Shown here: in pieces, positions 1 to 32,000 of the stretch
Layout of the letters: every line of letters begins with the position of its first letter
Numbering within the stretch: the first letter of the stretch is position 1
Assembly: GCF_000016745.1 (NCBI RefSeq)
Contig: NC_009483.1
Coordinates: forward strand, 4,200,001 to 4,232,000
Reading direction: 5' to 3'
Length of the DNA stretch: 32,000 bases
Source: Geotalea uraniireducens Rf4
Lineage (GTDB): Bacteria > Desulfobacterota > Desulfuromonadia > Geobacterales > Geobacteraceae
Made by a program: the position numbers and the translations under genes
Notes under the pieces: generated by a model
What the model was told of the DNA's origin: nothing
The model's database searches: none
What the model saw: the letters and a program-made list of their open reading frames with translations, nothing else

Positions 1-1
1 C

Positions 2-811
2 ATATCCACCCGCGGTCTGTTCAAGGCGCTGAAGATCGGTCTCAAGGAAGTGCCGGACTGGCTCTGCTGCGGCGCCACCCCGGCCCACAACGTGGACGAA
101 CTGTTGTCGCTCTCCCTGTGCGCCAAGAACCTCTCCCTGGCCGACGAAGTCAAGGGGGACCTGGCAGTCGCCTGCGCCGCCTGCTTCTCCAGACTCAAGA
201 CCACCCAGCACAGACTGGCCGACAACCCGGAGAAGCGCAAGCAGGTGGAGCACGCCATTGCCGGCAGCGTACCGGAGAAGAAGGTCAAGCACCTGCTGGA
301 GATCCTGGCCAAAGACTACGGCCTGGAGCAACTCCAGGAAGCGGTGCAAAAGCCCCTCTCCGGCCTCAAGGTAGCCTGCTACTACGGCTGCCTCCTCACC
401 CGGCCCCCAGAAGTGCCGGAACTGGACTGCACCGAAGCCCCGACCATCATGGAGCGGGTCATCGGCGCCACCGGAGCCGAGACCGTCGCCTGGAGCCACC
501 GGCTCGAGTGCTGCGGCGCCAACTTCACCCTGTCGCGCCCCGGCGTGGTATTGAAGCTTTCGGGCGACATCCTCGCCTCGGCCAAAGCGGCCGGCGCCGA
601 CTGCCTCATGGTCGCCTGTCCGCTTTGCCACGGCAACCTGGACATCCGCCAGAAGGAGATCGAAGAGGCCACCGGCACCCGTTACAACATGCCGGTCTTC
701 TACATGACCCAGCTCCTGGCCCTGGCCGTCGGGGTTCCAGCAGCCAAACTCGGCTTCAACAGCATGATGGTCAGTCCCTTGCCGTTATTAAAAGAAAAGA
801 ACCTACTGTAG
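2..811 (+). CDS. hdrB: Heterodisulfide reductase subunit B-like protein (two CCG domains), 5' end off the window
   Basis: The frame is open from nt 2 (ISTRGLFKALKIGLKEVPDW...), so the GTG at 50 in the ORF track is probably internal. Two CCG-type cysteine signatures: DWLCCGATPAH...ACAACFSRL and RLECCGANF...VACPLCHGNLD. Stop TAG at 809-811. Confidence 0.85.
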   Translation: MSTRGLFKALKIGLKEVPDWLCCGATPAHNVDELLSLSLCAKNLSLADEVKGDLAVACAACFSRLKTTQHRLADNPEKRKQVEHAIAGSVPEKKVKHLLEILAKDYGLEQLQEAVQKPLSGLKVACYYGCLLTRPPEVPELDCTEAPTIMERVIGATGAETVAWSHRLECCGANFTLSRPGVVLKLSGDILASAKAAGADCLMVACPLCHGNLDIRQKEIEEATGTRYNMPVFYMTQLLALAVGVPAAKLGFNSMMVSPLPLLKEKNLL

Positions 812-944
812 GGGCGGGGTTTCCCCGCCCTGTTGGAACAATGCGAAAAAAGGACGGACCCCCGCCCTGTTGGAACAATGCGAAAAAAGGACGGACCCCC
901 GCCCTGCCGGAACAACGATAAATAAGGGCGGGAAGACCCCGCCC
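812..944. repeat. Intergenic GC hairpins bracketing a 37-bp tandem repeat (about 2.7 copies)
   Basis: Hairpin GGGCGGGG-TTT-CCCCGCCC at 812-830. Unit cccgccctgttggaacaatgcgaaaaaaggacggacc recurs with period 37 (G at 827, 864, 901), and the third copy is degenerate. A second hairpin GGGCGGG-aagac-CCCGCCC lies at 926-944. Confidence 0.8.
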
Positions 945-961
945 CTACAAGGAATTGATGC

Positions 962-2959
962 ATGTCCAGAATCGGCGTATTCGTCTGCCACTGTGGTGAA
1001 AACATATCCAGAACCGTTGACGTGGAACGGGTAGCCCGGGAAGCGGGAGCGCTCTCCGGCGTCGCTTTTGCCACCGACTACAAGTACATGTGCTCCGACC
1101 CGGGGCAAAACCTGCTCAAAAAGGCCGTTGCCGAGCACAATCTCGACGGCATCGTCGTTGCCGCCTGCTCCCCGCGGATGCACGAGAAGACCTTCAGGAA
1201 AGCTGCCCAGAGCGCGGGTCTGAACCCCTTTTTGTGCGAGATGGCCAACATCCGCGAGCACTGCTCCTGGGTCCACGAGGACCGGGAAGAAGCCACGGCC
1301 AAGGCGAGCGAGATCGTCGCCATGCTGGTCGAGCGGGTGAAGAAGGACAAGAAACTTGCACCCATCACCGTCCCGATCACCAAAAGGTCGCTCGTCATCG
1401 GCGGCGGCATCGCCGGCATCCAGGCAGCCCTGGACATCGCCGACGCCGGCCACCAGGTGGTGCTGGTCGAGCGGGAGCCCTCCATCGGCGGCCACATGGC
1501 CCAGCTCTCCGAGACCTTCCCGACCCTGGACTGCTCCCAGTGCATCATGACCCCGAAGATGGTCGACGTGGCCAACCACCCGAACATCACCCTTCATACC
1601 TACAGCGAGATCGAGAACGTCGACGGCTACATCGGCAACTTCCAGATCACCATCAAGAAGAAGGCCCGCAGCGTCGACATGGCCAAGTGCACCGGCTGCG
1701 GGATCTGCATGGCCAAGTGCCCGCAGAAGAAGATCCCCAACGCCTTTGACCGGAATATGGGAATGCGCCCCGCCATCTACGTCCCCTTCCCCCAGGCCGT
1801 CCCCAACACCCCGGTCATCGACCGGGAGAACTGCACCTGGTTCAAGACCGGCAAGTGCGGGGTCTGCCAGAAGGTCTGCGGCCCCGGAGCCGTTGACTAC
1901 ACCCAGGAAGATGAACTCATCGTGGAAAAGGTCGGGGCCATCGTCGTCGCCACCGGCTTCGAGCTCTACGACATCACCGAAAAGCCCAAGGGCTCCCCGA
2001 TCAAGGGGTATGGCGAATTCGGCCACGGCAAGATCCCCGACGTCATCGACGGCATGACCTTCGAGCGGCTCGCCTCGGCATCCGGCCCCACCGGCGGCAA
2101 GATCCTCCGCCCCTCAGACGGCAAGGAACCGAAACAGGTGGTCTTCATCCAATGCGTCGGCTCCCGCGCCAGGGAAAAGGGGATCTCCTACTGCTCCAAG
2201 ATCTGCTGCATGTACACCGCCAAGCACACCATGCTCTACAAGCACAAGGTGCACGACGGCCAGGCCTATGTCTTCTTCATGGACGCGAGAACACCGGGCA
2301 AGGGATACGACGAGTTCTGGCGGCGGGCCGTGGAGGAAGAAGAAGCGGGCTACATCCGCGGCATGGTCTCCCGCCTCTACCAGAAGGGGGACAAGGTCGT
2401 GGTCATGGGGAGCGACATCTCGGTCGGGGTCCAGGTGGAGATCGAGGCGGATCTGGTAGTCCTGGCCACCGCGGTCCAGCCAAGGCAAGGCGCCGACACC
2501 CTGGCCCAGAAGCTGGGGATCTCCTACGACAAGTACAACTTCTACTCCGAGGCCCACGCCAAACTCCGCCCCGTTGAATGCGCCACAGCCGGAATTTATC
2601 TCGCCGGCGCCTGCCAGGGGCCGAAAGATATCCCCGACACCGTCTCCCAGGCGAGTGCCGCCGCAGCCAAGGTGATGACCCTCTTCTCCAGGGACGAGCT
2701 CGAAAGAGAGCCGATCGTCGCCAAGGTGAACGAGAAAAATTGCGTCGCCTGCTTCTACTGCAAGAAGGTCTGCCCCTACGGCGCGGTAGAGGAAAAGGAG
2801 ATCAGGGACAGAAACGGCAACCTGATAAGAGTCGTGGCCTACGTCAACCCCGGCGTCTGCGGCGGCTGCGGCACCTGCCAGGCCACCTGCCCGTCCAAAT
2901 CGGTGGAGCTGGACGGCTATACCGATGAACAGATCGTGGCGATGATAGAAGCGTTATAA
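962..2959 (+). CDS. hdrA: Heterodisulfide reductase subunit A-like FAD/Fe-S flavoprotein
   Basis: AAGGAA SD 7 nt before the ATG. Motifs: VFVCHCGENI, Rossmann GGGIAGIQAALDIADAGHQVVLVE, FIQCVGSR, GIYLAGACQGPKDIP. Ferredoxin motifs CTGCGICMAKCP, CVACFYCKKVCP and CGGCGTCQATCP. Confidence 0.9.
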   Translation: MSRIGVFVCHCGENISRTVDVERVAREAGALSGVAFATDYKYMCSDPGQNLLKKAVAEHNLDGIVVAACSPRMHEKTFRKAAQSAGLNPFLCEMANIREHCSWVHEDREEATAKASEIVAMLVERVKKDKKLAPITVPITKRSLVIGGGIAGIQAALDIADAGHQVVLVEREPSIGGHMAQLSETFPTLDCSQCIMTPKMVDVANHPNITLHTYSEIENVDGYIGNFQITIKKKARSVDMAKCTGCGICMAKCPQKKIPNAFDRNMGMRPAIYVPFPQAVPNTPVIDRENCTWFKTGKCGVCQKVCGPGAVDYTQEDELIVEKVGAIVVATGFELYDITEKPKGSPIKGYGEFGHGKIPDVIDGMTFERLASASGPTGGKILRPSDGKEPKQVVFIQCVGSRAREKGISYCSKICCMYTAKHTMLYKHKVHDGQAYVFFMDARTPGKGYDEFWRRAVEEEEAGYIRGMVSRLYQKGDKVVVMGSDISVGVQVEIEADLVVLATAVQPRQGADTLAQKLGISYDKYNFYSEAHAKLRPVECATAGIYLAGACQGPKDIPDTVSQASAAAAKVMTLFSRDELEREPIVAKVNEKNCVACFYCKKVCPYGAVEEKEIRDRNGNLIRVVAYVNPGVCGGCGTCQATCPSKSVELDGYTDEQIVAMIEAL

Positions 2960-2963
2960 AACC

Positions 2964-3055
2964 GGTTCGAGGTTCGAGGTTCGATGTTGAAAAACAAGAA
3001 CCGAACCTCGAACCTCGAACCTCGAACCTCGAACCTCGAACCTCGAACCTCGAAC
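2964..3055. repeat. Heptanucleotide-repeat hairpin: (GGTTCGA)x3 - loop - (GAACCTC)x7
   Basis: Left arm ggttcgaggttcgaggttcga at 2964-2984. Seven exact GAACCTC units at 3003-3051 plus a partial gaac. The arms are complementary but unequal in copy number. It fills the hdrA-mvhD spacer. Confidence 0.9.
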
Positions 3056-3064
3056 AGGATTGTT

Positions 3065-3550
3065 ATGAAACACGACTTCGAACCAAAGATAGTAGCCTTC
3101 GTCTGCACCTGGTGCACCTACGCCGGGGCGGACCTGGCCGGCACCAGCCGAATGCAGTACCCTTCAAACGTGAGGGTCGTCAAGTTCCCCTGCACCGGCC
3201 GCATCGATCCGGTCTTCATCCTCAAGGCCTTCCAGAAAGGGGCCGACGGGGTGCTCGTCTCCGGCTGCCATCCGGGGGACTGCCACTACATGGCCGGCAA
3301 CTTCCACGCCCGCCGTCGTTTCGCCGCCTTCAGGAAGCTCCTGGAATTCGTCGGCGTAGATCTCTCGCGCCTCCAGTTCTCCTGGGTCTCCGCAGCCGAA
3401 GGGGGGAAGTGGGTCGAGGTGGTGACCGAGCTCACCGAGCGTGTCCGGGCCATGGGGCCGATGCTTGAATTCAAGGAGCTGGAGATTGAGGAGTGCTGGT
3501 CGGGGAAGATTGATACCCCGGAGCTTAAAGAAGCGTACAACAACATTTAA
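3065..3550 (+). CDS. mvhD: MvhD/FlxD-like hydrogenase delta-subunit-type iron-sulfur protein
   Basis: Start moved to ATG 3065 (MKHDFEPK...). The 2984 start in the ORF track would translate the heptamer repeat. Motifs: IVAFVCTWCTYAGADLAG, FPCTGRIDP, GADGVLVSGCHPGDCHY. Confidence 0.85.
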   Translation: MKHDFEPKIVAFVCTWCTYAGADLAGTSRMQYPSNVRVVKFPCTGRIDPVFILKAFQKGADGVLVSGCHPGDCHYMAGNFHARRRFAAFRKLLEFVGVDLSRLQFSWVSAAEGGKWVEVVTELTERVRAMGPMLEFKELEIEECWSGKIDTPELKEAYNNI

Positions 3551-3559
3551 CGACTACAT

Positions 3560-3650
3560 TCACCACTAAGACACTAAGAGCACAAAGAAAGACTAAAGTC
3601 TAAAACCCGTTTTTTTGGTTTTCTTCGTGTCCTTAGTGCCTTAGTGGTGA
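3560..3650. repeat. Intercistronic hairpin with oligomer-repeat arms (CACCACTAAGACACTAAG / CTTAGTGCCTTAGTGGTG)
   Basis: The left arm from 3560 (tcaccactaagacactaag) is complementary to cttagtgccttagtggtga at 3632-3650. The loop region contains cccgttttttt. Confidence 0.8.
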
Positions 3651-3667
3651 GAACGGTTTAGGAAATC

Positions 3668-4615
3668 ATGACCAACACAGCACAACAACTCGACACAACC
3701 CCGCTGGTGGACACCGGCTACTACGCTGCCGTTACCGAGGCGATCCGGGCGGAGGCCGCCAGGCTCCTGACCGACGGTACCGTAGCCGCGGTGATCGGCT
3801 ACCAGGCGGGCAAGAGGAAAGGCACGGCCATGCCTGCCATCATCACCGACCCTGCCCGGGCGAATGACCTGATCTTCTCCCCGGCCTGCGTCAACAACCT
3901 GGCCCTCTACCTGACCAAGGCGAAGAAGGATATCCGGAAGACGGGAAAGGTGGCGATCGTCGCCAAGGGGTGCGATATGCGTGCCCTGGCGGGACTGATG
4001 GGTGAATCCCAGCTGAAGCGGGAGGACGTCCACATCATCGCCGTTGCCTGCGCCGGGGTGAAGGGGAGCGGCGCCGCAACCGGCGAGCCGCTGACCACCG
4101 CCAACATCGCGAAGAAATGCCGGGAGTGCACGGTACGCGAGCCGAAAGGAGCCGATTCTGTCGCCGGCAGTCTCCCCTCCCTGCCGGAATTGTCCCCGGT
4201 GGAAGCTGAGGAGCTGGCACGGCTCGAAGCGATGACACCCCGGGAGCGCTGGTCGTTCTGGAAGGAACATTTCTCCCGCTGCGTGCGCTGTCTGGCCTGC
4301 CGGAGCATCTGCCCCTTCTGCTACTGCGAACAGTGCATGTGCGACCGTAACCGCCCCCAGGCGGTTGAGACAAGCCCGCGTCCGGCGGGAAACATGGCGT
4401 GGCACATCGTCCGGGCCATGCACCTCTCCGGCCGTTGCGCGGGGTGCGCCGAATGCGAGCGAGCCTGCCCGATGGACATTCCGCTGAACCTCCTCAACCG
4501 GAAGATGGCAAAGGAGCTGAAAGAGCTCTACGGTCATGAGGCGGGGCTTGAGCCGAAGGAGAAGGGGCCTTTGGCGGAGTACAGAGAGGACGACGATCAG
4601 TCGTTCATAAAATAA
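3668..4615 (+). CDS. 4Fe-4S cluster protein (FlxC-like / F420-hydrogenase-beta-like electron transfer subunit)
   Basis: AGGAAA SD, then ATG at 3668. Cys clusters CVRCLACRSICPFCYCEQC and CAGCAECERACPMDIP. Sits between the mvhD-like gene and the next Fe-S gene. Confidence 0.7.
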   Translation: MTNTAQQLDTTPLVDTGYYAAVTEAIRAEAARLLTDGTVAAVIGYQAGKRKGTAMPAIITDPARANDLIFSPACVNNLALYLTKAKKDIRKTGKVAIVAKGCDMRALAGLMGESQLKREDVHIIAVACAGVKGSGAATGEPLTTANIAKKCRECTVREPKGADSVAGSLPSLPELSPVEAEELARLEAMTPRERWSFWKEHFSRCVRCLACRSICPFCYCEQCMCDRNRPQAVETSPRPAGNMAWHIVRAMHLSGRCAGCAECERACPMDIPLNLLNRKMAKELKELYGHEAGLEPKEKGPLAEYREDDDQSFIK

Positions 4616-4625
4616 CAGCAATTCT

Positions 4626-4764
4626 GCCACAGAGGCACGGAGACACAGAGATTCACAGAGAAAAGCTGAAAAACAATGGTACGCGGAAAAATCGGATCAA
4701 GTCGGATCAAACAAAACCGAAAACATGTTTTTGATTTTTCTCTGAGTCTCCGTGGCTCTGTGGC
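4626..4764. repeat. Intercistronic long hairpin (GCCACAGAGGCACGGAGACACAGAGA ... TCTCTGAGTCTCCGTGGCTCTGTGGC)
   Basis: The arms at 4626-4651 and about 4739-4764 are near-complementary. The interior carries the direct repeat atcggatcaa/gtcggatcaa (4691-4710). Confidence 0.8.
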
Positions 4765-4784
4765 AAAAATCTAAGCGAGATCAT

Positions 4785-5789
4785 ATGCCGAAAACAATAA
4801 CCGAACAGAACCTCCGTCTCCTCGTCGATACCCTGCTGAAAGAAGGGGCAAGAGTAGTCGCCCCGAAGCAGGCGGGCACCATGGCCCTCTATGAGCCGCT
4901 TAAAAGTGGCGACGAGCTGGCGCTCGGCGCCCTTCCGCGCAGGTCCGCCAAGGAAACGTTCTTCCCCCTCTGCGAGACCATCCTCACCTTTGAAAAGGAC
5001 AAGGGCGGTGTGAGGGTAAACGACGTGGACCCGGCCTCCTTCCCGGAAACCGTGCTGCTCTGCGCCCGGCCGTGCGATGCGGCAGCTCCGTCGATCCTCG
5101 ATGCGGTCTTCTCCTGGGATTACAACGACGAGTTTTACCTGGAGAGGCGCAGAAAAACGACCATTATCGGGCTTGCCTGCACGACTGCCGATGACGCCTG
5201 TTTCTGCACCGCTGTCGGTCTTTCCCCGGCGGATACCAGGGGCTCGGACCTGTTCCTCACCCCGCTTGAGGGTGGCGGTTACGCAGCCCAAGCCGTCACC
5301 GACAAGGGGAAGGAGCTTCTGGAGAAACGGGCGCAGTTCTTCAGCGACGCCGGTTCGGCAAAGCCGCTGCCGCCGGCCGAACCGGCGGGAGAATCGCTCG
5401 ACCTGGAAAAGATAAAGAGCTGGCTCGACAACAACTTCGAGAACCCGCTCTGGACGGAGATCGCCGATCGGTGCGCCGGTTGCGGCGCCTGCGCCTTCCT
5501 CTGCCCGGCCTGCCACTGCTTCGACATAGTGGACGAGGGGACCGAGGCCAAGGGGGCCAGGCGGAAGAGCTGGGACGCCTGCGGCTTTGCCAAGTTCACC
5601 AACCACGCCTCGGGGCACAACCCGCGGGATATGCAGAACAAGCGTTACAGAAACAGGATCATGCACAAGTTCAAGTATTACGGCGACAAGTTCGGCCAGA
5701 CGCTCTGCACCGGCTGCGGCAGGTGCATTCGTGCCTGTCCGGTCGGGATCGATATCAAGGCGGTATTGGACGAAATCAACAGCAAATAA
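4785..5789 (+). CDS. 4Fe-4S dicluster protein, sulfhydrogenase-beta/AsrA/FlxB-like
   Basis: ATG 4785 (MPKTITEQN...) is preferred. The GTG at 4752 in the ORF track lies inside the hairpin arm. Motifs: CAGCGACAFLCPACHCFD and CTGCGRCIRACPVGIDI. Confidence 0.75.
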   Translation: MPKTITEQNLRLLVDTLLKEGARVVAPKQAGTMALYEPLKSGDELALGALPRRSAKETFFPLCETILTFEKDKGGVRVNDVDPASFPETVLLCARPCDAAAPSILDAVFSWDYNDEFYLERRRKTTIIGLACTTADDACFCTAVGLSPADTRGSDLFLTPLEGGGYAAQAVTDKGKELLEKRAQFFSDAGSAKPLPPAEPAGESLDLEKIKSWLDNNFENPLWTEIADRCAGCGACAFLCPACHCFDIVDEGTEAKGARRKSWDACGFAKFTNHASGHNPRDMQNKRYRNRIMHKFKYYGDKFGQTLCTGCGRCIRACPVGIDIKAVLDEINSK

Positions 5790-5792
5790 AGC

Positions 5793-5860
5793 GGTTCGAC
5801 GTTCGACGTTCGAGGTTCGACGTAAGAAAACCTTGAACATCGAACATCGAACATCGAACG
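5793..5860. repeat. Second heptamer-repeat hairpin: (GTTCGAC/G)x4 - loop - (CGAACAT)x3
   Basis: Sequence: ggttcgacgttcgacgttcgaggttcgacg, then taagaaaacct, then tgaacatcgaacatcgaacatcgaacg. The arms pair with one recurrent mismatch per heptad. Confidence 0.85.
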
Positions 5861-5869
5861 GGTTCCAAA

Positions 5870-6712
5870 ATGTGCGATAACAAAAACATCTACCTCCCCC
5901 ACCTCGCCACCATCGAAGAAATCGTCGACGAAACCCCGGACGTGCGTACGCTGCGCCTGGTCTTCCAGGATGAGCAGGTGCGGGAGAACTTCTCCTTCCG
6001 CGCCGGCCAGTTTGCCGAGTACTCGGCCTTCGGCGCCGGCGAATCCACCTTCTGCATCGCTTCCTCGCCGACCCGCAAGGGTTACATCGAGTGCTGTTTC
6101 AGGGCCACGGGACGGGTCACGGAGTCGCTGCGGCAACTGGAGGTGGGAGACACGATGGGGGTGCGCGGCCCTTACGGCAACTCGTTCCCCATCGAGGAGT
6201 TCGAGGGGAAAAGCCTCGTCTTCGTCGCCGGCGGCATCGCCCTCCCCCCGCTGCGAACGGTGATCTGGAACTGCCTCGACCTGAGGGACAGGTTCAAGGA
6301 TATCACCATCGTCTACGGTGCCAGGACGGAGGCGGATCTGGTCTACAAGCGGGAGCTTGAGGAGTGGCAGGAGCGGGGGGACGTGAACCTGGTGAAGACG
6401 GTGGATCCGGGGGGGAACGGTCCCGACTGGGACGGCAAGGTCGGCTTTGTCCCCACCATCCTGGAAGAGGCGACGCCAAGCGCGCAAAACACCATCGCCC
6501 TTGTCTGCGGACCGCCGGTGATGATCAAGTTCACCCTGCCGGTGCTGGAGCGGCTCGGCTTTACCGATGACGCCATCTACACCACCCTGGAGAACCGGAT
6601 GAAATGCGGCCTGGGCAAATGCGGCAGATGCAACGTGGGGAATACCTATGTCTGCAAGGACGGGCCGGTCTTCACCGCCAAGCAGGTGAAGGCTATGCCG
6701 CAGGAGTTCTAA
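5870..6712 (+). CDS. FNR-like FAD/NAD(P)-binding oxidoreductase with C-terminal 2Fe-2S motif (HydG/AsrB/FlxA-like)
   Basis: Motifs: RAGQFAEY, FVAGGIALPPLR and LVCGPPVM. C-terminal CGLGKCGRCNVG...VCKDGP. Confidence 0.85.
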   Translation: MCDNKNIYLPHLATIEEIVDETPDVRTLRLVFQDEQVRENFSFRAGQFAEYSAFGAGESTFCIASSPTRKGYIECCFRATGRVTESLRQLEVGDTMGVRGPYGNSFPIEEFEGKSLVFVAGGIALPPLRTVIWNCLDLRDRFKDITIVYGARTEADLVYKRELEEWQERGDVNLVKTVDPGGNGPDWDGKVGFVPTILEEATPSAQNTIALVCGPPVMIKFTLPVLERLGFTDDAIYTTLENRMKCGLGKCGRCNVGNTYVCKDGPVFTAKQVKAMPQEF

Positions 6713-6769
6713 GTGATGAAGCATGTGTCGTTCTTTATAGTTTCCATCAGGATGACAAGGGAGTGACCG

Positions 6770-6928
6770 ATGGGAAAACAGAAAAAGAAAATCGTGAGCA
6801 ATGTTGTCTGTGTCCGGGTGAGCGACAACGAAATGGAATGTATTCGGGAACTCATGAAGGTTACCAAGAAGAACGCTTCTTCCGTGTTGCGAGAGGCTGT
6901 TAAAAGCATTATAATGCCGGCTGCCTGA
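6770..6928 (+). CDS. Unannotated 52-aa ORF, ribbon-helix-helix-like small protein or possible RiPP precursor
   Basis: Not in the ORF track because it is under 60 aa. AAGGGAG SD at 6757-6763, 6 nt before ATG 6770; stop TGA at 6926-6928. Translation: MGKQKKKIVSNVVCVRVSDNEMECIRELMKVTKKNASSVLREAVKSIIMPAA. The strand-helix-turn-helix pattern resembles the CopG/Arc type. Ends 43 nt before the radical SAM start. Confidence 0.55.
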   Translation: MGKQKKKIVSNVVCVRVSDNEMECIRELMKVTKKNASSVLREAVKSIIMPAA

Positions 6929-6970
6929 GCCGATGCCTCACTATTGCACGTCTCAACAATGGGAGCTTCC

Positions 6971-8311
6971 ATGAACAGCAATCAAGGAATGCAGTCACCA
7001 TTGTCCCCCCCTGCCCTGCCTCCTCATCGAAGGGCCTATCCGAGCAAGCTCTTTGTCGAAGCCACCACGCGCTGCAACCTCGGCTGTTTCATGTGCGTCA
7101 AACAGACCGATGGCTGCGGGATGACCGAGGGGGACCTGACGCCTGGCATCTTCGCCGCAGTGGAACCCGCCCTTCCCCATCTCGAAGCGCTGATACTCAA
7201 CGGCATCGGGGAACCGCTGCTTAATCCGCATCTGGCGGAATTCATCCGCAAGGCCAAAAGGCTAATGCCCGCAACGGGCTGGATCGGCTTCCAATCCAAC
7301 GGGCTGCTGCTCACCAACCTCCGGGCCATTTCCCTGGTCGAAGCGGGCCTGGACCGTATCTGCCTCTCCATGGACGCTGCATCACCTGAAACGTTCCGTA
7401 AGGTCCGGGAAGGTAGCGACATTCCCGACATCGAACACGCGATGGCAGCGCTCAACGCAGCCAAGGAGCGCTGCAACAGGCCGGAAGTCCGGGTAGGAAT
7501 CGAATTCGTACTCATGCGGAGCAATCTCGGGGAACTCCCAGCCGCGCTCCGCTGGGCCGCTGAGCATGGCGCCACCTTCGCCGTCGTGACCCATGTTCTT
7601 CCCTACGACGACCAGCACGCGGACGAGGCCGCCTATGGCTCATGCTCAGCCGCTGCAATCGCCCTGTTCGGCAGCTACAGGGCGATTGCAGCGCAACAAG
7701 GGCTGGATATCTACCGGTATTTCGAAGCACGCTGGAAGTACCGGAGAAATCCCGATGAACAGAAGCTGGTGGCCGTTATCGAGGCCATGAAGGCTGAAGC
7801 GGATGCGCGCGACATCTTCGTTGACATGAAAAAGCTTCTCCAACTGGATACCCGCCGGATTGAGGATGTTGTTGCGGTATTTGCCCAGGCCCGGGCAGTC
7901 GCCCTGGAGTGTGGCCTCGATCTCAGACTGCCGGAGGTCACCCTGCGGGAAAAGCGCCATTGCAGCTTCGTTGAAGACGGAGGCGCCTTCATTTCCTGGG
8001 AAGGGAATGTTTCCCCCTGCTATTTTCTTTGGCACCGCTACCGCTGCTTTGCCAGCGGCTGGCACCAGCAGGTGCAGCCCAAAGTGTTCGGCAACCTGGC
8101 TGAGCAGGGCATGCTGGAAATTTGGAACGATCCGGCCTTCCGGTCATTCCGGGAACAGGTGGTCGACTATGATTACCCTGATTGCTCCAGTTGCACCCTC
8201 GCCCCCTGCGACTACGTCCAGACCGAACGATTCGAACAGGACTGCCACATCAGAGATATCCCCTGTGGCGCCTGCCTCTGGTGCATGGGAATCTTTCAGT
8301 GTCTCCAGTGA
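6971..8311 (+). CDS. Radical SAM enzyme with C-terminal SPASM-type auxiliary cluster domain
   Basis: CNLGCFMC (CxxxCxxC) and GIGEPLLNP. The C-terminus is Cys-rich: CSFV...SPCYF...RC...CSSCTLAPCDY...CGACLWCMG. Start is uncertain: TTG 6944, ATG 6959 or ATG 6971. The last is preferred because GGGAG lies 5 nt upstream. Confidence 0.9.
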   Translation: MNSNQGMQSPLSPPALPPHRRAYPSKLFVEATTRCNLGCFMCVKQTDGCGMTEGDLTPGIFAAVEPALPHLEALILNGIGEPLLNPHLAEFIRKAKRLMPATGWIGFQSNGLLLTNLRAISLVEAGLDRICLSMDAASPETFRKVREGSDIPDIEHAMAALNAAKERCNRPEVRVGIEFVLMRSNLGELPAALRWAAEHGATFAVVTHVLPYDDQHADEAAYGSCSAAAIALFGSYRAIAAQQGLDIYRYFEARWKYRRNPDEQKLVAVIEAMKAEADARDIFVDMKKLLQLDTRRIEDVVAVFAQARAVALECGLDLRLPEVTLREKRHCSFVEDGGAFISWEGNVSPCYFLWHRYRCFASGWHQQVQPKVFGNLAEQGMLEIWNDPAFRSFREQVVDYDYPDCSSCTLAPCDYVQTERFEQDCHIRDIPCGACLWCMGIFQCLQ

Positions 8312-8320
8312 TACGACAGG

Positions 8321-9016
8321 CTAAAACCCTTTAAAGTCGGTAAGGGGAAGGACCGTGACCCCCTGGAGGTTGGGTGTCAGGGCAACATCCTCCACCGTCT
8401 GGTTGATTTCCGGTTCGTCAAAAACTATCCGCACCGTATCGCCGCGACGGTTGCCGAGCTCGATCGAAGCAGGAAATGCCACTCCGTTTACGTTCTGGTA
8501 ATCTTTGTAGACAACTTCGTCGCCATCGTCGGTTACCTTCCGCTGCATAAGCCCGTTGCGGTCGAAATAGATCCGCTCCCTGCGACCGTCGGCCATGGGT
8601 ATGTCCATTGAATCCGACGACGGACCGGTCTGCGGCGGACGCTCCACCACCCATTTCATCATCGCCAGGCTTTTCAAACCGCCACGGTCGGGCAATTCGG
8701 ACAAAAGGCCGCTGTAGGCAGTCTGTTTCGAAGGGATGAGGCAGGTAAACCGCTCGCTGTCGCTGAATACTTCGAGCAGGGTAAGGCCGAACGGCGAGAG
8801 GACGGCCAGGTGAAACCGGTCGGGTTGCTTGAAGATCAGGTAACCACGGCCGCCGGTGCTCCGGTCTGCGGTCTTGACGGAGATGGAAATGGAGGACTGG
8901 AGGGTTTCCGCCTCCCTGCCGGGCACTATGCCGCTGAGCGGCTTCTGTATGGTGGCGCAACCGGCAAAGAAGAGAATGGTGACCGAAATGAAAAATCGGG
9001 AAATGCTACTGGACAC
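8321..9016 (-). CDS. Lipoprotein, LolB/DUF4292-like fold suspected
   Basis: Signal peptide plus lipobox (ILFFAGC). Size and beta-rich composition resemble LolB-like outer-membrane lipoproteins. The family assignment is tentative. Confidence 0.55.
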   Translation of the reverse strand: MSSSISRFFISVTILFFAGCATIQKPLSGIVPGREAETLQSSISISVKTADRSTGGRGYLIFKQPDRFHLAVLSPFGLTLLEVFSDSERFTCLIPSKQTAYSGLLSELPDRGGLKSLAMMKWVVERPPQTGPSSDSMDIPMADGRRERIYFDRNGLMQRKVTDDGDEVVYKDYQNVNGVAFPASIELGNRRGDTVRIVFDEPEINQTVEDVALTPNLQGVTVLPLTDFKGF

Positions 9017-9031
9017 GAAAGGTTCTCCTTC

Positions 9032-9610
9032 TCACTTCACCCCACCGATACCGATGCTGTCCGCGATATTGACTGCCAACGCCCTGACCTGCGCCGGGTA
9101 CATGATGCCTAAACCTGCCAGAACGCCTATCAACAGGAAAAGACAAAGAATGATGATCGTTGTTTTCGTAAAATACTGGTTAAGGATCTTTTCCGTTTTG
9201 GTATAAATCCGAGCTTTACAGATGGGGCAGGTCTTTGATCCTATGCTGATCGCATTCCTGCACGACGGGCAATTCATGAGGCGGCTTTTTTCCACCTTTA
9301 CAGCAGTGGCGGCTCTGCTGGTTTTCGTCCCATCTGCTTCTCTCATGCCTGCCTTCAGGCATTCTTTAGCCTTGGCATTATAAGTAATCGACCCCTTGAT
9401 TTTGTCGTACATCTCTTTGACAAGCACCATGCTGTTTCTGGCGTGCTCACGCACCGCCGGATCCAGTGACGCCAGGTTTTTTCTGTATTCCTCCGTCAAT
9501 AACTTATACGCCCGCTCAATCTGCTCGGGAGAATCATCGATCGAGATCCCCATTGCCTTATAGCAGAGTATCACATCCGTCAGCTCTTTGTCTTGATCAA
9601 CATCGCCCAT
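9032..9610 (-). CDS. J-like domain protein lacking HPD, with zinc ribbon and C-terminal TM helix
   Basis: AAGGAGG SD. J-like helix pattern CYKAMGISIDDSPEQIERAYKLLTEEYRKNLASLDP, with no HPD tripeptide. Zinc ribbon CPSCRNAISIGSKTCPIC. Hydrophobic helix TTIIILCLFLLIGVLAGLGIM. Confidence 0.6.
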   Translation of the reverse strand: MGDVDQDKELTDVILCYKAMGISIDDSPEQIERAYKLLTEEYRKNLASLDPAVREHARNSMVLVKEMYDKIKGSITYNAKAKECLKAGMREADGTKTSRAATAVKVEKSRLMNCPSCRNAISIGSKTCPICKARIYTKTEKILNQYFTKTTIIILCLFLLIGVLAGLGIMYPAQVRALAVNIADSIGIGGVK

Positions 9611-9715
9611 ATGCCTGGGACCTCCTTATAGTGAAAGCTCGACCACTCCATAACATTACACAATCACTCGCAACCTCTTACCTGGGCGGCTGTTGATGAA
9701 CACCCGCCGCCAAGT

Positions 9716-9884
9716 CTAGGAGTCTGTCGGACTTAGGGAATCGTAGCGAGAGAATGGCAAATCGAGGACAGATTTTCGGAAATTTGAGAGCGAATAGTGG
9801 ACCTATTTGTCGAAAATTTCCGGAAATATGGACCGATTTTCCGTTCTCGCAGTAGATTCATTCCTAAGTCCGACAGGCTCCTAG
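9716..9884. mobile_element. 169-bp imperfect palindrome with about 23-bp terminal inverted repeats (MITE-like)
   Basis: Termini are CTAGGAGTCTGTCGGACTTAGG (left) and CCTAAGTCCGACAGGCTCCTAG (right), with 1 mismatch. The interior arms are also largely self-complementary (gattttcggaaattt / aaaatttccggaaat). No coding capacity. The right arm overlaps the last 7 codons of the GH13 gene, stop included. Confidence 0.6.
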
Positions 9885-12800
9885 ATACACGTCCAGCCGA
9901 TAGCCGGCCTCGGCAGCCTGTTCCAGAAGCAGAGTGGTCTGCCGGTAGAAACGGGGCAACAAAGCCGGCGCCTCCCGGCTCTCAGCAACCTCCCCGTAAG
10001 CTCTGAGCACCGCTGCCAGAAAGAGGCTGCGAAGCAGGAACTCCAAACGCTCCTTGTTGCACCACCGGCGGCCGTCGCTTACATGGACCAGACAGAACTG
10101 CTGCACAAGCGGATCGTCGAACAGCATTTGCAGCCGCCCCGTTTCCGGGAGATCAAGGAACCCCTGCCAGCGAACCATAAGCCGCAAAAGGATAATGGAA
10201 TCGGCCGGCGCCAGGGACGCAGGTTCGGCATCCGGCCGGCCGGCCGCGGCACAAAGAACTTCTTCCACCGCACGTTCAAGACCGAACTCATGCAATATTT
10301 CGGCCGAACGAACCTCCCAGCCGGTCTTCTCATTCAGCATTCCAAGCCGGTGAAAGAAAAGCCAGGCAACGGCAACGATTTGCGGCGCGCCGGCGCCGGA
10401 CATGGCTTGCAATGCCAGTCTCCGGGCGGCAGCAACCTCTCCGTCGCCTTCTTCCGTTGCCAGGCCGCCAAGAAAAGCAAGCTCCCGGGCAATTGCAGAG
10501 ACGATCGCCCGAACCTGCTCCCATCCTTCCACGTAAACGGCCAGTGCCTCAAGAAATGCCGTAAACCGCGCTGCATGCGGCTCCCATGCCGGACTTTCCG
10601 CTTTTCCCGTGACGGCAAATTCCCCGGAAAGCAAAATCGGTCGATCGGCGAGAAGCTGGCGCGCAAGGTCGATCACCCCCTTGAACCTGACCTGCTTGAT
10701 CTCCTCGTCGATGCTCGCGACCGGCCTGCCGCCAAGATCATGGCAGAGCCGTCCCCAGGTACCGTAGTCGTCATCGATAATCTCGCGGAAATCGAGGAAA
10801 GCGTGGTATTCGAAGGCCTCAAGCTCGACGAAGAGCCCTTTTTCATAAAGTTCGCGTCCTGAACGGATATACTCCAGGCCGGTCGCATAATCGCGGAAAC
10901 CGTAGTAATAGCGGCCGTCGGGATTAAAGTCCAGCGCGGAACCCAAGGTCTTCTGCACCAGTGCAGTTTCCCCCGCCCCGTCTTTTACGGCAATGGACGT
11001 GGAGGTGCGTATCCAGCCGGCTGTTTCTGCGAACTTGTTGTGGTAGAGGATGATCCCCCGTTCGGAATCTTTCCGGTTGGAGTAGGCAAAGACATCCTCG
11101 TTCACGTGGCCGCCGGCGAAGAAATCGTAGAAAACGAAGTTCTCGGAACCGCTGAACAGCCAGCGCTTGCGCATCAGCGGGAATATCTTCTCTTCATGCA
11201 TCCGCACCATGTGCTCGTCCACCGGTTCGTCCCAGTATGAGCGCCGGTACTCCATGCCGTATTTCTCGTGGAACCCCTCGATCTGGCCGTGGCCGATCAT
11301 GGGGAGTCCCGGCATGGTGACGAGCAGCACGCAGGCGCCGAAGTACTTCCCCTCCTTGCCGAACTGCTCCACAGCGGTCTTTTCGTCCGGATTGCTCATG
11401 AAGTTGACGAAGCGCGGCAGGATGCGGTGGTCGTATTCGAGGACGTTCTTCAGCGTCTGGCGATACTTGGCATTCTCCTCCATCTTGAGCATGTTCATGA
11501 AGGCGCTGTTGTAGACCCGGTGCATGCCGAGGGTGCGGACGAAATACCCCTCCATGAGCCAGAACGCCTCGGCGAGAAGGAGCGTATCCGGCGCTTCGGC
11601 AGCTACCCGGTCGACCACCTCGCGCCAAAACTCTTCAGGGAAGGCGGCGTCGAACTCCTCCCGGCTCATGCAGTGCTCAGCGCGCGACGGAACTCCGCTG
11701 CCGAGCCCGGGCTGGGGGTACCAGAGGCGCTGGTAATGCTTCTTGGCCAGGGTCATGGCAGCATCGAAACGGATGATCGGGAACTGCCGGGCAACGTGGA
11801 GGATGGTCTGGATTACCGTCTCCCGCACCTGTGGAATGAGGTAGTTGAGCTGGGCGGTATCGTTCCAGGGGGTGGAGGTGCCGTCGTTGCCGTGGTAGAT
11901 GTAACGGGTCCGGCCGTCGCGGTGGTCGTAGTGTTTGAACACCACTGCCGCGTCCCGCTTGTCCCAGTAACCGTCCTCGATGTGGAGGCTGACTTCGGGG
12001 GAAAAGGAGAGGTCGGGGCCGTTGAAGGAGTAAGAAGGGTACGGCGGATAATCCAGCTGGACGAACCAGTCGGGGTGCTCGATGGTCCATTTGGAGTAGA
12101 TGCCGGTGTGATTCGGCACCATATCGCTCGCCAGGCGGATGCCCCGCTGACGGCATCGCTCCTTGAGGCTTGCGAGTGCCTCCGCCCCTCCCAGGTCATG
12201 GGCGATGACATAGTCGTAGAGCGAGTAGGCGGAAGAGATGGCATCCGGGTTGCCGGCAATCTGCTTGATCCGTTGCGAAGCCGGCGACCGCTCCCAAAGG
12301 CCGATCAGCCAGAGGCCGGTAAATCCCCAGCGGGAGAGGGTATCGAGCTCCTCGTCCGGCACCTGGTCGAGACGGTGGATGGCACGCCGGTACTTCCGGG
12401 ACAACTGGTCGAGCCAGACGTAGACCATTTTGGCCAGCATCACCACGTTGGCCATCCAGTCGGCGTCAGGAGAGAAGCGCTCGTACTCGGGATAATGGTC
12501 ACCCGGACCCCGGCCGAACTTCGGCACCGCAATCCCCCCCGGCTCCCCACGCGGGGCAAAAATTCGCGACTCTTCATGGACGACGGTGAATGCAGAGGAA
12601 ATCTCAAGGAGCAGTTCCGGAGGCAGAATTGCATGCCAGTTTTGCCTGATGTATTCCAGTTGATCGTAAAGCGAGGCGGGCGATGACTTAAGCGGTGCAC
12701 GTAAAAGGTCCGGCAGGGACAGGCCAAAGGGCTTAACCGGCAAAGCTCGGGCCAGTTCCCGTTCCATCCCTTCCACTGCGAGACGGTAATCGCTTCTGGC

Positions 12801-13331
12801 AGCAAGCTCGCTATCGTCCAACAATCTGCGGAAATCTTCCACCGCCCGGTTTTCTCCTGCCAGGGCAAGCAGCAGCAGCTCTTTGGCCCCCAGCTTCTTT
12901 CTGCCATGCTGCGGATCGTCGTCTGCCAGCCAGATCGTCAGCTCGGCTGCATCACCGAACAATTGGGCAGTACCGGGAAAAAGCGCTACAAAGTTTTCCA
13001 GCACAGTATAAAGCCTTTCGGAATCACAGGCAAATCCGGCGGAAGCCAACGCCTGATCGAGAACACCGGGGTGCTGTTCCTCGGTGTAAAGGTCTATGAC
13101 ATGGCGAAAGACAGTGGTGAGCAGGGCATACAGCTTCAATTGCCCAGCCTGCACCGGCCGATCTCCGGATCTGGTCAGCCTGTCTCCCAGGCCGCGAAAG
13201 AACATGATTTCCGGCAGCCGACGCGCCCGAACCTCTCTGGACACAGGCGCCATCTCCAGCGTCTTCCACATTTTTTTTCGTATCTGGATACCGAAGGGAA
13301 AATATTCCGCCCTGTCTTTTCGCACTCTCAT
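9864..13331 (-). CDS. Large alpha-amylase family (GH13) protein, 1155 aa
   Basis: GH13 conserved regions in order: DMVPNHTG, IIRFDAAMTLAKKH, LLLAEAFW, FVNFMSNPDE. The catalytic core occupies roughly the middle third and long N- and C-terminal regions are unassigned. The start codon is uncertain. Confidence 0.85.
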   Translation of the reverse strand: MRVRKDRAEYFPFGIQIRKKMWKTLEMAPVSREVRARRLPEIMFFRGLGDRLTRSGDRPVQAGQLKLYALLTTVFRHVIDLYTEEQHPGVLDQALASAGFACDSERLYTVLENFVALFPGTAQLFGDAAELTIWLADDDPQHGRKKLGAKELLLLALAGENRAVEDFRRLLDDSELAARSDYRLAVEGMERELARALPVKPFGLSLPDLLRAPLKSSPASLYDQLEYIRQNWHAILPPELLLEISSAFTVVHEESRIFAPRGEPGGIAVPKFGRGPGDHYPEYERFSPDADWMANVVMLAKMVYVWLDQLSRKYRRAIHRLDQVPDEELDTLSRWGFTGLWLIGLWERSPASQRIKQIAGNPDAISSAYSLYDYVIAHDLGGAEALASLKERCRQRGIRLASDMVPNHTGIYSKWTIEHPDWFVQLDYPPYPSYSFNGPDLSFSPEVSLHIEDGYWDKRDAAVVFKHYDHRDGRTRYIYHGNDGTSTPWNDTAQLNYLIPQVRETVIQTILHVARQFPIIRFDAAMTLAKKHYQRLWYPQPGLGSGVPSRAEHCMSREEFDAAFPEEFWREVVDRVAAEAPDTLLLAEAFWLMEGYFVRTLGMHRVYNSAFMNMLKMEENAKYRQTLKNVLEYDHRILPRFVNFMSNPDEKTAVEQFGKEGKYFGACVLLVTMPGLPMIGHGQIEGFHEKYGMEYRRSYWDEPVDEHMVRMHEEKIFPLMRKRWLFSGSENFVFYDFFAGGHVNEDVFAYSNRKDSERGIILYHNKFAETAGWIRTSTSIAVKDGAGETALVQKTLGSALDFNPDGRYYYGFRDYATGLEYIRSGRELYEKGLFVELEAFEYHAFLDFREIIDDDYGTWGRLCHDLGGRPVASIDEEIKQVRFKGVIDLARQLLADRPILLSGEFAVTGKAESPAWEPHAARFTAFLEALAVYVEGWEQVRAIVSAIARELAFLGGLATEEGDGEVAAARRLALQAMSGAGAPQIVAVAWLFFHRLGMLNEKTGWEVRSAEILHEFGLERAVEEVLCAAAGRPDAEPASLAPADSIILLRLMVRWQGFLDLPETGRLQMLFDDPLVQQFCLVHVSDGRRWCNKERLEFLLRSLFLAAVLRAYGEVAESREAPALLPRFYRQTTLLLEQAAEAGYRLDVYLGACRT

Positions 13332-13386
13332 TTACACCTCAGTCAGAAACCGCCAGCGGCTCAGGAAAACATCAGCCCTGTTCCGG

Positions 13387-13638
13387 TTATTCACCCTTGA
13401 AGGCCTTGCCGACATCCTTACCCATACGCTTGAAGGCCTTGCCGGTTGCCTTGCCCGAATCCTTGAACGCCTTCCCCACCGCTTTGCCGGATTTTTTCGC
13501 GACCTTGCCGGTGGCCTTCCCCATCTGCTTGAAGCCTTTGCCGACGTTCTTTCCACCCTGTTTGAATCCTTCTTCGGCATTAACCGCAGTAATGAACATT
13601 AGCAGACAGATTGCAGTAATGGCTAGTTTTTTAATCAT
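13387..13638 (-). CDS. Small secreted Lys/Gly-rich protein built from five 11-residue repeats
   Basis: GGGAGA SD and a signal peptide, MIKKLAITAICLLMFITAVNA. Repeats: GKNVGKGFKQM, GKATGKVAKKS, GKAVGKAFKDS, GKATGKAFKRM, GKDVGKAFKGE. These correspond to a 33-bp DNA tandem repeat. Confidence 0.7.
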   Translation of the reverse strand: MIKKLAITAICLLMFITAVNAEEGFKQGGKNVGKGFKQMGKATGKVAKKSGKAVGKAFKDSGKATGKAFKRMGKDVGKAFKGE

Positions 13639-13928
13639 AACGTCTCCCGCGCAGGCCAGCCCTGCCTTAGTGTTTTACATGTTTAGCCACCGGAGCATTA
13701 TACCGTATCAGTGCAGGGTTGCCACTCTTTTTCAGGCGTCCGGCCGGCACGGTTGCCCATGTACGAGGCAGATAGCCGGTGACAGACAACTTAAAAAGCT
13801 ATATCACCGCAGATAAAAAGCGTCAAGCGCTCTTGCCGGCACGAAACGGGGTCTGAGCACAAATACACGCGGGGGAACCATCACTTCGACGGTCCGCCCA
13901 GACGACCAGACAGCCGCACCGTTTGTGT

Positions 13929-13957
13929 TTGCTTTATTCCATCAAACAATTTAGCAT
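13929..13957 (+). promoter_or_regulatory. Possible sigma-70-type promoter for the B12-radical SAM gene
   Basis: TTGCTT (13929-13934), a 17-nt spacer, then TAGCAT (13952-13957), about 48 nt upstream of the TTG start at 14005. Pattern match only. Confidence 0.25.
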
Positions 13958-14004
13958 AGGCGCCATTACGTCCCTGCCACAATACTCACCCCGAAGGAGC
14001 ACCA

Positions 14005-15423
14005 TTGAAAGCCCTGTTTGTCCATCCCCACGGCAAGAACTGGTTGGGGACCATGAAGGATATCAGTTCCATCTTCAACCTGATGCCGCCGCTGGGCATG
14101 ATGAGCATTGCCGCCTACCTGGAGGCAAGGGGGATGGAGGTGGAGCTGATCGACTGTTACGCCCATCCCGTCTCCACGGCAGAGCTGGTTGCCGGGATCA
14201 TCGCAAAAGCGCCCGACGTGGTCGGCTTTTCCTGCACCACCTCTTCATTCCTGGAAGGATACCAGATAGCGCTCCGCCTCAAGGAGCTGGCGCCGCAGAT
14301 CAGGGTGGTGTTCGGCGGCGCCCATGCCTGCTCGGTCGGGGTATCCCTCCTGGACGATTTTCCGGCCATCGATTACCTGGTTATCGGAGAAGGAGAGGTA
14401 ACCTTTTTTGAACTGCTGGCCAGCGGCTTCAGCGGCGTGGAGGCGATCCCGGGAATCGGTTTCCGCCTGGACGGCAAAGGGGCGTTCAGCGGCAATCGCG
14501 AACATATCGCCGACCTCGACACCCTCCCCTTCCCCGCCTATCGCCGGCTGGCCGATTTCCCCGGCCGCTACAACCTTCCGCTGTTCAGCTACCCCCACGC
14601 CCCAAACACCAGCATCATTTCCAGCCGGGGCTGCCCCTACAACTGCAGCTACTGCGACAGATCCGTGTTCAGCCGAGGCTTCCGCTTCAACTCCCCCGCA
14701 TACATCTTCGAGCACCTGAAGTATCTGCACCGGGATTTCGGCATCCGCCACGTCTTTTTCTACGACGACCTGTTCACCTTCGACCGCAACCGCGTCGAAG
14801 AACTGTGCCGCCTGCTGGTGGACAGCCGGCTGCCGGTAACCTACAACTGCATCGCCCGGCTTGAACATGTGGATTGCGAACTGGTGGGTCTGCTCAAGAA
14901 GTCCGGCTGCTGGCAGGTAAACTTCGGCGTCGAATCCGGCGACCCGGAGATCCTGAAAAAACACCGCAAGTACATGGCGCTGGACGCTGTGCAGCAAAAG
15001 CTCCGGATGGTCGGGGATGCCGGAATGAGGGTCAAGGGACTGTTCATGGTCGGGCTGCCGGGAGAGGATGAAACAGCGATCCGGCGCACCATCGACTATG
15101 CCCTGACACTGCCGCTGGACGAAATCAACGTGACCAAGTTCACCCCGTTCCCCGGAGCGCCCATCTACCGGAACATCCGTGAGCAGGGGGAATTCAATGA
15201 AGAATGGCCGGCAATGAACTGCATGAACTTCGTCTTCATCCCCCACGGAATGACGAAGGCGCAGCTGGAGGACCTCTACAACGAATTCATCCGCCGCTTC
15301 TACCGCCGCAGCCGGATTCACTGGGGCTACACCAGGATGATCTGGAAATCGCCCCACAGCATAGCCATGTTCCTGCGCAACCTGCCGGAAATCCTCAGGT
15401 TCGAGATGCAGCAGAAATGGTAA
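14005..15423 (+). CDS. B12-binding domain radical SAM protein (class B)
   Basis: GAAGGAG SD 5 nt before TTG 14005. N-terminal Rossmann-like B12-binding region (PPLGMMSIAAYLEARGMEVELID, VVGFSCTT). Radical SAM motif SSRGCPYNCSYCD. Confidence 0.9.
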   Translation: MKALFVHPHGKNWLGTMKDISSIFNLMPPLGMMSIAAYLEARGMEVELIDCYAHPVSTAELVAGIIAKAPDVVGFSCTTSSFLEGYQIALRLKELAPQIRVVFGGAHACSVGVSLLDDFPAIDYLVIGEGEVTFFELLASGFSGVEAIPGIGFRLDGKGAFSGNREHIADLDTLPFPAYRRLADFPGRYNLPLFSYPHAPNTSIISSRGCPYNCSYCDRSVFSRGFRFNSPAYIFEHLKYLHRDFGIRHVFFYDDLFTFDRNRVEELCRLLVDSRLPVTYNCIARLEHVDCELVGLLKKSGCWQVNFGVESGDPEILKKHRKYMALDAVQQKLRMVGDAGMRVKGLFMVGLPGEDETAIRRTIDYALTLPLDEINVTKFTPFPGAPIYRNIREQGEFNEEWPAMNCMNFVFIPHGMTKAQLEDLYNEFIRRFYRRSRIHWGYTRMIWKSPHSIAMFLRNLPEILRFEMQQKW

Positions 15424-15442
15424 TCCTATAAAAAGCATTTTA

Positions 15443-15572
15443 GCCACGAATTTTCACGAATTCGCACGAATATACAAGCTCTTGTGATGCGGAAGACACT
15501 CACCAGATCGGTGACAACTCAAGACTTAATAAGGGGTTAAAAACATTCGTGTTTATTCGTGTCATTCGTGGC
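15443..15572. repeat. Long hairpin with oligomer-repeat arms (GCCACGAATTTTCACGAATTCGCACGAATA ... ATTCGTGTTTATTCGTGTCATTCGTGGC)
   Basis: Arms at 15443-15472 and 15545-15572 are complementary, each built from reiterated CACGAAT / ATTCGTG units. About 70 nt lie between them. Confidence 0.8.
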
Positions 15573-15622
15573 TAACTGCCGTTTGGGGGGTAATAGTTGA
15601 CTGGACTCACGAAGGGGCGCAT

Positions 15623-16225
15623 ATGCACGGACCTGGACAAAAATATCTGCTTTCTGCGATTGCCGGTTTGGTAATCCTGCTCGGCAGCCATGTCGGCTTT
15701 TGCGCGGATGCAGCCGCCTTTAAGACCGCCACGGCCGAATATACCTTCCTCTCCGGCTACGGCATCACCCATCGCGGCTTCGGCGCGACCCGCACCCAGG
15801 TGCAGACCTTCGACAACATCGCCAGATTCGGCTGGTTCCTCTCGGATGAGGCCGGCAGCGGATGGTATCGGGGGAGGCATGAACTGCTGATGGAATTGCC
15901 GTTGCATCTGGCGGTCGACCCGAAGGTGCGGACCATGACGGGGGGATACCTGTTGGGGAGTTGGAAGTTCACGTCACCGGAGGACTTTGTGCCGTATGTC
16001 CTGGCAGGCGGCGGCGTGCTCTTCGTGGATCTCGGCCTGCCTACCATGGGGAGCCGCCTCGACTTCTCCTACCAAGGGGGAACCGGCATCCAGTATTTCA
16101 TTGCCAAAGACACGGCGCTCAGCTTTGAATACCGCTACCACCATATCTCCAACGCAGGCACCGCCTCGCCCAATGAGCCGCTCAACTCCAGCAAGATCCT
16201 GCTGGGCATCACCATCTTCCGTTAA
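15623..16225 (+). CDS. PagL-like acyloxyacyl hydrolase / lipid A deacylase-type outer-membrane beta-barrel protein
   Basis: Signal peptide, alternating beta-strand pattern, and C-terminal YRYHHISNAG...PNEPLNS resembling the PagL His/Ser active-site region. Confidence 0.65.
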   Translation: MHGPGQKYLLSAIAGLVILLGSHVGFCADAAAFKTATAEYTFLSGYGITHRGFGATRTQVQTFDNIARFGWFLSDEAGSGWYRGRHELLMELPLHLAVDPKVRTMTGGYLLGSWKFTSPEDFVPYVLAGGGVLFVDLGLPTMGSRLDFSYQGGTGIQYFIAKDTALSFEYRYHHISNAGTASPNEPLNSSKILLGITIFR

Positions 16226-16232
16226 CGACATA

Positions 16233-18764
16233 TCAAGCGCGTAGTTTAAGACAGATCACCGCCGGTAGCGTGACCAGGGCGAATAAGGCGGTGGCGGCAA
16301 CGCCGTAATTGGTCGCCCAGCCGATGGAGGACATGGCGCCGTAGTCGGTGAACGCCAGCGAGCCGAAACCGGCAATGGTCGTCAATGCCGACAGGAGTAT
16401 GGCCCGTCCCGACTGGACGAACTGGTCCCGGCGCTCGTCAGCACCGGCCGCGGTCACCCGGTGAACGATATGCATGCCATAATCGCTCCCCATGCCGAGG
16501 ATGGTGACCAGCACCATGGCGTTCATGAAATTGAGCCGCATGCCGGTCAGAACCATCAGCCCGAGCATGGCGATTACCCCTCCCACCACGGGAAAGAGCG
16601 CATACCAGATGTCCCGCAAGGTTGAGAAATGGGAGAGAAGCAGAAAGAGCACCATCGCCCCACCCAGCACGAACCCCCAGAAGAAACTCTTCTTTACAGC
16701 ACTGCTCAGCTGGCCGCTGACCAGATCTGCGCTGGTCGCCCGCGCAGCCAAGTCAATGGCCGCCAGTTCCCGGAGAAAGGATTGCTGGGGGAATTCCGCG
16801 CCGCGGTAATTGATGAAGACGAGCAGGTGGTAGCCGCCGCTGTCCCTGACCAGGTGCCGATCCGACACCCCGCGTAACGGCGAACGGCCAAGGCGCTCGA
16901 TTCCTGCCGCCATGTCCACCGGTTGGGCCAGCAGCAGACCGGCAAGGCCGGCAAGGAAAGGCTCAAAGGCCTCCGGAGCAAAGCCGTTTTCCCGCAGGGC
17001 GCCCTGCACCGCCTGAGCCGGCTGCTGCGCCGCCAGGGCTCGATTCAGGGAGGTCAAGACCTCCCCCTGCGTTGTCCGGTCATTGAGCACCTGGCCGAGC
17101 GACGACCAGGAGACGATCTCACCGCGCCGCTGGTAACCCGCCAGCAGTTTTTCCACCCGCCCACCCTGCTCCATCACCTCCACCGGCGAACGCCCTGTCA
17201 GCGCCACCAGCATCTGTTTCGGGCTCAGGCTCAGGTGCTTCTCGATCTTCTCCTGGGTCAGGAACGCCTCAGAATGGCGCGGCTGGAGATTTTTCAACTC
17301 CCCTTCAAAGCCGATGAAGCATGCCGCGATCAAGAGCAGGCAGATCAGCAGCACCGATGCCGCCACCAGCCTGCGCGAGCGCTGCACGCAGGTTTCCCAG
17401 ACCCAGCCGAGGCCGAATCGCGGCAGAGGGCGATAGGATGCGGCGGGGAAGCGCTGTTCGGCGAACAGCAGGAGCGGCGGCAGGAAAAAGAAGGTGGCAT
17501 AGAGAGAAAAGATCACCCCGAGACCTACCAGCAACCCCAGTTCGAACAGGGCGCGCACATCCGAAACAGTGAGCGCCAGGAACGGCAAGGCGGTGGTGGT
17601 CGCGGCGGTAAAGACGCCATGGCCGGTCTCGACCATCGCCAGCCGCAGGGCCTCGCCGGTTTCCCGGCCGGCGCTCCGCTCCGTATAAAAACGGTCATAG
17701 AGATGGATGGAGTAATCGGTGCCCAGGCCGATGATCAACGCGGTAAAGGCGAAGGATATGATGCTGATGGAGGAGAGAAACAGCCCGGCGCTGCCAAGGG
17801 CCAGCACGACCCCGTAAAAGAGGATCAGCGGGATCAGGAGAGTGGGGAGGACCCGGCGATAGGTAAGGTAGAACAACCCCAGCACGACGAACAGGGAAGA
17901 GACCACGCAGGCGATGATGTTCTGCTTCATCACCTGTTCGTCGATCACCGCGCTCAGATGGGCGCCGGCGCAGGAAACCTTCACCCGCGCCCCGCGGCGG
18001 ATCTCATTGATGCCGGCGACGAGTTTTCTGGCAAAGGCCATGTTCTGCACCGGCTGGGCCGGTTCGGCGATCATGATCAGCACCCGGCCGTCGCGGGAGA
18101 GGAAGTAGGGTGAAGAGGGATCAAGGGCCAGGGCCTGGCTCCCCTTTTTCAGGCGCGGCAGGATAAACTCCCGCAGGTAGAGCGGATCGGCGGCAATTAT
18201 ATCACGCATTCCCATCCCCGCCTGGCTGGCCAGTTCGGTCCTGGCCCGTGCCAGCGCCCGGTCGAGAGCCGGCCTCTCAAAGCGCGCTGCATAGTCGCCG
18301 GCAGCCGCCGGATCGAGGAAGAGTTGCGGGTTGCCTACCGCATAGCCGATGAATTCGGCGAAGGAGGCGGCCTCAGACGTGTCGTAGACCCGGTAATTCA
18401 CCTTGCGGAATGCGTTTCTGCCATCAACCTGCAGCGCCCTGAGCCTGGTAGCCAGGTTTTCCGCCTCGCCTGGCAAAAGCGCCGGCTCCCCCTCCAGCAG
18501 GAAATAGACCTCTTTGGCGCTGCCGGTCCATTCCAGCGAATCGAGGAACAGCCTGAGCGGCCCTTGCTGCGCCGGAAACAGCTTGAAGATGTCCGCTTCG
18601 AAACGGGTGGTGGCGATGACAGCGATGGCCGGAATCAGCAGAAAGAGCGCGACGCCGACCACCCGCCGGGGGTAAGCGGAGGTGATACGGTAAATCCACT
18701 GGAGATGCCGGTTGACGAGCAGCTGGAAGGCGCGGGTTATGTTATGGAAGATGGCATGTGACAT
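16233..18764 (-). CDS. MMPL/RND-superfamily exporter (about 12 TM, two large periplasmic loops)
   Basis: Two homologous membrane bundles with GLGTDYSIHLYDRF and GMGSDYGMHIVHRV motifs. 843 aa. Starts 17 nt downstream of the LolA-like gene. Confidence 0.85.
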   Translation of the reverse strand: MSHAIFHNITRAFQLLVNRHLQWIYRITSAYPRRVVGVALFLLIPAIAVIATTRFEADIFKLFPAQQGPLRLFLDSLEWTGSAKEVYFLLEGEPALLPGEAENLATRLRALQVDGRNAFRKVNYRVYDTSEAASFAEFIGYAVGNPQLFLDPAAAGDYAARFERPALDRALARARTELASQAGMGMRDIIAADPLYLREFILPRLKKGSQALALDPSSPYFLSRDGRVLIMIAEPAQPVQNMAFARKLVAGINEIRRGARVKVSCAGAHLSAVIDEQVMKQNIIACVVSSLFVVLGLFYLTYRRVLPTLLIPLILFYGVVLALGSAGLFLSSISIISFAFTALIIGLGTDYSIHLYDRFYTERSAGRETGEALRLAMVETGHGVFTAATTTALPFLALTVSDVRALFELGLLVGLGVIFSLYATFFFLPPLLLFAEQRFPAASYRPLPRFGLGWVWETCVQRSRRLVAASVLLICLLLIAACFIGFEGELKNLQPRHSEAFLTQEKIEKHLSLSPKQMLVALTGRSPVEVMEQGGRVEKLLAGYQRRGEIVSWSSLGQVLNDRTTQGEVLTSLNRALAAQQPAQAVQGALRENGFAPEAFEPFLAGLAGLLLAQPVDMAAGIERLGRSPLRGVSDRHLVRDSGGYHLLVFINYRGAEFPQQSFLRELAAIDLAARATSADLVSGQLSSAVKKSFFWGFVLGGAMVLFLLLSHFSTLRDIWYALFPVVGGVIAMLGLMVLTGMRLNFMNAMVLVTILGMGSDYGMHIVHRVTAAGADERRDQFVQSGRAILLSALTTIAGFGSLAFTDYGAMSSIGWATNYGVAATALFALVTLPAVICLKLRA

Positions 18765-18781
18765 GATAGTGTTCGCCGGGT

Positions 18782-19390
18782 CTACTCCAGCAGGAAATCC
18801 TTATCCTTCAGCCCCGCGTTGCGGCGCATGTTGGCAAACCTGATGACGGTACGGTCACGGTTGCGCTCCTCGATGACGAGCCGCTTGATCTTCCCTTCGC
18901 CGTCAAAGCTGATCTGCAGCTCCTTTATCCCCCCCTTGCTCTTGGGAAAGACCTGCATGGTCCAGTTGCCGCCCTGGCGCTCCGCCCGCACATCAGCCCC
19001 CTCGGGCAGGGCGGTAAGCGGCTTGGCCAGGTAAGAGAACCATTTTTCCAGGCTCTCCTCCGGCGGCAGCACGATCCGGTCGGTCACCCCCTGCTCCGGC
19101 AGCCGGATCGTCAGCACATTGTCCCGCAGGAGCAGGCGGCTCGCATAGGGAGGAAAGAGCTCCATAAAGAACATGCCCGGCTTTTTGAAGCGGACCACCC
19201 CCTTGGAGACCATCTTCCGTTTCATCAGGGCCAGCTGCTTTTCCTGGACAATTTCTGCGGTAAAGTCGGACATGCCGGCAAACCCGTGCCGCAGCGTCTC
19301 CAGCGCCTCCAGCGCCTTATCCTGGGCAGCGTGGGCAGAAGGAGCGAGACAGGTAAAAATTATCAGTACTACCAGCAACACCTTTTTCAT
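18782..19390 (-). CDS. LolA-like outer-membrane lipoprotein carrier family protein
   Basis: Signal peptide MKKVLLVVLIIFTCLAPSAHA. LolA-type pattern F.AEIVQEK......VSKGVVRFKKPGMFFMELFPPYASRLLLRDNVLTIRLP. Confidence 0.8.
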   Translation of the reverse strand: MKKVLLVVLIIFTCLAPSAHAAQDKALEALETLRHGFAGMSDFTAEIVQEKQLALMKRKMVSKGVVRFKKPGMFFMELFPPYASRLLLRDNVLTIRLPEQGVTDRIVLPPEESLEKWFSYLAKPLTALPEGADVRAERQGGNWTMQVFPKSKGGIKELQISFDGEGKIKRLVIEERNRDRTVIRFANMRRNAGLKDKDFLLE

Positions 19391-19464
19391 GGGCTTCCCG
19401 TAAAAGTCAGATAAGAAAACATTTCTACAACCGGCAATAAAGCAATCCTGTCCCTGTCATCCAG

Positions 19465-19487
19465 TGAAAAAGCCCTTGCAAAAGGGG
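19465..19487 (-). terminator. Weak intrinsic terminator candidate after the last island gene
   Basis: On the minus strand: CCCTT-ttgc-AAGGG followed by CTTTTTC. The stem is only 5 bp. Confidence 0.25.
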
Positions 19488-19566
19488 GGGAGACCATATA
19501 CGGACAACGCTGAGTTTGTCTTTCCTTTTGTTGAGACCATTCCGGCACCATCAACGAATTGATCAA

Positions 19567-20610
19567 CTATTCCTTGACGGTGTTGTCTTCTTCGCTACTA
19601 TCCGAAAACTCCGCCTCTAACTCCTCAATGGTTGGCAGGCTCCCTTTCAGGTTTTCCGGAATAGCGGCCACCAATTGATATTCGGATACACCCACCGGCT
19701 TTAAAATGTCTTTCAGTGCATACTCTGCAATTAATCCCTTTCGATCTTTGCAGAGAATCAGACCAATTGACGGATTATCGCTTTCATGCCGCATGGTGGC
19801 ATCCACAGCCGAGAGATAAAAATTGAGTTTCCCGGCATATTCCGGTTTAAAGGAGGTCGCCTTCAGTTCGATCACCACATAGCAGCGGAGTTTCAGGTGA
19901 TAGAACAGCAGGTCTATGAAAAAATCTTCTCCCTCCACTTCCAGGTGTACCTGCCGCCCAACAAAGGAGAAACCGGTCCCAAGCTCCAGTAAAAAACTGG
20001 TAATGTGCTTCACCAGTTCGCGCTCAACTTCACGTTCCTGGGCCTCATTGCCAAGTCCCAGAAAGTCGAACAGATATGGGTCTTTCAAAGTCTGATGCGC
20101 CAGATCGGATTGAGACGGAGTTAGAGTAGCGGCAAAGTTGCTGACAGCTTTTCCTTGTCGATGAAAGAGGCGAGACTCAATCTGCATTACCAGAATGTCG
20201 CGCGACCAGCCATGTTCGAATGCCTTGTGGATGTACCATTCCCGCTCTTCCGGTAATTTGACCTTCTGAATGAGGCGGACAATATGACCCCAGGGCAATT
20301 GTGAAACAAGCTGTTTCACTTTTTCCTCATCCGTGTACGCCTCGGCAAAAGCTCGCATAAACAGGAGGTTCCTGGGAGAAAACCCCTTCATATCCGGAAA
20401 CTCGGCACGTAAATCCCTTGCCAGTCGCTCTGTAACCTTGGCGCCCCATCCTTCTCGCTCCTGCCGTTCGAGGATGTCACGGCCGATCTGCCAGTAGAGC
20501 AGTACCAGTTCGTGGGTAACCGCCAGCGCCGCCCGCGTCCTGGCGGTGCGTATGCGCGCCTTCAGGTCGTGTAGAAAATGGTTGTAAGCGGTGGTGTCAA
20601 GGGTGGTCAT
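19567..20610 (-). CDS. DUF1016/YhcG-family PD-(D/E)xK nuclease domain protein
   Basis: ATG 20610 is preferred (GGAGA 5 nt upstream); the ORF track uses TTG 20622. N-terminal YhcG-like region (LLYWQIGRDILERQEREGWGAKV...LPWGH). C-terminal FIDLLFYHLKLRCYVVIELK nuclease motif. Confidence 0.85.
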   Translation of the reverse strand: MTTLDTTAYNHFLHDLKARIRTARTRAALAVTHELVLLYWQIGRDILERQEREGWGAKVTERLARDLRAEFPDMKGFSPRNLLFMRAFAEAYTDEEKVKQLVSQLPWGHIVRLIQKVKLPEEREWYIHKAFEHGWSRDILVMQIESRLFHRQGKAVSNFAATLTPSQSDLAHQTLKDPYLFDFLGLGNEAQEREVERELVKHITSFLLELGTGFSFVGRQVHLEVEGEDFFIDLLFYHLKLRCYVVIELKATSFKPEYAGKLNFYLSAVDATMRHESDNPSIGLILCKDRKGLIAEYALKDILKPVGVSEYQLVAAIPENLKGSLPTIEELEAEFSDSSEEDNTVKE

Positions 20611-20625
20611 GTTTTTCTCCAAAAC

Positions 20626-21618
20626 TCAATCATTCTTCCGATTGATCAGATTGACAATCACCTTAGCGATGGTCTCCTTCTCTTCCGGCCGACTTTCGGC
20701 AATGAGCAGGGTCAGCGCCACCAGAGCGTTGTCGGCCAGCCGCTTGCTGCCGTCGGGGCGGTAGAGGATGCCGTTCATGCCGAGGAAATAGATAAACAGG
20801 GCAGCGGCGATCCGTTTGTTGCCGTCACTGAAGGCGTGGTTTTTGACGACGAAGTAGAGGAGGTTGGCCCCCTTTTCCTCTACGCTGGGGTACAACTCCT
20901 CGCCGCCGAAGGTTTGGTAGATGGCCCCCAAGGCGCTCTTGAAACCCTGGTCCTTCTCGATACCGAACAGACCGTCGAAATCTCCCTTCATGGAGATAAC
21001 AATACCTATGGCTTCGTCATAGTCGATGACGTGCAGCGCCTGCCGGGTAGTCTCCTCGATGGACAGAGTGCCGTGGTCGTAGCGATCCAGGAGGGTCAGG
21101 GCATAAGCGTAATCGGTGATGACCCGCAGCACGTCCTTGCCGGTTTCATTGACCAGTTCCTGGTTGGCCAGGGTGCGGGCCAGCAGTTCCACGGTCCGGC
21201 GCATATCGGTCAGCTTTTCGGCCTGCTCACGGAAGCGCTGTTCGTTAACGGTGTAGCCTTTGACGATGTGGTCGCGCAGGACATGCGTAGCCCACTGGCG
21301 GAAGCGGGTGCCTTGCTGCGACTTGACCCGATAGCCGACGGAAATGATGACATCCAAATTGTAGTGGGCGGTATCATAGGTTTTTCCATCAGCGGCAGTT
21401 ATCCGGAATTTCCGGATAACTGAAGATTCATCCAACTCACCCTCGCGGAAAATATTCCTGATGTGTTCGTTGATTGTTCTAACATCCTTATTGAAAAGCT
21501 CGGCCAGTTGCTTTTGGGTCAGCCAGACGGTCTCTTTTTCGAGATGCACCGCAAGCGAGGTTGCCCCATCCGGGGTCTGGTACAGGACGACAGCATTGTC
21601 AGTAATGGTCATACTCAT
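20626..21618 (-). CDS. RhuM-family N-terminal domain fused to a Fic/Doc-type domain
   Basis: RhuM-like region: VVLYQTPDG...VWLTQKQLAELF...TINEHIRNIF...HYNLDVIISVGYRVKSQQGTRFRQWAT. The C-terminal core motif HAFSDGNKRIAAA has Lys at the Doc-type position (HxFxDGNKR). Confidence 0.85.
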   Translation of the reverse strand: MSMTITDNAVVLYQTPDGATSLAVHLEKETVWLTQKQLAELFNKDVRTINEHIRNIFREGELDESSVIRKFRITAADGKTYDTAHYNLDVIISVGYRVKSQQGTRFRQWATHVLRDHIVKGYTVNEQRFREQAEKLTDMRRTVELLARTLANQELVNETGKDVLRVITDYAYALTLLDRYDHGTLSIEETTRQALHVIDYDEAIGIVISMKGDFDGLFGIEKDQGFKSALGAIYQTFGGEELYPSVEEKGANLLYFVVKNHAFSDGNKRIAAALFIYFLGMNGILYRPDGSKRLADNALVALTLLIAESRPEEKETIAKVIVNLINRKND

Positions 21619-21683
21619 GCCTCAATAAAATCTAGTGAAAATTGCAATATGCATTTTTTGCAAATTGCTTTTTCGTTGGACTA

Positions 21684-23132
21684 CTACCCTTCTGCAAATG
21701 CATCACGCAAGTGATTTTTGCCGTCGGCGGCAGCTGTTTCCAAAAAGGAAATAGCTGCCTGCTCGTCCTGCTCAATGGCAATTTCCACGGCACGCTTGGC
21801 GGTTTCGAGTAAAGCGGTGGATTGCTTTTTGAGCGCAAGAGAGGAAATAATCTTCTCTCGGATTTTCAACTGGGTGTCTTTGGCTACAAAAGGGATAAGG
21901 ACTTGGGCAACATCTTTCGGGTATAGGTGCGGCTGTGCCGAACCGGTTCTCATTTTCTCGGTTTGAAGACGACCAATAAATGAGTTAATTACAAACGCGA
22001 CATACACGGGGTCTTCAATAACCCGAAGAATGATAATATCTTGGCATGCGACCGCCTTTTTCTCAGAAAGATAAGGCTGAGCTCTCCCGATATTTGCACC
22101 TGTCCCATAGATGAGAATATCGTTCTCTGCAACAAAAGATGTTTCCTCTGTTGAGAAGTGCTTTATATTGGTTTTGTCGAAGTTGTCGTAATTCAGTCCA
22201 GCTTCAAGGATATGTTTCTGGGTAATCATATCGACGGTTCCGGTCTCGTCATAAATTGCAGCCATCCCGCGTGAATTATAGGTTTGAATCTCCTCAACCC
22301 GCTTGAAATACTCACCATTGCTCTTGATGAGTTCTTCTATTTCGTCAAACATCGGCTGGTAATACTCCGCATCCATACGACCAGATGCGACGAAAGACTC
22401 CTTGAACGATTTGATGTTGGTGTTTTTGGTGGTGGGGGTGTAGGTGGCGAGGTTTAGTGCGTTGAGCAACAGGGTTTCGGCATTTTTATAGGAAGCTATT
22501 CCTTTGGATGAAACTTCGACCGAGTTCTGATGCAATTCAACAATTCTATTCTGAAATTCCTGCCCGAATAGTGGGATGAAAACGTCTCTTATATCTTCCA
22601 AGTGAAGATCGGGTTGACTTGCACCTTTTTGCACGCGCAGCAATTGTGTTTGACCACTTTCACTATTGATAAATGTTGCCAAAACTTCCGGCGCAATTAA
22701 TTCGGTTCTTGGTCGAAGTAATGCGACGCTCACAAAAATACTGAAGACTGGCAAACCTTCTGGAACTACAGCAGCCCATCGCGGGCCAACACCAACTTTA
22801 CGAAGCAATACATCCCCAGGCTGGGGATCACATCTTCGATAAAGATTATCGTGTTCTTCAGAACTGATGAATCGGTGCCCAGCTTCAAGGCTTAGCGAAT
22901 TTTCCAATACATTCAGCGCGGAAAGAAATGGGACGCCATTTTCTGTATAACTCGGCGTGAAGTGTGTTCCGTCAGAAATCTTATTCGTAAGAGTAGAAAG
23001 AAGCACAGGACTTTTACTCTTTAATAAATTTTCCAAAGAAAGATATTTTTTCTGGTAATACTCAGCTTCCATGCGAACAGGCTTGTGAAGCGATGAAAAT
23101 AATATCTCGCTAATCTCAAGCCCTTCCAACAA
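21684..23132 (-). CDS. hsdS: Restriction-modification specificity subunit with two target-recognition domains
   Basis: Internal duplication RMEAEYYQKKY / RMDAEYYQPMF and KGASQPDLHLEDIRDVFIPLF / TGSAQPHLYPKDVAQVLIPFV. Starts about 30 nt after the methyltransferase stop. The start is uncertain: it is a TTG and the frame stays open upstream without ATG, GTG or TTG. Confidence 0.85.
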   Translation of the reverse strand: MLEGLEISEILFSSLHKPVRMEAEYYQKKYLSLENLLKSKSPVLLSTLTNKISDGTHFTPSYTENGVPFLSALNVLENSLSLEAGHRFISSEEHDNLYRRCDPQPGDVLLRKVGVGPRWAAVVPEGLPVFSIFVSVALLRPRTELIAPEVLATFINSESGQTQLLRVQKGASQPDLHLEDIRDVFIPLFGQEFQNRIVELHQNSVEVSSKGIASYKNAETLLLNALNLATYTPTTKNTNIKSFKESFVASGRMDAEYYQPMFDEIEELIKSNGEYFKRVEEIQTYNSRGMAAIYDETGTVDMITQKHILEAGLNYDNFDKTNIKHFSTEETSFVAENDILIYGTGANIGRAQPYLSEKKAVACQDIIILRVIEDPVYVAFVINSFIGRLQTEKMRTGSAQPHLYPKDVAQVLIPFVAKDTQLKIREKIISSLALKKQSTALLETAKRAVEIAIEQDEQAAISFLETAAADGKNHLRDAFAEG

Positions 23133-23161
23133 CGCCCGATAACGGGCTTCATCGAAAGGGC

Positions 23162-25378
23162 CTAAAGAAAAAAACTTAGGCGCTCCTTTTTGGCAAATTC
23201 GATAAAAGCCTCGGCAATGCCGTCTTGGGTCAAGCCGTCGTGATTGAACAGGTCGTGCTTGACGATCAGGTGTTCATGGGCATCCAGCACAAATTCGTTG
23301 AGGTCTTGCGGCGTGGCTTCGTAGCGATTAATCACTTCGGCGGCGATGTTCTTGGCAGGCGTCTTTTCTGCGCTGGCCACTGCCGGCAAGTCCTTGCGTT
23401 TCACAAATATCTTATCGCCGCTATTGTCCTTGCTCGGCTCCTTCATGGTGGCAAAAAAGATGTGGTAATCGTCCACCCTGGGGCAGAGCTTGTCGTCCCA
23501 CTTTTGCACGAATATCACGCTGGTTTTGGTGCCGGTGTGCGGCTTGAACACGTTGCCGTGCAACCCCACCACGGCCAGGATGCGGCAATGGTCGGCCAGG
23601 TATTCGCGGATGTATTTGTCGCTGGAGTTGTTAAAGCGGCCCTGCGGCAACACAATCGCCATCCGCCCGCCGGGCTTGATGAAGCTCAGATTGCGCTCGA
23701 TAAACAGGATGTCGCGACCGACATTGTTTTGGTCTTTGATTTTTACCTTGCGGAACGAGCCGTCGGCCATTTTGTAGATGGTATCAAAGCTGGCGCGCAA
23801 GCACTCCGGGAAAGTCGGCACGCGCTGGGTCGCATCCTCGATGTTCTTGTCGTTCTCATCGACCTTGCTAATCTTGTCCAGGCTCACGGTTCGTGCCAAT
23901 TCATATTTGGCCAGAATACGGGTTTCCTTGATGTCACCCGCAAACGGTGGATTGGCCATGAGGATGTCAAAGGAGAAGTCCCTGTCTTGCTCTTTGGCCG
24001 CTCTCTGTTTGCGCAGCTTTTTCCAGCCTTCGCTGTAAATGTCAGTCCAATTTTGGTCTTTGGTTTTTTCGTCCCAACGTTCGTAATCCAAGGTGTTGAG
24101 GTGCAGCACGTTGGTTTGGCCGTCACCGGCGATCAGGTTCAGGGTCCGGCCTACGCGCACGGCCTTTTCGTCAAAGTCGATGGCAAATACTTTATCCTGC
24201 ACGTAGTCTGTCTCGCGCGGTGTGCGTTGCTCTGTAGTGAAGTGATCGCTTATGGGTAAGCCAAGATCACGCCGGATCTGATGCCAGACATGAAAAATGG
24301 TGTGCACCGGAAAGCCGCAACTACCAGCGGCGGTGTCGATTATCGATTCGTGCTCCTGCGGATTGAGCATCTTGACGCACATATCAATTACGTAGCGCGG
24401 AGTGAAATACTGCCCTTTCTCCCCCTTGCTGCTTTTATTGATGAGATACTCGAAAGCCTCATCCACCACGTCCAGATTGGAGTTAAACAGCTTCACCCCT
24501 TCCAGTGACGATACGCACACAGCCAGGTGGCTGGGGGTGAGATCGATTTTTGCGCCATCGGGAAATACCCCTTCCCACTTGCCGCGAGCTTTGTCGAACA
24601 ACTCCTGGATTTTGGCTTTGAGTTCGGTTTCGGTGTCGCCATAGTTTCTAAAAATGAGATGGCGCTTTTTGTCGCGCCCACTTTCCATTTCGTCATACAG
24701 CTTGGTAAAGATTAGTTTGAACAGCTCCTCAAAGACATCCACGCCGGCGTTGGCGAGAACTTCATCCTCCATCTCCAGAATCAGGTCTTTGAGCGATTTC
24801 TTTTGATTGACCAGGACGTCGTGTTTTACAAGGTCGTCAAGCGTCCAGCGCGCTGTCAGGATGTCGGAAAGCTTTTCATGGGCCGAGGGGATGGCAGGGA
24901 TAGGCTCAAAGTAGTTCGGGTCTTTACGGTGATAGAACGAAATGCTGTCACCATTACTCCAGACCCCCATAGGTGCGCCACTGAAATTGCAATAACTTTT
25001 GAGCTGTTCTTTGCCATCTTTGAGTTTGGGCTTCTTTAACTCCACCAAGATGTAAGGGGTAGTTGTTTTGTCCTTATCAAAAACACAGATATCAACCCGC
25101 TTTTTTTCGCGACCACGAGTTACGTCGTATTCAAGAGAAAGGCGATTGATTGGATAGTCCAGATCATCTTTGAGCACCATCACATACAACTGGCGCACAG
25201 CTTCCTCGGGCGTGAGCTTGATCGGTTTGCCGCGCACCAGGCAAGAGACGTAAGGGGCGGGATTCTTCTCCGTCTCCTTCATCGTGATGCTAGCCTCTAA
25301 TGCTTGAATTTGAGCTGGTTTAAATTGCGTGAGCTTGTAGGCGCTGTCTTTGAGTAGTTCGGCCAGTGTGATCGTCAT
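23162..25378 (-). CDS. N6-adenine DNA methyltransferase with N-terminal PD-(D/E)xK (HsdR-N-type) nuclease-like domain, a putative R-M fusion subunit
   Basis: AGGAAA SD. N-terminal RVDICVFD...YILVELKKPK. Methyltransferase motif I IIDTAAGSCGF and motif IV MANPPFAG. 738 aa, with long spacers around motif IV. Confidence 0.8.
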   Translation of the reverse strand: MTITLAELLKDSAYKLTQFKPAQIQALEASITMKETEKNPAPYVSCLVRGKPIKLTPEEAVRQLYVMVLKDDLDYPINRLSLEYDVTRGREKKRVDICVFDKDKTTTPYILVELKKPKLKDGKEQLKSYCNFSGAPMGVWSNGDSISFYHRKDPNYFEPIPAIPSAHEKLSDILTARWTLDDLVKHDVLVNQKKSLKDLILEMEDEVLANAGVDVFEELFKLIFTKLYDEMESGRDKKRHLIFRNYGDTETELKAKIQELFDKARGKWEGVFPDGAKIDLTPSHLAVCVSSLEGVKLFNSNLDVVDEAFEYLINKSSKGEKGQYFTPRYVIDMCVKMLNPQEHESIIDTAAGSCGFPVHTIFHVWHQIRRDLGLPISDHFTTEQRTPRETDYVQDKVFAIDFDEKAVRVGRTLNLIAGDGQTNVLHLNTLDYERWDEKTKDQNWTDIYSEGWKKLRKQRAAKEQDRDFSFDILMANPPFAGDIKETRILAKYELARTVSLDKISKVDENDKNIEDATQRVPTFPECLRASFDTIYKMADGSFRKVKIKDQNNVGRDILFIERNLSFIKPGGRMAIVLPQGRFNNSSDKYIREYLADHCRILAVVGLHGNVFKPHTGTKTSVIFVQKWDDKLCPRVDDYHIFFATMKEPSKDNSGDKIFVKRKDLPAVASAEKTPAKNIAAEVINRYEATPQDLNEFVLDAHEHLIVKHDLFNHDGLTQDGIAEAFIEFAKKERLSFFL

Positions 25379-25452
25379 GAAGTTTTCCTATGCTATGTTC
25401 GGTTAAGTTCTTGTTGTTGATTACAGTTTTAAGTGCCGCCCATGGTTGGATG

Positions 25453-26334
25453 CTACAAATCATATTCAAAAAAATCCGAATCAACCTTTTTAATTTCGTA
25501 AATTGACTCTACAGAGACACCGACACCATGATCGATCATATATTCTGCGAGTTGGGAGCCATCGATAAGAATGATACGAGAAGAATACTCTTTTACTGAG
25601 GCAAGAGCGTCTTTGGTGAAATTAGAAGTGGTAATGAATATACCTTTTGAAGCTTTTTTTTTAGAAAGGGCGCCTGCAAATTGGTCGATGTCTGGGCTAC
25701 CAACGGGTTTATCAGTCCATCGTTTTGCTTGAATATAGATGTTGTCTAGGCCAAGTTTATCTTCTCTGATAACACCATCTATTCCACCATCGCCAGTTTT
25801 GCCAACCGCTTGACCAGCATCTTTCAATGATCCGCCATAACCCATTTTGACTAGTAAAAGAATTACGAGCCTTTCAAAAAACTGCGGTGAACATTTTTTT
25901 ACTTTATCAAGAATCTCAGAAGCTAATGCATGTCGAATTTGCTCATAATGCGATGCAATTGATTCAATTGGCGTGTCATGTGGCGTTGAGTCATTTTCTT
26001 TTTTACTCTTCTTCTTGCCTTGAAATTCCAGAAATTCCGCAAATTGTGACAAAAGTTTATTGTCAATTCGACTTGGCTTTTTCTTGAGAACGTCAACACC
26101 TCTTTGAGTAATTTTGAAAAAGCCGCGTCGAGTAGCTTCCAGTAGGCCGGCTTTTTGTAAATATGTTCTCGCCCATGAAGCTCTGGACGAAAATTTGAAT
26201 GTCCCCCCGCTTGGCAACAATTCTTTTCTTTCCTCTTCTGTTAGCTTGAAATCATCAGCCAACTGGTCAATCGCTGCGGACAGTTGCAGTTCGTTGCCAT
26301 TCGCTTTGGCTGCGATTTGCATCAATGGGAGCAT
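25453..26334 (-). CDS. mrr: Mrr-family (type IV, modification-dependent) restriction endonuclease
   Basis: N-terminal Mrr_N-type winged helix (ELLPSGGTFKFSSRASWARTYLQKAGLLE...RGFFKITQRG). C-terminal catalytic region GDGGIDGVI...IYIQAKRW. Confidence 0.85.
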   Translation of the reverse strand: MLPLMQIAAKANGNELQLSAAIDQLADDFKLTEEERKELLPSGGTFKFSSRASWARTYLQKAGLLEATRRGFFKITQRGVDVLKKKPSRIDNKLLSQFAEFLEFQGKKKSKKENDSTPHDTPIESIASHYEQIRHALASEILDKVKKCSPQFFERLVILLLVKMGYGGSLKDAGQAVGKTGDGGIDGVIREDKLGLDNIYIQAKRWTDKPVGSPDIDQFAGALSKKKASKGIFITTSNFTKDALASVKEYSSRIILIDGSQLAEYMIDHGVGVSVESIYEIKKVDSDFFEYDL

Positions 26335-26445
26335 AATGTAGATTCATAATCAGGAATAGGCATCTCAATATCTCCGTTTCTTGTTCATCCAACGGTTTCG
26401 CCAGTCACCTGACGTGAAGCGATGGTTCGGCTCTCGCAGCACTCG

Positions 26446-26838
26446 TTACGCTGCCAGCTCTTGCAGCACCTCGGGATGTCGTGAAGCTACTTTCAGTAAG
26501 GTAGCTGCCGCTCCGGATGGCATTTTTCGCCCCTGCTCCCATTCCTGAAGCGTACGCACCGAAACTCCAAGAAGCTTGGCAAATGCAGCTTGAGACAATC
26601 CCGTTGCCGCTCTTGCTGTAGCGACCAGAGCTTTTTCAGCCGGGATGATTTCGTCTTTCTCTATTGTTCCGTCGCGTCTGGTAATAATGCGACGAACTGA
26701 CCCGTCCGGTTGTGTAATAAATTCGGTTTTCCTAGCCCAATCGCCGCGTTTCATTTCGCGTAAGGACTGCAAAAGCTCAGCGTTAAGATCCCGCTTTTTT
26801 TCCCATGCAGCCAGTTCTTTTTCAGACAATTTAACCAT
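26446..26838 (-). CDS. higA: HigA2-like antitoxin with C-terminal XRE-type HTH
   Basis: ATG 26838 is preferred (AAGGAGG 9 nt upstream). It overlaps the toxin stop as ATGGTTAA. HTH: TGLSQAAFAKLLGVSVRTLQEWEQGRKMP. Confidence 0.8.
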   Translation of the reverse strand: MVKLSEKELAAWEKKRDLNAELLQSLREMKRGDWARKTEFITQPDGSVRRIITRRDGTIEKDEIIPAEKALVATARAATGLSQAAFAKLLGVSVRTLQEWEQGRKMPSGAAATLLKVASRHPEVLQELAA

Positions 26839-27145
26839 TTTCAAATACCTCCTTGAGGCGTCTCAGCAATTTGGGGTCTATGTTTTCTTGTACGTTTTTC
26901 GCATACATTGTCACCAGCACTATCTGTCCGGGATTGAGACGTAGGAAATAAATCACCCGCACGCCTCCCCGCTTGCCACGTCCCTCGATTGCCCATCGCA
27001 GTTTCCGGCAGCCGCCGGAGTGAGGGATAACGTCGCCCTTATCAGGGTGTTCAGTCAGATAAAGCTGAAGTGCCGCGAATTCGTCATCGTTCAGATACTT
27101 GTCACGAACAGTGGCAAATGGATGCAATTCGATGAATGTGAGCAT
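26831..27145 (-). CDS. higB: HigB2/RelE-superfamily toxin
   Basis: 104 aa. GGCRKLRWAIEGRGKRGGVRVIYF...IVLVTMYAKN signature. The toxin-first gene order is typical of HigBA. Confidence 0.8.
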   Translation of the reverse strand: MLTFIELHPFATVRDKYLNDDEFAALQLYLTEHPDKGDVIPHSGGCRKLRWAIEGRGKRGGVRVIYFLRLNPGQIVLVTMYAKNVQENIDPKLLRRLKEVFENG

Positions 27146-27156
27146 GATTTAAATAT

Positions 27157-27169
27157 ACGTCTTAGACGT
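27157..27169. promoter_or_regulatory. Palindrome ACGTCT-T-AGACGT just upstream of the toxin start, a possible TA operator
   Basis: Perfect 6+1+6 palindrome 12 nt upstream of ATG 27145, embedded in an AT-rich tract (tttaaatat) that could serve as a -10 region. Confidence 0.3.
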
Positions 27170-27316
27170 AGACTGGTCAAGGGGAAATATTTTCATTTTC
27201 TTCTTTCGCCTTTATTCTGCCGAACATATTGGTCAGCTGATCCGCTACTAAATATACAATCACGCATAAAGCCGCATTGAATCACGAAATACGGATTTCA
27301 ATTAACGCAACCAGCA

Positions 27317-27342
27317 TAAAAAACAACACCGGTTTTTAACCG
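27317..27342 (-). terminator. Intrinsic terminator candidate after the dehydratase gene
   Basis: On the minus strand: CGGTT-AAA-AACCG followed by GTGTTGTTTTTTAT, 10 nt after the stop. The stem is short. Confidence 0.35.
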
Positions 27343-27352
27343 AGCCTTTTTT

Positions 27353-27766
27353 TCACATCTTCCCCACCGCCAGGGTGAGCGTGGCAGAAGCAATGACCTT
27401 TCCTTCCGACCGCACCTCCCCCTCCACCAGGTGGAGCGTGCCGAAGGATTTGACGATGCGGGTCGCGACCAGGAGCCTTGCACCGGCAGGCACTGCGGCA
27501 GGCAGTTCCCCCCGCTCGATGGCGGCAAGGACCCCACCTGCCCCTTCCTGCTGGCCTGCGGCGATGCCGCCCAGCTGGGCCATGGATTCCAGGAGGAGCA
27601 CCGGCGGAAAACAACCGCAACCGGCAGTGACCACAACCTCACCTGTGGCGCACACCCCCGGTTCAAGGGTGATGATCCTGTCGACAAAGAGAAACGGGGA
27701 GCGATGGGGAAGATAGTGGGAGGGGTCAGGGTTGAACAGGGTCGCCTCCCCTGAAATCGATGGCAT
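27353..27766 (-). CDS. FabZ/FabA-like hot-dog fold (3-hydroxyacyl-ACP) dehydratase homolog
   Basis: LPHRSPFLFVDRI and LLLESMAQLGG match FabZ signatures. The usual GHFP reads GCFP, so the catalytic His appears replaced. This ATG overlaps the upstream gene by 41 nt, so the start is uncertain. Confidence 0.7.
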   Translation of the reverse strand: MPSISGEATLFNPDPSHYLPHRSPFLFVDRIITLEPGVCATGEVVVTAGCGCFPPVLLLESMAQLGGIAAGQQEGAGGVLAAIERGELPAAVPAGARLLVATRIVKSFGTLHLVEGEVRSEGKVIASATLTLAVGKM

Positions 27767-28775
27767 AATACGGTCCTTCAGGTGAGGCAGCCAGATGCAG
27801 GCCGTTGCAGCCGGGCTGAAGCGCGAGAACGAGGGCTGTCATGGCAAGCCCCCCCATGGCAATCGAGCGGCCGATGAGCGGGGCGGTCTCCAGCCGGGTA
27901 ACGGCCGGCAGGCGGTCCAGAAGCGGCTTTTCGGCAGCCGCGGTGCCGGACAGACCAACGAGGCTTGCGTCCGTCACCCCGGCAAGGAGCCGATCGGCCC
28001 CTTCCCCTTCATGACCGGGGATAAGCCTGCCGATGGTCCGCACACACCCCACGCGTCCTCTGGCCGGGGCATTGCGCCGTCGGGCATGCGACCCTCTTTC
28101 CAGCACCAGAATGCCCGCCCCTTCGCCGAAACCGGCCCCATGGCGCCTTAGCTGGCCTGTGGCCGCGAATCCTTTCAGCATGGCAGGGGTGAGTTCATCC
28201 ACGCCTCCGGTCAGGATAATGTCCGCCCGATCCTCCTGCAGGAAGCGGCAGGCCATCATGAAAGCCGACTCGGCAGAGCAGAAACGCTGGACAAATGTGA
28301 CGTTGGGCCCCTTCAGGCCGTGCTCGATGGAGGCGTTGCTGGCCGATGCATTGGGAACCGTGTTGGGAAAGAGCATCGGCGTCAGCCCTTCGGCGCCGGC
28401 GGTAAAGTAACCGCGGAGGAACTCTTCCGAGTTGGCGATGCCGCCGAAACCGCAACCGAGGACAATGCCGATCCGGTCGGCATCGAGAGTGGCCGGTTCA
28501 ATGCCGGCGTCCTTGAGGGCCATGCCCGTGGCGACAACCGCAAACTGGCTGCAACGGTCGAATTTGCGGGCCTTGAGCGGCGGTATGAAGTCGACTGCCC
28601 TGAAACCATCCGCCTTCCCCCACAGGTGCCCCGATTCGCCGAGGATATCCGCCGGGACAGGTTTAAGCAGGCTTTCGCCGCGGCTCAAGGCTTCGCGTAA
28701 GCTGTCGAGCCCGACGCCGGCCGCCGAGATGGCGGCCATGCCGCTGAGTACTATGTCGTTGCCAATATCGCTCAT
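27726..28775 (-). CDS. Beta-ketoacyl synthase-like protein lacking the His-His dyad (chain-length-factor-like partner)
   Basis: Thiolase fold: GPNVTFVQRFCSAESAF...ILTGGVDE...GFGEGAGILVLE. No HxTAP or NxHGT motifs in the shortened C-terminal half (349 aa). ATGA start/stop overlap with the upstream KS. Confidence 0.75.
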   Translation of the reverse strand: MSDIGNDIVLSGMAAISAAGVGLDSLREALSRGESLLKPVPADILGESGHLWGKADGFRAVDFIPPLKARKFDRCSQFAVVATGMALKDAGIEPATLDADRIGIVLGCGFGGIANSEEFLRGYFTAGAEGLTPMLFPNTVPNASASNASIEHGLKGPNVTFVQRFCSAESAFMMACRFLQEDRADIILTGGVDELTPAMLKGFAATGQLRRHGAGFGEGAGILVLERGSHARRRNAPARGRVGCVRTIGRLIPGHEGEGADRLLAGVTDASLVGLSGTAAAEKPLLDRLPAVTRLETAPLIGRSIAMGGLAMTALVLALQPGCNGLHLAASPEGPYYAIDFRGGDPVQP

Positions 28776-30022
28776 ATTCCCAACACCAGACTGGTGATGT
28801 TCCCCCCGAAAGCAAAGGAGTTGGAAAGCGCCACCTTCGCGGCGCTCTGCTTCGCACCCGGATGGCGGTAATCCAGGTCGCAGTCGGGGTCAGCCCCTCT
28901 GAAATTGAGGGTCTGCGGGATAACGCCCTCGTTCAGGGCAATGACCGTGGCCAGGGCCTCGATGGCCCCAGCCGCGCCAAGGCAGTGGCCGGTGAGGGCC
29001 TTGGTCGAAACCAGCGGCACCCCCATCGCTCGATTGCCGAATACCAGCTTCATCGCCTTTGTCTCCACCACATCGTTGAGCGGAGTCCCCGTGCCATGGG
29101 CATTGACCCAGCCGACCTCGTCAACGGAGACCCCGGCCTGGTTCATGGCTGCGGTCATTACCCGGGCCGCATCGGCGCCGCTCGGTTCCGGGGCGGTCAT
29201 GTGATAGGCCTCGCCGGCAACCGCATAGCCGAGAACATGGCCATAGACGCGTGCACCGCGACGTATGGCACTCTCTTCGTCTTCCAGCACCAGGAATGCC
29301 GCCCCTTCCCCCAGCGATATCCCCTGCCGTCCCAGGCTGAAGGGGGCGCAAGGTTCGGCATCGACCACCCGCAGGGAGTTGAATCCGGCAAAGGTGAGAA
29401 TGGAGAGACAGTCCGAACCGCCGCAGACAGCCGCCTTCAACCTGCCGGTGGCGATCAGGTCTGCCCCCCAGCCGATGGCGGTGGCCGACGAGGAGCAGGC
29501 TGTGGTGATGCTCCCCAGGTAGCCGCCAAGGTTGTAGGCGACGGCAATGGCCATCGAAGTCCGGTCAGGCAAAAGTCCGCGCAGGAGGGAAGGTTTTCCC
29601 TTCTTGCCGGCCAGGGTTTCTTTCAGCCACTCCTCGGCCTGGAGCATGCCGGCGGCGCCGGCCCCCATGGAAATGCCGATGTCGTAAGGGGAATAACAGC
29701 CGCAGACGCCGCTATTGTCCAAGGCCTCGCCGGCGGCGATGACGCCGAACTGGTCGGCGCGGGAGAGCTTTTTTGCCTGCTTTGCCGTGAAATGATCGAG
29801 CGGATCGAAGCCATGGACCTGGGCGCCGATCCCGGCGGCAAAAGGGCCGACATCGAACAGGTCGATCGGCCCAATGGCGCTGCGACCCTTCAGGAGCGCG
29901 TCGGTGAATGACGGCACATCTTTTCCGGCAGCGGAGAAGATGCCGAGACCGGTTATGGCTATTCTTTTACGTTCCATCATACTCTTCGTGGCGATCGCCG
30001 CCGTTTTCCTCACATGCAACAT
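28772..30022 (-). CDS. fabF: Beta-ketoacyl-ACP synthase II-like condensing enzyme
   Basis: Cys-His-His triad motifs ITTACSSSATAIG, EAYHMTAPEP and NAHGTGTPLND, plus GHCLGAAGAIE. The true start may be the ATG at 29977-29980 (MERKRIAITG). Confidence 0.9.
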   Translation of the reverse strand: MLHVRKTAAIATKSMMERKRIAITGLGIFSAAGKDVPSFTDALLKGRSAIGPIDLFDVGPFAAGIGAQVHGFDPLDHFTAKQAKKLSRADQFGVIAAGEALDNSGVCGCYSPYDIGISMGAGAAGMLQAEEWLKETLAGKKGKPSLLRGLLPDRTSMAIAVAYNLGGYLGSITTACSSSATAIGWGADLIATGRLKAAVCGGSDCLSILTFAGFNSLRVVDAEPCAPFSLGRQGISLGEGAAFLVLEDEESAIRRGARVYGHVLGYAVAGEAYHMTAPEPSGADAARVMTAAMNQAGVSVDEVGWVNAHGTGTPLNDVVETKAMKLVFGNRAMGVPLVSTKALTGHCLGAAGAIEALATVIALNEGVIPQTLNFRGADPDCDLDYRHPGAKQSAAKVALSNSFAFGGNITSLVLGI

Positions 30023-30082
30023 TTATCCATTAGTGTCCGATTAGAAGATTGCACTCTCCAAGCCATAAAAACCAGCACATTG

Positions 30083-30192
30083 CACCCTCCCCTAACCCCT
30101 CCCATCAAGGGAGGGGAGCTTTTAGGTCCCCTCGCCCCTTGTGGACCCAAACAGCGGGCCTAAAGGAGAGGGCTAGGGTGAGGGGAGAAGTG
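30083..30192. repeat. REP-like C/G-tract intergenic element with internal hairpin
   Basis: Sequence caccctcccctaacccctccc-atcaa-gggagggg ... ggagagggctagggtgaggggag. Hairpin CCCCTCCC/GGGAGGGG at 30096-30116. The outer arms are imperfectly complementary. Confidence 0.6.
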
Positions 30193-30312
30193 CGGATGCA
30201 AAAACTAACCAGACATTGCTACCCAGCATTTTAACCGCAAAGACACCAGGAGACAAAGCATTTCTTCAGGAAAAGGGGCGGTGTCCCGGTCATCGCTATT
30301 GGAAGTATGCCG

Positions 30313-31053
30313 TCATACTACGCCGCCGTCAACGACCAGGCACTGGCCGGTGATATACGACGCCCGCTCCGAGGCGAGGAACGCCACCGCCTCGGCAACC
30401 TCCTCGACCCTGCCGATCCGCCCCAGCGACGCGCTCTTGACGATTTTATCCACCATTTCGGGCTTCATGGCAGCGGTCATCTCCGTCTCGATCAGTCCCG
30501 GCGCCACGGCATTGACCCTGATCCCCATCGGCCCGACTTCCCTGGCCAGCGAACGGGTGAAACTCATCGCCGCCCCCTTGCTTGCTGCGTAGTTGGTCTG
30601 TCCGGCAGTGCCGGTCAGGGCGGAGATGGAGGAGAGGTTGACGATAATCCCGCGCCGGTTGCCGATCATCTTCCGCACCCCCCACTTGCAGCAGTGGAAC
30701 AGCGGGTAGAGGTTCCCCCTGAGCACCGCATCCCAGTCCTCGTCGGACATCATGGGGAGGTAGCCGTCGCGGATTATGCCGGCGTTGTTGACGAGGATAT
30801 CGATGGCGCCGCCGTCTCCTGCCGCTGCCTCCATAAGGGCCATGGCCCCCTCGGCGGTGGCAACGTCCGCCTTCACCGCACTGATCGTGCCTGCCAGACC
30901 GAAAGCCTCTTCCATCAAGGCCGCGGCCGCAGCATCGTTAGTCAGATAAGCAGCGGTGACCTGCGCCCCGAGCCGGGCGAAGTGCAGCGAGATGGCCCGG
31001 CCGATCCCTCTGGTGCCGCCGGTGACGACGACGATCTTGTCCTTGAACTCCAT
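30313..31053 (-). CDS. fabG: 3-oxoacyl-ACP reductase (SDR family)
   Basis: GAGGAG SD. Motifs TGGTRGIGRAI and NNAG, and the catalytic S...YAASKGA. Confidence 0.9.
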   Translation of the reverse strand: MEFKDKIVVVTGGTRGIGRAISLHFARLGAQVTAAYLTNDAAAAALMEEAFGLAGTISAVKADVATAEGAMALMEAAAGDGGAIDILVNNAGIIRDGYLPMMSDEDWDAVLRGNLYPLFHCCKWGVRKMIGNRRGIIVNLSSISALTGTAGQTNYAASKGAAMSFTRSLAREVGPMGIRVNAVAPGLIETEMTAAMKPEMVDKIVKSASLGRIGRVEEVAEAVAFLASERASYITGQCLVVDGGVV

Positions 31054-31080
31054 GGTTACTCCTCAATACATTTAGATCCA

Positions 31081-31255
31081 CCACGAAATCACGGAGAAAG
31101 GCAGAACCTATTTACCGCAAAGACGCGAAGAGAACCTAAAACCTTTTTGGATTTAAACCAAAAGATTCCAGGATCTTAAACCCGGTCTTTGTTTTTCTTT
31201 GCGTCTTTGCGGTTCGATGGTTCTCAGGTACTGCCTTTCCTCTGTGTCTCTGTGG
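31081..31255. repeat. Nested long hairpin (CCACGAAATCACGGAGAAAGGCAG / CTGCCTTTCCTCTGTGTCTCTGTGG; CCGCAAAGACGCGAAGA / TCTTTGCGTCTTTGCGG)
   Basis: Outer arms at 31081-31104 and 31231-31255; inner arms at 31115-31136 and 31195-31212. A lone related half-site, ccgcaaagacaccaggagac, lies at about 30235-30256. Confidence 0.75.
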
Positions 31256-31265
31256 CAAATGGTAG

Positions 31266-32000
31266 TTACATCGGCTTTACCCGGCTCCGCCCCAGCCGCT
31301 TCATCAGTTTCCACAACGGACCGCGCACCGGAAAGTGGCGCAACGCTTCGAGCATGGCGTCGCTCATGTTGATCTCCAGCCCCGGCGCCACCCAGTTTTT
31401 CCGGGCCAGCGCCCGTTCGGTCACCATCCGGCAAAGCGTCTCCCGGATGGGGGGCGAGATGTAGAAAACCGGCTCAAGAAGCGATGTCCGGCTGGTGATG
31501 ACGCCATCCGCCAGCGCCGCATCATGGAGGGGGGTGCCTGGAAATATCCTGATGCCGGTCATGGCAATGACCGCGGTCGGCTCCAGCTCGTCCATCAGGG
31601 AAAAGCTCTCGTCTATGGTCGCCTCGCTCTCGCCCGGGCCGCCGAAGAGGATGTAGTGGGCAAAATCCGCCCCCTGCTCCCTGCAGAGGCGGGAGGCGCT
31701 CCGCACATCTTCCACGCCGAACGACTTGCCGAGGTTACGCAGCATCTGCGCCGAACCGGATTCGCTGCCGAACTCCACGGCATCGCAGCCGGCTGCAATC
31801 ATGGCATTCAGCAGTGACGGGGTTACAAAGGCGGGATTGATGAACGCAGTCCAATTGATCGGCAGCTGCTCGGCAATGATGGCGCGGCAGAGCTCTTCGG
31901 CAAATTCCGGCGGATAGTTGAAGATATCATCGACAAAATAGATGTAACTGACGCCGAATCCATCGACAAGCGACCTGATCTCGGCGACGATCTCGCCGAT
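31266..32000 (-). CDS. Radical SAM enzyme, C-terminal part (5' end off the window)
   Basis: The frame is open to nt 32000 (IGEIVAEIRSLVDGFGVSYIYFVDDIFNYPPEF...), beyond the internal Met used in the ORF track. FVDD.F, GCDAVEFGSESGS and GGPGES are typical of the radical SAM TIM-barrel distal half. The CxxxCxxC motif lies outside the window. Confidence 0.75.
   Translation of the reverse strand: MGEIVAEIRSLVDGFGVSYIYFVDDIFNYPPEFAEELCRAIIAEQLPINWTAFINPAFVTPSLLNAMIAAGCDAVEFGSESGSAQMLRNLGKSFGVEDVRSASRLCREQGADFAHYILFGGPGESEATIDESFSLMDELEPTAVIAMTGIRIFPGTPLHDAALADGVITSRTSLLEPVFYISPPIRETLCRMVTERALARKNWVAPGLEINMSDAMLEALRHFPVRGPLWKLMKRLGRSRVKPM

Follow-up and report, generated by a model that had tools for sequence, protein, structure and literature searches.

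A defence and addiction island in the dehydratase-lolA spacer of a lipid-type operon of Geotalea uraniireducens, a probable hotspot of cassette exchange

How do seven defence and addiction genes come to lie inside a co-directional operon for lipid biosynthesis and export, with no mobility gene beside them? The question is raised by a locus of Geotalea (Geobacter) uraniireducens Rf4, analysed here within a 32-kb stretch of DNA (hereafter the window). An earlier note on this DNA had placed seven minus-strand genes inside a co-directional lipid-type locus, with MMPL and LolA-like genes to the left and DH, KS-like, KS, KR and radical SAM genes to the right, and domain searches of the island and its flanks (Pfam, PADLOC, NCBIfam and PHROGs, with which all gene families were assigned) confirmed this description.

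The island and its setting

All seven genes lie on the minus strand between a FabZ/ApeP-like dehydratase (DH) gene and a LolA-like gene, in the following arrangement.

16233-19424, minus strand: conserved left flank, with the MMPL exporter gene (16233-18764), the LolA-like gene (18782-19390) and 34 bp upstream
19425-27275, minus strand: variable segment (island proper), 7851 bp long in the window; in L090, the closest relative, it has 733 bp
27276-27766, minus strand: conserved right flank, with the DH gene (27353-27766) and 77 bp downstream
Right of DH, minus strand: KS-like (27726-28775), KS (28772-30022) and KR (30313-31053) genes and a radical-SAM fragment

These boundaries derive from blastn comparison with L090, a 75-kb contig with the same breakpoints and with flanks 96-98% identical to the window in nucleotides: L090 5438-9234 corresponds to window 31063-27276 and L090 9968-15486 to window 19424-13903 (96% identity), the conserved flanks including the 77 bp past the DH stop and the 34 bp ahead of the LolA start. 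Since assemblies made independently from other sequencing runs (L001, L004, L005) have the same island junctions, mis-assembly is excluded.

The surrounding genes form one co-directional block encoding an LPLAT acyltransferase, ACP, FabD-like acyltransferase, 4HBT thioesterase, KR, KS, a KS-like partner, a hot-dog DH, LolA-like protein and MMPL exporter. Aryl-polyene and flexirubin clusters are the type II FAS-like systems to compare, and like them the locus joins KS/CLF, DH, KR, ACP, LPLAT, thioesterase, LolA-like and MMPL genes; unlike aryl-polyene clusters, it has several B12-radical-SAM genes interleaved. The earlier label 'aryl-polyene-type' therefore holds for the set of components but, as to identity, amounts to a resemblance: no aryl starter-unit enzymes were found in the ~10 kb examined upstream, Ape-type family models match only below cutoff, the FabZ model match to DH is below the NCBIfam cutoff with the ApeP-like annotation only 'faint', and the closest NCBIfam model to the LolA-like protein, flexirubin LolA2 (LolA2_flexi), also scores below cutoff. 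Weak hairpins with T-runs follow DH (27329-27343, part of the conserved flank) and yhcG (19473-19486), and terminator-like matches around the island are no commoner than in shuffled sequence.

Composition and codon usage set the island apart from its flanks, contrary to one of the two outcomes that the note had named as refuting its reading. GC is 0.485 in the island versus 0.598 in the flanks; GC3 ranges over 0.34-0.72 in island genes versus 0.70-0.84 in flank genes (one of which is at 0.61); and 2-kb chunks of the island lie at a tetranucleotide distance of 0.31-0.55 from the flank centroid, those outside it at 0.21-0.30. The block is mosaic, with Mrr (GC 0.404) and S (GC 0.442) the most AT-rich genes, just as had been surmised, and the RhuM-Fic gene nearly host-like (GC3 0.72). 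The reported absence of integrase, transposase, tRNA and clear junction repeats also held, and extends over the window as a whole: no integrase or transposase domain was found in any ORF tested across it, no tRNA in its 32 kb, no direct repeats at the island junctions and no match to Rfam families. The recombinase gene, tRNA/att target and flanking repeats that would mark an integrase-mediated island or prophage remnant are thus all missing from the window. Moreover, the non-coding gaps of the island measure at most 207 bp, too short for a decayed recombinase to hide in them. The island is confirmed as an inserted block of 7.9 kb, and its seven genes, of predicted anti-phage and addiction function, were in all likelihood acquired horizontally.

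Gene content

PADLOC clusters at least two defence systems here (type I/II MTase, S subunit, type IV mREase, PDC-S23 and PDC-S02), to which a toxin-antitoxin (TA) pair is added; islands of this defence kind are already known. From the upstream edge, the features are as follows.

27152-27180, minus strand: promoter-like site of the TA operon, TTGACC-17-TATATT (10/12 matches, the best in the region)
26831-27145, minus strand: RelE/ParE-superfamily toxin, 104 aa, PF06296/DUF1044 type (Pfam 29 bits, cutoff 27)
26446-26844, minus strand: Xre-HTH antitoxin, ~130 aa, NadS/YiaG-like (HTH_3 and the C-terminal part of MqsA)
25453-26334, minus strand: Mrr-type type IV (modification-dependent) restriction endonuclease (Mrr_N and Mrr_cat over the full length), the most AT-rich gene
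23162-25378, minus strand: RM subunit, 738 aa (HSDR_N_2 nuclease and N6_Mtase by Pfam)
23120-23188, minus strand: candidate -1 programmed frameshift cassette at the RM/S junction
21684-23132, minus strand: S subunit with two target-recognition domains, coordinates from the TTG used by gene finders (PADLOC Specificity_I 1e-45, full length)
20626-21618, minus strand: RhuM and Fic/DOC fusion, 330 aa, PADLOC candidate PDC-S23 (Pfam, PADLOC, PHROGs)
19567-20610, minus strand: YhcG/DUF1016 PD-(D/E)xK nuclease, 347 aa, PADLOC candidate PDC-S02 (Pfam, PADLOC)

The TA pair sits at the upstream edge, where the note had put it, and has its own promoter-like site there, whose spacer holds the palindrome ACGTCT-T-AGACGT (27157-27169), probably an autoregulatory operator. 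The pair has the sequence hallmarks of a type II TA system: a PF06296 match just above cutoff, an HTH partner, toxin and antitoxin ORFs overlapping by 14 nt with the toxin first, and the promoter-like site with its palindrome. The toxin also matches PHROG 5869 at 1.4e-30 over its full length. The antitoxin, with NadS and TIGR03830 matches below their cutoffs, is Xre/NadS-like; an MqsA zinc ribbon was ruled out, the translation being without cysteines. Stabilisation of the island by this putative pair is plausible. Downstream, Mrr is matched by PADLOC mREase_IV at 7e-76.

The RM subunit fuses an N-terminal PD-(D/E)xK nuclease (D96, E113-x-K115) to a gamma-class N6-adenine methyltransferase (DTAAGSCGF, NPPF), and alignment A2 shows no variation at D96, E113, K115, NPPF or motif I. 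S carries the internal repeat RM(D/E)AEYYQ at 22356-22384 and 23052-23080. HsdR is absent from the island and from four other genomic contexts of RM-S homologues, which argues against a type I R-M system. With an RM fusion of intact motifs, a separate S with two target-recognition domains and no HsdR, the pair looks like a type IIB-like R-M enzyme. BcgI and BsaXI are built alike: their RM chain, too, joins an N-terminal PD-(D/E)xK nuclease to an N6A methyltransferase of the gamma class, their S subunit is separate and has two target-recognition domains, and they lack an HsdR motor. BsaXI is an (RM)2S heterotrimer (PMC11997821). The best PDB sequence match of the RM chain is RM.BsaXI (8w0p), covering only ~70 residues of the methyltransferase domain, and the 738-aa chain is without the extra length of the 916-aa BsaXI RM. 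A further difference from BcgI and BsaXI is that S here follows a slippery site in the -1 frame, mostly without a start codon. Whereas type IIB enzymes cut on either side of a bipartite site, such double cleavage is putative for this pair. MADS identity was rejected (MAD2 304 bits against a cutoff of 720, MAD5 117 against 400), and the island holds no other mad genes.

RhuM, DUF1016 and Fic/DOC are known as genes embedded in R-M loci (PMC3710099; PMC9881135), where too a RhuM-DOC fusion and DUF1016/YhcG stand directly beside M and S genes. Here, in contrast to those loci, they follow a two-gene type IIB-like system instead of being set among the hsdR, hsdM and hsdS genes of a type I system, and the island is without a PrrC/HEPN partner. 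The RhuM-Fic/DOC gene contains a perfect palindrome with 13-bp arms (21396-21422), and rhuM genes retain a perfect palindrome at one fixed position of the coding sequence.

Empty and occupied sites in relatives

The note had asked whether the DH stop abuts the lolA-like gene where the island is missing, and had named flanks that are never adjacent in relatives as its other refuting outcome. In 152 related loci of Geobacteraceae/Desulfuromonadales (79 from genomes, 73 from metagenomes) DH directly adjoins LolA; the gap ranges from -7 to 409 bp, with a median of 26 bp among the genomes, and all seven island proteins are absent from every one of these loci. Both refuting conditions thus came out on the side of the note's interpretation. 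The nearest empty sites (L018, L091) have LolA proteins 76-77% identical to that of the window, none truly empty having been found closer, and at this distance the original insertion junction is not reconstructable.

Cargo at the DH-LolA site occurred only in the G. uraniireducens species complex, and its content differs between the occupied contigs, namely those with LolA 85-95% identical and L090; overall, their flank proteins are 85-98% identical to those of the window. In L086 and L088 (LolA 95% and 85% identical, respectively), RhuM-Fic stands next to LolA and YhcG is absent. L087 (LolA 94%, MMPL 91%) has a different, 343-aa RhuM, 42% identical to that of the window and 12 bp from LolA. 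L090 contains only a truncated, divergent rhuM within its 733 bp and no other cargo gene, the truncated rhuM being joined to the 3' tail that follows RhuM-Fic in L086 and L088. Thus, other cargo occupies the same site in relatives, a point that the note had proposed to check, with four states at common breakpoints: Rf4 with its seven genes, L086/L088, L087 and L090. This is a small sample, with three of the four alternative states seen on short metagenomic contigs (1.2-4.9 kb) whose ends fall within the cargo. Next to lolA, every occupied relative has a rhuM, and the copies of L090 and the window are 74% identical in nucleotides whereas the flanks are 94-99% identical, without a gradient towards the island, which indicates that cargo was replaced and not merely inherited.

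These observations leave next to nothing for the reading that the seven genes are ancestral to the locus and were lost elsewhere, or are an assembly artefact. Co-orientation with the operon is all that speaks for it, against 152 empty loci across the family and a single occupied species complex, the foreign composition, cargo homologues 72-88% identical in unrelated phyla (among the best 120 matches) and the recurrence of the junctions in independent assemblies; it is effectively refuted.

The wider occurrence of the RM-S module bears on how the cargo arrived. RM homologues are 72-88% identical across phyla, among the best 120 matches; the same RM-S pair (86-88% aa identity) lies alone between housekeeping genes in Syntrophaceae, with no mobility gene; a Klebsiella IncF plasmid carries it, and in three E. 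coli genomes it lies in a region derived from a plasmid. The module also stands behind an unrelated VapBC-like pair, at the upstream position of the TA pair, in a Geobacter MAG, and adjoins a tyrosine integrase in Duganella. The last case would suit a decayed integrative element, in which a recombinase brought the island and was then deleted with its att sites, the variants being stages of decay; L090, with its truncated rhuM on the L086/L088 tail, does resemble a deletion remnant. We nevertheless judge such decay unlikely: neither a piece of an integrase or transposase gene nor a tRNA or direct repeat is present, no gap exceeds 207 bp, the Syntrophaceae pair is without any mobility gene, and a rhuM of 74% nucleotide identity between flanks of 96% in L090, together with the 42% identity of the L087 RhuM, points to replacement instead. 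Even less probable, in our estimation, is that the R-M or TA genes entered as selfish units by illegitimate recombination or double-strand-break repair, the other genes accreting later. Mobility of R-M systems is documented (e.g. PMC3031569), and the bare two-gene RM-S insertion between housekeeping genes and the 72-88% identity across phyla are typical of highly mobile R-M units; however, no target duplication or flanking repeat was seen, rhuM and not RM-S is what the occupied relatives share (in L090 as the sole cargo gene), and breakpoints shared by states of differing content would be left unexplained.

The best explanation, which we hold to be likely although few genomes carry it, is that the DH-lolA spacer is a lineage-specific hotspot flanked by core genes, in which horizontally acquired defence and addiction cassettes are swapped by recombination without mobile-element scars. 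Of the note's two alternatives, an integration hotspot and decayed mobility functions, the evidence speaks for a hotspot, albeit a narrow one of four states in one species complex, with decay less favoured. The cargo is an insertion in what is otherwise a very short spacer within a conserved type II FAS/PKS-like lipid-biosynthesis/export operon; it would have entered in the common ancestor of the species complex and then been gained, lost and swapped as gene-sized cassettes (TA pair, Mrr, RM-S, rhuM variants, yhcG). The most likely route would be uptake or transduction of DNA followed by homologous recombination, both in the conserved flanks and in internal modules that the states share, which would require no dedicated recombinase and leave no scars. 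Judging from the gene families, the type IIB-like RM and S would methylate host DNA and cut unmodified DNA, Mrr would cut foreign-methylated DNA, RhuM-Fic/DOC and YhcG would be accessory toxin and nuclease genes typical within R-M loci, and the RelE/Xre pair, placed at the upstream edge behind a promoter-like site of its own, would make loss of the island costly. The cargo is all co-directional with the operon. Because the empty-site gap (median 26 bp) is essentially too short for a promoter of its own, only co-directional cargo without a strong terminator would preserve lolA-mmpL expression, with the exporter transcribed by read-through.

Core defence hotspots flanked by conserved core genes have been described in P. 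aeruginosa (cDHS1/2; PMC10250203) and E. coli (PMC10121019), and recombination in the conserved flanks was proposed for their transfer too. There, as here, several defence systems lie between fixed core genes, with content varying among close strains, atypical GC and no consistent mobile-element signature. The present site differs in lying inside a presumably co-transcribed biosynthetic operon, with a median gap of 26 bp in relatives, instead of between separate transcription units, and in being small (0.7-7.9 kb) and limited to one species complex with a handful of states so far.

A candidate frameshift signal at the RM/S junction

The S gene, cut to 319 aa by gene callers, has a reading frame that is open and coding-constrained upstream to the T-run at 23174, in the -1 frame relative to RM and co-linear with natural in-frame RM-S fusions, such as the single 1179-aa chain of PCC 7002, which reads ...KKEKLSFFEQSPF...YERLMDGLE... 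Synonymous/non-synonymous codon differences number 327/429 in the S frame versus 94/606 and 64/656 in the other frames, and the codon at the S start position is ATG in only two lineages. At the junction, an SD-like AAGGAG (23188-23183) precedes the slippery heptamer, T TTT TTT (23174-23168); the RM stop TAG (23164-23162) falls within the 6-nt spacer that follows, and a hairpin of 42 nt occupies 23161-23120. All 17 distinct RM/S junctions examined, those of GC-rich hosts included, have T TTT TTT or T TTT TTC in the 0 frame. Hairpins, at -15 to -31.5 kcal/mol with z scores from -4 to -10, lie 5-7 nt past the T-run. In the hairpin alignment, 88.8% of cells are paired versus 37-60% in slid controls, and the covariation score is 0.259 versus at most 0.14 (slid) and 0.183 +/- 0.018 (shuffled, 0/500); both-sided changes occur at four pairs, at three of them (5-38, 8-35, 16-27) in at least three sequences.

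The -1 signal of E. coli dnaX consists of an SD-like element, A AAA AAG, a 6-nt spacer and a hairpin. The RM-S cassette is laid out alike: AAGGAG stands 8-10 nt ahead of a heptamer of the X XXY YYZ type read in the 0 frame, and a stable hairpin follows after a spacer of 5-7 nt. The junction thus looks like a dnaX-like -1 programmed frameshift signal, conserved with covariation across the RM-S family, and such a signal in a restriction enzyme appears to be undescribed. Frameshifting in dnaX gives a shorter product, whereas the candidate RM-S cassette would give a longer one, as in IS3-family transposases: if the frameshift is real, the product would be an RM-S fusion protein.

Host operon and its empty sites

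The island lies between two conserved flanks whose genes, in transcription order, are as follows.

Right flank, minus strand: radical-SAM fragment, KR, KS, KS-like partner and hot-dog dehydratase (DH, 27353-27766)
19425-27275, minus strand: island, with genes for a RelE-family toxin, Xre antitoxin, Mrr, RM, S, RhuM-Fic/DOC and YhcG/DUF1016
18782-19390, minus strand: LolA-like carrier, left flank
16233-18764, minus strand: MMPL exporter, left flank, followed by a convergent PagL-like gene

At the protein level, DH matches 'FabZ family protein [Geotalea uraniireducens]' at 100% identity, and the LolA-like homologues found by homology search were from Geobacteraceae without exception. In the 75-kb contig of the closest relative (L090), the locus continues upstream with genes for an LPLAT acyltransferase, an ACP, a B12-radical-SAM protein, a FabD-like acyltransferase, a 4HBT thioesterase and a second B12-radical-SAM protein which, together with the window genes, identify the host locus as a type II FAS/PKS-like operon for lipid biosynthesis and export. 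It resembles aryl-polyene/flexirubin clusters, but their family models match only below their cutoffs. Redox protein genes occupy positions 1-8300 of the window. Gene order in the host cluster varies by genus: in Geotalea, mmpL directly follows lolA and a large gene (9864-13331) lies further downstream; in Geobacter sp. AOG1, an ORF of ~1160 aa, equal in size to the window's alpha-amylase-like gene, stands between lolA and mmpL. A LolA-MMPL spacing of ~4.3 kb in L006-L010, L013 and L014 (positions 10600-15000) probably reflects the AOG1-type order in other genomes too.

For comparison with relatives, LolA-like homologues were aligned (A1), 80 genome and 80 metagenome loci were taken with 10-kb flanks, and all 13 window proteins were placed in these loci by tblastn. 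In the genome set, DH and LolA were both present in 79 of the 80 loci and adjacent in every one (79/79), separated by -7 to 409 bp (median, 26 bp). Both genes occurred in 74 of the 80 metagenome loci and were likewise adjacent in 73, L090 being the exception. The earlier note had read the segment as inserted within the locus, and the flanks are indeed adjacent in 152 relatives' loci, across which tblastn gave no match to any of the seven island proteins. The island is thus an insertion in an operon spacer that is usually a few dozen bases long. Since the nearest empty sites (L018 and L091) have LolA proteins only 76-77% identical to that of the window, occupancy of the site is specific to one species complex; these two loci are too diverged to be aligned with the window for reconstruction of the ancestral spacer.

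Where DH-lolA spacers of empty-site relatives exceed about 100 bp, simple or palindromic repeats occupy them: tandem heptamers of the GGTGAGA type in L006 (9830-9990), CACGAAGG palindromes in L063 (9760-9940) and a C-run/TTTGCAAA/G-run hairpin in L017 (4170-4215), which resembles the hairpin after yhcG in the window. We considered whether the CCCCCCTTTTGCAAGGG hairpin at 19473-19489 is a dispersed repeat, but the window holds one copy, at least one match arose in 21 of 100 shuffles, and a related consensus, CCCCYTTTGCAARRGGGG, matched only L017 among 89 loci, so that this idea was dropped.

Composition, cargo states and arrival of the island

Profile searches bore out the seven genes and families named in the earlier note, as well as the divergent composition it claimed: GC is 0.485 in the island versus 0.598 in the flanks, GC3 is 0.34-0.72 versus 0.70-0.84, and tetranucleotide distance is 0.31-0.55 versus 0.21-0.30. 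The most AT-rich genes, as that note had also said, are Mrr (GC 0.404) and S (GC 0.442), and RhuM-Fic is nearly host-like, which makes the island a mosaic.

L090 matches the window at 96-98% identity over about 15 kb of flanks (blastn segments), its homology ending at 27276 and restarting at 19424. Its 843-bp DH-LolA gap contains solely a truncated rhuM of 185 aa, which matches the N-terminal portion of RhuM-Fic at 71% (aa) and 74% (nt). Two short window segments, 31064-31262 and 13736-13902, are missing from L090 despite that flank identity; they are unrelated to one another and neither has a second copy within the window. The former, a 199-bp segment between radical-SAM and KR, forms a long imperfect hairpin (-76.9 kcal/mol) and looks MITE/REP-type. 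Three short Logan contigs provided further states of the site.

L086: LolA 95% identical; RhuM-Fic directly upstream of LolA, without yhcG
L088: LolA 85% identical; RhuM-Fic directly upstream of LolA, without yhcG
L087: LolA 94% identical; a different RhuM (343 aa, 42% identical), without Fic, 12 bp from LolA

In L086 (1036-1099) and L088, RhuM-Fic is followed by about 64 bp and then lolA, and yhcG/DUF1016 corresponds to a cassette-sized indel (roughly 19425-20625) that starts right behind the RhuM-Fic stop codon. Another contig (L089; DH 92% identical) stops 44 bp past the DH stop, diverging after ...CCGGTGT, and is uninformative. Identity in the L090 flanks is 94-99% throughout, with no rise in divergence towards the island of the kind that marks recent recombination import, whereas identity in the shared rhuM is only 74%, which argues that cargo was replaced and did not just decay vertically.

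Cargo is co-directional with the operon in all four states. Because of this orientation, and because empty-site relatives leave no room for a lolA promoter, we infer that read-through out of the island would keep lolA-mmpL expressed, a requirement that would in turn filter which insertions survive. The hairpin-plus-T-run sites after DH and after yhcG are both weak, and such sites are no more frequent in the region than in shuffled sequence. The best promoter-like site of the region (27180-27152) belongs to the TA pair; in the spacer between its -35 and -10 hexamers lies the palindrome ACGTCT-T-AGACGT (27157-27169), probably an antitoxin operator. Assignment of the antitoxin as MqsA was rejected, the protein having no zinc ribbon.

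How the island arrived was left between a recombination hotspot and decayed mobility functions in the earlier note, which had seen no mobility genes; there are none among the ORFs tested across the window. Nor does the window contain a tRNA or a match to Rfam families, a repeat search gave no direct or inverted repeats at the junctions, and comparison of the breakpoints by eye revealed no target duplication or att-like repeat. Both junctions were recovered in independent assemblies. A decayed integrative element, or a self-driven insertion of the R-M or TA genes, is possible as the founding event. Recombinase marks are absent, intergenic gaps within the island are 207 bp at most and the breakpoints are free of repeats. 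Given this lack of marks and repeats, and a modular cargo, arrival is best fitted by the 'core defence hotspot' picture, in which DNA brought in by transduction or uptake is exchanged without scars through homologous recombination in conserved flanks (PMC10250203).

The island itself is real, and its interpretation in the earlier note holds. Islands of this kind are already known, and this one is unusual mainly for its position within an operon and for its clean comparative resolution. With 152 empty sites and exact breakpoints, it offers a well-controlled example outside model organisms of how defence cargo can occupy an operon spacer of a few dozen bases and, if co-directional, turn over by cassette exchange without a recombinase. 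This bears on the origin of defence hotspots that have no mobile-element scars, and on their cost to host operons.

The RM-S enzyme and the rhuM palindrome

Two adjacent island genes encode the restriction-modification enzyme.

23162-25378, minus strand: RM, PD-(D/E)xK nuclease and N6A methyltransferase
21684-23132, minus strand: S, specificity subunit with two target-recognition domains (TRDs)

RM motifs are intact and invariant across the family (D96 and E113-x-K115 of PD-(D/E)xK, and a gamma-class N6A methyltransferase), and the best PDB match is RM.BsaXI. Its combination with a two-TRD S and no HsdR makes up the type IIB RM+S architecture; BsaXI is an (RM)2S heterotrimer (PMC11997821). Type I R-M was rejected, HsdR being absent, as was MADS, with scores under the cutoffs. 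Judging by its gene family, Mrr would be a type IV enzyme, and RhuM-DOC and DUF1016 are accessory genes embedded in R-M loci (PMC3710099; PMC9881135).

The best 120 RM matches, 72-88% identical, come from Geobacter, Syntrophaceae, Nitrosospira, Duganella, Pseudomonas and others, and in homologous contexts the partner is always S, never HsdR. RM-S stands alone between housekeeping genes in Syntrophaceae and follows a VapBC-like pair in a Geobacter MAG; in Duganella, its neighbours are an integrase and a further Mrr-domain gene. It also occurs on an IncF conjugative plasmid (WP_086812921, WP_086812922; Klebsiella pneumoniae INF231 plasmid 2, L232) and, in three E. coli chromosomes, within a region derived from a plasmid. 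Seen across its homologues, the cargo is modular. In the E. coli E21845/O/A chromosome (2897260-2909785; L230), RM-S adjoins ptaRNA1 type I toxin and DUF262 genes. Two Syntrophaceae loci (L172 and L174) have identical RM with S of 457 and 477 aa respectively, consistent with TRD swapping within one population. The E. coli and Klebsiella plasmid carriers of the candidate frameshift cassette are convenient experimental hosts.

Every rhuM at the DH-LolA site has a perfect palindrome at codons 63-75, differing in sequence in each.

Window, 21396-21422: 13-bp arms
L086, nt 196-225 of rhuM: 14-bp arms, differing from the window by compensatory changes
L087: 10-bp arms
L090, 9565-9591: 13-bp arms, encoding TTEESSVVQ instead of SVIRKFRITA

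L090 has an additional copy of the window-type palindrome (23/25 nt) upstream of rhuM, at about 9298-9322. In a survey of 24 distinct rhuM genes (L197-L228 among the sequences used), some of them viral-contig genes with 35-61% identity, the longest palindrome of the gene was centred at residues 70-75 in 18, with arms of at least 10 nt in 13 of these; codon shuffling produced arms that long in 0-1 of 200 trials. If rhuM genes in general share it, such a codon position, fixed whatever the encoded peptide, would point to selection on a nucleic-acid hairpin within this defence-associated gene. As a lead, the palindrome is less developed than the candidate frameshift cassette at the RM/S junction.

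The RM/S junction

S is read at -1 relative to the RM frame. Its first ATG, GTG or TTG is the TTG at 23132, yet the frame is also open upstream of that codon. The junction carries a series of elements.

23120-23188, minus strand: AAGGAG, 8 nt, T TTT TTT, CTTTAG (6-nt spacer holding the RM stop) and a 42-nt hairpin

This arrangement matches that of the dnaX -1 frameshift signal. For the window's hairpin region the folding energy is -35.8 kcal/mol (z = -4.4), a value that none of 200 shuffles reaches. We compared 17 distinct junctions, drawn from the window, L170-L176, viral contigs (L177-L189), E. coli and Klebsiella (L230-L232) and Picosynechococcus PCC 7002. T TTT TTT or T TTT TTC lies in the RM frame in all 17, and S is at -1 in all but PCC 7002, an in-frame fusion. 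A hairpin begins 5-7 nt downstream of the T-run in each of the 15 junctions folded (-15 to -31.5 kcal/mol, z -4 to -10), and an SD-like AAGGAG or AAGGAA is found 8-10 nt upstream in 12 of the 13 checked. Since aligning every junction with MAFFT broke up the hairpin's 5' arm in long-loop members, arms were counted by position, and the formal covariation test covered the 42-nt class only. There, 88.8% of cells are paired versus 37-60% in slid controls, and the covariation score is 0.259 versus at most 0.14 slid and 0.183 +/- 0.018 shuffled (0/500). Pair 5-38 is U-A in six sequences and C-G in five, pair 8-35 is C-G in seven and U-A in three, and the long-loop class adds A-U and G-C at the same pair position.

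At the S start position, two lineages have ATG, which overlaps TGA as ATGA, and two have TTG; the L182-L186 group, with its four distinct junctions, has ATA, and elsewhere, window included, the codon is TTA, CTA or absent. The hairpin could instead hide an internal TTG/ATG start for translational coupling. This reading is weakened by coding constraint upstream of that start: the nine codons preceding the annotated S start show coding-type evolution in the S frame only, with synonymous/non-synonymous codon differences of 327/429 versus 94/606 and 64/656 in the other frames. A further alternative is slippage during transcription of the T-run, whose fusion product would be identical. As for -1 programmed frameshifting at the RM gene end, we hold the chances to be evenly balanced that it is the main or only means by which the S domain is made in this RM+S family, which ranges over Geobacter, Syntrophaceae, Duganella, E. 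coli, a Klebsiella plasmid and viral contigs. Frameshifting would yield an RM-S fusion of about 1230 aa beside free RM, with the predicted junction peptide ...LSFFSLGPFDEAR, and its efficiency would determine how much RM there is per S in an enzyme of the (RM)2S type.

A natural in-frame fusion of 1179 aa, reading ...KKEKLSFFEQSPF..YERLMDGLE..., is encoded on pAQ6 of PCC 7002, and P0305 (970 aa) is RM fused to half an S. The hairpin is kept in PCC 7002 despite the in-frame fusion, which may mean that it serves another function as well or that the fusion arose recently. In distant homologues (40-45% identical), the starts are ordinary ATGs and the T-run is missing. Gene calling shortens S to 319 aa in two assemblies (L001, 6748-7707; L004, 7440-8399), and the NCBI start of the E. 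coli S homologue is a TTG ('LEGLE...'); in both cases, the lack of a start codon has probably led to wrong annotation.

Our literature search found no paper on frameshifting or recoding in R-M systems. If confirmed, frameshifting at the RM/S junction would make this, as far as that search shows, the first restriction-modification enzyme known to use recoding, and it would explain both how subunit stoichiometry is set and why S genes of the RM-S family are routinely mis-annotated.

What the first reader, a model, noticed from the sequence alone, without database searches (positions are those of the whole stretch)
19567..21618. Tightly coupled RhuM-Doc/Fic fusion and YhcG (DUF1016) nuclease in the slot where hsdR would be
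Two genes follow the S subunit in the same orientation. The first fuses a RhuM-type N-terminal domain to a C-terminal Fic fold whose core motif is HAFSDGNKRIAAA. That is the Doc-type Lys variant associated with toxin kinase activity rather than AMPylation. The second is a PD-(D/E)xK YhcG nuclease whose SD (GGAGA) and ATG lie within 15 nt of the preceding stop. No Phd-like antitoxin is visible for the Doc-like domain. Such passengers recur in R-M operons, but their function is essentially untested. This pair could be a second-line (abortive or anti-anti-restriction) module sensing failure of the adjacent R-M system, in analogy to PrrC/EcoprrI.
Basis: partly seen in the sequence, partly recalled or inferred. 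Interest (0 to 1): 0.7.

Follow-up and report, generated by a model that had tools for sequence, protein, structure and literature searches.

The report
Two independent defence-island passenger genes
Both genes are real (a RhuM-type protein fused to a Doc-like toxin-kinase domain, and a YhcG nuclease), but they are separable, already-catalogued passengers of a mosaic defence island, not a conserved pair standing in for a missing restriction subunit.

Summary
The sequence-level observation holds. On the minus strand, a 330-aa RhuM-N/Doc fusion (20626-21618, motif HAFSDGNKR) is followed 15 nt later by a 347-aa YhcG/DUF1016 nuclease (19567-20610).

The interpretation mostly does not hold.
1. No hsdR is missing. 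The "M" protein carries an N-terminal PD-(D/E)xK nuclease domain, its best solved relative is the type IIB enzyme RM.BsaXI, and its family is a two-gene RM+S module without a helicase in four unrelated genomes.
2. The pair is not conserved. A sister strain has RhuM-Doc alone at the same chromosomal site. Other close relatives have it alone between housekeeping genes. YhcG lies near RhuM-Doc only in the closest lineage, upstream and often as fragments. None of the sampled YhcG loci has a RhuM-Doc neighbour.
3. The 15-nt spacing is generic. Elsewhere the same gene ends 14-17 nt before housekeeping ispF.
4. Both families are already phage-defence candidates (PADLOC PDC-S23 and PDC-S02), and the RhuM-DOC/R-M association was described in 2013.

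Most likely this is a mosaic island of autonomous modules, with RhuM-Doc as a single-chain, antitoxin-less candidate abortive-infection toxin. That mechanism is inferred.

The parts
26831..27145 (-). RelE/HigB-like toxin gene (104 aa), first gene of the island
   Evidence: Pfam RelE E 1.3e-6. Absent from sister contig L081.
26446..26844 (-). HTH (HTH_3 / MqsA-like) antitoxin gene (132 aa)
   Evidence: Pfam HTH_3 E 2.6e-10 and MqsA_antitoxin E 2.8e-8.
25453..26334 (-). Mrr-type (type IV, modification-dependent) restriction endonuclease gene
   Evidence: Pfam Mrr_N plus Mrr_cat (E 4.7e-36). PADLOC mREase_IV E 7e-76.
23162..25378 (-). RM fusion protein (738 aa): N-terminal PD-(D/E)xK nuclease domain (HSDR_N_2; D96, E113, K115) plus gamma-class N6-adenine methyltransferase (NPPF at 476-479).
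   Evidence: Pfam HSDR_N_2 E 5e-29 and N6_Mtase E 1e-29. Best PDB relative is RM.BsaXI 8w0p, collinear over three segments including the nuclease motif. Residue positions and 114/120 homologues keeping D..ExK. BsaXI mutagenesis (PMC11997821).
21684..23132 (-). Specificity (S) subunit, 482 aa, two target-recognition halves. It has a 14-aa C-terminal extension that runs into the old RhuM-Doc upstream region.
   Evidence: PADLOC Specificity_I E 9e-47. Alignment with S genes of four homologous RM+S loci. Internal 29-nt direct repeat D1.
21619..21683 (-). RhuM-Doc 5' region with palindromes (TTTGCAAA, ATGCAT, TTGCAA). It travels with the gene.
   Evidence: About 50 nt of it is retained in L081, and more of it in L178, L001 and L003, at different chromosomal sites. 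The strict motif is confined to this sub-lineage.
20626..21618 (-). RhuM-N / Doc fusion (330 aa). Residues ~10-135 are the module shared with classical RhuM, with a putative HTH at 31-58. Residues ~136-196 are a helical linker. Residues 197-325 are a complete Doc-like domain with HAFSDGNKR at 261-269.
   Evidence: Pfam. PADLOC PDC-S23 over the full length, 453 bits. PHROG 577 'Doc-like toxin' over residues 197-325, E 6e-17. PDB Doc 9vzc and 3k33. N-module 46% identical to classical RhuM over residues 11-130 only. Motif invariant in 89 sequences.
20611..20625 (-). 15-nt spacer with GGAGA; start of the YhcG cassette
   Evidence: Sequence. Homology with L081 ends exactly at the RhuM-Doc stop codon.
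19567..20610 (-). YhcG/DUF1016 PD-(D/E)xK nuclease (347 aa)
   Evidence: Pfam DUF1016_N plus YhcG_C. PADLOC PDC-S02, 521 bits. PHROG 22762. D233 and E248-x-K250.
19473..19566 (-). YhcG 3' trailer ending in a terminator-like hairpin (19473-19486). The right edge of the cassette is at about 19478.
   Evidence: Terminator scan. Homology with L081 resumes here. The first 53 nt of the trailer are shared with L001.

Best explanation
The window (Geotalea uraniireducens) carries a roughly 7.9-kb low-GC mosaic defence island inserted between an ApeP-like dehydratase gene and lolA. It is made of modules that work, and come and go, independently:
- a RelE/HTH toxin-antitoxin pair;
- an Mrr type IV nuclease;
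- a two-gene BsaXI-like restriction system, in which the RM protein carries its own nuclease and pairs with an S subunit, so no HsdR is expected;
- RhuM-Doc;
- a single-gene YhcG nuclease cassette.

RhuM-Doc is a self-contained, single-chain module. Its N-terminal HTH/RhuM-N part, shared with classical RhuM proteins, is the presumed sensor, DNA binder or cis-inhibitor. Its C-terminal Doc-type domain is the presumed effector kinase that would arrest translation during infection (abortive infection).

Shown: the domain composition, the motif, autonomy from YhcG and from R-M, and the absence of an antitoxin gene. Inferred: kinase activity, its target, autoinhibition and an anti-phage role.

YhcG is a separate DNA nuclease candidate that happens to sit directly after the RhuM-Doc stop codon.
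For: 1. Island and modules: GC profile and domains.

2. Sister contig L081 has flanks 95-97% nt identical to the window and RhuM-Doc alone at the same site. It lacks 21669-27325 (TA, Mrr, RM, S) and about 19478-20625 (YhcG). The breakpoint lies exactly at the RhuM-Doc stop codon, and only 96 and 99 nt of intergenic DNA remain, leaving no room for an antitoxin gene.

3. Other close relatives (88-91% aa identity):
- alone between gpsA and ispF (L175);
- alone between groEL and a cupin gene (L176);
- behind a Bro-N gene (L002);
- behind an MmeI-like RM gene (L178).

4. Census of 78 GTDB loci. The two nearest genes on each side belong to 155 and 162 different Pfam families. R-M families appear in only about 4-7 of about 140 neighbours per side.

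5. A YhcG HMM scan that also detects fragments finds YhcG in 5 of 82 loci. It is always upstream, and three of the five are fragments while RhuM-Doc is intact. None of the 72 more distant loci has it.

6. Reverse census of 80 YhcG loci: no RhuM-Doc, and only two with a classical RhuM next door.

7. The 14-17-nt spacing also occurs between RhuM-Doc and housekeeping ispF.

8. The RM+S module is autonomous:
- similarity to BsaXI, including the nuclease residues;
- no helicase within 8 kb in Geobacter, Nitrosospira, Duganella or Pseudomonas.

9. Doc character:
- the motif is invariant;
- a full-length Doc-like PHROG match;
- the best PDB relatives are Doc proteins.

10. Swappable effector: the N-module is shared with classical RhuM and the C-terminus differs.

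11. A RhuM-domain single gene gave about 1000-fold protection against T7 and T5 in E. coli B (preprint).
Against: - No experiment exists on RhuM-Doc (PDC-S23) itself.
- Kinase activity, target and autoinhibition are inferred from the motif alone.
- Two AlphaFold runs gave poor models (pLDDT 50 and 57), so an intramolecular inhibitory contact could not be checked.
- YhcG and RhuM-type genes do recur as neighbours more often than two random genes would. This holds for five of the eight closest GTDB relatives and for two distant loci with RhuM then YhcG in the window's order, one of them between hsdM and hsdS. Some functional affinity is therefore not excluded.
- The S/RhuM-Doc junction is shared with L001, so in this lineage RhuM-Doc did travel with the R-M system.
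- The one DUF1016 gene tested gave no protection, so YhcG may not be a defence gene at all.
Confidence: 0.6

Rival explanations
1. RhuM-Doc and YhcG form a two-gene second-line module, abortive or anti-anti-restriction, that monitors the adjacent R-M system as PrrC does with EcoprrI.
For: - Same strand, with a 15-nt gap containing a Shine-Dalgarno sequence.
- Both families are enriched next to hsdS genes, with odds ratios of 17 and 14 (PMC9881135).
- YhcG or its remnants lie within 0-1 genes of RhuM-Doc in five of the eight closest relatives.
- RhuM then YhcG occurs in the same order in L156 (between hsdM and hsdS) and in L153.
- A multilevel-defence role for RhuM/DOC with R-M was proposed in 2013 (PMC3710099).
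Against: - RhuM-Doc is intact without YhcG and without R-M in L081, L175, L176 and L002.
- YhcG is reduced to fragments in L001, L003 and L005.
- The gene order is reversed relative to the window in all five GTDB loci.
- None of the 72 more distant RhuM-Doc loci has YhcG, and none of the 80 YhcG loci has RhuM-Doc.
- None of five plasmid copies has a DUF1016 neighbour.
- The tight spacing recurs with ispF.
- There is no vacant HsdR role to fill.
Confidence: 0.1
2. RhuM-Doc is mainly a selfish persistence or addiction element. It is a Doc-type toxin whose loss is counter-selected, which is why it outlives its neighbours and rides on plasmids and transposons. Any defence role is secondary.
For: - It is the one intact gene while neighbours vary or decay.
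- It occurs as one-gene islets between housekeeping genes.
- Copies sit beside Tn3 transposases on conjugative plasmids.
- Sequence conservation is very high across phyla: the top 120 hits are at least 79% identical.
- Doc is the classic plasmid-addiction toxin.
Against: - A single polypeptide with no separate labile antitoxin has no obvious route to post-segregational killing.
- No antitoxin-sized ORF is present.
- PADLOC flags the family because of its association with defence islands.
- A RhuM-domain relative gave phage protection.
Confidence: 0.15
3. YhcG is a mobile single-gene nuclease cassette (homing-like or otherwise self-mobilising). It inserts into compact intergenic sites of defence islands, so its position after RhuM-Doc reflects where it landed, not what it does.
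For: - Relative to L081, the cassette is a clean insertion or deletion of about 1.15 kb that starts at the base after the RhuM-Doc stop codon.
- The same YhcG lineage (88% nt identity, including 53 nt of trailer) sits on the other side of RhuM-Doc in L001.
- YhcG often sits with 4-nt overlaps between hsdM and hsdS.
- It also occurs in phages.
Against: - No terminal repeats or target duplications were found.
- No recombinase is associated with it.
- Deletion in L081 explains the same data, and the shared S tail in L001 favours deletion.
Confidence: 0.1

Closest known systems
'Virulence protein RhuM/Fic/DOC family protein' (NCBI name); PADLOC phage-defence candidate PDC-S23; RhuM-DOC fusions described by Anantharaman et al. 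2013 (PMC3710099)
   Same: Full-length match to PDC-S23 (453 bits, residues 7-328). Same two-part architecture. Same occasional residence in R-M loci.
   Different: Nothing substantive; this is an ordinary member. The family itself has no published functional test that I could find.
P1 Doc / Phd-Doc toxin-antitoxin systems (PDB 3k33, 9vzc)
   Same: Doc-type active-site motif HxFx(D/N)(A/G)NKR with the diagnostic Lys. The whole Doc domain aligns (PHROG 577). Doc proteins are the closest solved relatives.
   Different: - It has no Phd partner gene.
- The Doc domain is fused behind a roughly 195-aa RhuM-N/linker region.
- It scores below the NCBIfam DOC_P1 cut-off (32.3 vs 38.65 bits).
- Its activity and target are untested.
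Classical RhuM (Pfam PF13310; PADLOC PDC-S05)
   Same: N-terminal ~120 residues are 46% identical. Both are frequent R-M and defence-island passengers. One PDC-S05 gene protected E. coli B against T7, T5 and T4.
   Different: The C-terminal two-thirds of the RhuM profile are absent here and replaced by Doc.
YhcG / DUF1016 (Pfam PF17761 + PF06250; PADLOC PDC-S02)
   Same: Both domains match at full length and the E-D-ExK nuclease motif is intact.
   Different: None. The family's function is unknown, and one member tested gave no protection against T4, T5 or T7.
BsaXI (type IIB R-M; (RM)2S; PDB 8w0p)
   Same: N-terminal PD-(D/E)xK nuclease followed by a gamma-class adenine methyltransferase in one chain. 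A separate two-TRD S subunit. No translocase. The catalytic D, E and K residues align.
   Different: The protein is 738 aa against 916 aa for BsaXI. Similarity stops at BsaXI residue ~622, so the C-terminal knob and paddle are probably missing. The cleavage pattern is unknown. The closest named profiles are the MADS MAD2 and MAD5 models, both below cut-off.
PrrC / EcoprrI (anticodon nuclease held latent by a type I R-M enzyme)
   Same: A toxin-like gene sitting in an R-M locus.
   Different: There is no ABC-ATPase or HEPN domain. The R-M neighbour is facultative and of varying type (BsaXI-like, MmeI-like, type I or none). No evidence exists for interaction.

Membership tests
RhuM/Fic/DOC fusion family (PADLOC PDC-S23) | Full-length match to the family profile | tested here: met
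   PDLC04965: E 1.2e-136, residues 7-328 against profile 4-326/327. More than 8000 homologues with the same two Pfam domains.
RhuM/Fic/DOC fusion family (PADLOC PDC-S23) | Single-gene system (no obligatory partner gene) | tested here: met
   Alone in L081, L175 and L176. Neighbours fall into more than 150 Pfam families per side.
Doc toxins (Fic/Fido superfamily) | Active-site motif HxFx(D/N)(A/G)NKR with Lys at position 8 | tested here: met
   HAFSDGNKR at 261-269. H, F, D, G, N and K are invariant in 89 sequences. Consensus taken from PMC4177925.
Doc toxins (Fic/Fido superfamily) | Doc-type helical core fold | tested here: inconclusive
   Sequence profiles cover the whole domain (PHROG 577, residues 197-325; Pfam Fic). 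The AlphaFold models were too poor (pLDDT 50-57) to confirm the fold.
Doc toxins (Fic/Fido superfamily) | Cognate Phd-type antitoxin gene directly upstream | tested here: not met
   No such ORF in the window. Only 96 nt separate the upstream gene from RhuM-Doc in L081.
Doc toxins (Fic/Fido superfamily) | Score above the curated NCBIfam DOC_P1 cut-off | tested here: not met
   32.3 bits against a cut-off of 38.65.
Doc toxins (Fic/Fido superfamily) | Phosphorylates EF-Tu and arrests translation | not testable with these tools
   Needs a kinase assay.
YhcG / DUF1016 | DUF1016_N plus YhcG_C domains above Pfam cut-offs, with the E-D-ExK motif | tested here: met
   159 and 217 bits against cut-offs of about 33. 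D233 and E248-L-K250 present. Motif as defined in PMC1189080.
Type I R-M (HsdR/M/S) | Separate HsdR translocase-nuclease subunit | tested here: not met
   None in the island. None within 8 kb of four homologous RM+S loci. TIGR00497 hsdM scores 28.9 bits against a cut-off of 242.75.
Type IIB R-M (BsaXI/BcgI-like) | One chain with an N-terminal PD-(D/E)xK nuclease plus an N6A methyltransferase, and a separate S subunit | tested here: met
   HSDR_N_2 plus N6_Mtase. D96, E113 and K115 align with BsaXI D90, E105 and K107. NPPF motif present. S gene adjacent.
Type IIB R-M (BsaXI/BcgI-like) | Cuts on both sides of a bipartite site | not testable with these tools
   Needs enzyme assays.
MADS (methylation-associated defence system) | MAD2 and MAD5 equivalogs above cut-off, together with the other mad genes | tested here: not met
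   MAD2 scores 304 bits against 720. MAD5 scores 117 bits against 400. No other mad genes are present.
PrrC-type R-M-guarded toxin | ABC-ATPase plus HEPN anticodon nuclease, obligatorily embedded in a type I R-M operon | tested here: not met
   No such domains. The R-M neighbour is facultative.

The most novel reading that the evidence does not exclude
RhuM-Doc is a single-chain, antitoxin-less Doc kinase that acts as the long-lived anchor of a defence-gene hotspot. Unrelated restriction systems (BsaXI-like RM+S, MmeI-like, type I M+S) are repeatedly found immediately upstream of it, and YhcG cassettes lie on either side. It would serve as a generic abortive back-up for whichever restriction system sits in front of it, and its N-terminal HTH would bind the palindromic 5' element that travels with the gene.
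Probability: 0.15. Interest if true: 0.6.

Novelty: new member of a known kind. Interest (0 to 1): 0.25.

Why it matters
As filed, this matters little. Both genes belong to abundant, already-named candidate defence families, and the proposed coupling is not conserved.

Three by-products are useful:
- M-like proteins carrying an HSDR_N_2 domain should be read as nuclease-bearing RM fusions with an S partner, not as orphan type I M/S pairs.
- Natural variants (sister strain, gpsA|ispF site) show that RhuM-Doc is autonomous and unusually persistent. That makes it a clean single-gene target for testing whether a Doc-type kinase can work without a Phd antitoxin.
- The 15-nt gap is shown to be uninformative about partnership.

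Tried and rejected
1. Structure prediction of RhuM-Doc was run twice, with 14 and 89 sequences. Mean pLDDT was 50 and 56.6. Only residues ~30-110, an HTH-like segment with a beta wing, reached about 80.

2. Foldseek against the PDB gave nothing at E <= 1e-3. The question of an intramolecular inhibitor of the Doc site therefore stays open.

3. A profile search of the PDB found no relative for the N-terminal module. Pfam gives only weak HTH hints (E 0.02-0.15).

4. YhcG has no solved relative by sequence.

5. No repeats flank the island or the YhcG cassette; only short matches of chance level were found.

6. Promoter-like sites are not above shuffled expectation (7 against 8.3). Terminator-like sites are slightly above it (14 against 9.5), and two of them sit at module edges.

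7. I considered MADS membership for the RM and S proteins and rejected it, because scores are below cut-off and the other genes are missing.

8. My first reading of L081 was 'window gained the genes'. I revised it after L001 showed the same S-tail/RhuM-Doc junction, so L081 more likely lost them.

9. No paper in the library mentions PDC-S23.
Full report
**What is there.**
The window matches Geotalea uraniireducens: the RM protein is 100% identical to an NCBI protein of that species on a 5.14-Mb contig. Between about 19.4 and 27.3 kb the GC content drops to 0.42-0.54, against about 0.58-0.64 in the flanks.

All genes of this island are on the minus strand. In order they are:
- a RelE-like toxin (26831-27145);
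- an HTH/MqsA-like antitoxin (26446-26844);
- Mrr (25453-26334);
- a 738-aa methyltransferase-like protein (23162-25378);
- an S subunit (21684-23132);
- the RhuM/Fic fusion (20626-21618);
- YhcG (19567-20610).

The flanks encode an aryl-polyene-like lipid cluster: a ketosynthase pair and an ApeP-like hot-dog protein on one side, LolA and MMPL on the other.

**Observation check.**
- The fusion matches Pfam Virulence_RhuM, but only profile positions 1-73 of 252, and Pfam Fic.
- HAFSDGNKR is at residues 261-269. It fits the Doc consensus HxFx(D/N)(A/G)NKR and not the AMPylator consensus HxFx(D/E)GNGR (PMC4177925).
- A phage 'Doc-like toxin' profile covers residues 197-325, which is a whole Doc domain.
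- The nearest solved proteins are Doc toxins.
- YhcG has both family domains and an intact D233/E248-x-K250 motif.
- Fifteen nucleotides containing GGAGA separate the two genes.

The description is correct.

**There is no missing HsdR.**
- The 'M' protein begins with an HSDR_N_2 PD-(D/E)xK domain.
- Its best solved relative is RM.BsaXI, a type IIB enzyme that works as (RM)2S. The alignment is collinear and places D96 and E113-L-K115 on BsaXI D90 and E105-V-K107. Mutagenesis showed those BsaXI residues to be essential (PMC11997821).
- 114 of 120 close homologues keep the D...ExK pattern.
- In four unrelated genomes (Geobacter, Nitrosospira, Duganella, Pseudomonas chlororaphis) the same RM protein is followed by an S gene. 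No helicase-type gene lies within 8 kb, and the gene after S differs each time.

The R-M module is therefore a self-sufficient two-gene system, and nothing is standing in for HsdR. It scores far below the hsdM and MADS equivalog cut-offs.

**The pair is not a conserved unit.**
RhuM-Doc belongs to a very large, highly conserved family: at least 8000 hits, of which the top 120 are at least 79% identical. NCBI names it 'virulence protein RhuM/Fic/DOC family protein', and PADLOC holds it as single-gene candidate PDC-S23. YhcG is PADLOC PDC-S02.

- **Sister contig.** L081 has flanks 95-97% identical to the window and RhuM-Doc alone at the same chromosomal site. The window has an extra 21669-27325 and an extra ~19478-20625. 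Homology stops at the last base of the RhuM-Doc stop codon.
- **Other close relatives (88-91% identical).** The gene is alone between gpsA and ispF (L175), alone after groEL (L176), behind a Bro-N gene (L002) or behind an MmeI-like enzyme (L178).
- **Wider census.** In 78 loci from different GTDB species, the two nearest genes on each side fall into 155 and 162 Pfam families. R-M families account for only a handful.
- **YhcG near RhuM-Doc.** A YhcG profile that also detects fragments finds it in 5 of 82 loci. All five are among the eight closest relatives, all are upstream, and three are fragments beside an intact RhuM-Doc.
- **Reverse census.** Of 80 YhcG loci from metagenomes, none has RhuM-Doc nearby. 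Two have a classical RhuM directly upstream, one of them between hsdM and hsdS.
- **Plasmids.** Five plasmid copies show one hsdM-hsdS-RhuM/Fic/DOC-hsdR operon, two Tn3 neighbourhoods and two arrays of small ORFs, with no DUF1016.
- **Spacing.** At the gpsA|ispF site the RhuM-Doc stop codon lies 14-17 nt before the ATG of housekeeping ispF. The tight spacing is how this compact gene sits anywhere.

**History of the locus (inference).**
L001 keeps a YhcG 88% nt-identical to the window's, including 53 nt of trailer. This is fused to the last codons of an S gene of the window's type (ISILETAASDGK against ISFLETAAADGK) and then to the RhuM-Doc 5' region. The S/RhuM-Doc junction therefore predates the split of these lineages. 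L081 is more likely a double-deletion derivative than an ancestral state.

The position of YhcG is permuted between the two loci, and I could not explain this. RhuM-Doc is the constant survivor.

**Mechanism.**
The N-terminal ~120 residues are shared with classical RhuM at 46% identity. The C-terminus is swapped for Doc. This is the pattern of a common sensor or binding module with alternative effectors. There are weak HTH signals and a moderately confident helix-turn-helix-plus-wing segment at residues ~31-90.

With an invariant Doc motif and no room for an antitoxin gene, the most economical model is an autoinhibited single-chain Doc-type kinase released by an infection cue. This is inference, and structure prediction failed to test it.

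A RhuM-domain single gene protected E. coli B about 1000-fold against T7 and T5. A DUF1016 gene did not protect against T4, T5 or T7 (preprint 10.1101/2024.09.26.614923).

**Comparison with the literature.**
- RhuM-DOC fusions in R-M/PrrC neighbourhoods, and a 'multilevel defence' role, were proposed in 2013 (PMC3710099).
- DUF1016 and RhuM are among the annotations most enriched next to invertible hsdS genes (PMC9881135).
- YhcG was predicted to be a nuclease in 2005 (PMC1189080).

The finding is thus an ordinary instance of known, functionally unproven passenger genes. Its specific hypothesis (a coupled pair guarding an HsdR-less R-M) is not supported.

**Verdict.**
Novelty: new member of a known kind. 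Interest: 0.25.

Noticed in passing
window 21619-21683 (minus strand); also L081, L178, L001, L003 upstream of RhuM-Doc: A roughly 60-nt 5' element rich in palindromes (TTTGCAAA, GTGCA-N5-TGCAC, ATGCAT) travels with the RhuM-Doc gene to at least four different chromosomal sites. It could be an operator for the protein's own N-terminal HTH. The strict motif is limited to this sub-lineage.
   Followed up: partly
L175, L002, L178 (gpsA|ispF site): At one chromosomal site in related Desulfuromonadales, RhuM-Doc is constant while the gene just upstream is absent, a Bro-N gene or an MmeI-like type IIG enzyme. This mirrors the window/L081 pair, where a BsaXI-like RM+S is present or absent upstream.
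   Followed up: partly
window 23162-25378 and homologues P0121-P0240: A very large family (at least 8000 hits) of HSDR_N_2 + N6_Mtase proteins with an adjacent S gene is annotated as 'N-6 DNA methylase' or 'type I M protein'. It looks instead like nuclease-bearing RM fusions of the BsaXI type, shorter at the C-terminus.
   Followed up: partly
window ~19478-20625 vs L001 5257-5976: The YhcG cassette (ORF, 15-nt leader and trailer) is 88% nt-identical in L001 but lies on the other side of RhuM-Doc, joined to an S-gene tail. This is a circular-permutation-like arrangement without flanking repeats.
   Followed up: partly
L006, L008, L153: An AAA_14/DUF4143 ATPase gene recurs next to YhcG and RhuM-type genes in three loci.
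   Followed up: no
window 21684-21725 (end of the S gene): The S subunit has a 14-aa C-terminal extension (AADGKNHLRDAFAEG) that is absent from four homologous S proteins. The ORF appears to read on into the former RhuM-Doc upstream region.
   Followed up: partly
window 9864-19390 and 27353-32000: The island interrupts an aryl-polyene-like lipid biosynthesis and export cluster: a ketosynthase pair, SDR, ApeP-like hot-dog, LolA, MMPL, PagL-like and several B12-binding radical-SAM genes. A terminator-like hairpin (27329-27343) follows the hot-dog gene.
   Followed up: no
L172 (Vibrio plasmid), L174 (Shewanella plasmid): Plasmid copies of RhuM/Fic/DOC sit inside long same-strand arrays of small hypothetical ORFs, a layout reminiscent of plasmid leading regions. 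This was not examined further.
   Followed up: no

Follow-up and report, generated by a model that had tools for sequence, protein, structure and literature searches.

A putative BcgI-like type IIB restriction-modification enzyme encoded by two adjacent genes of Geotalea uraniireducens Rf4

Layout of the locus and its surroundings

We analysed a 32-kb stretch of DNA from Geotalea uraniireducens Rf4, referred to here at its full length as the window. On its minus strand lie two intact ORFs, the first encoding a 738-aa protein that we call RM and the second, which is downstream of it and begins after a gap of 29 nt from the RM stop codon, encoding a specificity (S) subunit. Both ORFs have the coordinates given to them in the sequence-only reading that preceded this analysis, and every motif quoted there is present. 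That reading overlooked a third gene, for an Mrr-type nuclease, adjacent to RM. The three genes are as follows.

26334..25453, minus strand: Mrr-type (type IV) restriction endonuclease gene, 74 nt upstream of the RM gene
25378..23162, minus strand: RM gene, 738 aa, ATG start, intact ORF
23132..21684, minus strand: S gene, 482 aa, TTG start, intact ORF; specificity subunit with two target-recognition domains (TRDs) and two conserved helical regions

A Geotalea uraniireducens protein with the annotation 'N-6 DNA methylase' matches RM at 100% identity, and homologs bear the name 'type I restriction enzyme M protein' in their sources. The setting of the two genes is a defence island on mobile DNA, and the large flanking ORFs encode only MMPL, LolA, KAS and alpha-amylase proteins according to Pfam. 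A phmmer search of the window with a pair of HsdR sequences as seeds (E<=1) and a scan for Walker A and DExH motifs revealed no HsdR or SF2 helicase in the 32 kb, in agreement with the earlier claim that the island lacks HsdR.

In Pfam, the Mrr protein shows an Mrr_N domain and an intact Mrr_cat domain, which is the canonical arrangement for type IV enzymes. Its E-value with the PADLOC model mREase_IV is 7e-76, and it shares 37% identity with EcoKMrr. With this gene beside RM, the island holds another nuclease gene. Just downstream of RM and S are RhuM-Fic and DUF1016 genes; such genes are often embedded in type I operons.

Domains of the RM and S proteins

In Pfam, the RM chain matched HSDR_N_2 (E 5e-29, aa 57-164), N6_Mtase (E 1e-29) and Eco57I (E 2.5e-8). 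Its domains and motifs are listed below in order along the protein.

24884..25378, minus strand: N-terminal PD-(D/E)xK endonuclease domain, aa 1-165, predicted from HSDR_N_2, the conserved tetrad and the AF2 fold
25130-25132 (E83), 25091-25093 (D96), 25040-25042 (E113) and 25034-25036 (K115), minus strand: predicted catalytic residues
24992-25006, minus strand: QxxxY motif, Q125-Y129
24479..24883, minus strand: candidate multi-helical connector from nuclease to methyltransferase, aa ~166-300; low-confidence all-helical model, aligned to the BsaXI connector
23399..24478, minus strand: gamma-class N6-adenine methyltransferase domain, aa ~301-660 (N6_Mtase and Eco57I)
24311-24343, minus strand: motif I, IIDTAAGSCGF, aa 346-356
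23942-23953, minus strand: motif IV, NPPF, aa 476-479
23729..23896, minus strand: clade-specific insertion after motif IV, aa ~495-550, ~45-50 aa extra; predicted beta-rich mini-domain
23165..23398, minus strand: C-terminal tail, aa 661-738, a variable linker and then a conserved terminal helix
23177-23224, minus strand: conserved terminal helix of the tail, DGIAEAFIEFAKKERL; proposed S-binding helix

The segments RVDICVFD (aa 94-101) and YILVELKKPK (aa 109-118) had suggested a nuclease-like region at the N terminus, and this suggestion is borne out by the HSDR_N_2 match, by the alignment of the catalytic residues and by the predicted fold. Of 74 family representatives, 71-74 retain E83, D96, E113 and K115, together with Q125xxxY129, and N-domain identity among these representatives falls to as low as 24%. 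D96, E113 and K115 align with D90, E105 and K107 of BsaXI, and alanine mutants of these three BsaXI residues lose cleavage. A fourth BsaXI residue, E73, has no clean counterpart, as E83 is placed opposite BsaXI E75, two residues off, in the phmmer alignment. The AF2 model of the N-domain (pLDDT 89.4, pTM 0.85) has an alpha-beta-beta-beta-alpha-beta core. Its Foldseek matches at E<2e-3 belong to the nuclease superfamily only, and the fold matches include DUF820, Cas4, BsaXI, a V. vulnificus HsdR fragment (3h1t), BpuSI and DrdV; TM-scores against known nucleases are moderate at 0.39-0.45. Judged from alignment and model, the RM N-domain is a PD-(D/E)xK nuclease fold with an intact, conserved active site.

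These results bear on the possibility that the N-domain is a DNA-binding or regulatory module and not a restriction nuclease, in which case the pair would be an orphan epigenetic methyltransferase of the phase-variable style. HSDR_N_2 domains are found in many contexts, and direct repeats of 29 nt within the S gene (see below) could support TRD shuffling. However, the four catalytic residues and QxxxY are near-invariant even in distant relatives, which is hard to explain without catalysis, and cleavage by BsaXI requires the homologous residues. The location of the gene within a defence island on mobile DNA also argues against an orphan role, and we regard such a role as improbable.

The methyltransferase region conforms to the gamma-type N6-adenine core originally proposed, as shown by the N6_Mtase match and by motifs I and IV, both of which are invariant in 50 homologs. 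The spacers on either side of motif IV had been described as unusually long. For the spacer ahead of motif IV this does not hold, because it is long but typical of the family. By contrast, the spacer that follows is specific to the clade. Motifs IV and VI are 98 aa apart in the RM protein versus 41 aa in M.EcoKI, and among 103 representatives their spacing is 50-59 aa in 70 and in the 90s in only six. The post-motif-IV insertion has a block pLDDT of 79-87 in the full-length AF2 model, and BsaXI has ~19 aa at this place.

The full-length AF2 model of RM as a whole is poor (mean pLDDT 59) and can give only a tentative picture of connector, tail and subunit interface. The tail had been left without an assignment in the sequence-only reading. 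Among 50 homologs we find no variation at T717, I721-F725, F728, E732 or F736, and the full-length model predicts, with low confidence, a helix at 721-731. This terminal helix is plausibly an S-binding helix, by analogy with the C-terminal tails of type I-like type IIB RM subunits.

The S protein matches the PADLOC model Specificity_I (E 9e-47, 158 bits) and, in the PDB, the PacII S subunit (E 1.9e-5). It is internally duplicated over ~200 aa, so that the description of a duplicated, two-TRD specificity gene about 30 nt downstream of RM was accurate. The sequences RMEAEYYQ at aa 20 and RMDAEYYQ at aa 252 each lie where the DNA carries a copy of a 29-nt direct repeat (family D1), and the two copies are 86% identical with a spacing of 696 nt.

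23052..23080: 29-nt direct repeat copy inside the S gene, encoding RMEAEYYQ where the first TRD starts
22356..22384: 29-nt direct repeat copy inside the S gene, encoding RMDAEYYQ where the second TRD starts

Linkage of RM and S across the family

To place the locus in its family we compared 80 related genome loci from several phyla. The S gene is directly downstream of the RM gene in 76 of these, and in the other four the contigs end too soon. The family usually takes the form of a bare two-gene cassette. At two of the loci (L026 and L031) RM and S are fused into a single chain. A fusion of this kind also occurs on Picosynechococcus pAQ6 (1179 aa, 60% identity), many family representatives of 1114-1210 aa are RM-S fusions, and close relatives of the Geotalea RM include single-chain RMS proteins of 850-1210 aa that carry Methylase_S domains. 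The occurrence of RM-S single-chain fusions suggests that RM and S form a self-sufficient unit.

An HsdR homolog is near only one of the 80 loci (L033), where a true HsdR lies 5.6 kb away. HsdR was not found in the sequenced flanks of the other 79, nor in six additional contexts, one of which is a K. pneumoniae IncF plasmid.

The same survey is informative about the Mrr gene. This gene is only 74 nt from RM on the same strand and its Mrr_cat domain is intact, as might be expected if the locus were a three-gene system with RM and S as the modification arm and the Mrr-family nuclease as the restriction partner. Yet a homolog of the window Mrr was present at none of the 80 loci, and a single locus has any Mrr-like gene at all. 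The protein is moreover a canonical type IV Mrr in its domains, its mREase_IV score and its identity to EcoKMrr, and mrr of E. coli K-12 likewise adjoins the hsd operon and is nonetheless an independent system. A partnership of this sort thus seems very improbable.

Members of the clade to which RM belongs are 64-88% identical across Proteobacteria, Bacteroidota, Firmicutes, Verrucomicrobiota and Chloroflexi. The clade is present in at least 582 species genomes, where its members are routinely annotated as a methylase or a type I M subunit. At many loci of the clade there is an HEPN-like third gene. In a literature search we found no report of DNA cleavage or methylation by a member of this exact clade.

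Relation to known systems and a proposed mechanism

The best match of the RM protein in the PDB, by sequence (E 3e-20) and also by Foldseek (E 2e-14 over 731 columns), is the RM subunit of BsaXI, a type IIB enzyme (PDB 8w0p, 8w2p, 8w2q). The match consists of three collinear stretches that correspond to the nuclease, the connector and methyltransferase, and the C-terminal half of the methyltransferase, although identity is only ~18-22%. BsaXI resembles the Geotalea locus in having a separate S subunit (476 aa), and a long spacer from motif I to motif IV is common to both RM proteins. The initial comparison of the locus with BcgI- and BsaXI-like type IIB enzymes rather than with type I systems is in line with these matches. 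There are also clear differences. RM of BsaXI has 916 aa, compared with 738 aa here, and has a 117-aa helical 'knob' in its methyltransferase domain and a long two-helix C-terminal 'paddle', which are needed for cleavage. The Geotalea protein has neither; ~110 aa extend past the methyltransferase core, and the low-confidence full-length AF2 model predicts no multi-helical module in them. Conversely, the post-motif-IV insertion occurs in the Geotalea protein and is missing in BsaXI. Lacking the knob and paddle, the RM protein was not placed in the BsaXI subfamily.

The type IIB class described as 'RM, Type I-like, C-terminal tail' includes BcgI, BaeI, SdeOSI, Hso63250II and HpyUM032XIII. We set this class beside the Geotalea locus by descriptions of architecture and not by sequences. 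Both have two genes, RM and S, with two TRDs in S and no translocase, and in both the RM subunit has the order PD-(D/E)xK nuclease, helical connector, gamma-methyltransferase and short C-terminal helical tail. The size of 738 aa and the C-terminal helix fit this class. Characterised BcgI-like RM subunits have 626-680 aa, and the excess in Geotalea comes partly from the ~45-50 aa insertion. The Geotalea S protein differs from the S of this class in being of type I size (482 aa). The architecture of RM and S is thus of the known BcgI-like kind and the mechanism is not new, so that to call the locus an uncharacterised variant, as was done at first, overstated the case.

As a comparison, single-chain type IIB and IIG enzymes (AloI, CjeI, TstI; MmeI, BpuSI, DrdV) have the same order of nuclease, gamma-methyltransferase and TRD, and BpuSI and DrdV are among the fold matches of RM. 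Their TRD is part of the RM chain, whereas in Geotalea the specificity module is a separate ORF. Without a fused TRD the RM protein was not classed with the MmeI/BpuSI-like type IIG enzymes, although fused relatives exist.

Type I systems of the EcoKI kind share homologous parts with the locus. The organisation of their S subunit is the same as that of the Geotalea S, their HsdM is homologous to the methyltransferase core of RM (PDB 2y7c, 2ar0, 5ybb; phmmer E 1.7e-14 with EcoKI HsdM), and the N terminus of their HsdR is of the same family as the RM nuclease domain, with 3h1t among the fold matches. In type I systems the nuclease is on R, with an SF2 motor subunit, whereas here it is fused to M and there is no motor gene in the window. 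The locus might still be a type I system that has decayed or been split, in which the 738-aa protein is HsdM, the 482-aa protein is HsdS and HsdR is lost or distant, leaving a pair that only modifies DNA or depends on the distant HsdR. This would be in keeping with the best PADLOC model for RM, a REBASE-derived type I methyltransferase (PDLC03034, 1065 bits), with the naming of homologs as type I M proteins, with the RhuM-Fic and DUF1016 genes downstream and with the true HsdR at one related locus. On the other hand, HsdR is missing from the sequenced flanks of the remaining 79 loci and from the six further contexts, and the hsdM equivalog TIGR00497 aligns with the C-terminal part of RM only and scores 28.9 bits, where the cutoff is 242.75. 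In addition, RM includes a nuclease domain, absent from plain HsdM, whose active site is strictly conserved, and the single-chain fusions point to a self-sufficient unit. We consider a type I origin of this kind to have little likelihood.

Among curated NCBIfam families the nearest to RM and S are MAD2 and MAD5 of MADS, the methylation-associated defence system, and PADLOC mad2 and mad5 match as well. This raises the idea that the two proteins are part or remnant of a MADS-like system and only mark self DNA, with defence provided by other proteins. RM matches MAD2 at E 1.4e-90 and 304 bits over aa 44-509, from HSDR_N through motif IV, and the whole of S aligns with MAD5 at E 1e-33 and 117 bits. 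Each of these scores is below half of its equivalog cutoff (720 and 400, respectively), and the scores with the PADLOC type I methyltransferase model (1065 bits) and S model (158 bits) are much higher. Of the MADS genes, PADLOC detected only mad2, mad5 and, weakly on an HTH protein, mad1 among the seven island proteins, with no mad3, mad4 or mad6-8. As the family is normally a bare two-gene cassette, we find this idea extremely unlikely.

The domain content, the homology with BsaXI, the obligate linkage of RM and S and the absence of HsdR from the window and from the sequenced flanks of 79 of 80 related loci are observed, and we think that RM and S probably constitute a self-contained BcgI-like type IIB restriction-modification enzyme without an ATP-dependent motor. 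In such an enzyme, the S subunit with its two TRDs would read a bipartite DNA sequence, and two copies of RM would dock on one S to give (RM)2S, probably via the conserved C-terminal helices. Each RM gamma-methyltransferase would mark one half-site of host DNA at N6-adenine using SAM. Each N-terminal nuclease (E83/D96/E113/K115) may cut unmodified incoming DNA in the presence of Mg2+, a constant and short distance away from the site. By analogy with characterised enzymes, cutting would occur on both sides of the site and the enzyme would have a role in defence; HsdR would play no part.

In annotation pipelines the RM family is labelled either 'N-6 DNA methylase' or 'type I M protein', and software that detects defence systems would count the RM and S locus as an incomplete type I system. 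As a probable self-sufficient enzyme it would alter the defence inventory for Geotalea and for hundreds of other species, and as a probable restriction enzyme it is a likely barrier to genetic transformation. It is conceivable, if rather unlikely, that the clade is a distinct and very abundant lineage of motor-less RM and S enzymes, in which the beta-rich insertion and, at many loci, the HEPN-like third gene might bring about a geometry of cleavage, or a fallback abortive response, that BcgI and BsaXI do not show. If this were true, type IIB-like enzymes would be far commoner than the literature states. Among relatives, S diverges much faster than RM, with a median identity of 29% versus 70%, and natural S-subunit variants on a near-constant RM scaffold would offer a large pool for engineering type IIB specificities.

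Island setting of the RM and S genes

The genes for the 738-aa nuclease-methyltransferase fusion protein (RM) and the 482-aa two-TRD specificity subunit (S) lie where GC content drops from about 0.62 to 0.42–0.55, across about 19.5–27.3 kb of the window. All seven genes of this defence island are in the minus orientation.

Genes of the island (window coordinates)
27145..26831, minus strand: RelE-like toxin, 104 aa
26844..26446, minus strand: MqsA/HTH-like (XRE-HTH) antitoxin-like gene, 132 aa
26334..25453, minus strand: Mrr (Mrr_N + Mrr_cat)
25378..23162, minus strand: RM protein, 738 aa
23132..21684, minus strand: S protein, 482 aa
21618..20626, minus strand: RhuM-Fic (RhuM+Fic/DOC fusion) protein, PADLOC PDC-S23
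20622..19567, minus strand: DUF1016/YhcG PDDEXK protein, PADLOC PDC-S02

To one side of the island lie genes for LolA-like and MMPL proteins, to the other those for a FabA-like protein and two ketoacyl synthases. The island splits a high-GC cluster occupying 16233–19390 and 27353–30022 (two ketoacyl synthases, FabA-like dehydratase, LolA-like protein and MMPL transporter). No tRNA or integrase was found at the island boundaries, and the flanking direct repeats were short matches at chance level. In a scan for promoters and terminators, counts were no higher than chance, so we make no claim about transcription units.

The RM protein is 100% identical to a Geotalea (Geobacter) uraniireducens protein. 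Both ORFs are intact where the sequence-only reading had placed them, and all the motifs it quoted were found: in RM, motif I at aa 346–356, NPPF at 476–479, RVDICVFD at 94–101 and YILVELKKPK at 109–118, and in S, the duplicated motif as RMEAEYYQ (aa 20) and RMDAEYYQ (aa 252). The positions of the two S motifs match a 29-nt direct DNA repeat, and the two halves of S can be aligned over about 200 residues. RM matched the Pfam families HSDR_N_2 (E 5e-29, aa 57–164), N6_Mtase (E 1e-29) and Eco57I. S had no Pfam match at the threshold used; its matches were to type I specificity models of PADLOC (E 9e-47) and, among PDB entries, to the S subunit of PacII. In agreement with the proposal that the system lacks HsdR, two HsdR seeds had no match in the window at E ≤ 1, and the window held no long ORF with a Walker A/DExH motif pair.

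The sequence-only reading overlooked the Mrr gene, which lies upstream of the RM gene at a distance of 74 nt. Its product is a canonical type IV methyl-directed endonuclease, 37% identical to EcoKMrr, and its position mirrors the mrr-hsd adjacency of E. coli K-12, where mrr likewise neighbours the hsd genes yet is an independent system. Among 80 related RM+S loci, Mrr co-occurred at none when searched with the window Mrr and at one when searched with EcoKMrr. Because of this lack of co-occurrence, we rejected Mrr as the cognate nuclease of a methyltransferase-specificity pair.

Nuclease, methyltransferase and tail of RM

The full-length AF2 model of RM, built from 50 homologs, had a mean pLDDT of 59 and is unfit for the connector, tail or interface. 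Because of this, the N-terminal domain was modelled alone. The model of residues 1–180 was confident (pLDDT 89.4, pTM 0.85), with a helix at 57–72, strands at 80–88, 91–100 and 108–113, a helix at 122–133 and further strands. In this model the domain has a predicted PD-(D/E)xK core, in which E83, D96 and E113-x-K115 occupy the elements where they would be expected. Foldseek matches at E < 2e-3 were a DUF820 nuclease, Cas4, BsaXI, the restriction-endonuclease-like 3ijm, a V. vulnificus HsdR fragment and BpuSI, followed by DrdV and EcoR124I HsdR; TM-scores were moderate (0.39–0.45). Conservation was assessed in 74 sequences, namely the query and 73 representatives of 50%-identity clusters covering the domain, some only 24–40% identical there. 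The catalytic residues are conserved across this set (E83 in 72/74, D96 in 74/74, E113 and K115 each in 71/74), and Q125 and Y129 of the QxxxY motif were each kept in 68/74. In BsaXI, a characterised type IIB enzyme, alanine at E73, D90, E105 or K107 abolishes cleavage. A phmmer alignment placed D96, E113 and K115 of RM opposite D90, E105 and K107, with E83 two residues off E73. The model, the conservation and the BsaXI alignment thus bear out the nuclease fold and catalytic residues expected from sequence.

RM.BsaXI (8w0p) was also the best PDB sequence match of RM (E 3e-20), with three collinear stretches comprising the nuclease, the connector with the N-half of the methyltransferase, and its C-half. 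The full-length model likewise matched BsaXI best in Foldseek (E 2e-14 over 731 columns), ahead of type I M subunits, BpuSI and DrdV, although this is a coarse ranking only. Literature searches for HSDR_N_2 fusions, for a methylome of Geobacter uraniireducens and for a close homolog that has been characterised returned nothing specific.

The spacers around motif IV had been regarded as unusually long, and this holds on one side of the motif only. Motifs I and IV are 128 aa apart in RM, as compared with 93 aa in the type I methyltransferase M.EcoKI, but this is within the family range of 100–139 aa and the long spacer is common to BsaXI. From motif IV to motif VI the distance is 98 aa in RM and 41 aa in M.EcoKI; among 103 representatives it is 50–59 aa in 70 and in the 90s in only 6. 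Because a spacing of this length is rare, an insertion of about 45–50 aa after motif IV (aa ~495–550) is specific to the RM subclade. The full-length model predicts a beta-rich structure for it (block pLDDT 79–87), and it is a point of modest interest.

The C-terminal tail, for which no assignment had seemed obvious, can be given a plausible one. At the end of RM is a conserved helix with I721–F725, F728, E732 and F736 as invariant residues. Apart from BsaXI, the characterised type IIB enzymes with an RM+S organisation are described as type I-like; they are 626–680 aa long, and a single helical tail at their C-terminus forms a bundle with the conserved helices of S. RM fits this class and has no room for the knob and paddle of BsaXI.

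RM and S across genomes

In close homologs (53–78% identity) from Nitrosospira, Duganella, Pseudomonas chlororaphis, one further genome and a K. pneumoniae IncF plasmid, RM is followed by S. No ResIII/helicase gene was found within 8–10 kb in any of these contexts. Scanning species-representative genomes yielded at least 582 confirmed matches, and the best 80 loci (64–85% identity; flanking sequence totalling 1.16 Mb) were analysed. They span Proteobacteria, Bacteroidota, Firmicutes, Verrucomicrobiota, Chloroflexi and Myxococcota. S lies directly downstream of RM on the same strand in 76/80, two of these being RM-S fusions; in the remaining four the contig ends too soon. HsdR was near RM at a single locus (L033), where a genuine HsdR (ResIII + EcoEI_R_C + HSDR_N, 2023–4407) lies upstream of RM at a distance of 5.6 kb and is probably one component of a distinct type I system sharing that island. 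This comparative genomics shows that, at the level of the family, RM and S occur without need of HsdR. Median identity across the 80 loci was 70% for RM and only 29% for S, as expected where the catalytic subunit stays constant while the specificity subunit diversifies.

The gap between RM and S is strikingly fixed across phyla, mostly 29 or 32 nt and otherwise a 4-nt overlap, which may reflect translational coupling or a conserved regulatory element. At the window junction (23133–23161), S has an apparent TTG start and no obvious Shine-Dalgarno sequence. The S ORFs of several loci far exceed the usual 460–480 aa (694–720 aa in L045, L054, L069 and L084; 574 aa in L044 and L077), which suggests that extra domains are fused to the specificity subunit.

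Many close representatives are 1114–1210 aa long. Ten representatives were tested; HSDR_N_2 was present in all ten and Methylase_S domains in two. One single-chain RM-S homolog of 1179 aa (60% identical) is encoded on plasmid pAQ6 of Picosynechococcus PCC 7002 (L007, 8001–11540), annotated only as 'N-6 DNA methylase'. The published PCC 7002 methylome contains a bipartite GG(6mA)N5CTTC motif with no assigned enzyme, and that paper draws no link to the pAQ6 homolog. We infer that the motif could belong to this protein.

Classification, proposed mechanism and associated genes

The top NCBIfam matches were to the methylation-associated defence system (MADS), with RM scoring 304 bits against MAD2 (cutoff 720) and S 117 bits against MAD5 (cutoff 400). 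As both fall below the cutoffs and the other mad genes are missing from the island, we rejected membership in MADS. The hsdM equivalog model scored 28.9 bits on RM against a cutoff of 242.75. The locus lacks defining features of type I systems, of MADS and of the BsaXI knob/paddle subfamily, and shows all those defining features of BcgI-like type IIB systems that could be tested. It is a putative, uncharacterised BcgI-like type IIB system, of a kind already known.

We infer stoichiometry, cleavage geometry, cofactors and activity in the G. uraniireducens host. By analogy with BcgI and BsaXI, two RM subunits would bind one S subunit, which would read a bipartite site. On host DNA each RM would methylate the adenine of its half-site. 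Unmodified DNA would be cut by the N-terminal nucleases at short, fixed intervals from the site, probably to either side of it and perhaps aided by a second complex, with neither ATP nor translocation involved.

Other island genes have counterparts near some related loci. RhuM-Fic homologs occur near 6/80 and DUF1016/YhcG PDDEXK homologs near 5/80, and the RhuM-Fic protein is matched by the 637-aa S ORF itself in L046. At the high-coordinate edge of the island (26446–27145) the RelE-like toxin gene overlaps the MqsA/XRE-HTH antitoxin-like gene; a similar pair of a 104-aa RelE and an MqsA-like protein adjoins a homologous RM+S cassette in another locus (L006). A recurrent third gene of 190–265 aa, absent from the window, immediately follows S in three individual contexts (L003, 13554–14129; L005, 13569–14357; L008, 11386–12177) and in 14 of the 80 scanned loci (e.g. 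L026, 12916–13704). It matched no Pfam family in the related loci. Its product carries the motif AEIDY..FVK.W.AFNAWYR in its N-terminal part and, in its C-terminal part, an R-x4-H motif (e.g. MRCHLFHGE) reminiscent of HEPN RNases.

Follow-up and report, generated by a model that had tools for sequence, protein, structure and literature searches.

A ketosynthase pair with its own reductase and hot-dog protein as the probable chain-building core of a conserved radical SAM lipid gene cluster in Geotalea uraniireducens Rf4

The window analysed here, a stretch of 32,000 nucleotides of Geotalea uraniireducens Rf4 (contig NC_009483.1, positions 4,200,001 to 4,232,000), ends in a cassette of five ORFs, and an ORF check of the window placed all of them on the minus strand at the coordinates given in Table 1. 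In the order of transcription, they encode the C-terminal half of a B12-binding radical SAM enzyme (Rc), a FabG-like ketoreductase (KR), a FabF-like ketosynthase (KS), a KS-like protein (KS′) and a FabZ-like hot-dog protein (DH). Within the window, the surrounding cluster extends from about position 8321 to beyond 32000 and is split by an 8-kb low-GC defence island, which carries a RelE/Xre toxin-antitoxin pair, Mrr, an HsdR_N-N6 methyltransferase, a hypothetical gene, RhuM/Fic and a YhcG nuclease.

Table 1 Features of the locus, with window positions and the evidence for each
Feature	Position	Strand	Evidence or remark
LolB-like lipoprotein	8321..9016	-	lipobox FFAGC; between LolA and MMPL in most related loci
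Zinc-ribbon protein, 192 aa	9032..9610	-	no homologue in related loci
1155-aa protein, distant GH13 (alpha-amylase) domain	9864..13331	-	profile match
Small secreted protein, 83 aa	13387..13638	-	kept only in the Geotalea-type arrangement
Rd, fourth B12-binding radical SAM enzyme	14005..15423	+	HpnJ-like, 188.8 bits, far under the HpnJ cutoff of 577.6
PagL-family outer-membrane beta-barrel	15623..16225	+	divergent; adjoins MMPL repeatedly in a subset of loci
MMPL/RND (HAE3, HpnN-like) inner-membrane lipid exporter	16233..18764	-	profile match
LolA-like periplasmic lipid carrier	18782..19390	-	profile match; directly after DH in relatives
Low-GC insertion, outside the pathway	19425..27325	.	interrupts the cluster; defence-type gene content
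DH, FabZ-like hot-dog protein, 137 aa	27353..27766	-	FabZ 56.6 bits, under the cutoff of 113
KS′, KS-like, chain-length-factor-like, 349 aa	27726..28775	-	profile search finds only the N-terminal KS domain
KS, FabF-like ketosynthase, catalytically complete	28772..30022	-	both ketoacyl-synt domains
KR, FabG-like 3-ketoacyl-ACP reductase, 246 aa	30313..31053	-	adh_short_C2 E=4e-61
Rc, B12-binding radical SAM enzyme, TIGR04072	31266..32000+	-	C-terminal 244 aa; gene runs past the window end

The KR and the full KAS II-like KS proposed in the initial annotation were borne out by their domains (Table 1) and motifs. The KR carries TGGTRGIG, a Ser and YxxxK, and shows 42% identity to E. coli FabG and 36% to ApeQ, while its score on TIGR01830 (266.5 bits) is under the FabG equivalog cutoff of 297.75. 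The KS retains the catalytic Cys (TACSSS), His (NAHGTG) and Lys/His (TKALTGH) together with NSFAFGG, and scores 366 bits on TIGR03150, under the cutoff of 493.75. Its orthologues are 401-413 aa long, and the real start probably lies some 15 codons after the first ATG.

The stop of the KS gene and the start of the KS′ gene overlap in ATGA. The lack of the His-His dyad in KS′ had been recognised from the outset, as had this coupling, and both observations stand: Ser stands in for His303 and Arg for His340, and the protein has a compacted C-terminal half. What had been missed is that the nucleophilic Cys166 is still present, in an invariant QRFCSAE motif; a retained Cys with Ser and Arg in place of both His residues is a newly described detail. 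The AF2 model of KS′ (pLDDT 82, pTM 0.87) has a thiolase fold, with a TM score of 0.75 to FabF. In predicted fold and size it also agrees with AntE, a compact chain-length factor (TM 0.71). KS/chain-length-factor heterodimers such as those of actinorhodin, AntDE, Iga11/12 and anammox amxFabF2/amxFabFmut are likewise adjacent and translationally coupled, with one partner lacking the His-His dyad, but KS′ follows the KS and keeps the invariant Cys, where Gln is found in the chain-length factors of type II PKS. Since this Cys is atypical of chain-length factors, KS′ may do more than shape the tunnel. The anammox FabF/inactive-FabF pair is a functional heterodimer of the KS/chain-length-factor kind, and its inactive member has Val or Thr at the Cys position that KS′ keeps (bioRxiv 10.64898/2026.05.19.726425).

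The DH belongs to the FabZ-like hot-dog fold family as first described, but the canonical catalytic His is gone, since a 13-residue deletion takes out the loop that holds it in FabZ. The catalytic Glu60 is kept and is 100% conserved in 81 orthologues, in which the sole conserved His sits in LPHR. This pattern, Glu present and His loop absent, is shared with ApeP and is described here for the first time in this cluster. Searching 85 loci with tblastn (E<=0.01) gave no ApeI-like His donor encoded in the cluster. Given the lack of both the catalytic His and such a donor, dehydration is in doubt, and may be absent or reliant on the housekeeping FabZ.

The placement of a radical SAM gene at the head of the operon turned out to be an effect of the window edge, as close relatives have at least nine co-directional genes further upstream. 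The window part of Rc matches Pfam Radical_SAM (E=6e-11) and NCBIfam TIGR04072 over model positions 213-440 of 443 (175.6 bits). On the same-strain contig L002, which is 100% identical to window positions 30156-32000, the full Rc has 460 aa, contains CPFTCIYC and reaches 395.7 bits against a TIGR04072 cutoff of 360. Its gene is directly upstream of KR and is overlapped by the gene of a 4HBT thioesterase, which is found on this contig with a FabD-like gene. The ACP and an LpxL-type acyltransferase were seen on relatives' contigs 95-97% identical to the window; these two genes, the GT2 and the deacetylase are all known from relatives and not from the window's own strain. The absence of ACP, acyltransferase and thioesterase thus holds for the window and not for the cluster, and extension past 32000 also revealed further radical SAM genes, which the initial annotation had suggested looking for there.

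The full co-directional array is visible on same-strain contigs and in close relatives, with the complete cluster on the contigs that share 95-97% identity with the window and also in Geotalea daltonii FRC-32. It reads deacetylase, GT2, SPASM radical SAM, B12-radical SAM, LpxL-type acyltransferase, ApeE-type ACP, B12-radical SAM, FabD-like, thioesterase, B12-radical SAM (TIGR04072), KR, KS, KS′, DH, LolA-like (LolB-like, GH13-like) and MMPL. Divergently transcribed YceG and response-regulator genes mark the upstream boundary in close relatives and G. daltonii FRC-32. The ACP passes NF006617 and shows 45% identity with ApeE and 27% with AcpP; the thioesterase shares about 30% identity with ApeK, and the acyltransferase about 27% with the C-terminal domain of ApeJ. 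The acyltransferase scores 108 bits on the PIM acyltransferase model and at most 64 on any LpxL model, all under cutoffs. The best match of the GT2 is polyprenyl-P-GalNAc synthase, and weak family matches of this kind would fit a glycolipid anchor.

With these genes in view, primary type II fatty-acid synthesis could be weighed. KS, KR and DH do match FabF, FabG and FabZ best in general searches, but all three are under the equivalog cutoffs, KS′ is catalytically incomplete, the DH has no catalytic His, the ACP does not resemble AcpP, FabH and FabI are absent, and the cassette has export, radical SAM and glycosyl genes around it. A housekeeping role is therefore close to negligible, and the earlier view of a dedicated cassette is upheld.

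Downstream, the LolA-like gene follows DH in 78 related species with a median gap of 95 nt, which supports the proposed linkage of LolA-like and MMPL genes to KS, KS′, KR and DH. In about 10 related loci LolA and MMPL flank the GH13-like gene, which is thus probably a cluster member. Rd, as well as the PagL-like and LolB-like genes, also belongs to the cluster, whereas membership is uncertain for the 83-aa secreted protein and doubtful for the zinc-ribbon protein. KS′ is encoded in 189 species genomes, and KS, KS′ and DH co-occur in 77 of the 80 related species loci kept, which together with the strong profile matches places the cassette far beyond chance. Its link to the radical SAM/ACP/acyltransferase half is not universal, as 20 of 63 assessable species have only KR-KS-KS′-DH-LolA within 10 kb. 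None of the full cluster listings contains an enoyl reductase or a phytoene-desaturase-like gene.

The initial annotation likened the cassette to aryl-polyene clusters, and the overall logic does agree. As in E. coli CFT073 apeA-R, there are a dedicated ACP, a KS with a non-catalytic partner, KR, hot-dog DH and 4HBT thioesterase, with an ApeE-like ACP, an ApeK-like thioesterase and an acyltransferase like the ApeJ C-terminal domain. Acylation of a hexosamine-phospholipid anchor and delivery to the outer membrane through MMPL and Lol-like proteins, a logic also used for aryl-polyene lipids (PMC8253772; bioRxiv 10.1101/2020.12.19.423268), would likewise have counterparts here. The specific components do not agree: KS′ belongs to PF00109 and the ApeC-type chain-length factor (PF13723) is absent, no homologue of ApeI, ApeH, ApeB, ApeN, ApeG, ApeD or ApeL was found in the 85 loci (tblastn E<=0.01), and KS, KR and DH resemble FabF, FabG and FabZ more closely than they do ApeO/R, ApeQ and ApeP. 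The Geotalea cluster has no ammonia-lyase or aryl-activating enzyme and no aryl starter machinery, and adds five radical SAM genes, which, as noted before, are foreign to canonical aryl-polyene loci. A canonical aryl-polyene pigment cluster is thus highly improbable, as the gene content already refutes it.

We also considered whether the cluster provides lipid A with a special secondary acyl chain. In the rhizobial acpXL-fabZXL-fabF2XL-fabF1XL-lpxXL very-long-chain fatty-acid system, a dedicated ACP, two catalytically complete FabF paralogues and FabZ build a chain that an LpxL-type enzyme moves to lipid A. The Geotalea cluster similarly has a dedicated ACP, two KS paralogues, KR, DH and a Lip_A_acyltrans-family acyltransferase, and a barrel of the PagL (lipid A deacylase) family adjoins. 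However, the acyltransferase favours the PIM model, the ACP is ApeE-like, and the conserved export set is MMPL, LolA-like and LolB-like where lipid A uses MsbA/Lpt. Such a model would leave the GT2, the deacetylase and the five radical SAM genes without a role and, to our knowledge, the rhizobial cluster has no radical SAM, MMPL, LolA-like, LolB-like, GT2 or deacetylase genes. We regard this explanation as rather unlikely. The combination of GT2, deacetylase, B12-radical SAM and RND/MMPL exporter also recalls the hopanoid side-chain genes HpnI/HpnK/HpnJ/HpnN, and HpnJ and HpnN are the best NCBIfam matches of Rd and MMPL, but the scores are far under cutoffs (181.7 against 751.85 bits for MMPL), and the lipid predicted here is ACP/KS-derived, not triterpenoid.

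The likeness to fab + radical SAM clusters associated with ladderanes proved well founded: Rc passes the cutoff of TIGR04072, named 'rSAM_ladder_B12' in NCBIfam, and Rattray et al. noted Geobacter clusters of this type in 2009, grouped them with anammox and Desulfotalea clusters, and named a degenerate G. sulfurreducens KS (NP_951518, His333 to Arg), but did not dissect the Geobacter version (PMC2649909). antiSMASH also labels clusters 'ladderane' in non-anammox phyla (PMC9902471). Shared features are FabF paralogues, of which one has a degenerate active site, beside B12-radical SAM, ACP and FabZ-like genes, and a glycosyltransferase with a polysaccharide-deacetylase-like gene. The Geotalea-type cluster differs in its prominent LolA-like, LolB-like and MMPL export set and GH13-like gene. 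A ladderane-type or anaerobic polyunsaturated pathway, in which KS, KR and DH would form a polyene that B12-radical SAM cyclisation or rearrangement converts to carbocycles, would suit the missing enoyl reductase. Against it, there is no phytoene-desaturase-like gene, the missing catalytic His of DH argues against efficient polyene formation, and comparison with the FabF heterodimer and FabZ structures of anammox bacteria (PDB 9s5h and 7qv0/8ay*, tentatively assigned to anammox by entry descriptions) gives KS, KS′ and DH no better scores than comparison with ordinary FabF and FabZ. This pathway is unlikely; the Geotalea cluster is an orphan cluster of the kind already noted.

In the reading that we prefer, a FabD-like transacylase would load malonate on the dedicated ApeE-type ACP, and we infer that KS and KS′ would form a heterodimer, in the manner of KS/chain-length-factor pairs, to elongate the acyl chain. 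KR would reduce the beta-keto groups in each round, and the Glu-only DH may supply half of a dehydratase site, as ApeP does, or be a non-canonical dehydratase. Up to four B12-radical SAM enzymes, that of TIGR04072 among them, and one SPASM radical SAM enzyme may alter unactivated carbons by C-methylation, C-C bond formation or cyclisation. The thioesterase would proofread or release the chain, and the PIM/LpxL-type acyltransferase would join it to an anchor that contains hexosamine and is supplied by the GT2 and the NodB-type deacetylase. Transport of the lipid to the outer membrane would then fall to MMPL together with the LolA-like carrier and the LolB-like lipoprotein. We agree that the product is not predictable from sequence. 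It is reasonably likely that the five genes form the chain-building core of a lipid cluster that comprises about 20 genes and is conserved in Geobacteraceae/Desulfuromonadales. This cluster probably makes and exports an unusual outer-membrane lipid, most likely through a dedicated KS/KS′ elongation module whose acyl chain is tailored by radical SAM enzymes, put on a glycolipid and sent to the outer membrane.

Profile searches confirmed the cassette proposed in the initial annotation at window 27353-32000, as five minus-strand ORFs with strong profile matches are located there: a B12-binding radical SAM gene (hereafter Rc), a FabG-like ketoreductase (KR), a FabF-like ketosynthase (KS), a KS-like partner (KS') and a FabZ-like hot-dog protein (DH). 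The fragment of Rc inside the window scored 175.6 bits on NCBIfam TIGR04072 (“lipid biosynthesis B12-binding/radical SAM protein”, model name rSAM_ladder_B12, curated cutoff 360 bits), and the full-length protein (460 aa), taken from a contig of the same strain (L002), passes this model with 395.7 bits and contains the cluster motif CPFTCIYC. Compared with the close relative, the Rc-KR and KR-KS spacers each have ~190-200 extra nt. The former is filled by a palindromic element of ~144 nt (window 31096-31239, arms 76-93% complementary), and the latter carries a related 23-nt motif (…GTCTTTGCGGTTAA) at window 30231-30253. Neither had an Rfam match, and the palindromic element is perhaps a small mobile element or a repeat. 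An Rfam scan of the entire window at gathering thresholds returned zero matches, and a promoter and terminator scan gave no signal above background.

Coordinates (window positions) of the cassette genes, the inserted block and the neighbouring genes
Feature	Position	Strand	Remarks
B12-radical SAM (Rc)	31266-32000	-	C-terminal 244 residues inside window; TIGR04072 positions 213-440 of 443
KR	30313-31053	-	FabG-like; nucleotide-binding and Ser/Tyr/Lys motifs
KS	28772-30022	-	FabF-like; both domains; Cys/His/Lys/His set intact
KS'	27726-28775	-	KS-like, 349 aa; start overlaps KS stop as ATGA
DH	27353-27766	-	FabZ-like hot-dog, 137 aa; 41-nt overlap with KS' end
Low-GC defence/mobile-type block, ~8 kb	19425-27325		Between DH and LolA-like genes
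Insert 1	21669-27325		RelE/Xre toxin-antitoxin pair, Mrr, HsdR_N and N6-methyltransferase fusion, 482-aa hypothetical
Insert 2	19425-20625		YhcG/DUF1016 nuclease
PagL-family barrel	15623-16225		Counterparts recur beside MMPL
B12-radical SAM	14005-15423		Counterparts recur beside MMPL
GH13-like protein, 1155 aa	9864-13331		Distant GH13 (alpha-amylase) core only; between LolA and MMPL in ~10 related species
LolB-like lipoprotein	8321-9016		Between LolA and MMPL in most species compared

Logan contigs of the same strain match the window at 100% identity, and one of them reaches 2,060 nt past position 32000. Within this extension, a 4HBT thioesterase gene overlaps the start of Rc, and a gene encoding a FabD-like acyltransferase lies upstream of it; Ser92, His201, Gln11 and Gln250 are conserved in the FabD-like protein, and the alignment at Arg117 is ambiguous by one residue. 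Three sources carry the whole array: a contig from groundwater (95-97% identical to the window), another close contig, and Geotalea daltonii FRC-32, whose complete genome (CP001390.1) holds an uninterrupted copy at ~2.128-2.143 Mb. The array begins with a polysaccharide deacetylase (NodB domain and DUF3473), a GT2 glycosyltransferase (best model polyprenyl-P-GalNAc synthase, 89 bits), a radical SAM/SPASM protein, a B12-radical SAM protein, a Lip_A_acyltrans-family acyltransferase (best model PIM acyltransferase, 108 bits) and an ACP, continues with a B12-radical SAM protein (DUF4070), the FabD-like protein, the 4HBT thioesterase and the TIGR04072 protein, and ends with KR, KS, KS', DH, LolA-like and MMPL. 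The entire array is co-directional, and YceG and response-regulator genes, transcribed divergently, mark its upstream limit. Since co-directional genes precede Rc in all three full arrays, the radical SAM gene does not head the cassette, contrary to the initial annotation. The reported absence of ACP, acyltransferase and thioesterase genes is true of the window but not of the cluster: the FabD-like and thioesterase genes are on the same-strain contig, while the ACP, acyltransferase, GT2 and deacetylase genes are documented in close relatives. The relatives' full arrays also have further radical SAM genes past 32000, and their Pfam listings contain no ammonia-lyase.

On the other side of the cassette, counterparts of the LolB-like, GH13-like, B12-radical SAM and PagL-family genes are found near LolA or MMPL in other species, so in the window the lipid cluster runs from ~8321 to past 32000, split between DH and the LolA-like gene. 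The GH13-like protein had no informative NCBIfam match, and in the PDB a sequence search matched only neopullulanase, marginally. Given its embedded position between LolA and MMPL in ~10 species, it probably functions within the cluster, perhaps related to a sugar head group or a glucan. A block of Hdr/Mvh-like redox genes at window 50-6712 (CCG-domain protein, HdrA-like flavoprotein with Fe-S clusters, MvhD/FlpD, ferredoxin-like proteins and FAD/NAD-binding oxidoreductase) appears to be unrelated to the lipid cluster.

The 7,962 nt between DH and the LolA-like gene differ in composition from their surroundings, with 42-54% GC at ~19.4-27.3 kb vs ~60% for the window. Compared with the 95-97%-identical relative, inserts 1 and 2 are extra in the window strain, and they flank a RhuM/Fic gene common to both; no insert is present between DH and LolA in G. 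daltonii or Geotalea sp. SG265. Because the relative holds RhuM/Fic only and the other Geotalea hold nothing there, the same intergenic spot inside the operon has been struck repeatedly by insertions, and the defence island inside the cluster is strain-specific.

A scan of one genome per species detected KS' relatives in 189 genomes, and the best 80 of these 189 loci, all from Geobacteraceae or Desulfuromonadales, were mapped with reference proteins. KS, KS' and DH occur together in 77 of these best 80 loci, and a LolA-like gene follows DH in 78 of them (median gap 95 nt, maximum 467 nt). Among the 63 with enough flank, 43 have the TIGR04072 gene upstream of KR. Only KR-KS-KS'-DH-LolA was present within 10 kb in 20 species, flanked by unrelated genes; this short-type cassette may cooperate with genes in other parts of the genome, or its role may be independent. 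A radical SAM/SPASM “Geobacter metalloenzyme maturase” gene (TIGR04311, 685 bits) adjoins the LolB-like gene at window 6944-8311, and a TIGR04311 gene also lies ~5 kb upstream of the short-type cassette, which suggests a common chromosomal position at which the remaining cluster was lost or gained. The number of radical SAM genes differs between lineages, since extra B12-radical SAM paralogues, ~40% identical to Rb (another B12-radical SAM protein of the cluster), lie downstream of MMPL in loci L016, L017, L020, L062 and L069, and between Rb and the FabD-like gene in L040, L054, L061, L067, L072, L074, L076, L078, L079 and L083.

With its FabF-, FabG- and FabZ-like members, the cassette might at first be taken for primary fatty-acid synthesis. 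Judged by profile cutoffs and pairwise scores, KS stays under the FabF equivalog cutoff (366.2 vs 493.75, TIGR03150). Similarly, KR is under the FabG cutoff (266.5 vs 297.75, TIGR01830), its only pass being the broad subfamily model NF009466 (227.5 vs 222), and DH is under the FabZ cutoff (56.6 vs 113, NF000582). Neither FabH nor FabI is encoded in the cluster. These scores, together with the incomplete partner KS, the His-less DH and an ApeE-like ACP, led us to reject a housekeeping FAS-II.

KS' had been described as lacking the His-His dyad and as ATGA-coupled to KS. Both features were found, but the nucleophile is retained. Alignment with FabF placed an invariant Cys166 (motif QRFCSAE) at the nucleophile position. 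In place of His303 there is an invariant Ser and in place of His340 an almost invariant Arg, the Lys is missing, and the C-terminal half is ~60 residues shorter. The AlphaFold2 model (pLDDT 82, pTM 0.87) shows a thiolase fold that is compact yet complete, and it superposes on FabFs with TM 0.75 and on AntE, a 347-residue chain-length factor (CLF), with TM 0.71 both ways. The gene arrangement is thus of the KS/CLF type, in which KS and KS' are adjacent and co-translated and the partner is without the catalytic His-His. A search against 1.84 billion representatives gave only 51 proteins at E<=1e-30, with full-length relatives essentially limited to one 50%-identity cluster and one 49%-identical sequence; the further matches were N-domain-only proteins and ~800-aa fused two-KS proteins. 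Two deltaproteobacterial proteins, more distantly related to KS', also have QxFC(S/T)A and are without His-His. The Cys-retaining partner is thus a small, lineage-restricted branch within a large family of KS partners. Two KS-like halves, the second matching KS', also occur in many single polypeptides of ~750-860 aa (P0128, P0130, P0131 and others), for example in Paenibacillus shirakamiensis; such natural fusions are consistent with KS and KS' acting as a pair.

DH is also altered. The LPHRxPFL motif is still there, as is the catalytic Glu (LLESMAQ; Glu60 in 81/81 orthologues), while a 13-residue deletion removes the FabZ “PFFQGHFPGKP” loop with the catalytic His, and orthologue comparison found no conserved His beyond the LPHRxPFL motif. 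FabZ-type sites span the dimer interface, with His from one subunit and Glu from the other. Since DH retains the Glu without the His loop, we infer that it supplies half of a dehydratase-type site. E. coli ApeP, from the aryl polyene (APE) pathway, is likewise a protein with the Glu but no His loop. ApeI has the “WFNGHF” His loop and no Glu seen at the matching position, which was judged by eye because MAFFT left that stretch unaligned; tblastn on 85 loci found no ApeI-like partner for DH nearby. Two previously unreported oddities of enzymology, both concrete and testable, thus stand out: a KS partner that retains its Cys, and a hot-dog protein with a half-site.

The cassette had been likened to APE clusters, and the E. 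coli CFT073 ape cluster was compared with it directly, including by tblastn on 85 loci. The likeness holds for the ACP of the close relative L004 (45% identical to ApeE, E=6e-21, and 27% to AcpP; NF006617 72.8 vs cutoff 70), for the thioesterase (30% to ApeK), for the acyltransferase (27% to the ApeJ C-terminal domain) and for the MMPL exporter in the window. In APE biosynthesis, an acyltransferase, thioesterase, MMPL and Lol-like set places a specialised acyl chain on a GalNAc-phosphoglycerolipid that is sent to the outer membrane (PMC8253772; bioRxiv 10.1101/2020.12.19.423268). The likeness to APE clusters fails elsewhere: KS, KR and DH are nearer to EcFabF, EcFabG and EcFabZ, ApeC is a PF13723 chain length factor whereas KS' is PF00109, and ApeA, B, C, D, G, H, I, L and N had zero tblastn matches in the 85 loci. 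DH does not reach PF22817 and is 25% identical to ApeP, so that with ApeI missing the ApeI/ApeP dehydratase pair is absent; neither genes for aryl starter activation (ApeH ligase, ammonia-lyase) nor one for an ApeB methyltransferase came up by tblastn or in the full-cluster Pfam lists. A canonical APE cluster was rejected for want of an ApeC-type CLF, the ApeI/ApeP pair and the aryl starter genes.

Resemblance to ladderane-type fab and radical SAM clusters had also been pointed out, and it is borne out by Rc passing TIGR04072, but not by the gene set of the anammox ladderane Cluster I. The latter (kustE3603-3608), stated to be exclusive to ladderane producers (PMC10139942), is defined by a phytoene-dehydrogenase-like gene together with amxACP, amxFabZ, FabF2, an inactive FabF and a B12-radical SAM gene. 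The full cluster listings contain no amine-oxidase/phytoene-desaturase family member, and the Cys kept in KS' is not kept in the anammox inactive FabF; a true ladderane Cluster I was rejected. KS, KS' and DH matched the putative anammox FabF heterodimer (9s5h, tentatively taken as such) and FabZ structures no better than ordinary FabF and FabZ. A 2026 preprint shows that, in anammox bacteria, FabF2 pairs with the inactive FabF as a functional KS/CLF-like heterodimer (bioRxiv 10.64898/2026.05.19.726425). In 2009, Rattray et al. reported clusters of fab and radical SAM genes in Kuenenia (PMC2649909); the anammox cluster also has a degenerate KS, a glycosyltransferase and a gene resembling polysaccharide deacetylases. 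The same paper lists NP_951518, a KS paralogue of G. sulfurreducens whose active site is degenerate, with His333 to Arg among the changes. Genome mining has since made “ladderane” calls in Desulfobacterota and other non-anammox phyla, function unknown (PMC9902471), and our literature search found no functional data on the Geobacter cluster. Anammox bacteria are closed to genetics, and their radical SAM enzyme resisted heterologous expression (PMC10139942).

Gene content points to the following pathway as the most likely one. The FabD-like enzyme would load the dedicated ACP, on which a putative KS/KS' heterodimer, KR and the non-canonical hot-dog protein would elongate an acyl chain, and the radical SAM enzymes would tailor it. 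The position of the TIGR04072 gene, directly before KR and with the thioesterase gene overlapping its start, suggests that its enzyme works on ACP-bound intermediates. The thioesterase would proofread or release the chain, the LpxL/PIM-type acyltransferase would move it onto an anchor whose sugar may be supplied by GT2 and the NodB-type deacetylase, and the MMPL, LolA-like and LolB-like proteins would export the lipid. The initial annotation rightly held the product to be unpredictable from sequence, as the chain could be saturated or polyene, methylated or cyclised.

Taken together, the lipid biosynthetic cluster is real, conserved and uncharacterised, and its kind has been flagged before, both in the literature and in curated models. 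A more specific reading, which we regard as possible though rather unlikely, is that Geobacteraceae make an undescribed outer-membrane glycolipid, with a chain built by KS, its Cys-retaining, His-less partner and the Glu-only hot-dog protein and then rewritten by five radical SAM enzymes (four of the B12 type, one SPASM) into a multiply C-methylated, cross-linked or carbocyclic form. Were the glycolipid reading true, the cluster would be the first workable system for learning what the TIGR04072 “ladderane-type” radical SAM family does, as both Geobacter and Geotalea can be grown in culture, and some of them can be manipulated genetically. Genome-mining tools call fab and radical SAM clusters “ladderane” in many anaerobic phyla, none with a known product. 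The existence of the cluster is not surprising; its value is a tractable route to an old open question. The cluster occurs almost throughout a culturable family in which the cell envelope plays a central part in extracellular electron transfer, and study of the cluster may yield both a new class of envelope lipid and the reaction of TIGR04072-type enzymes.
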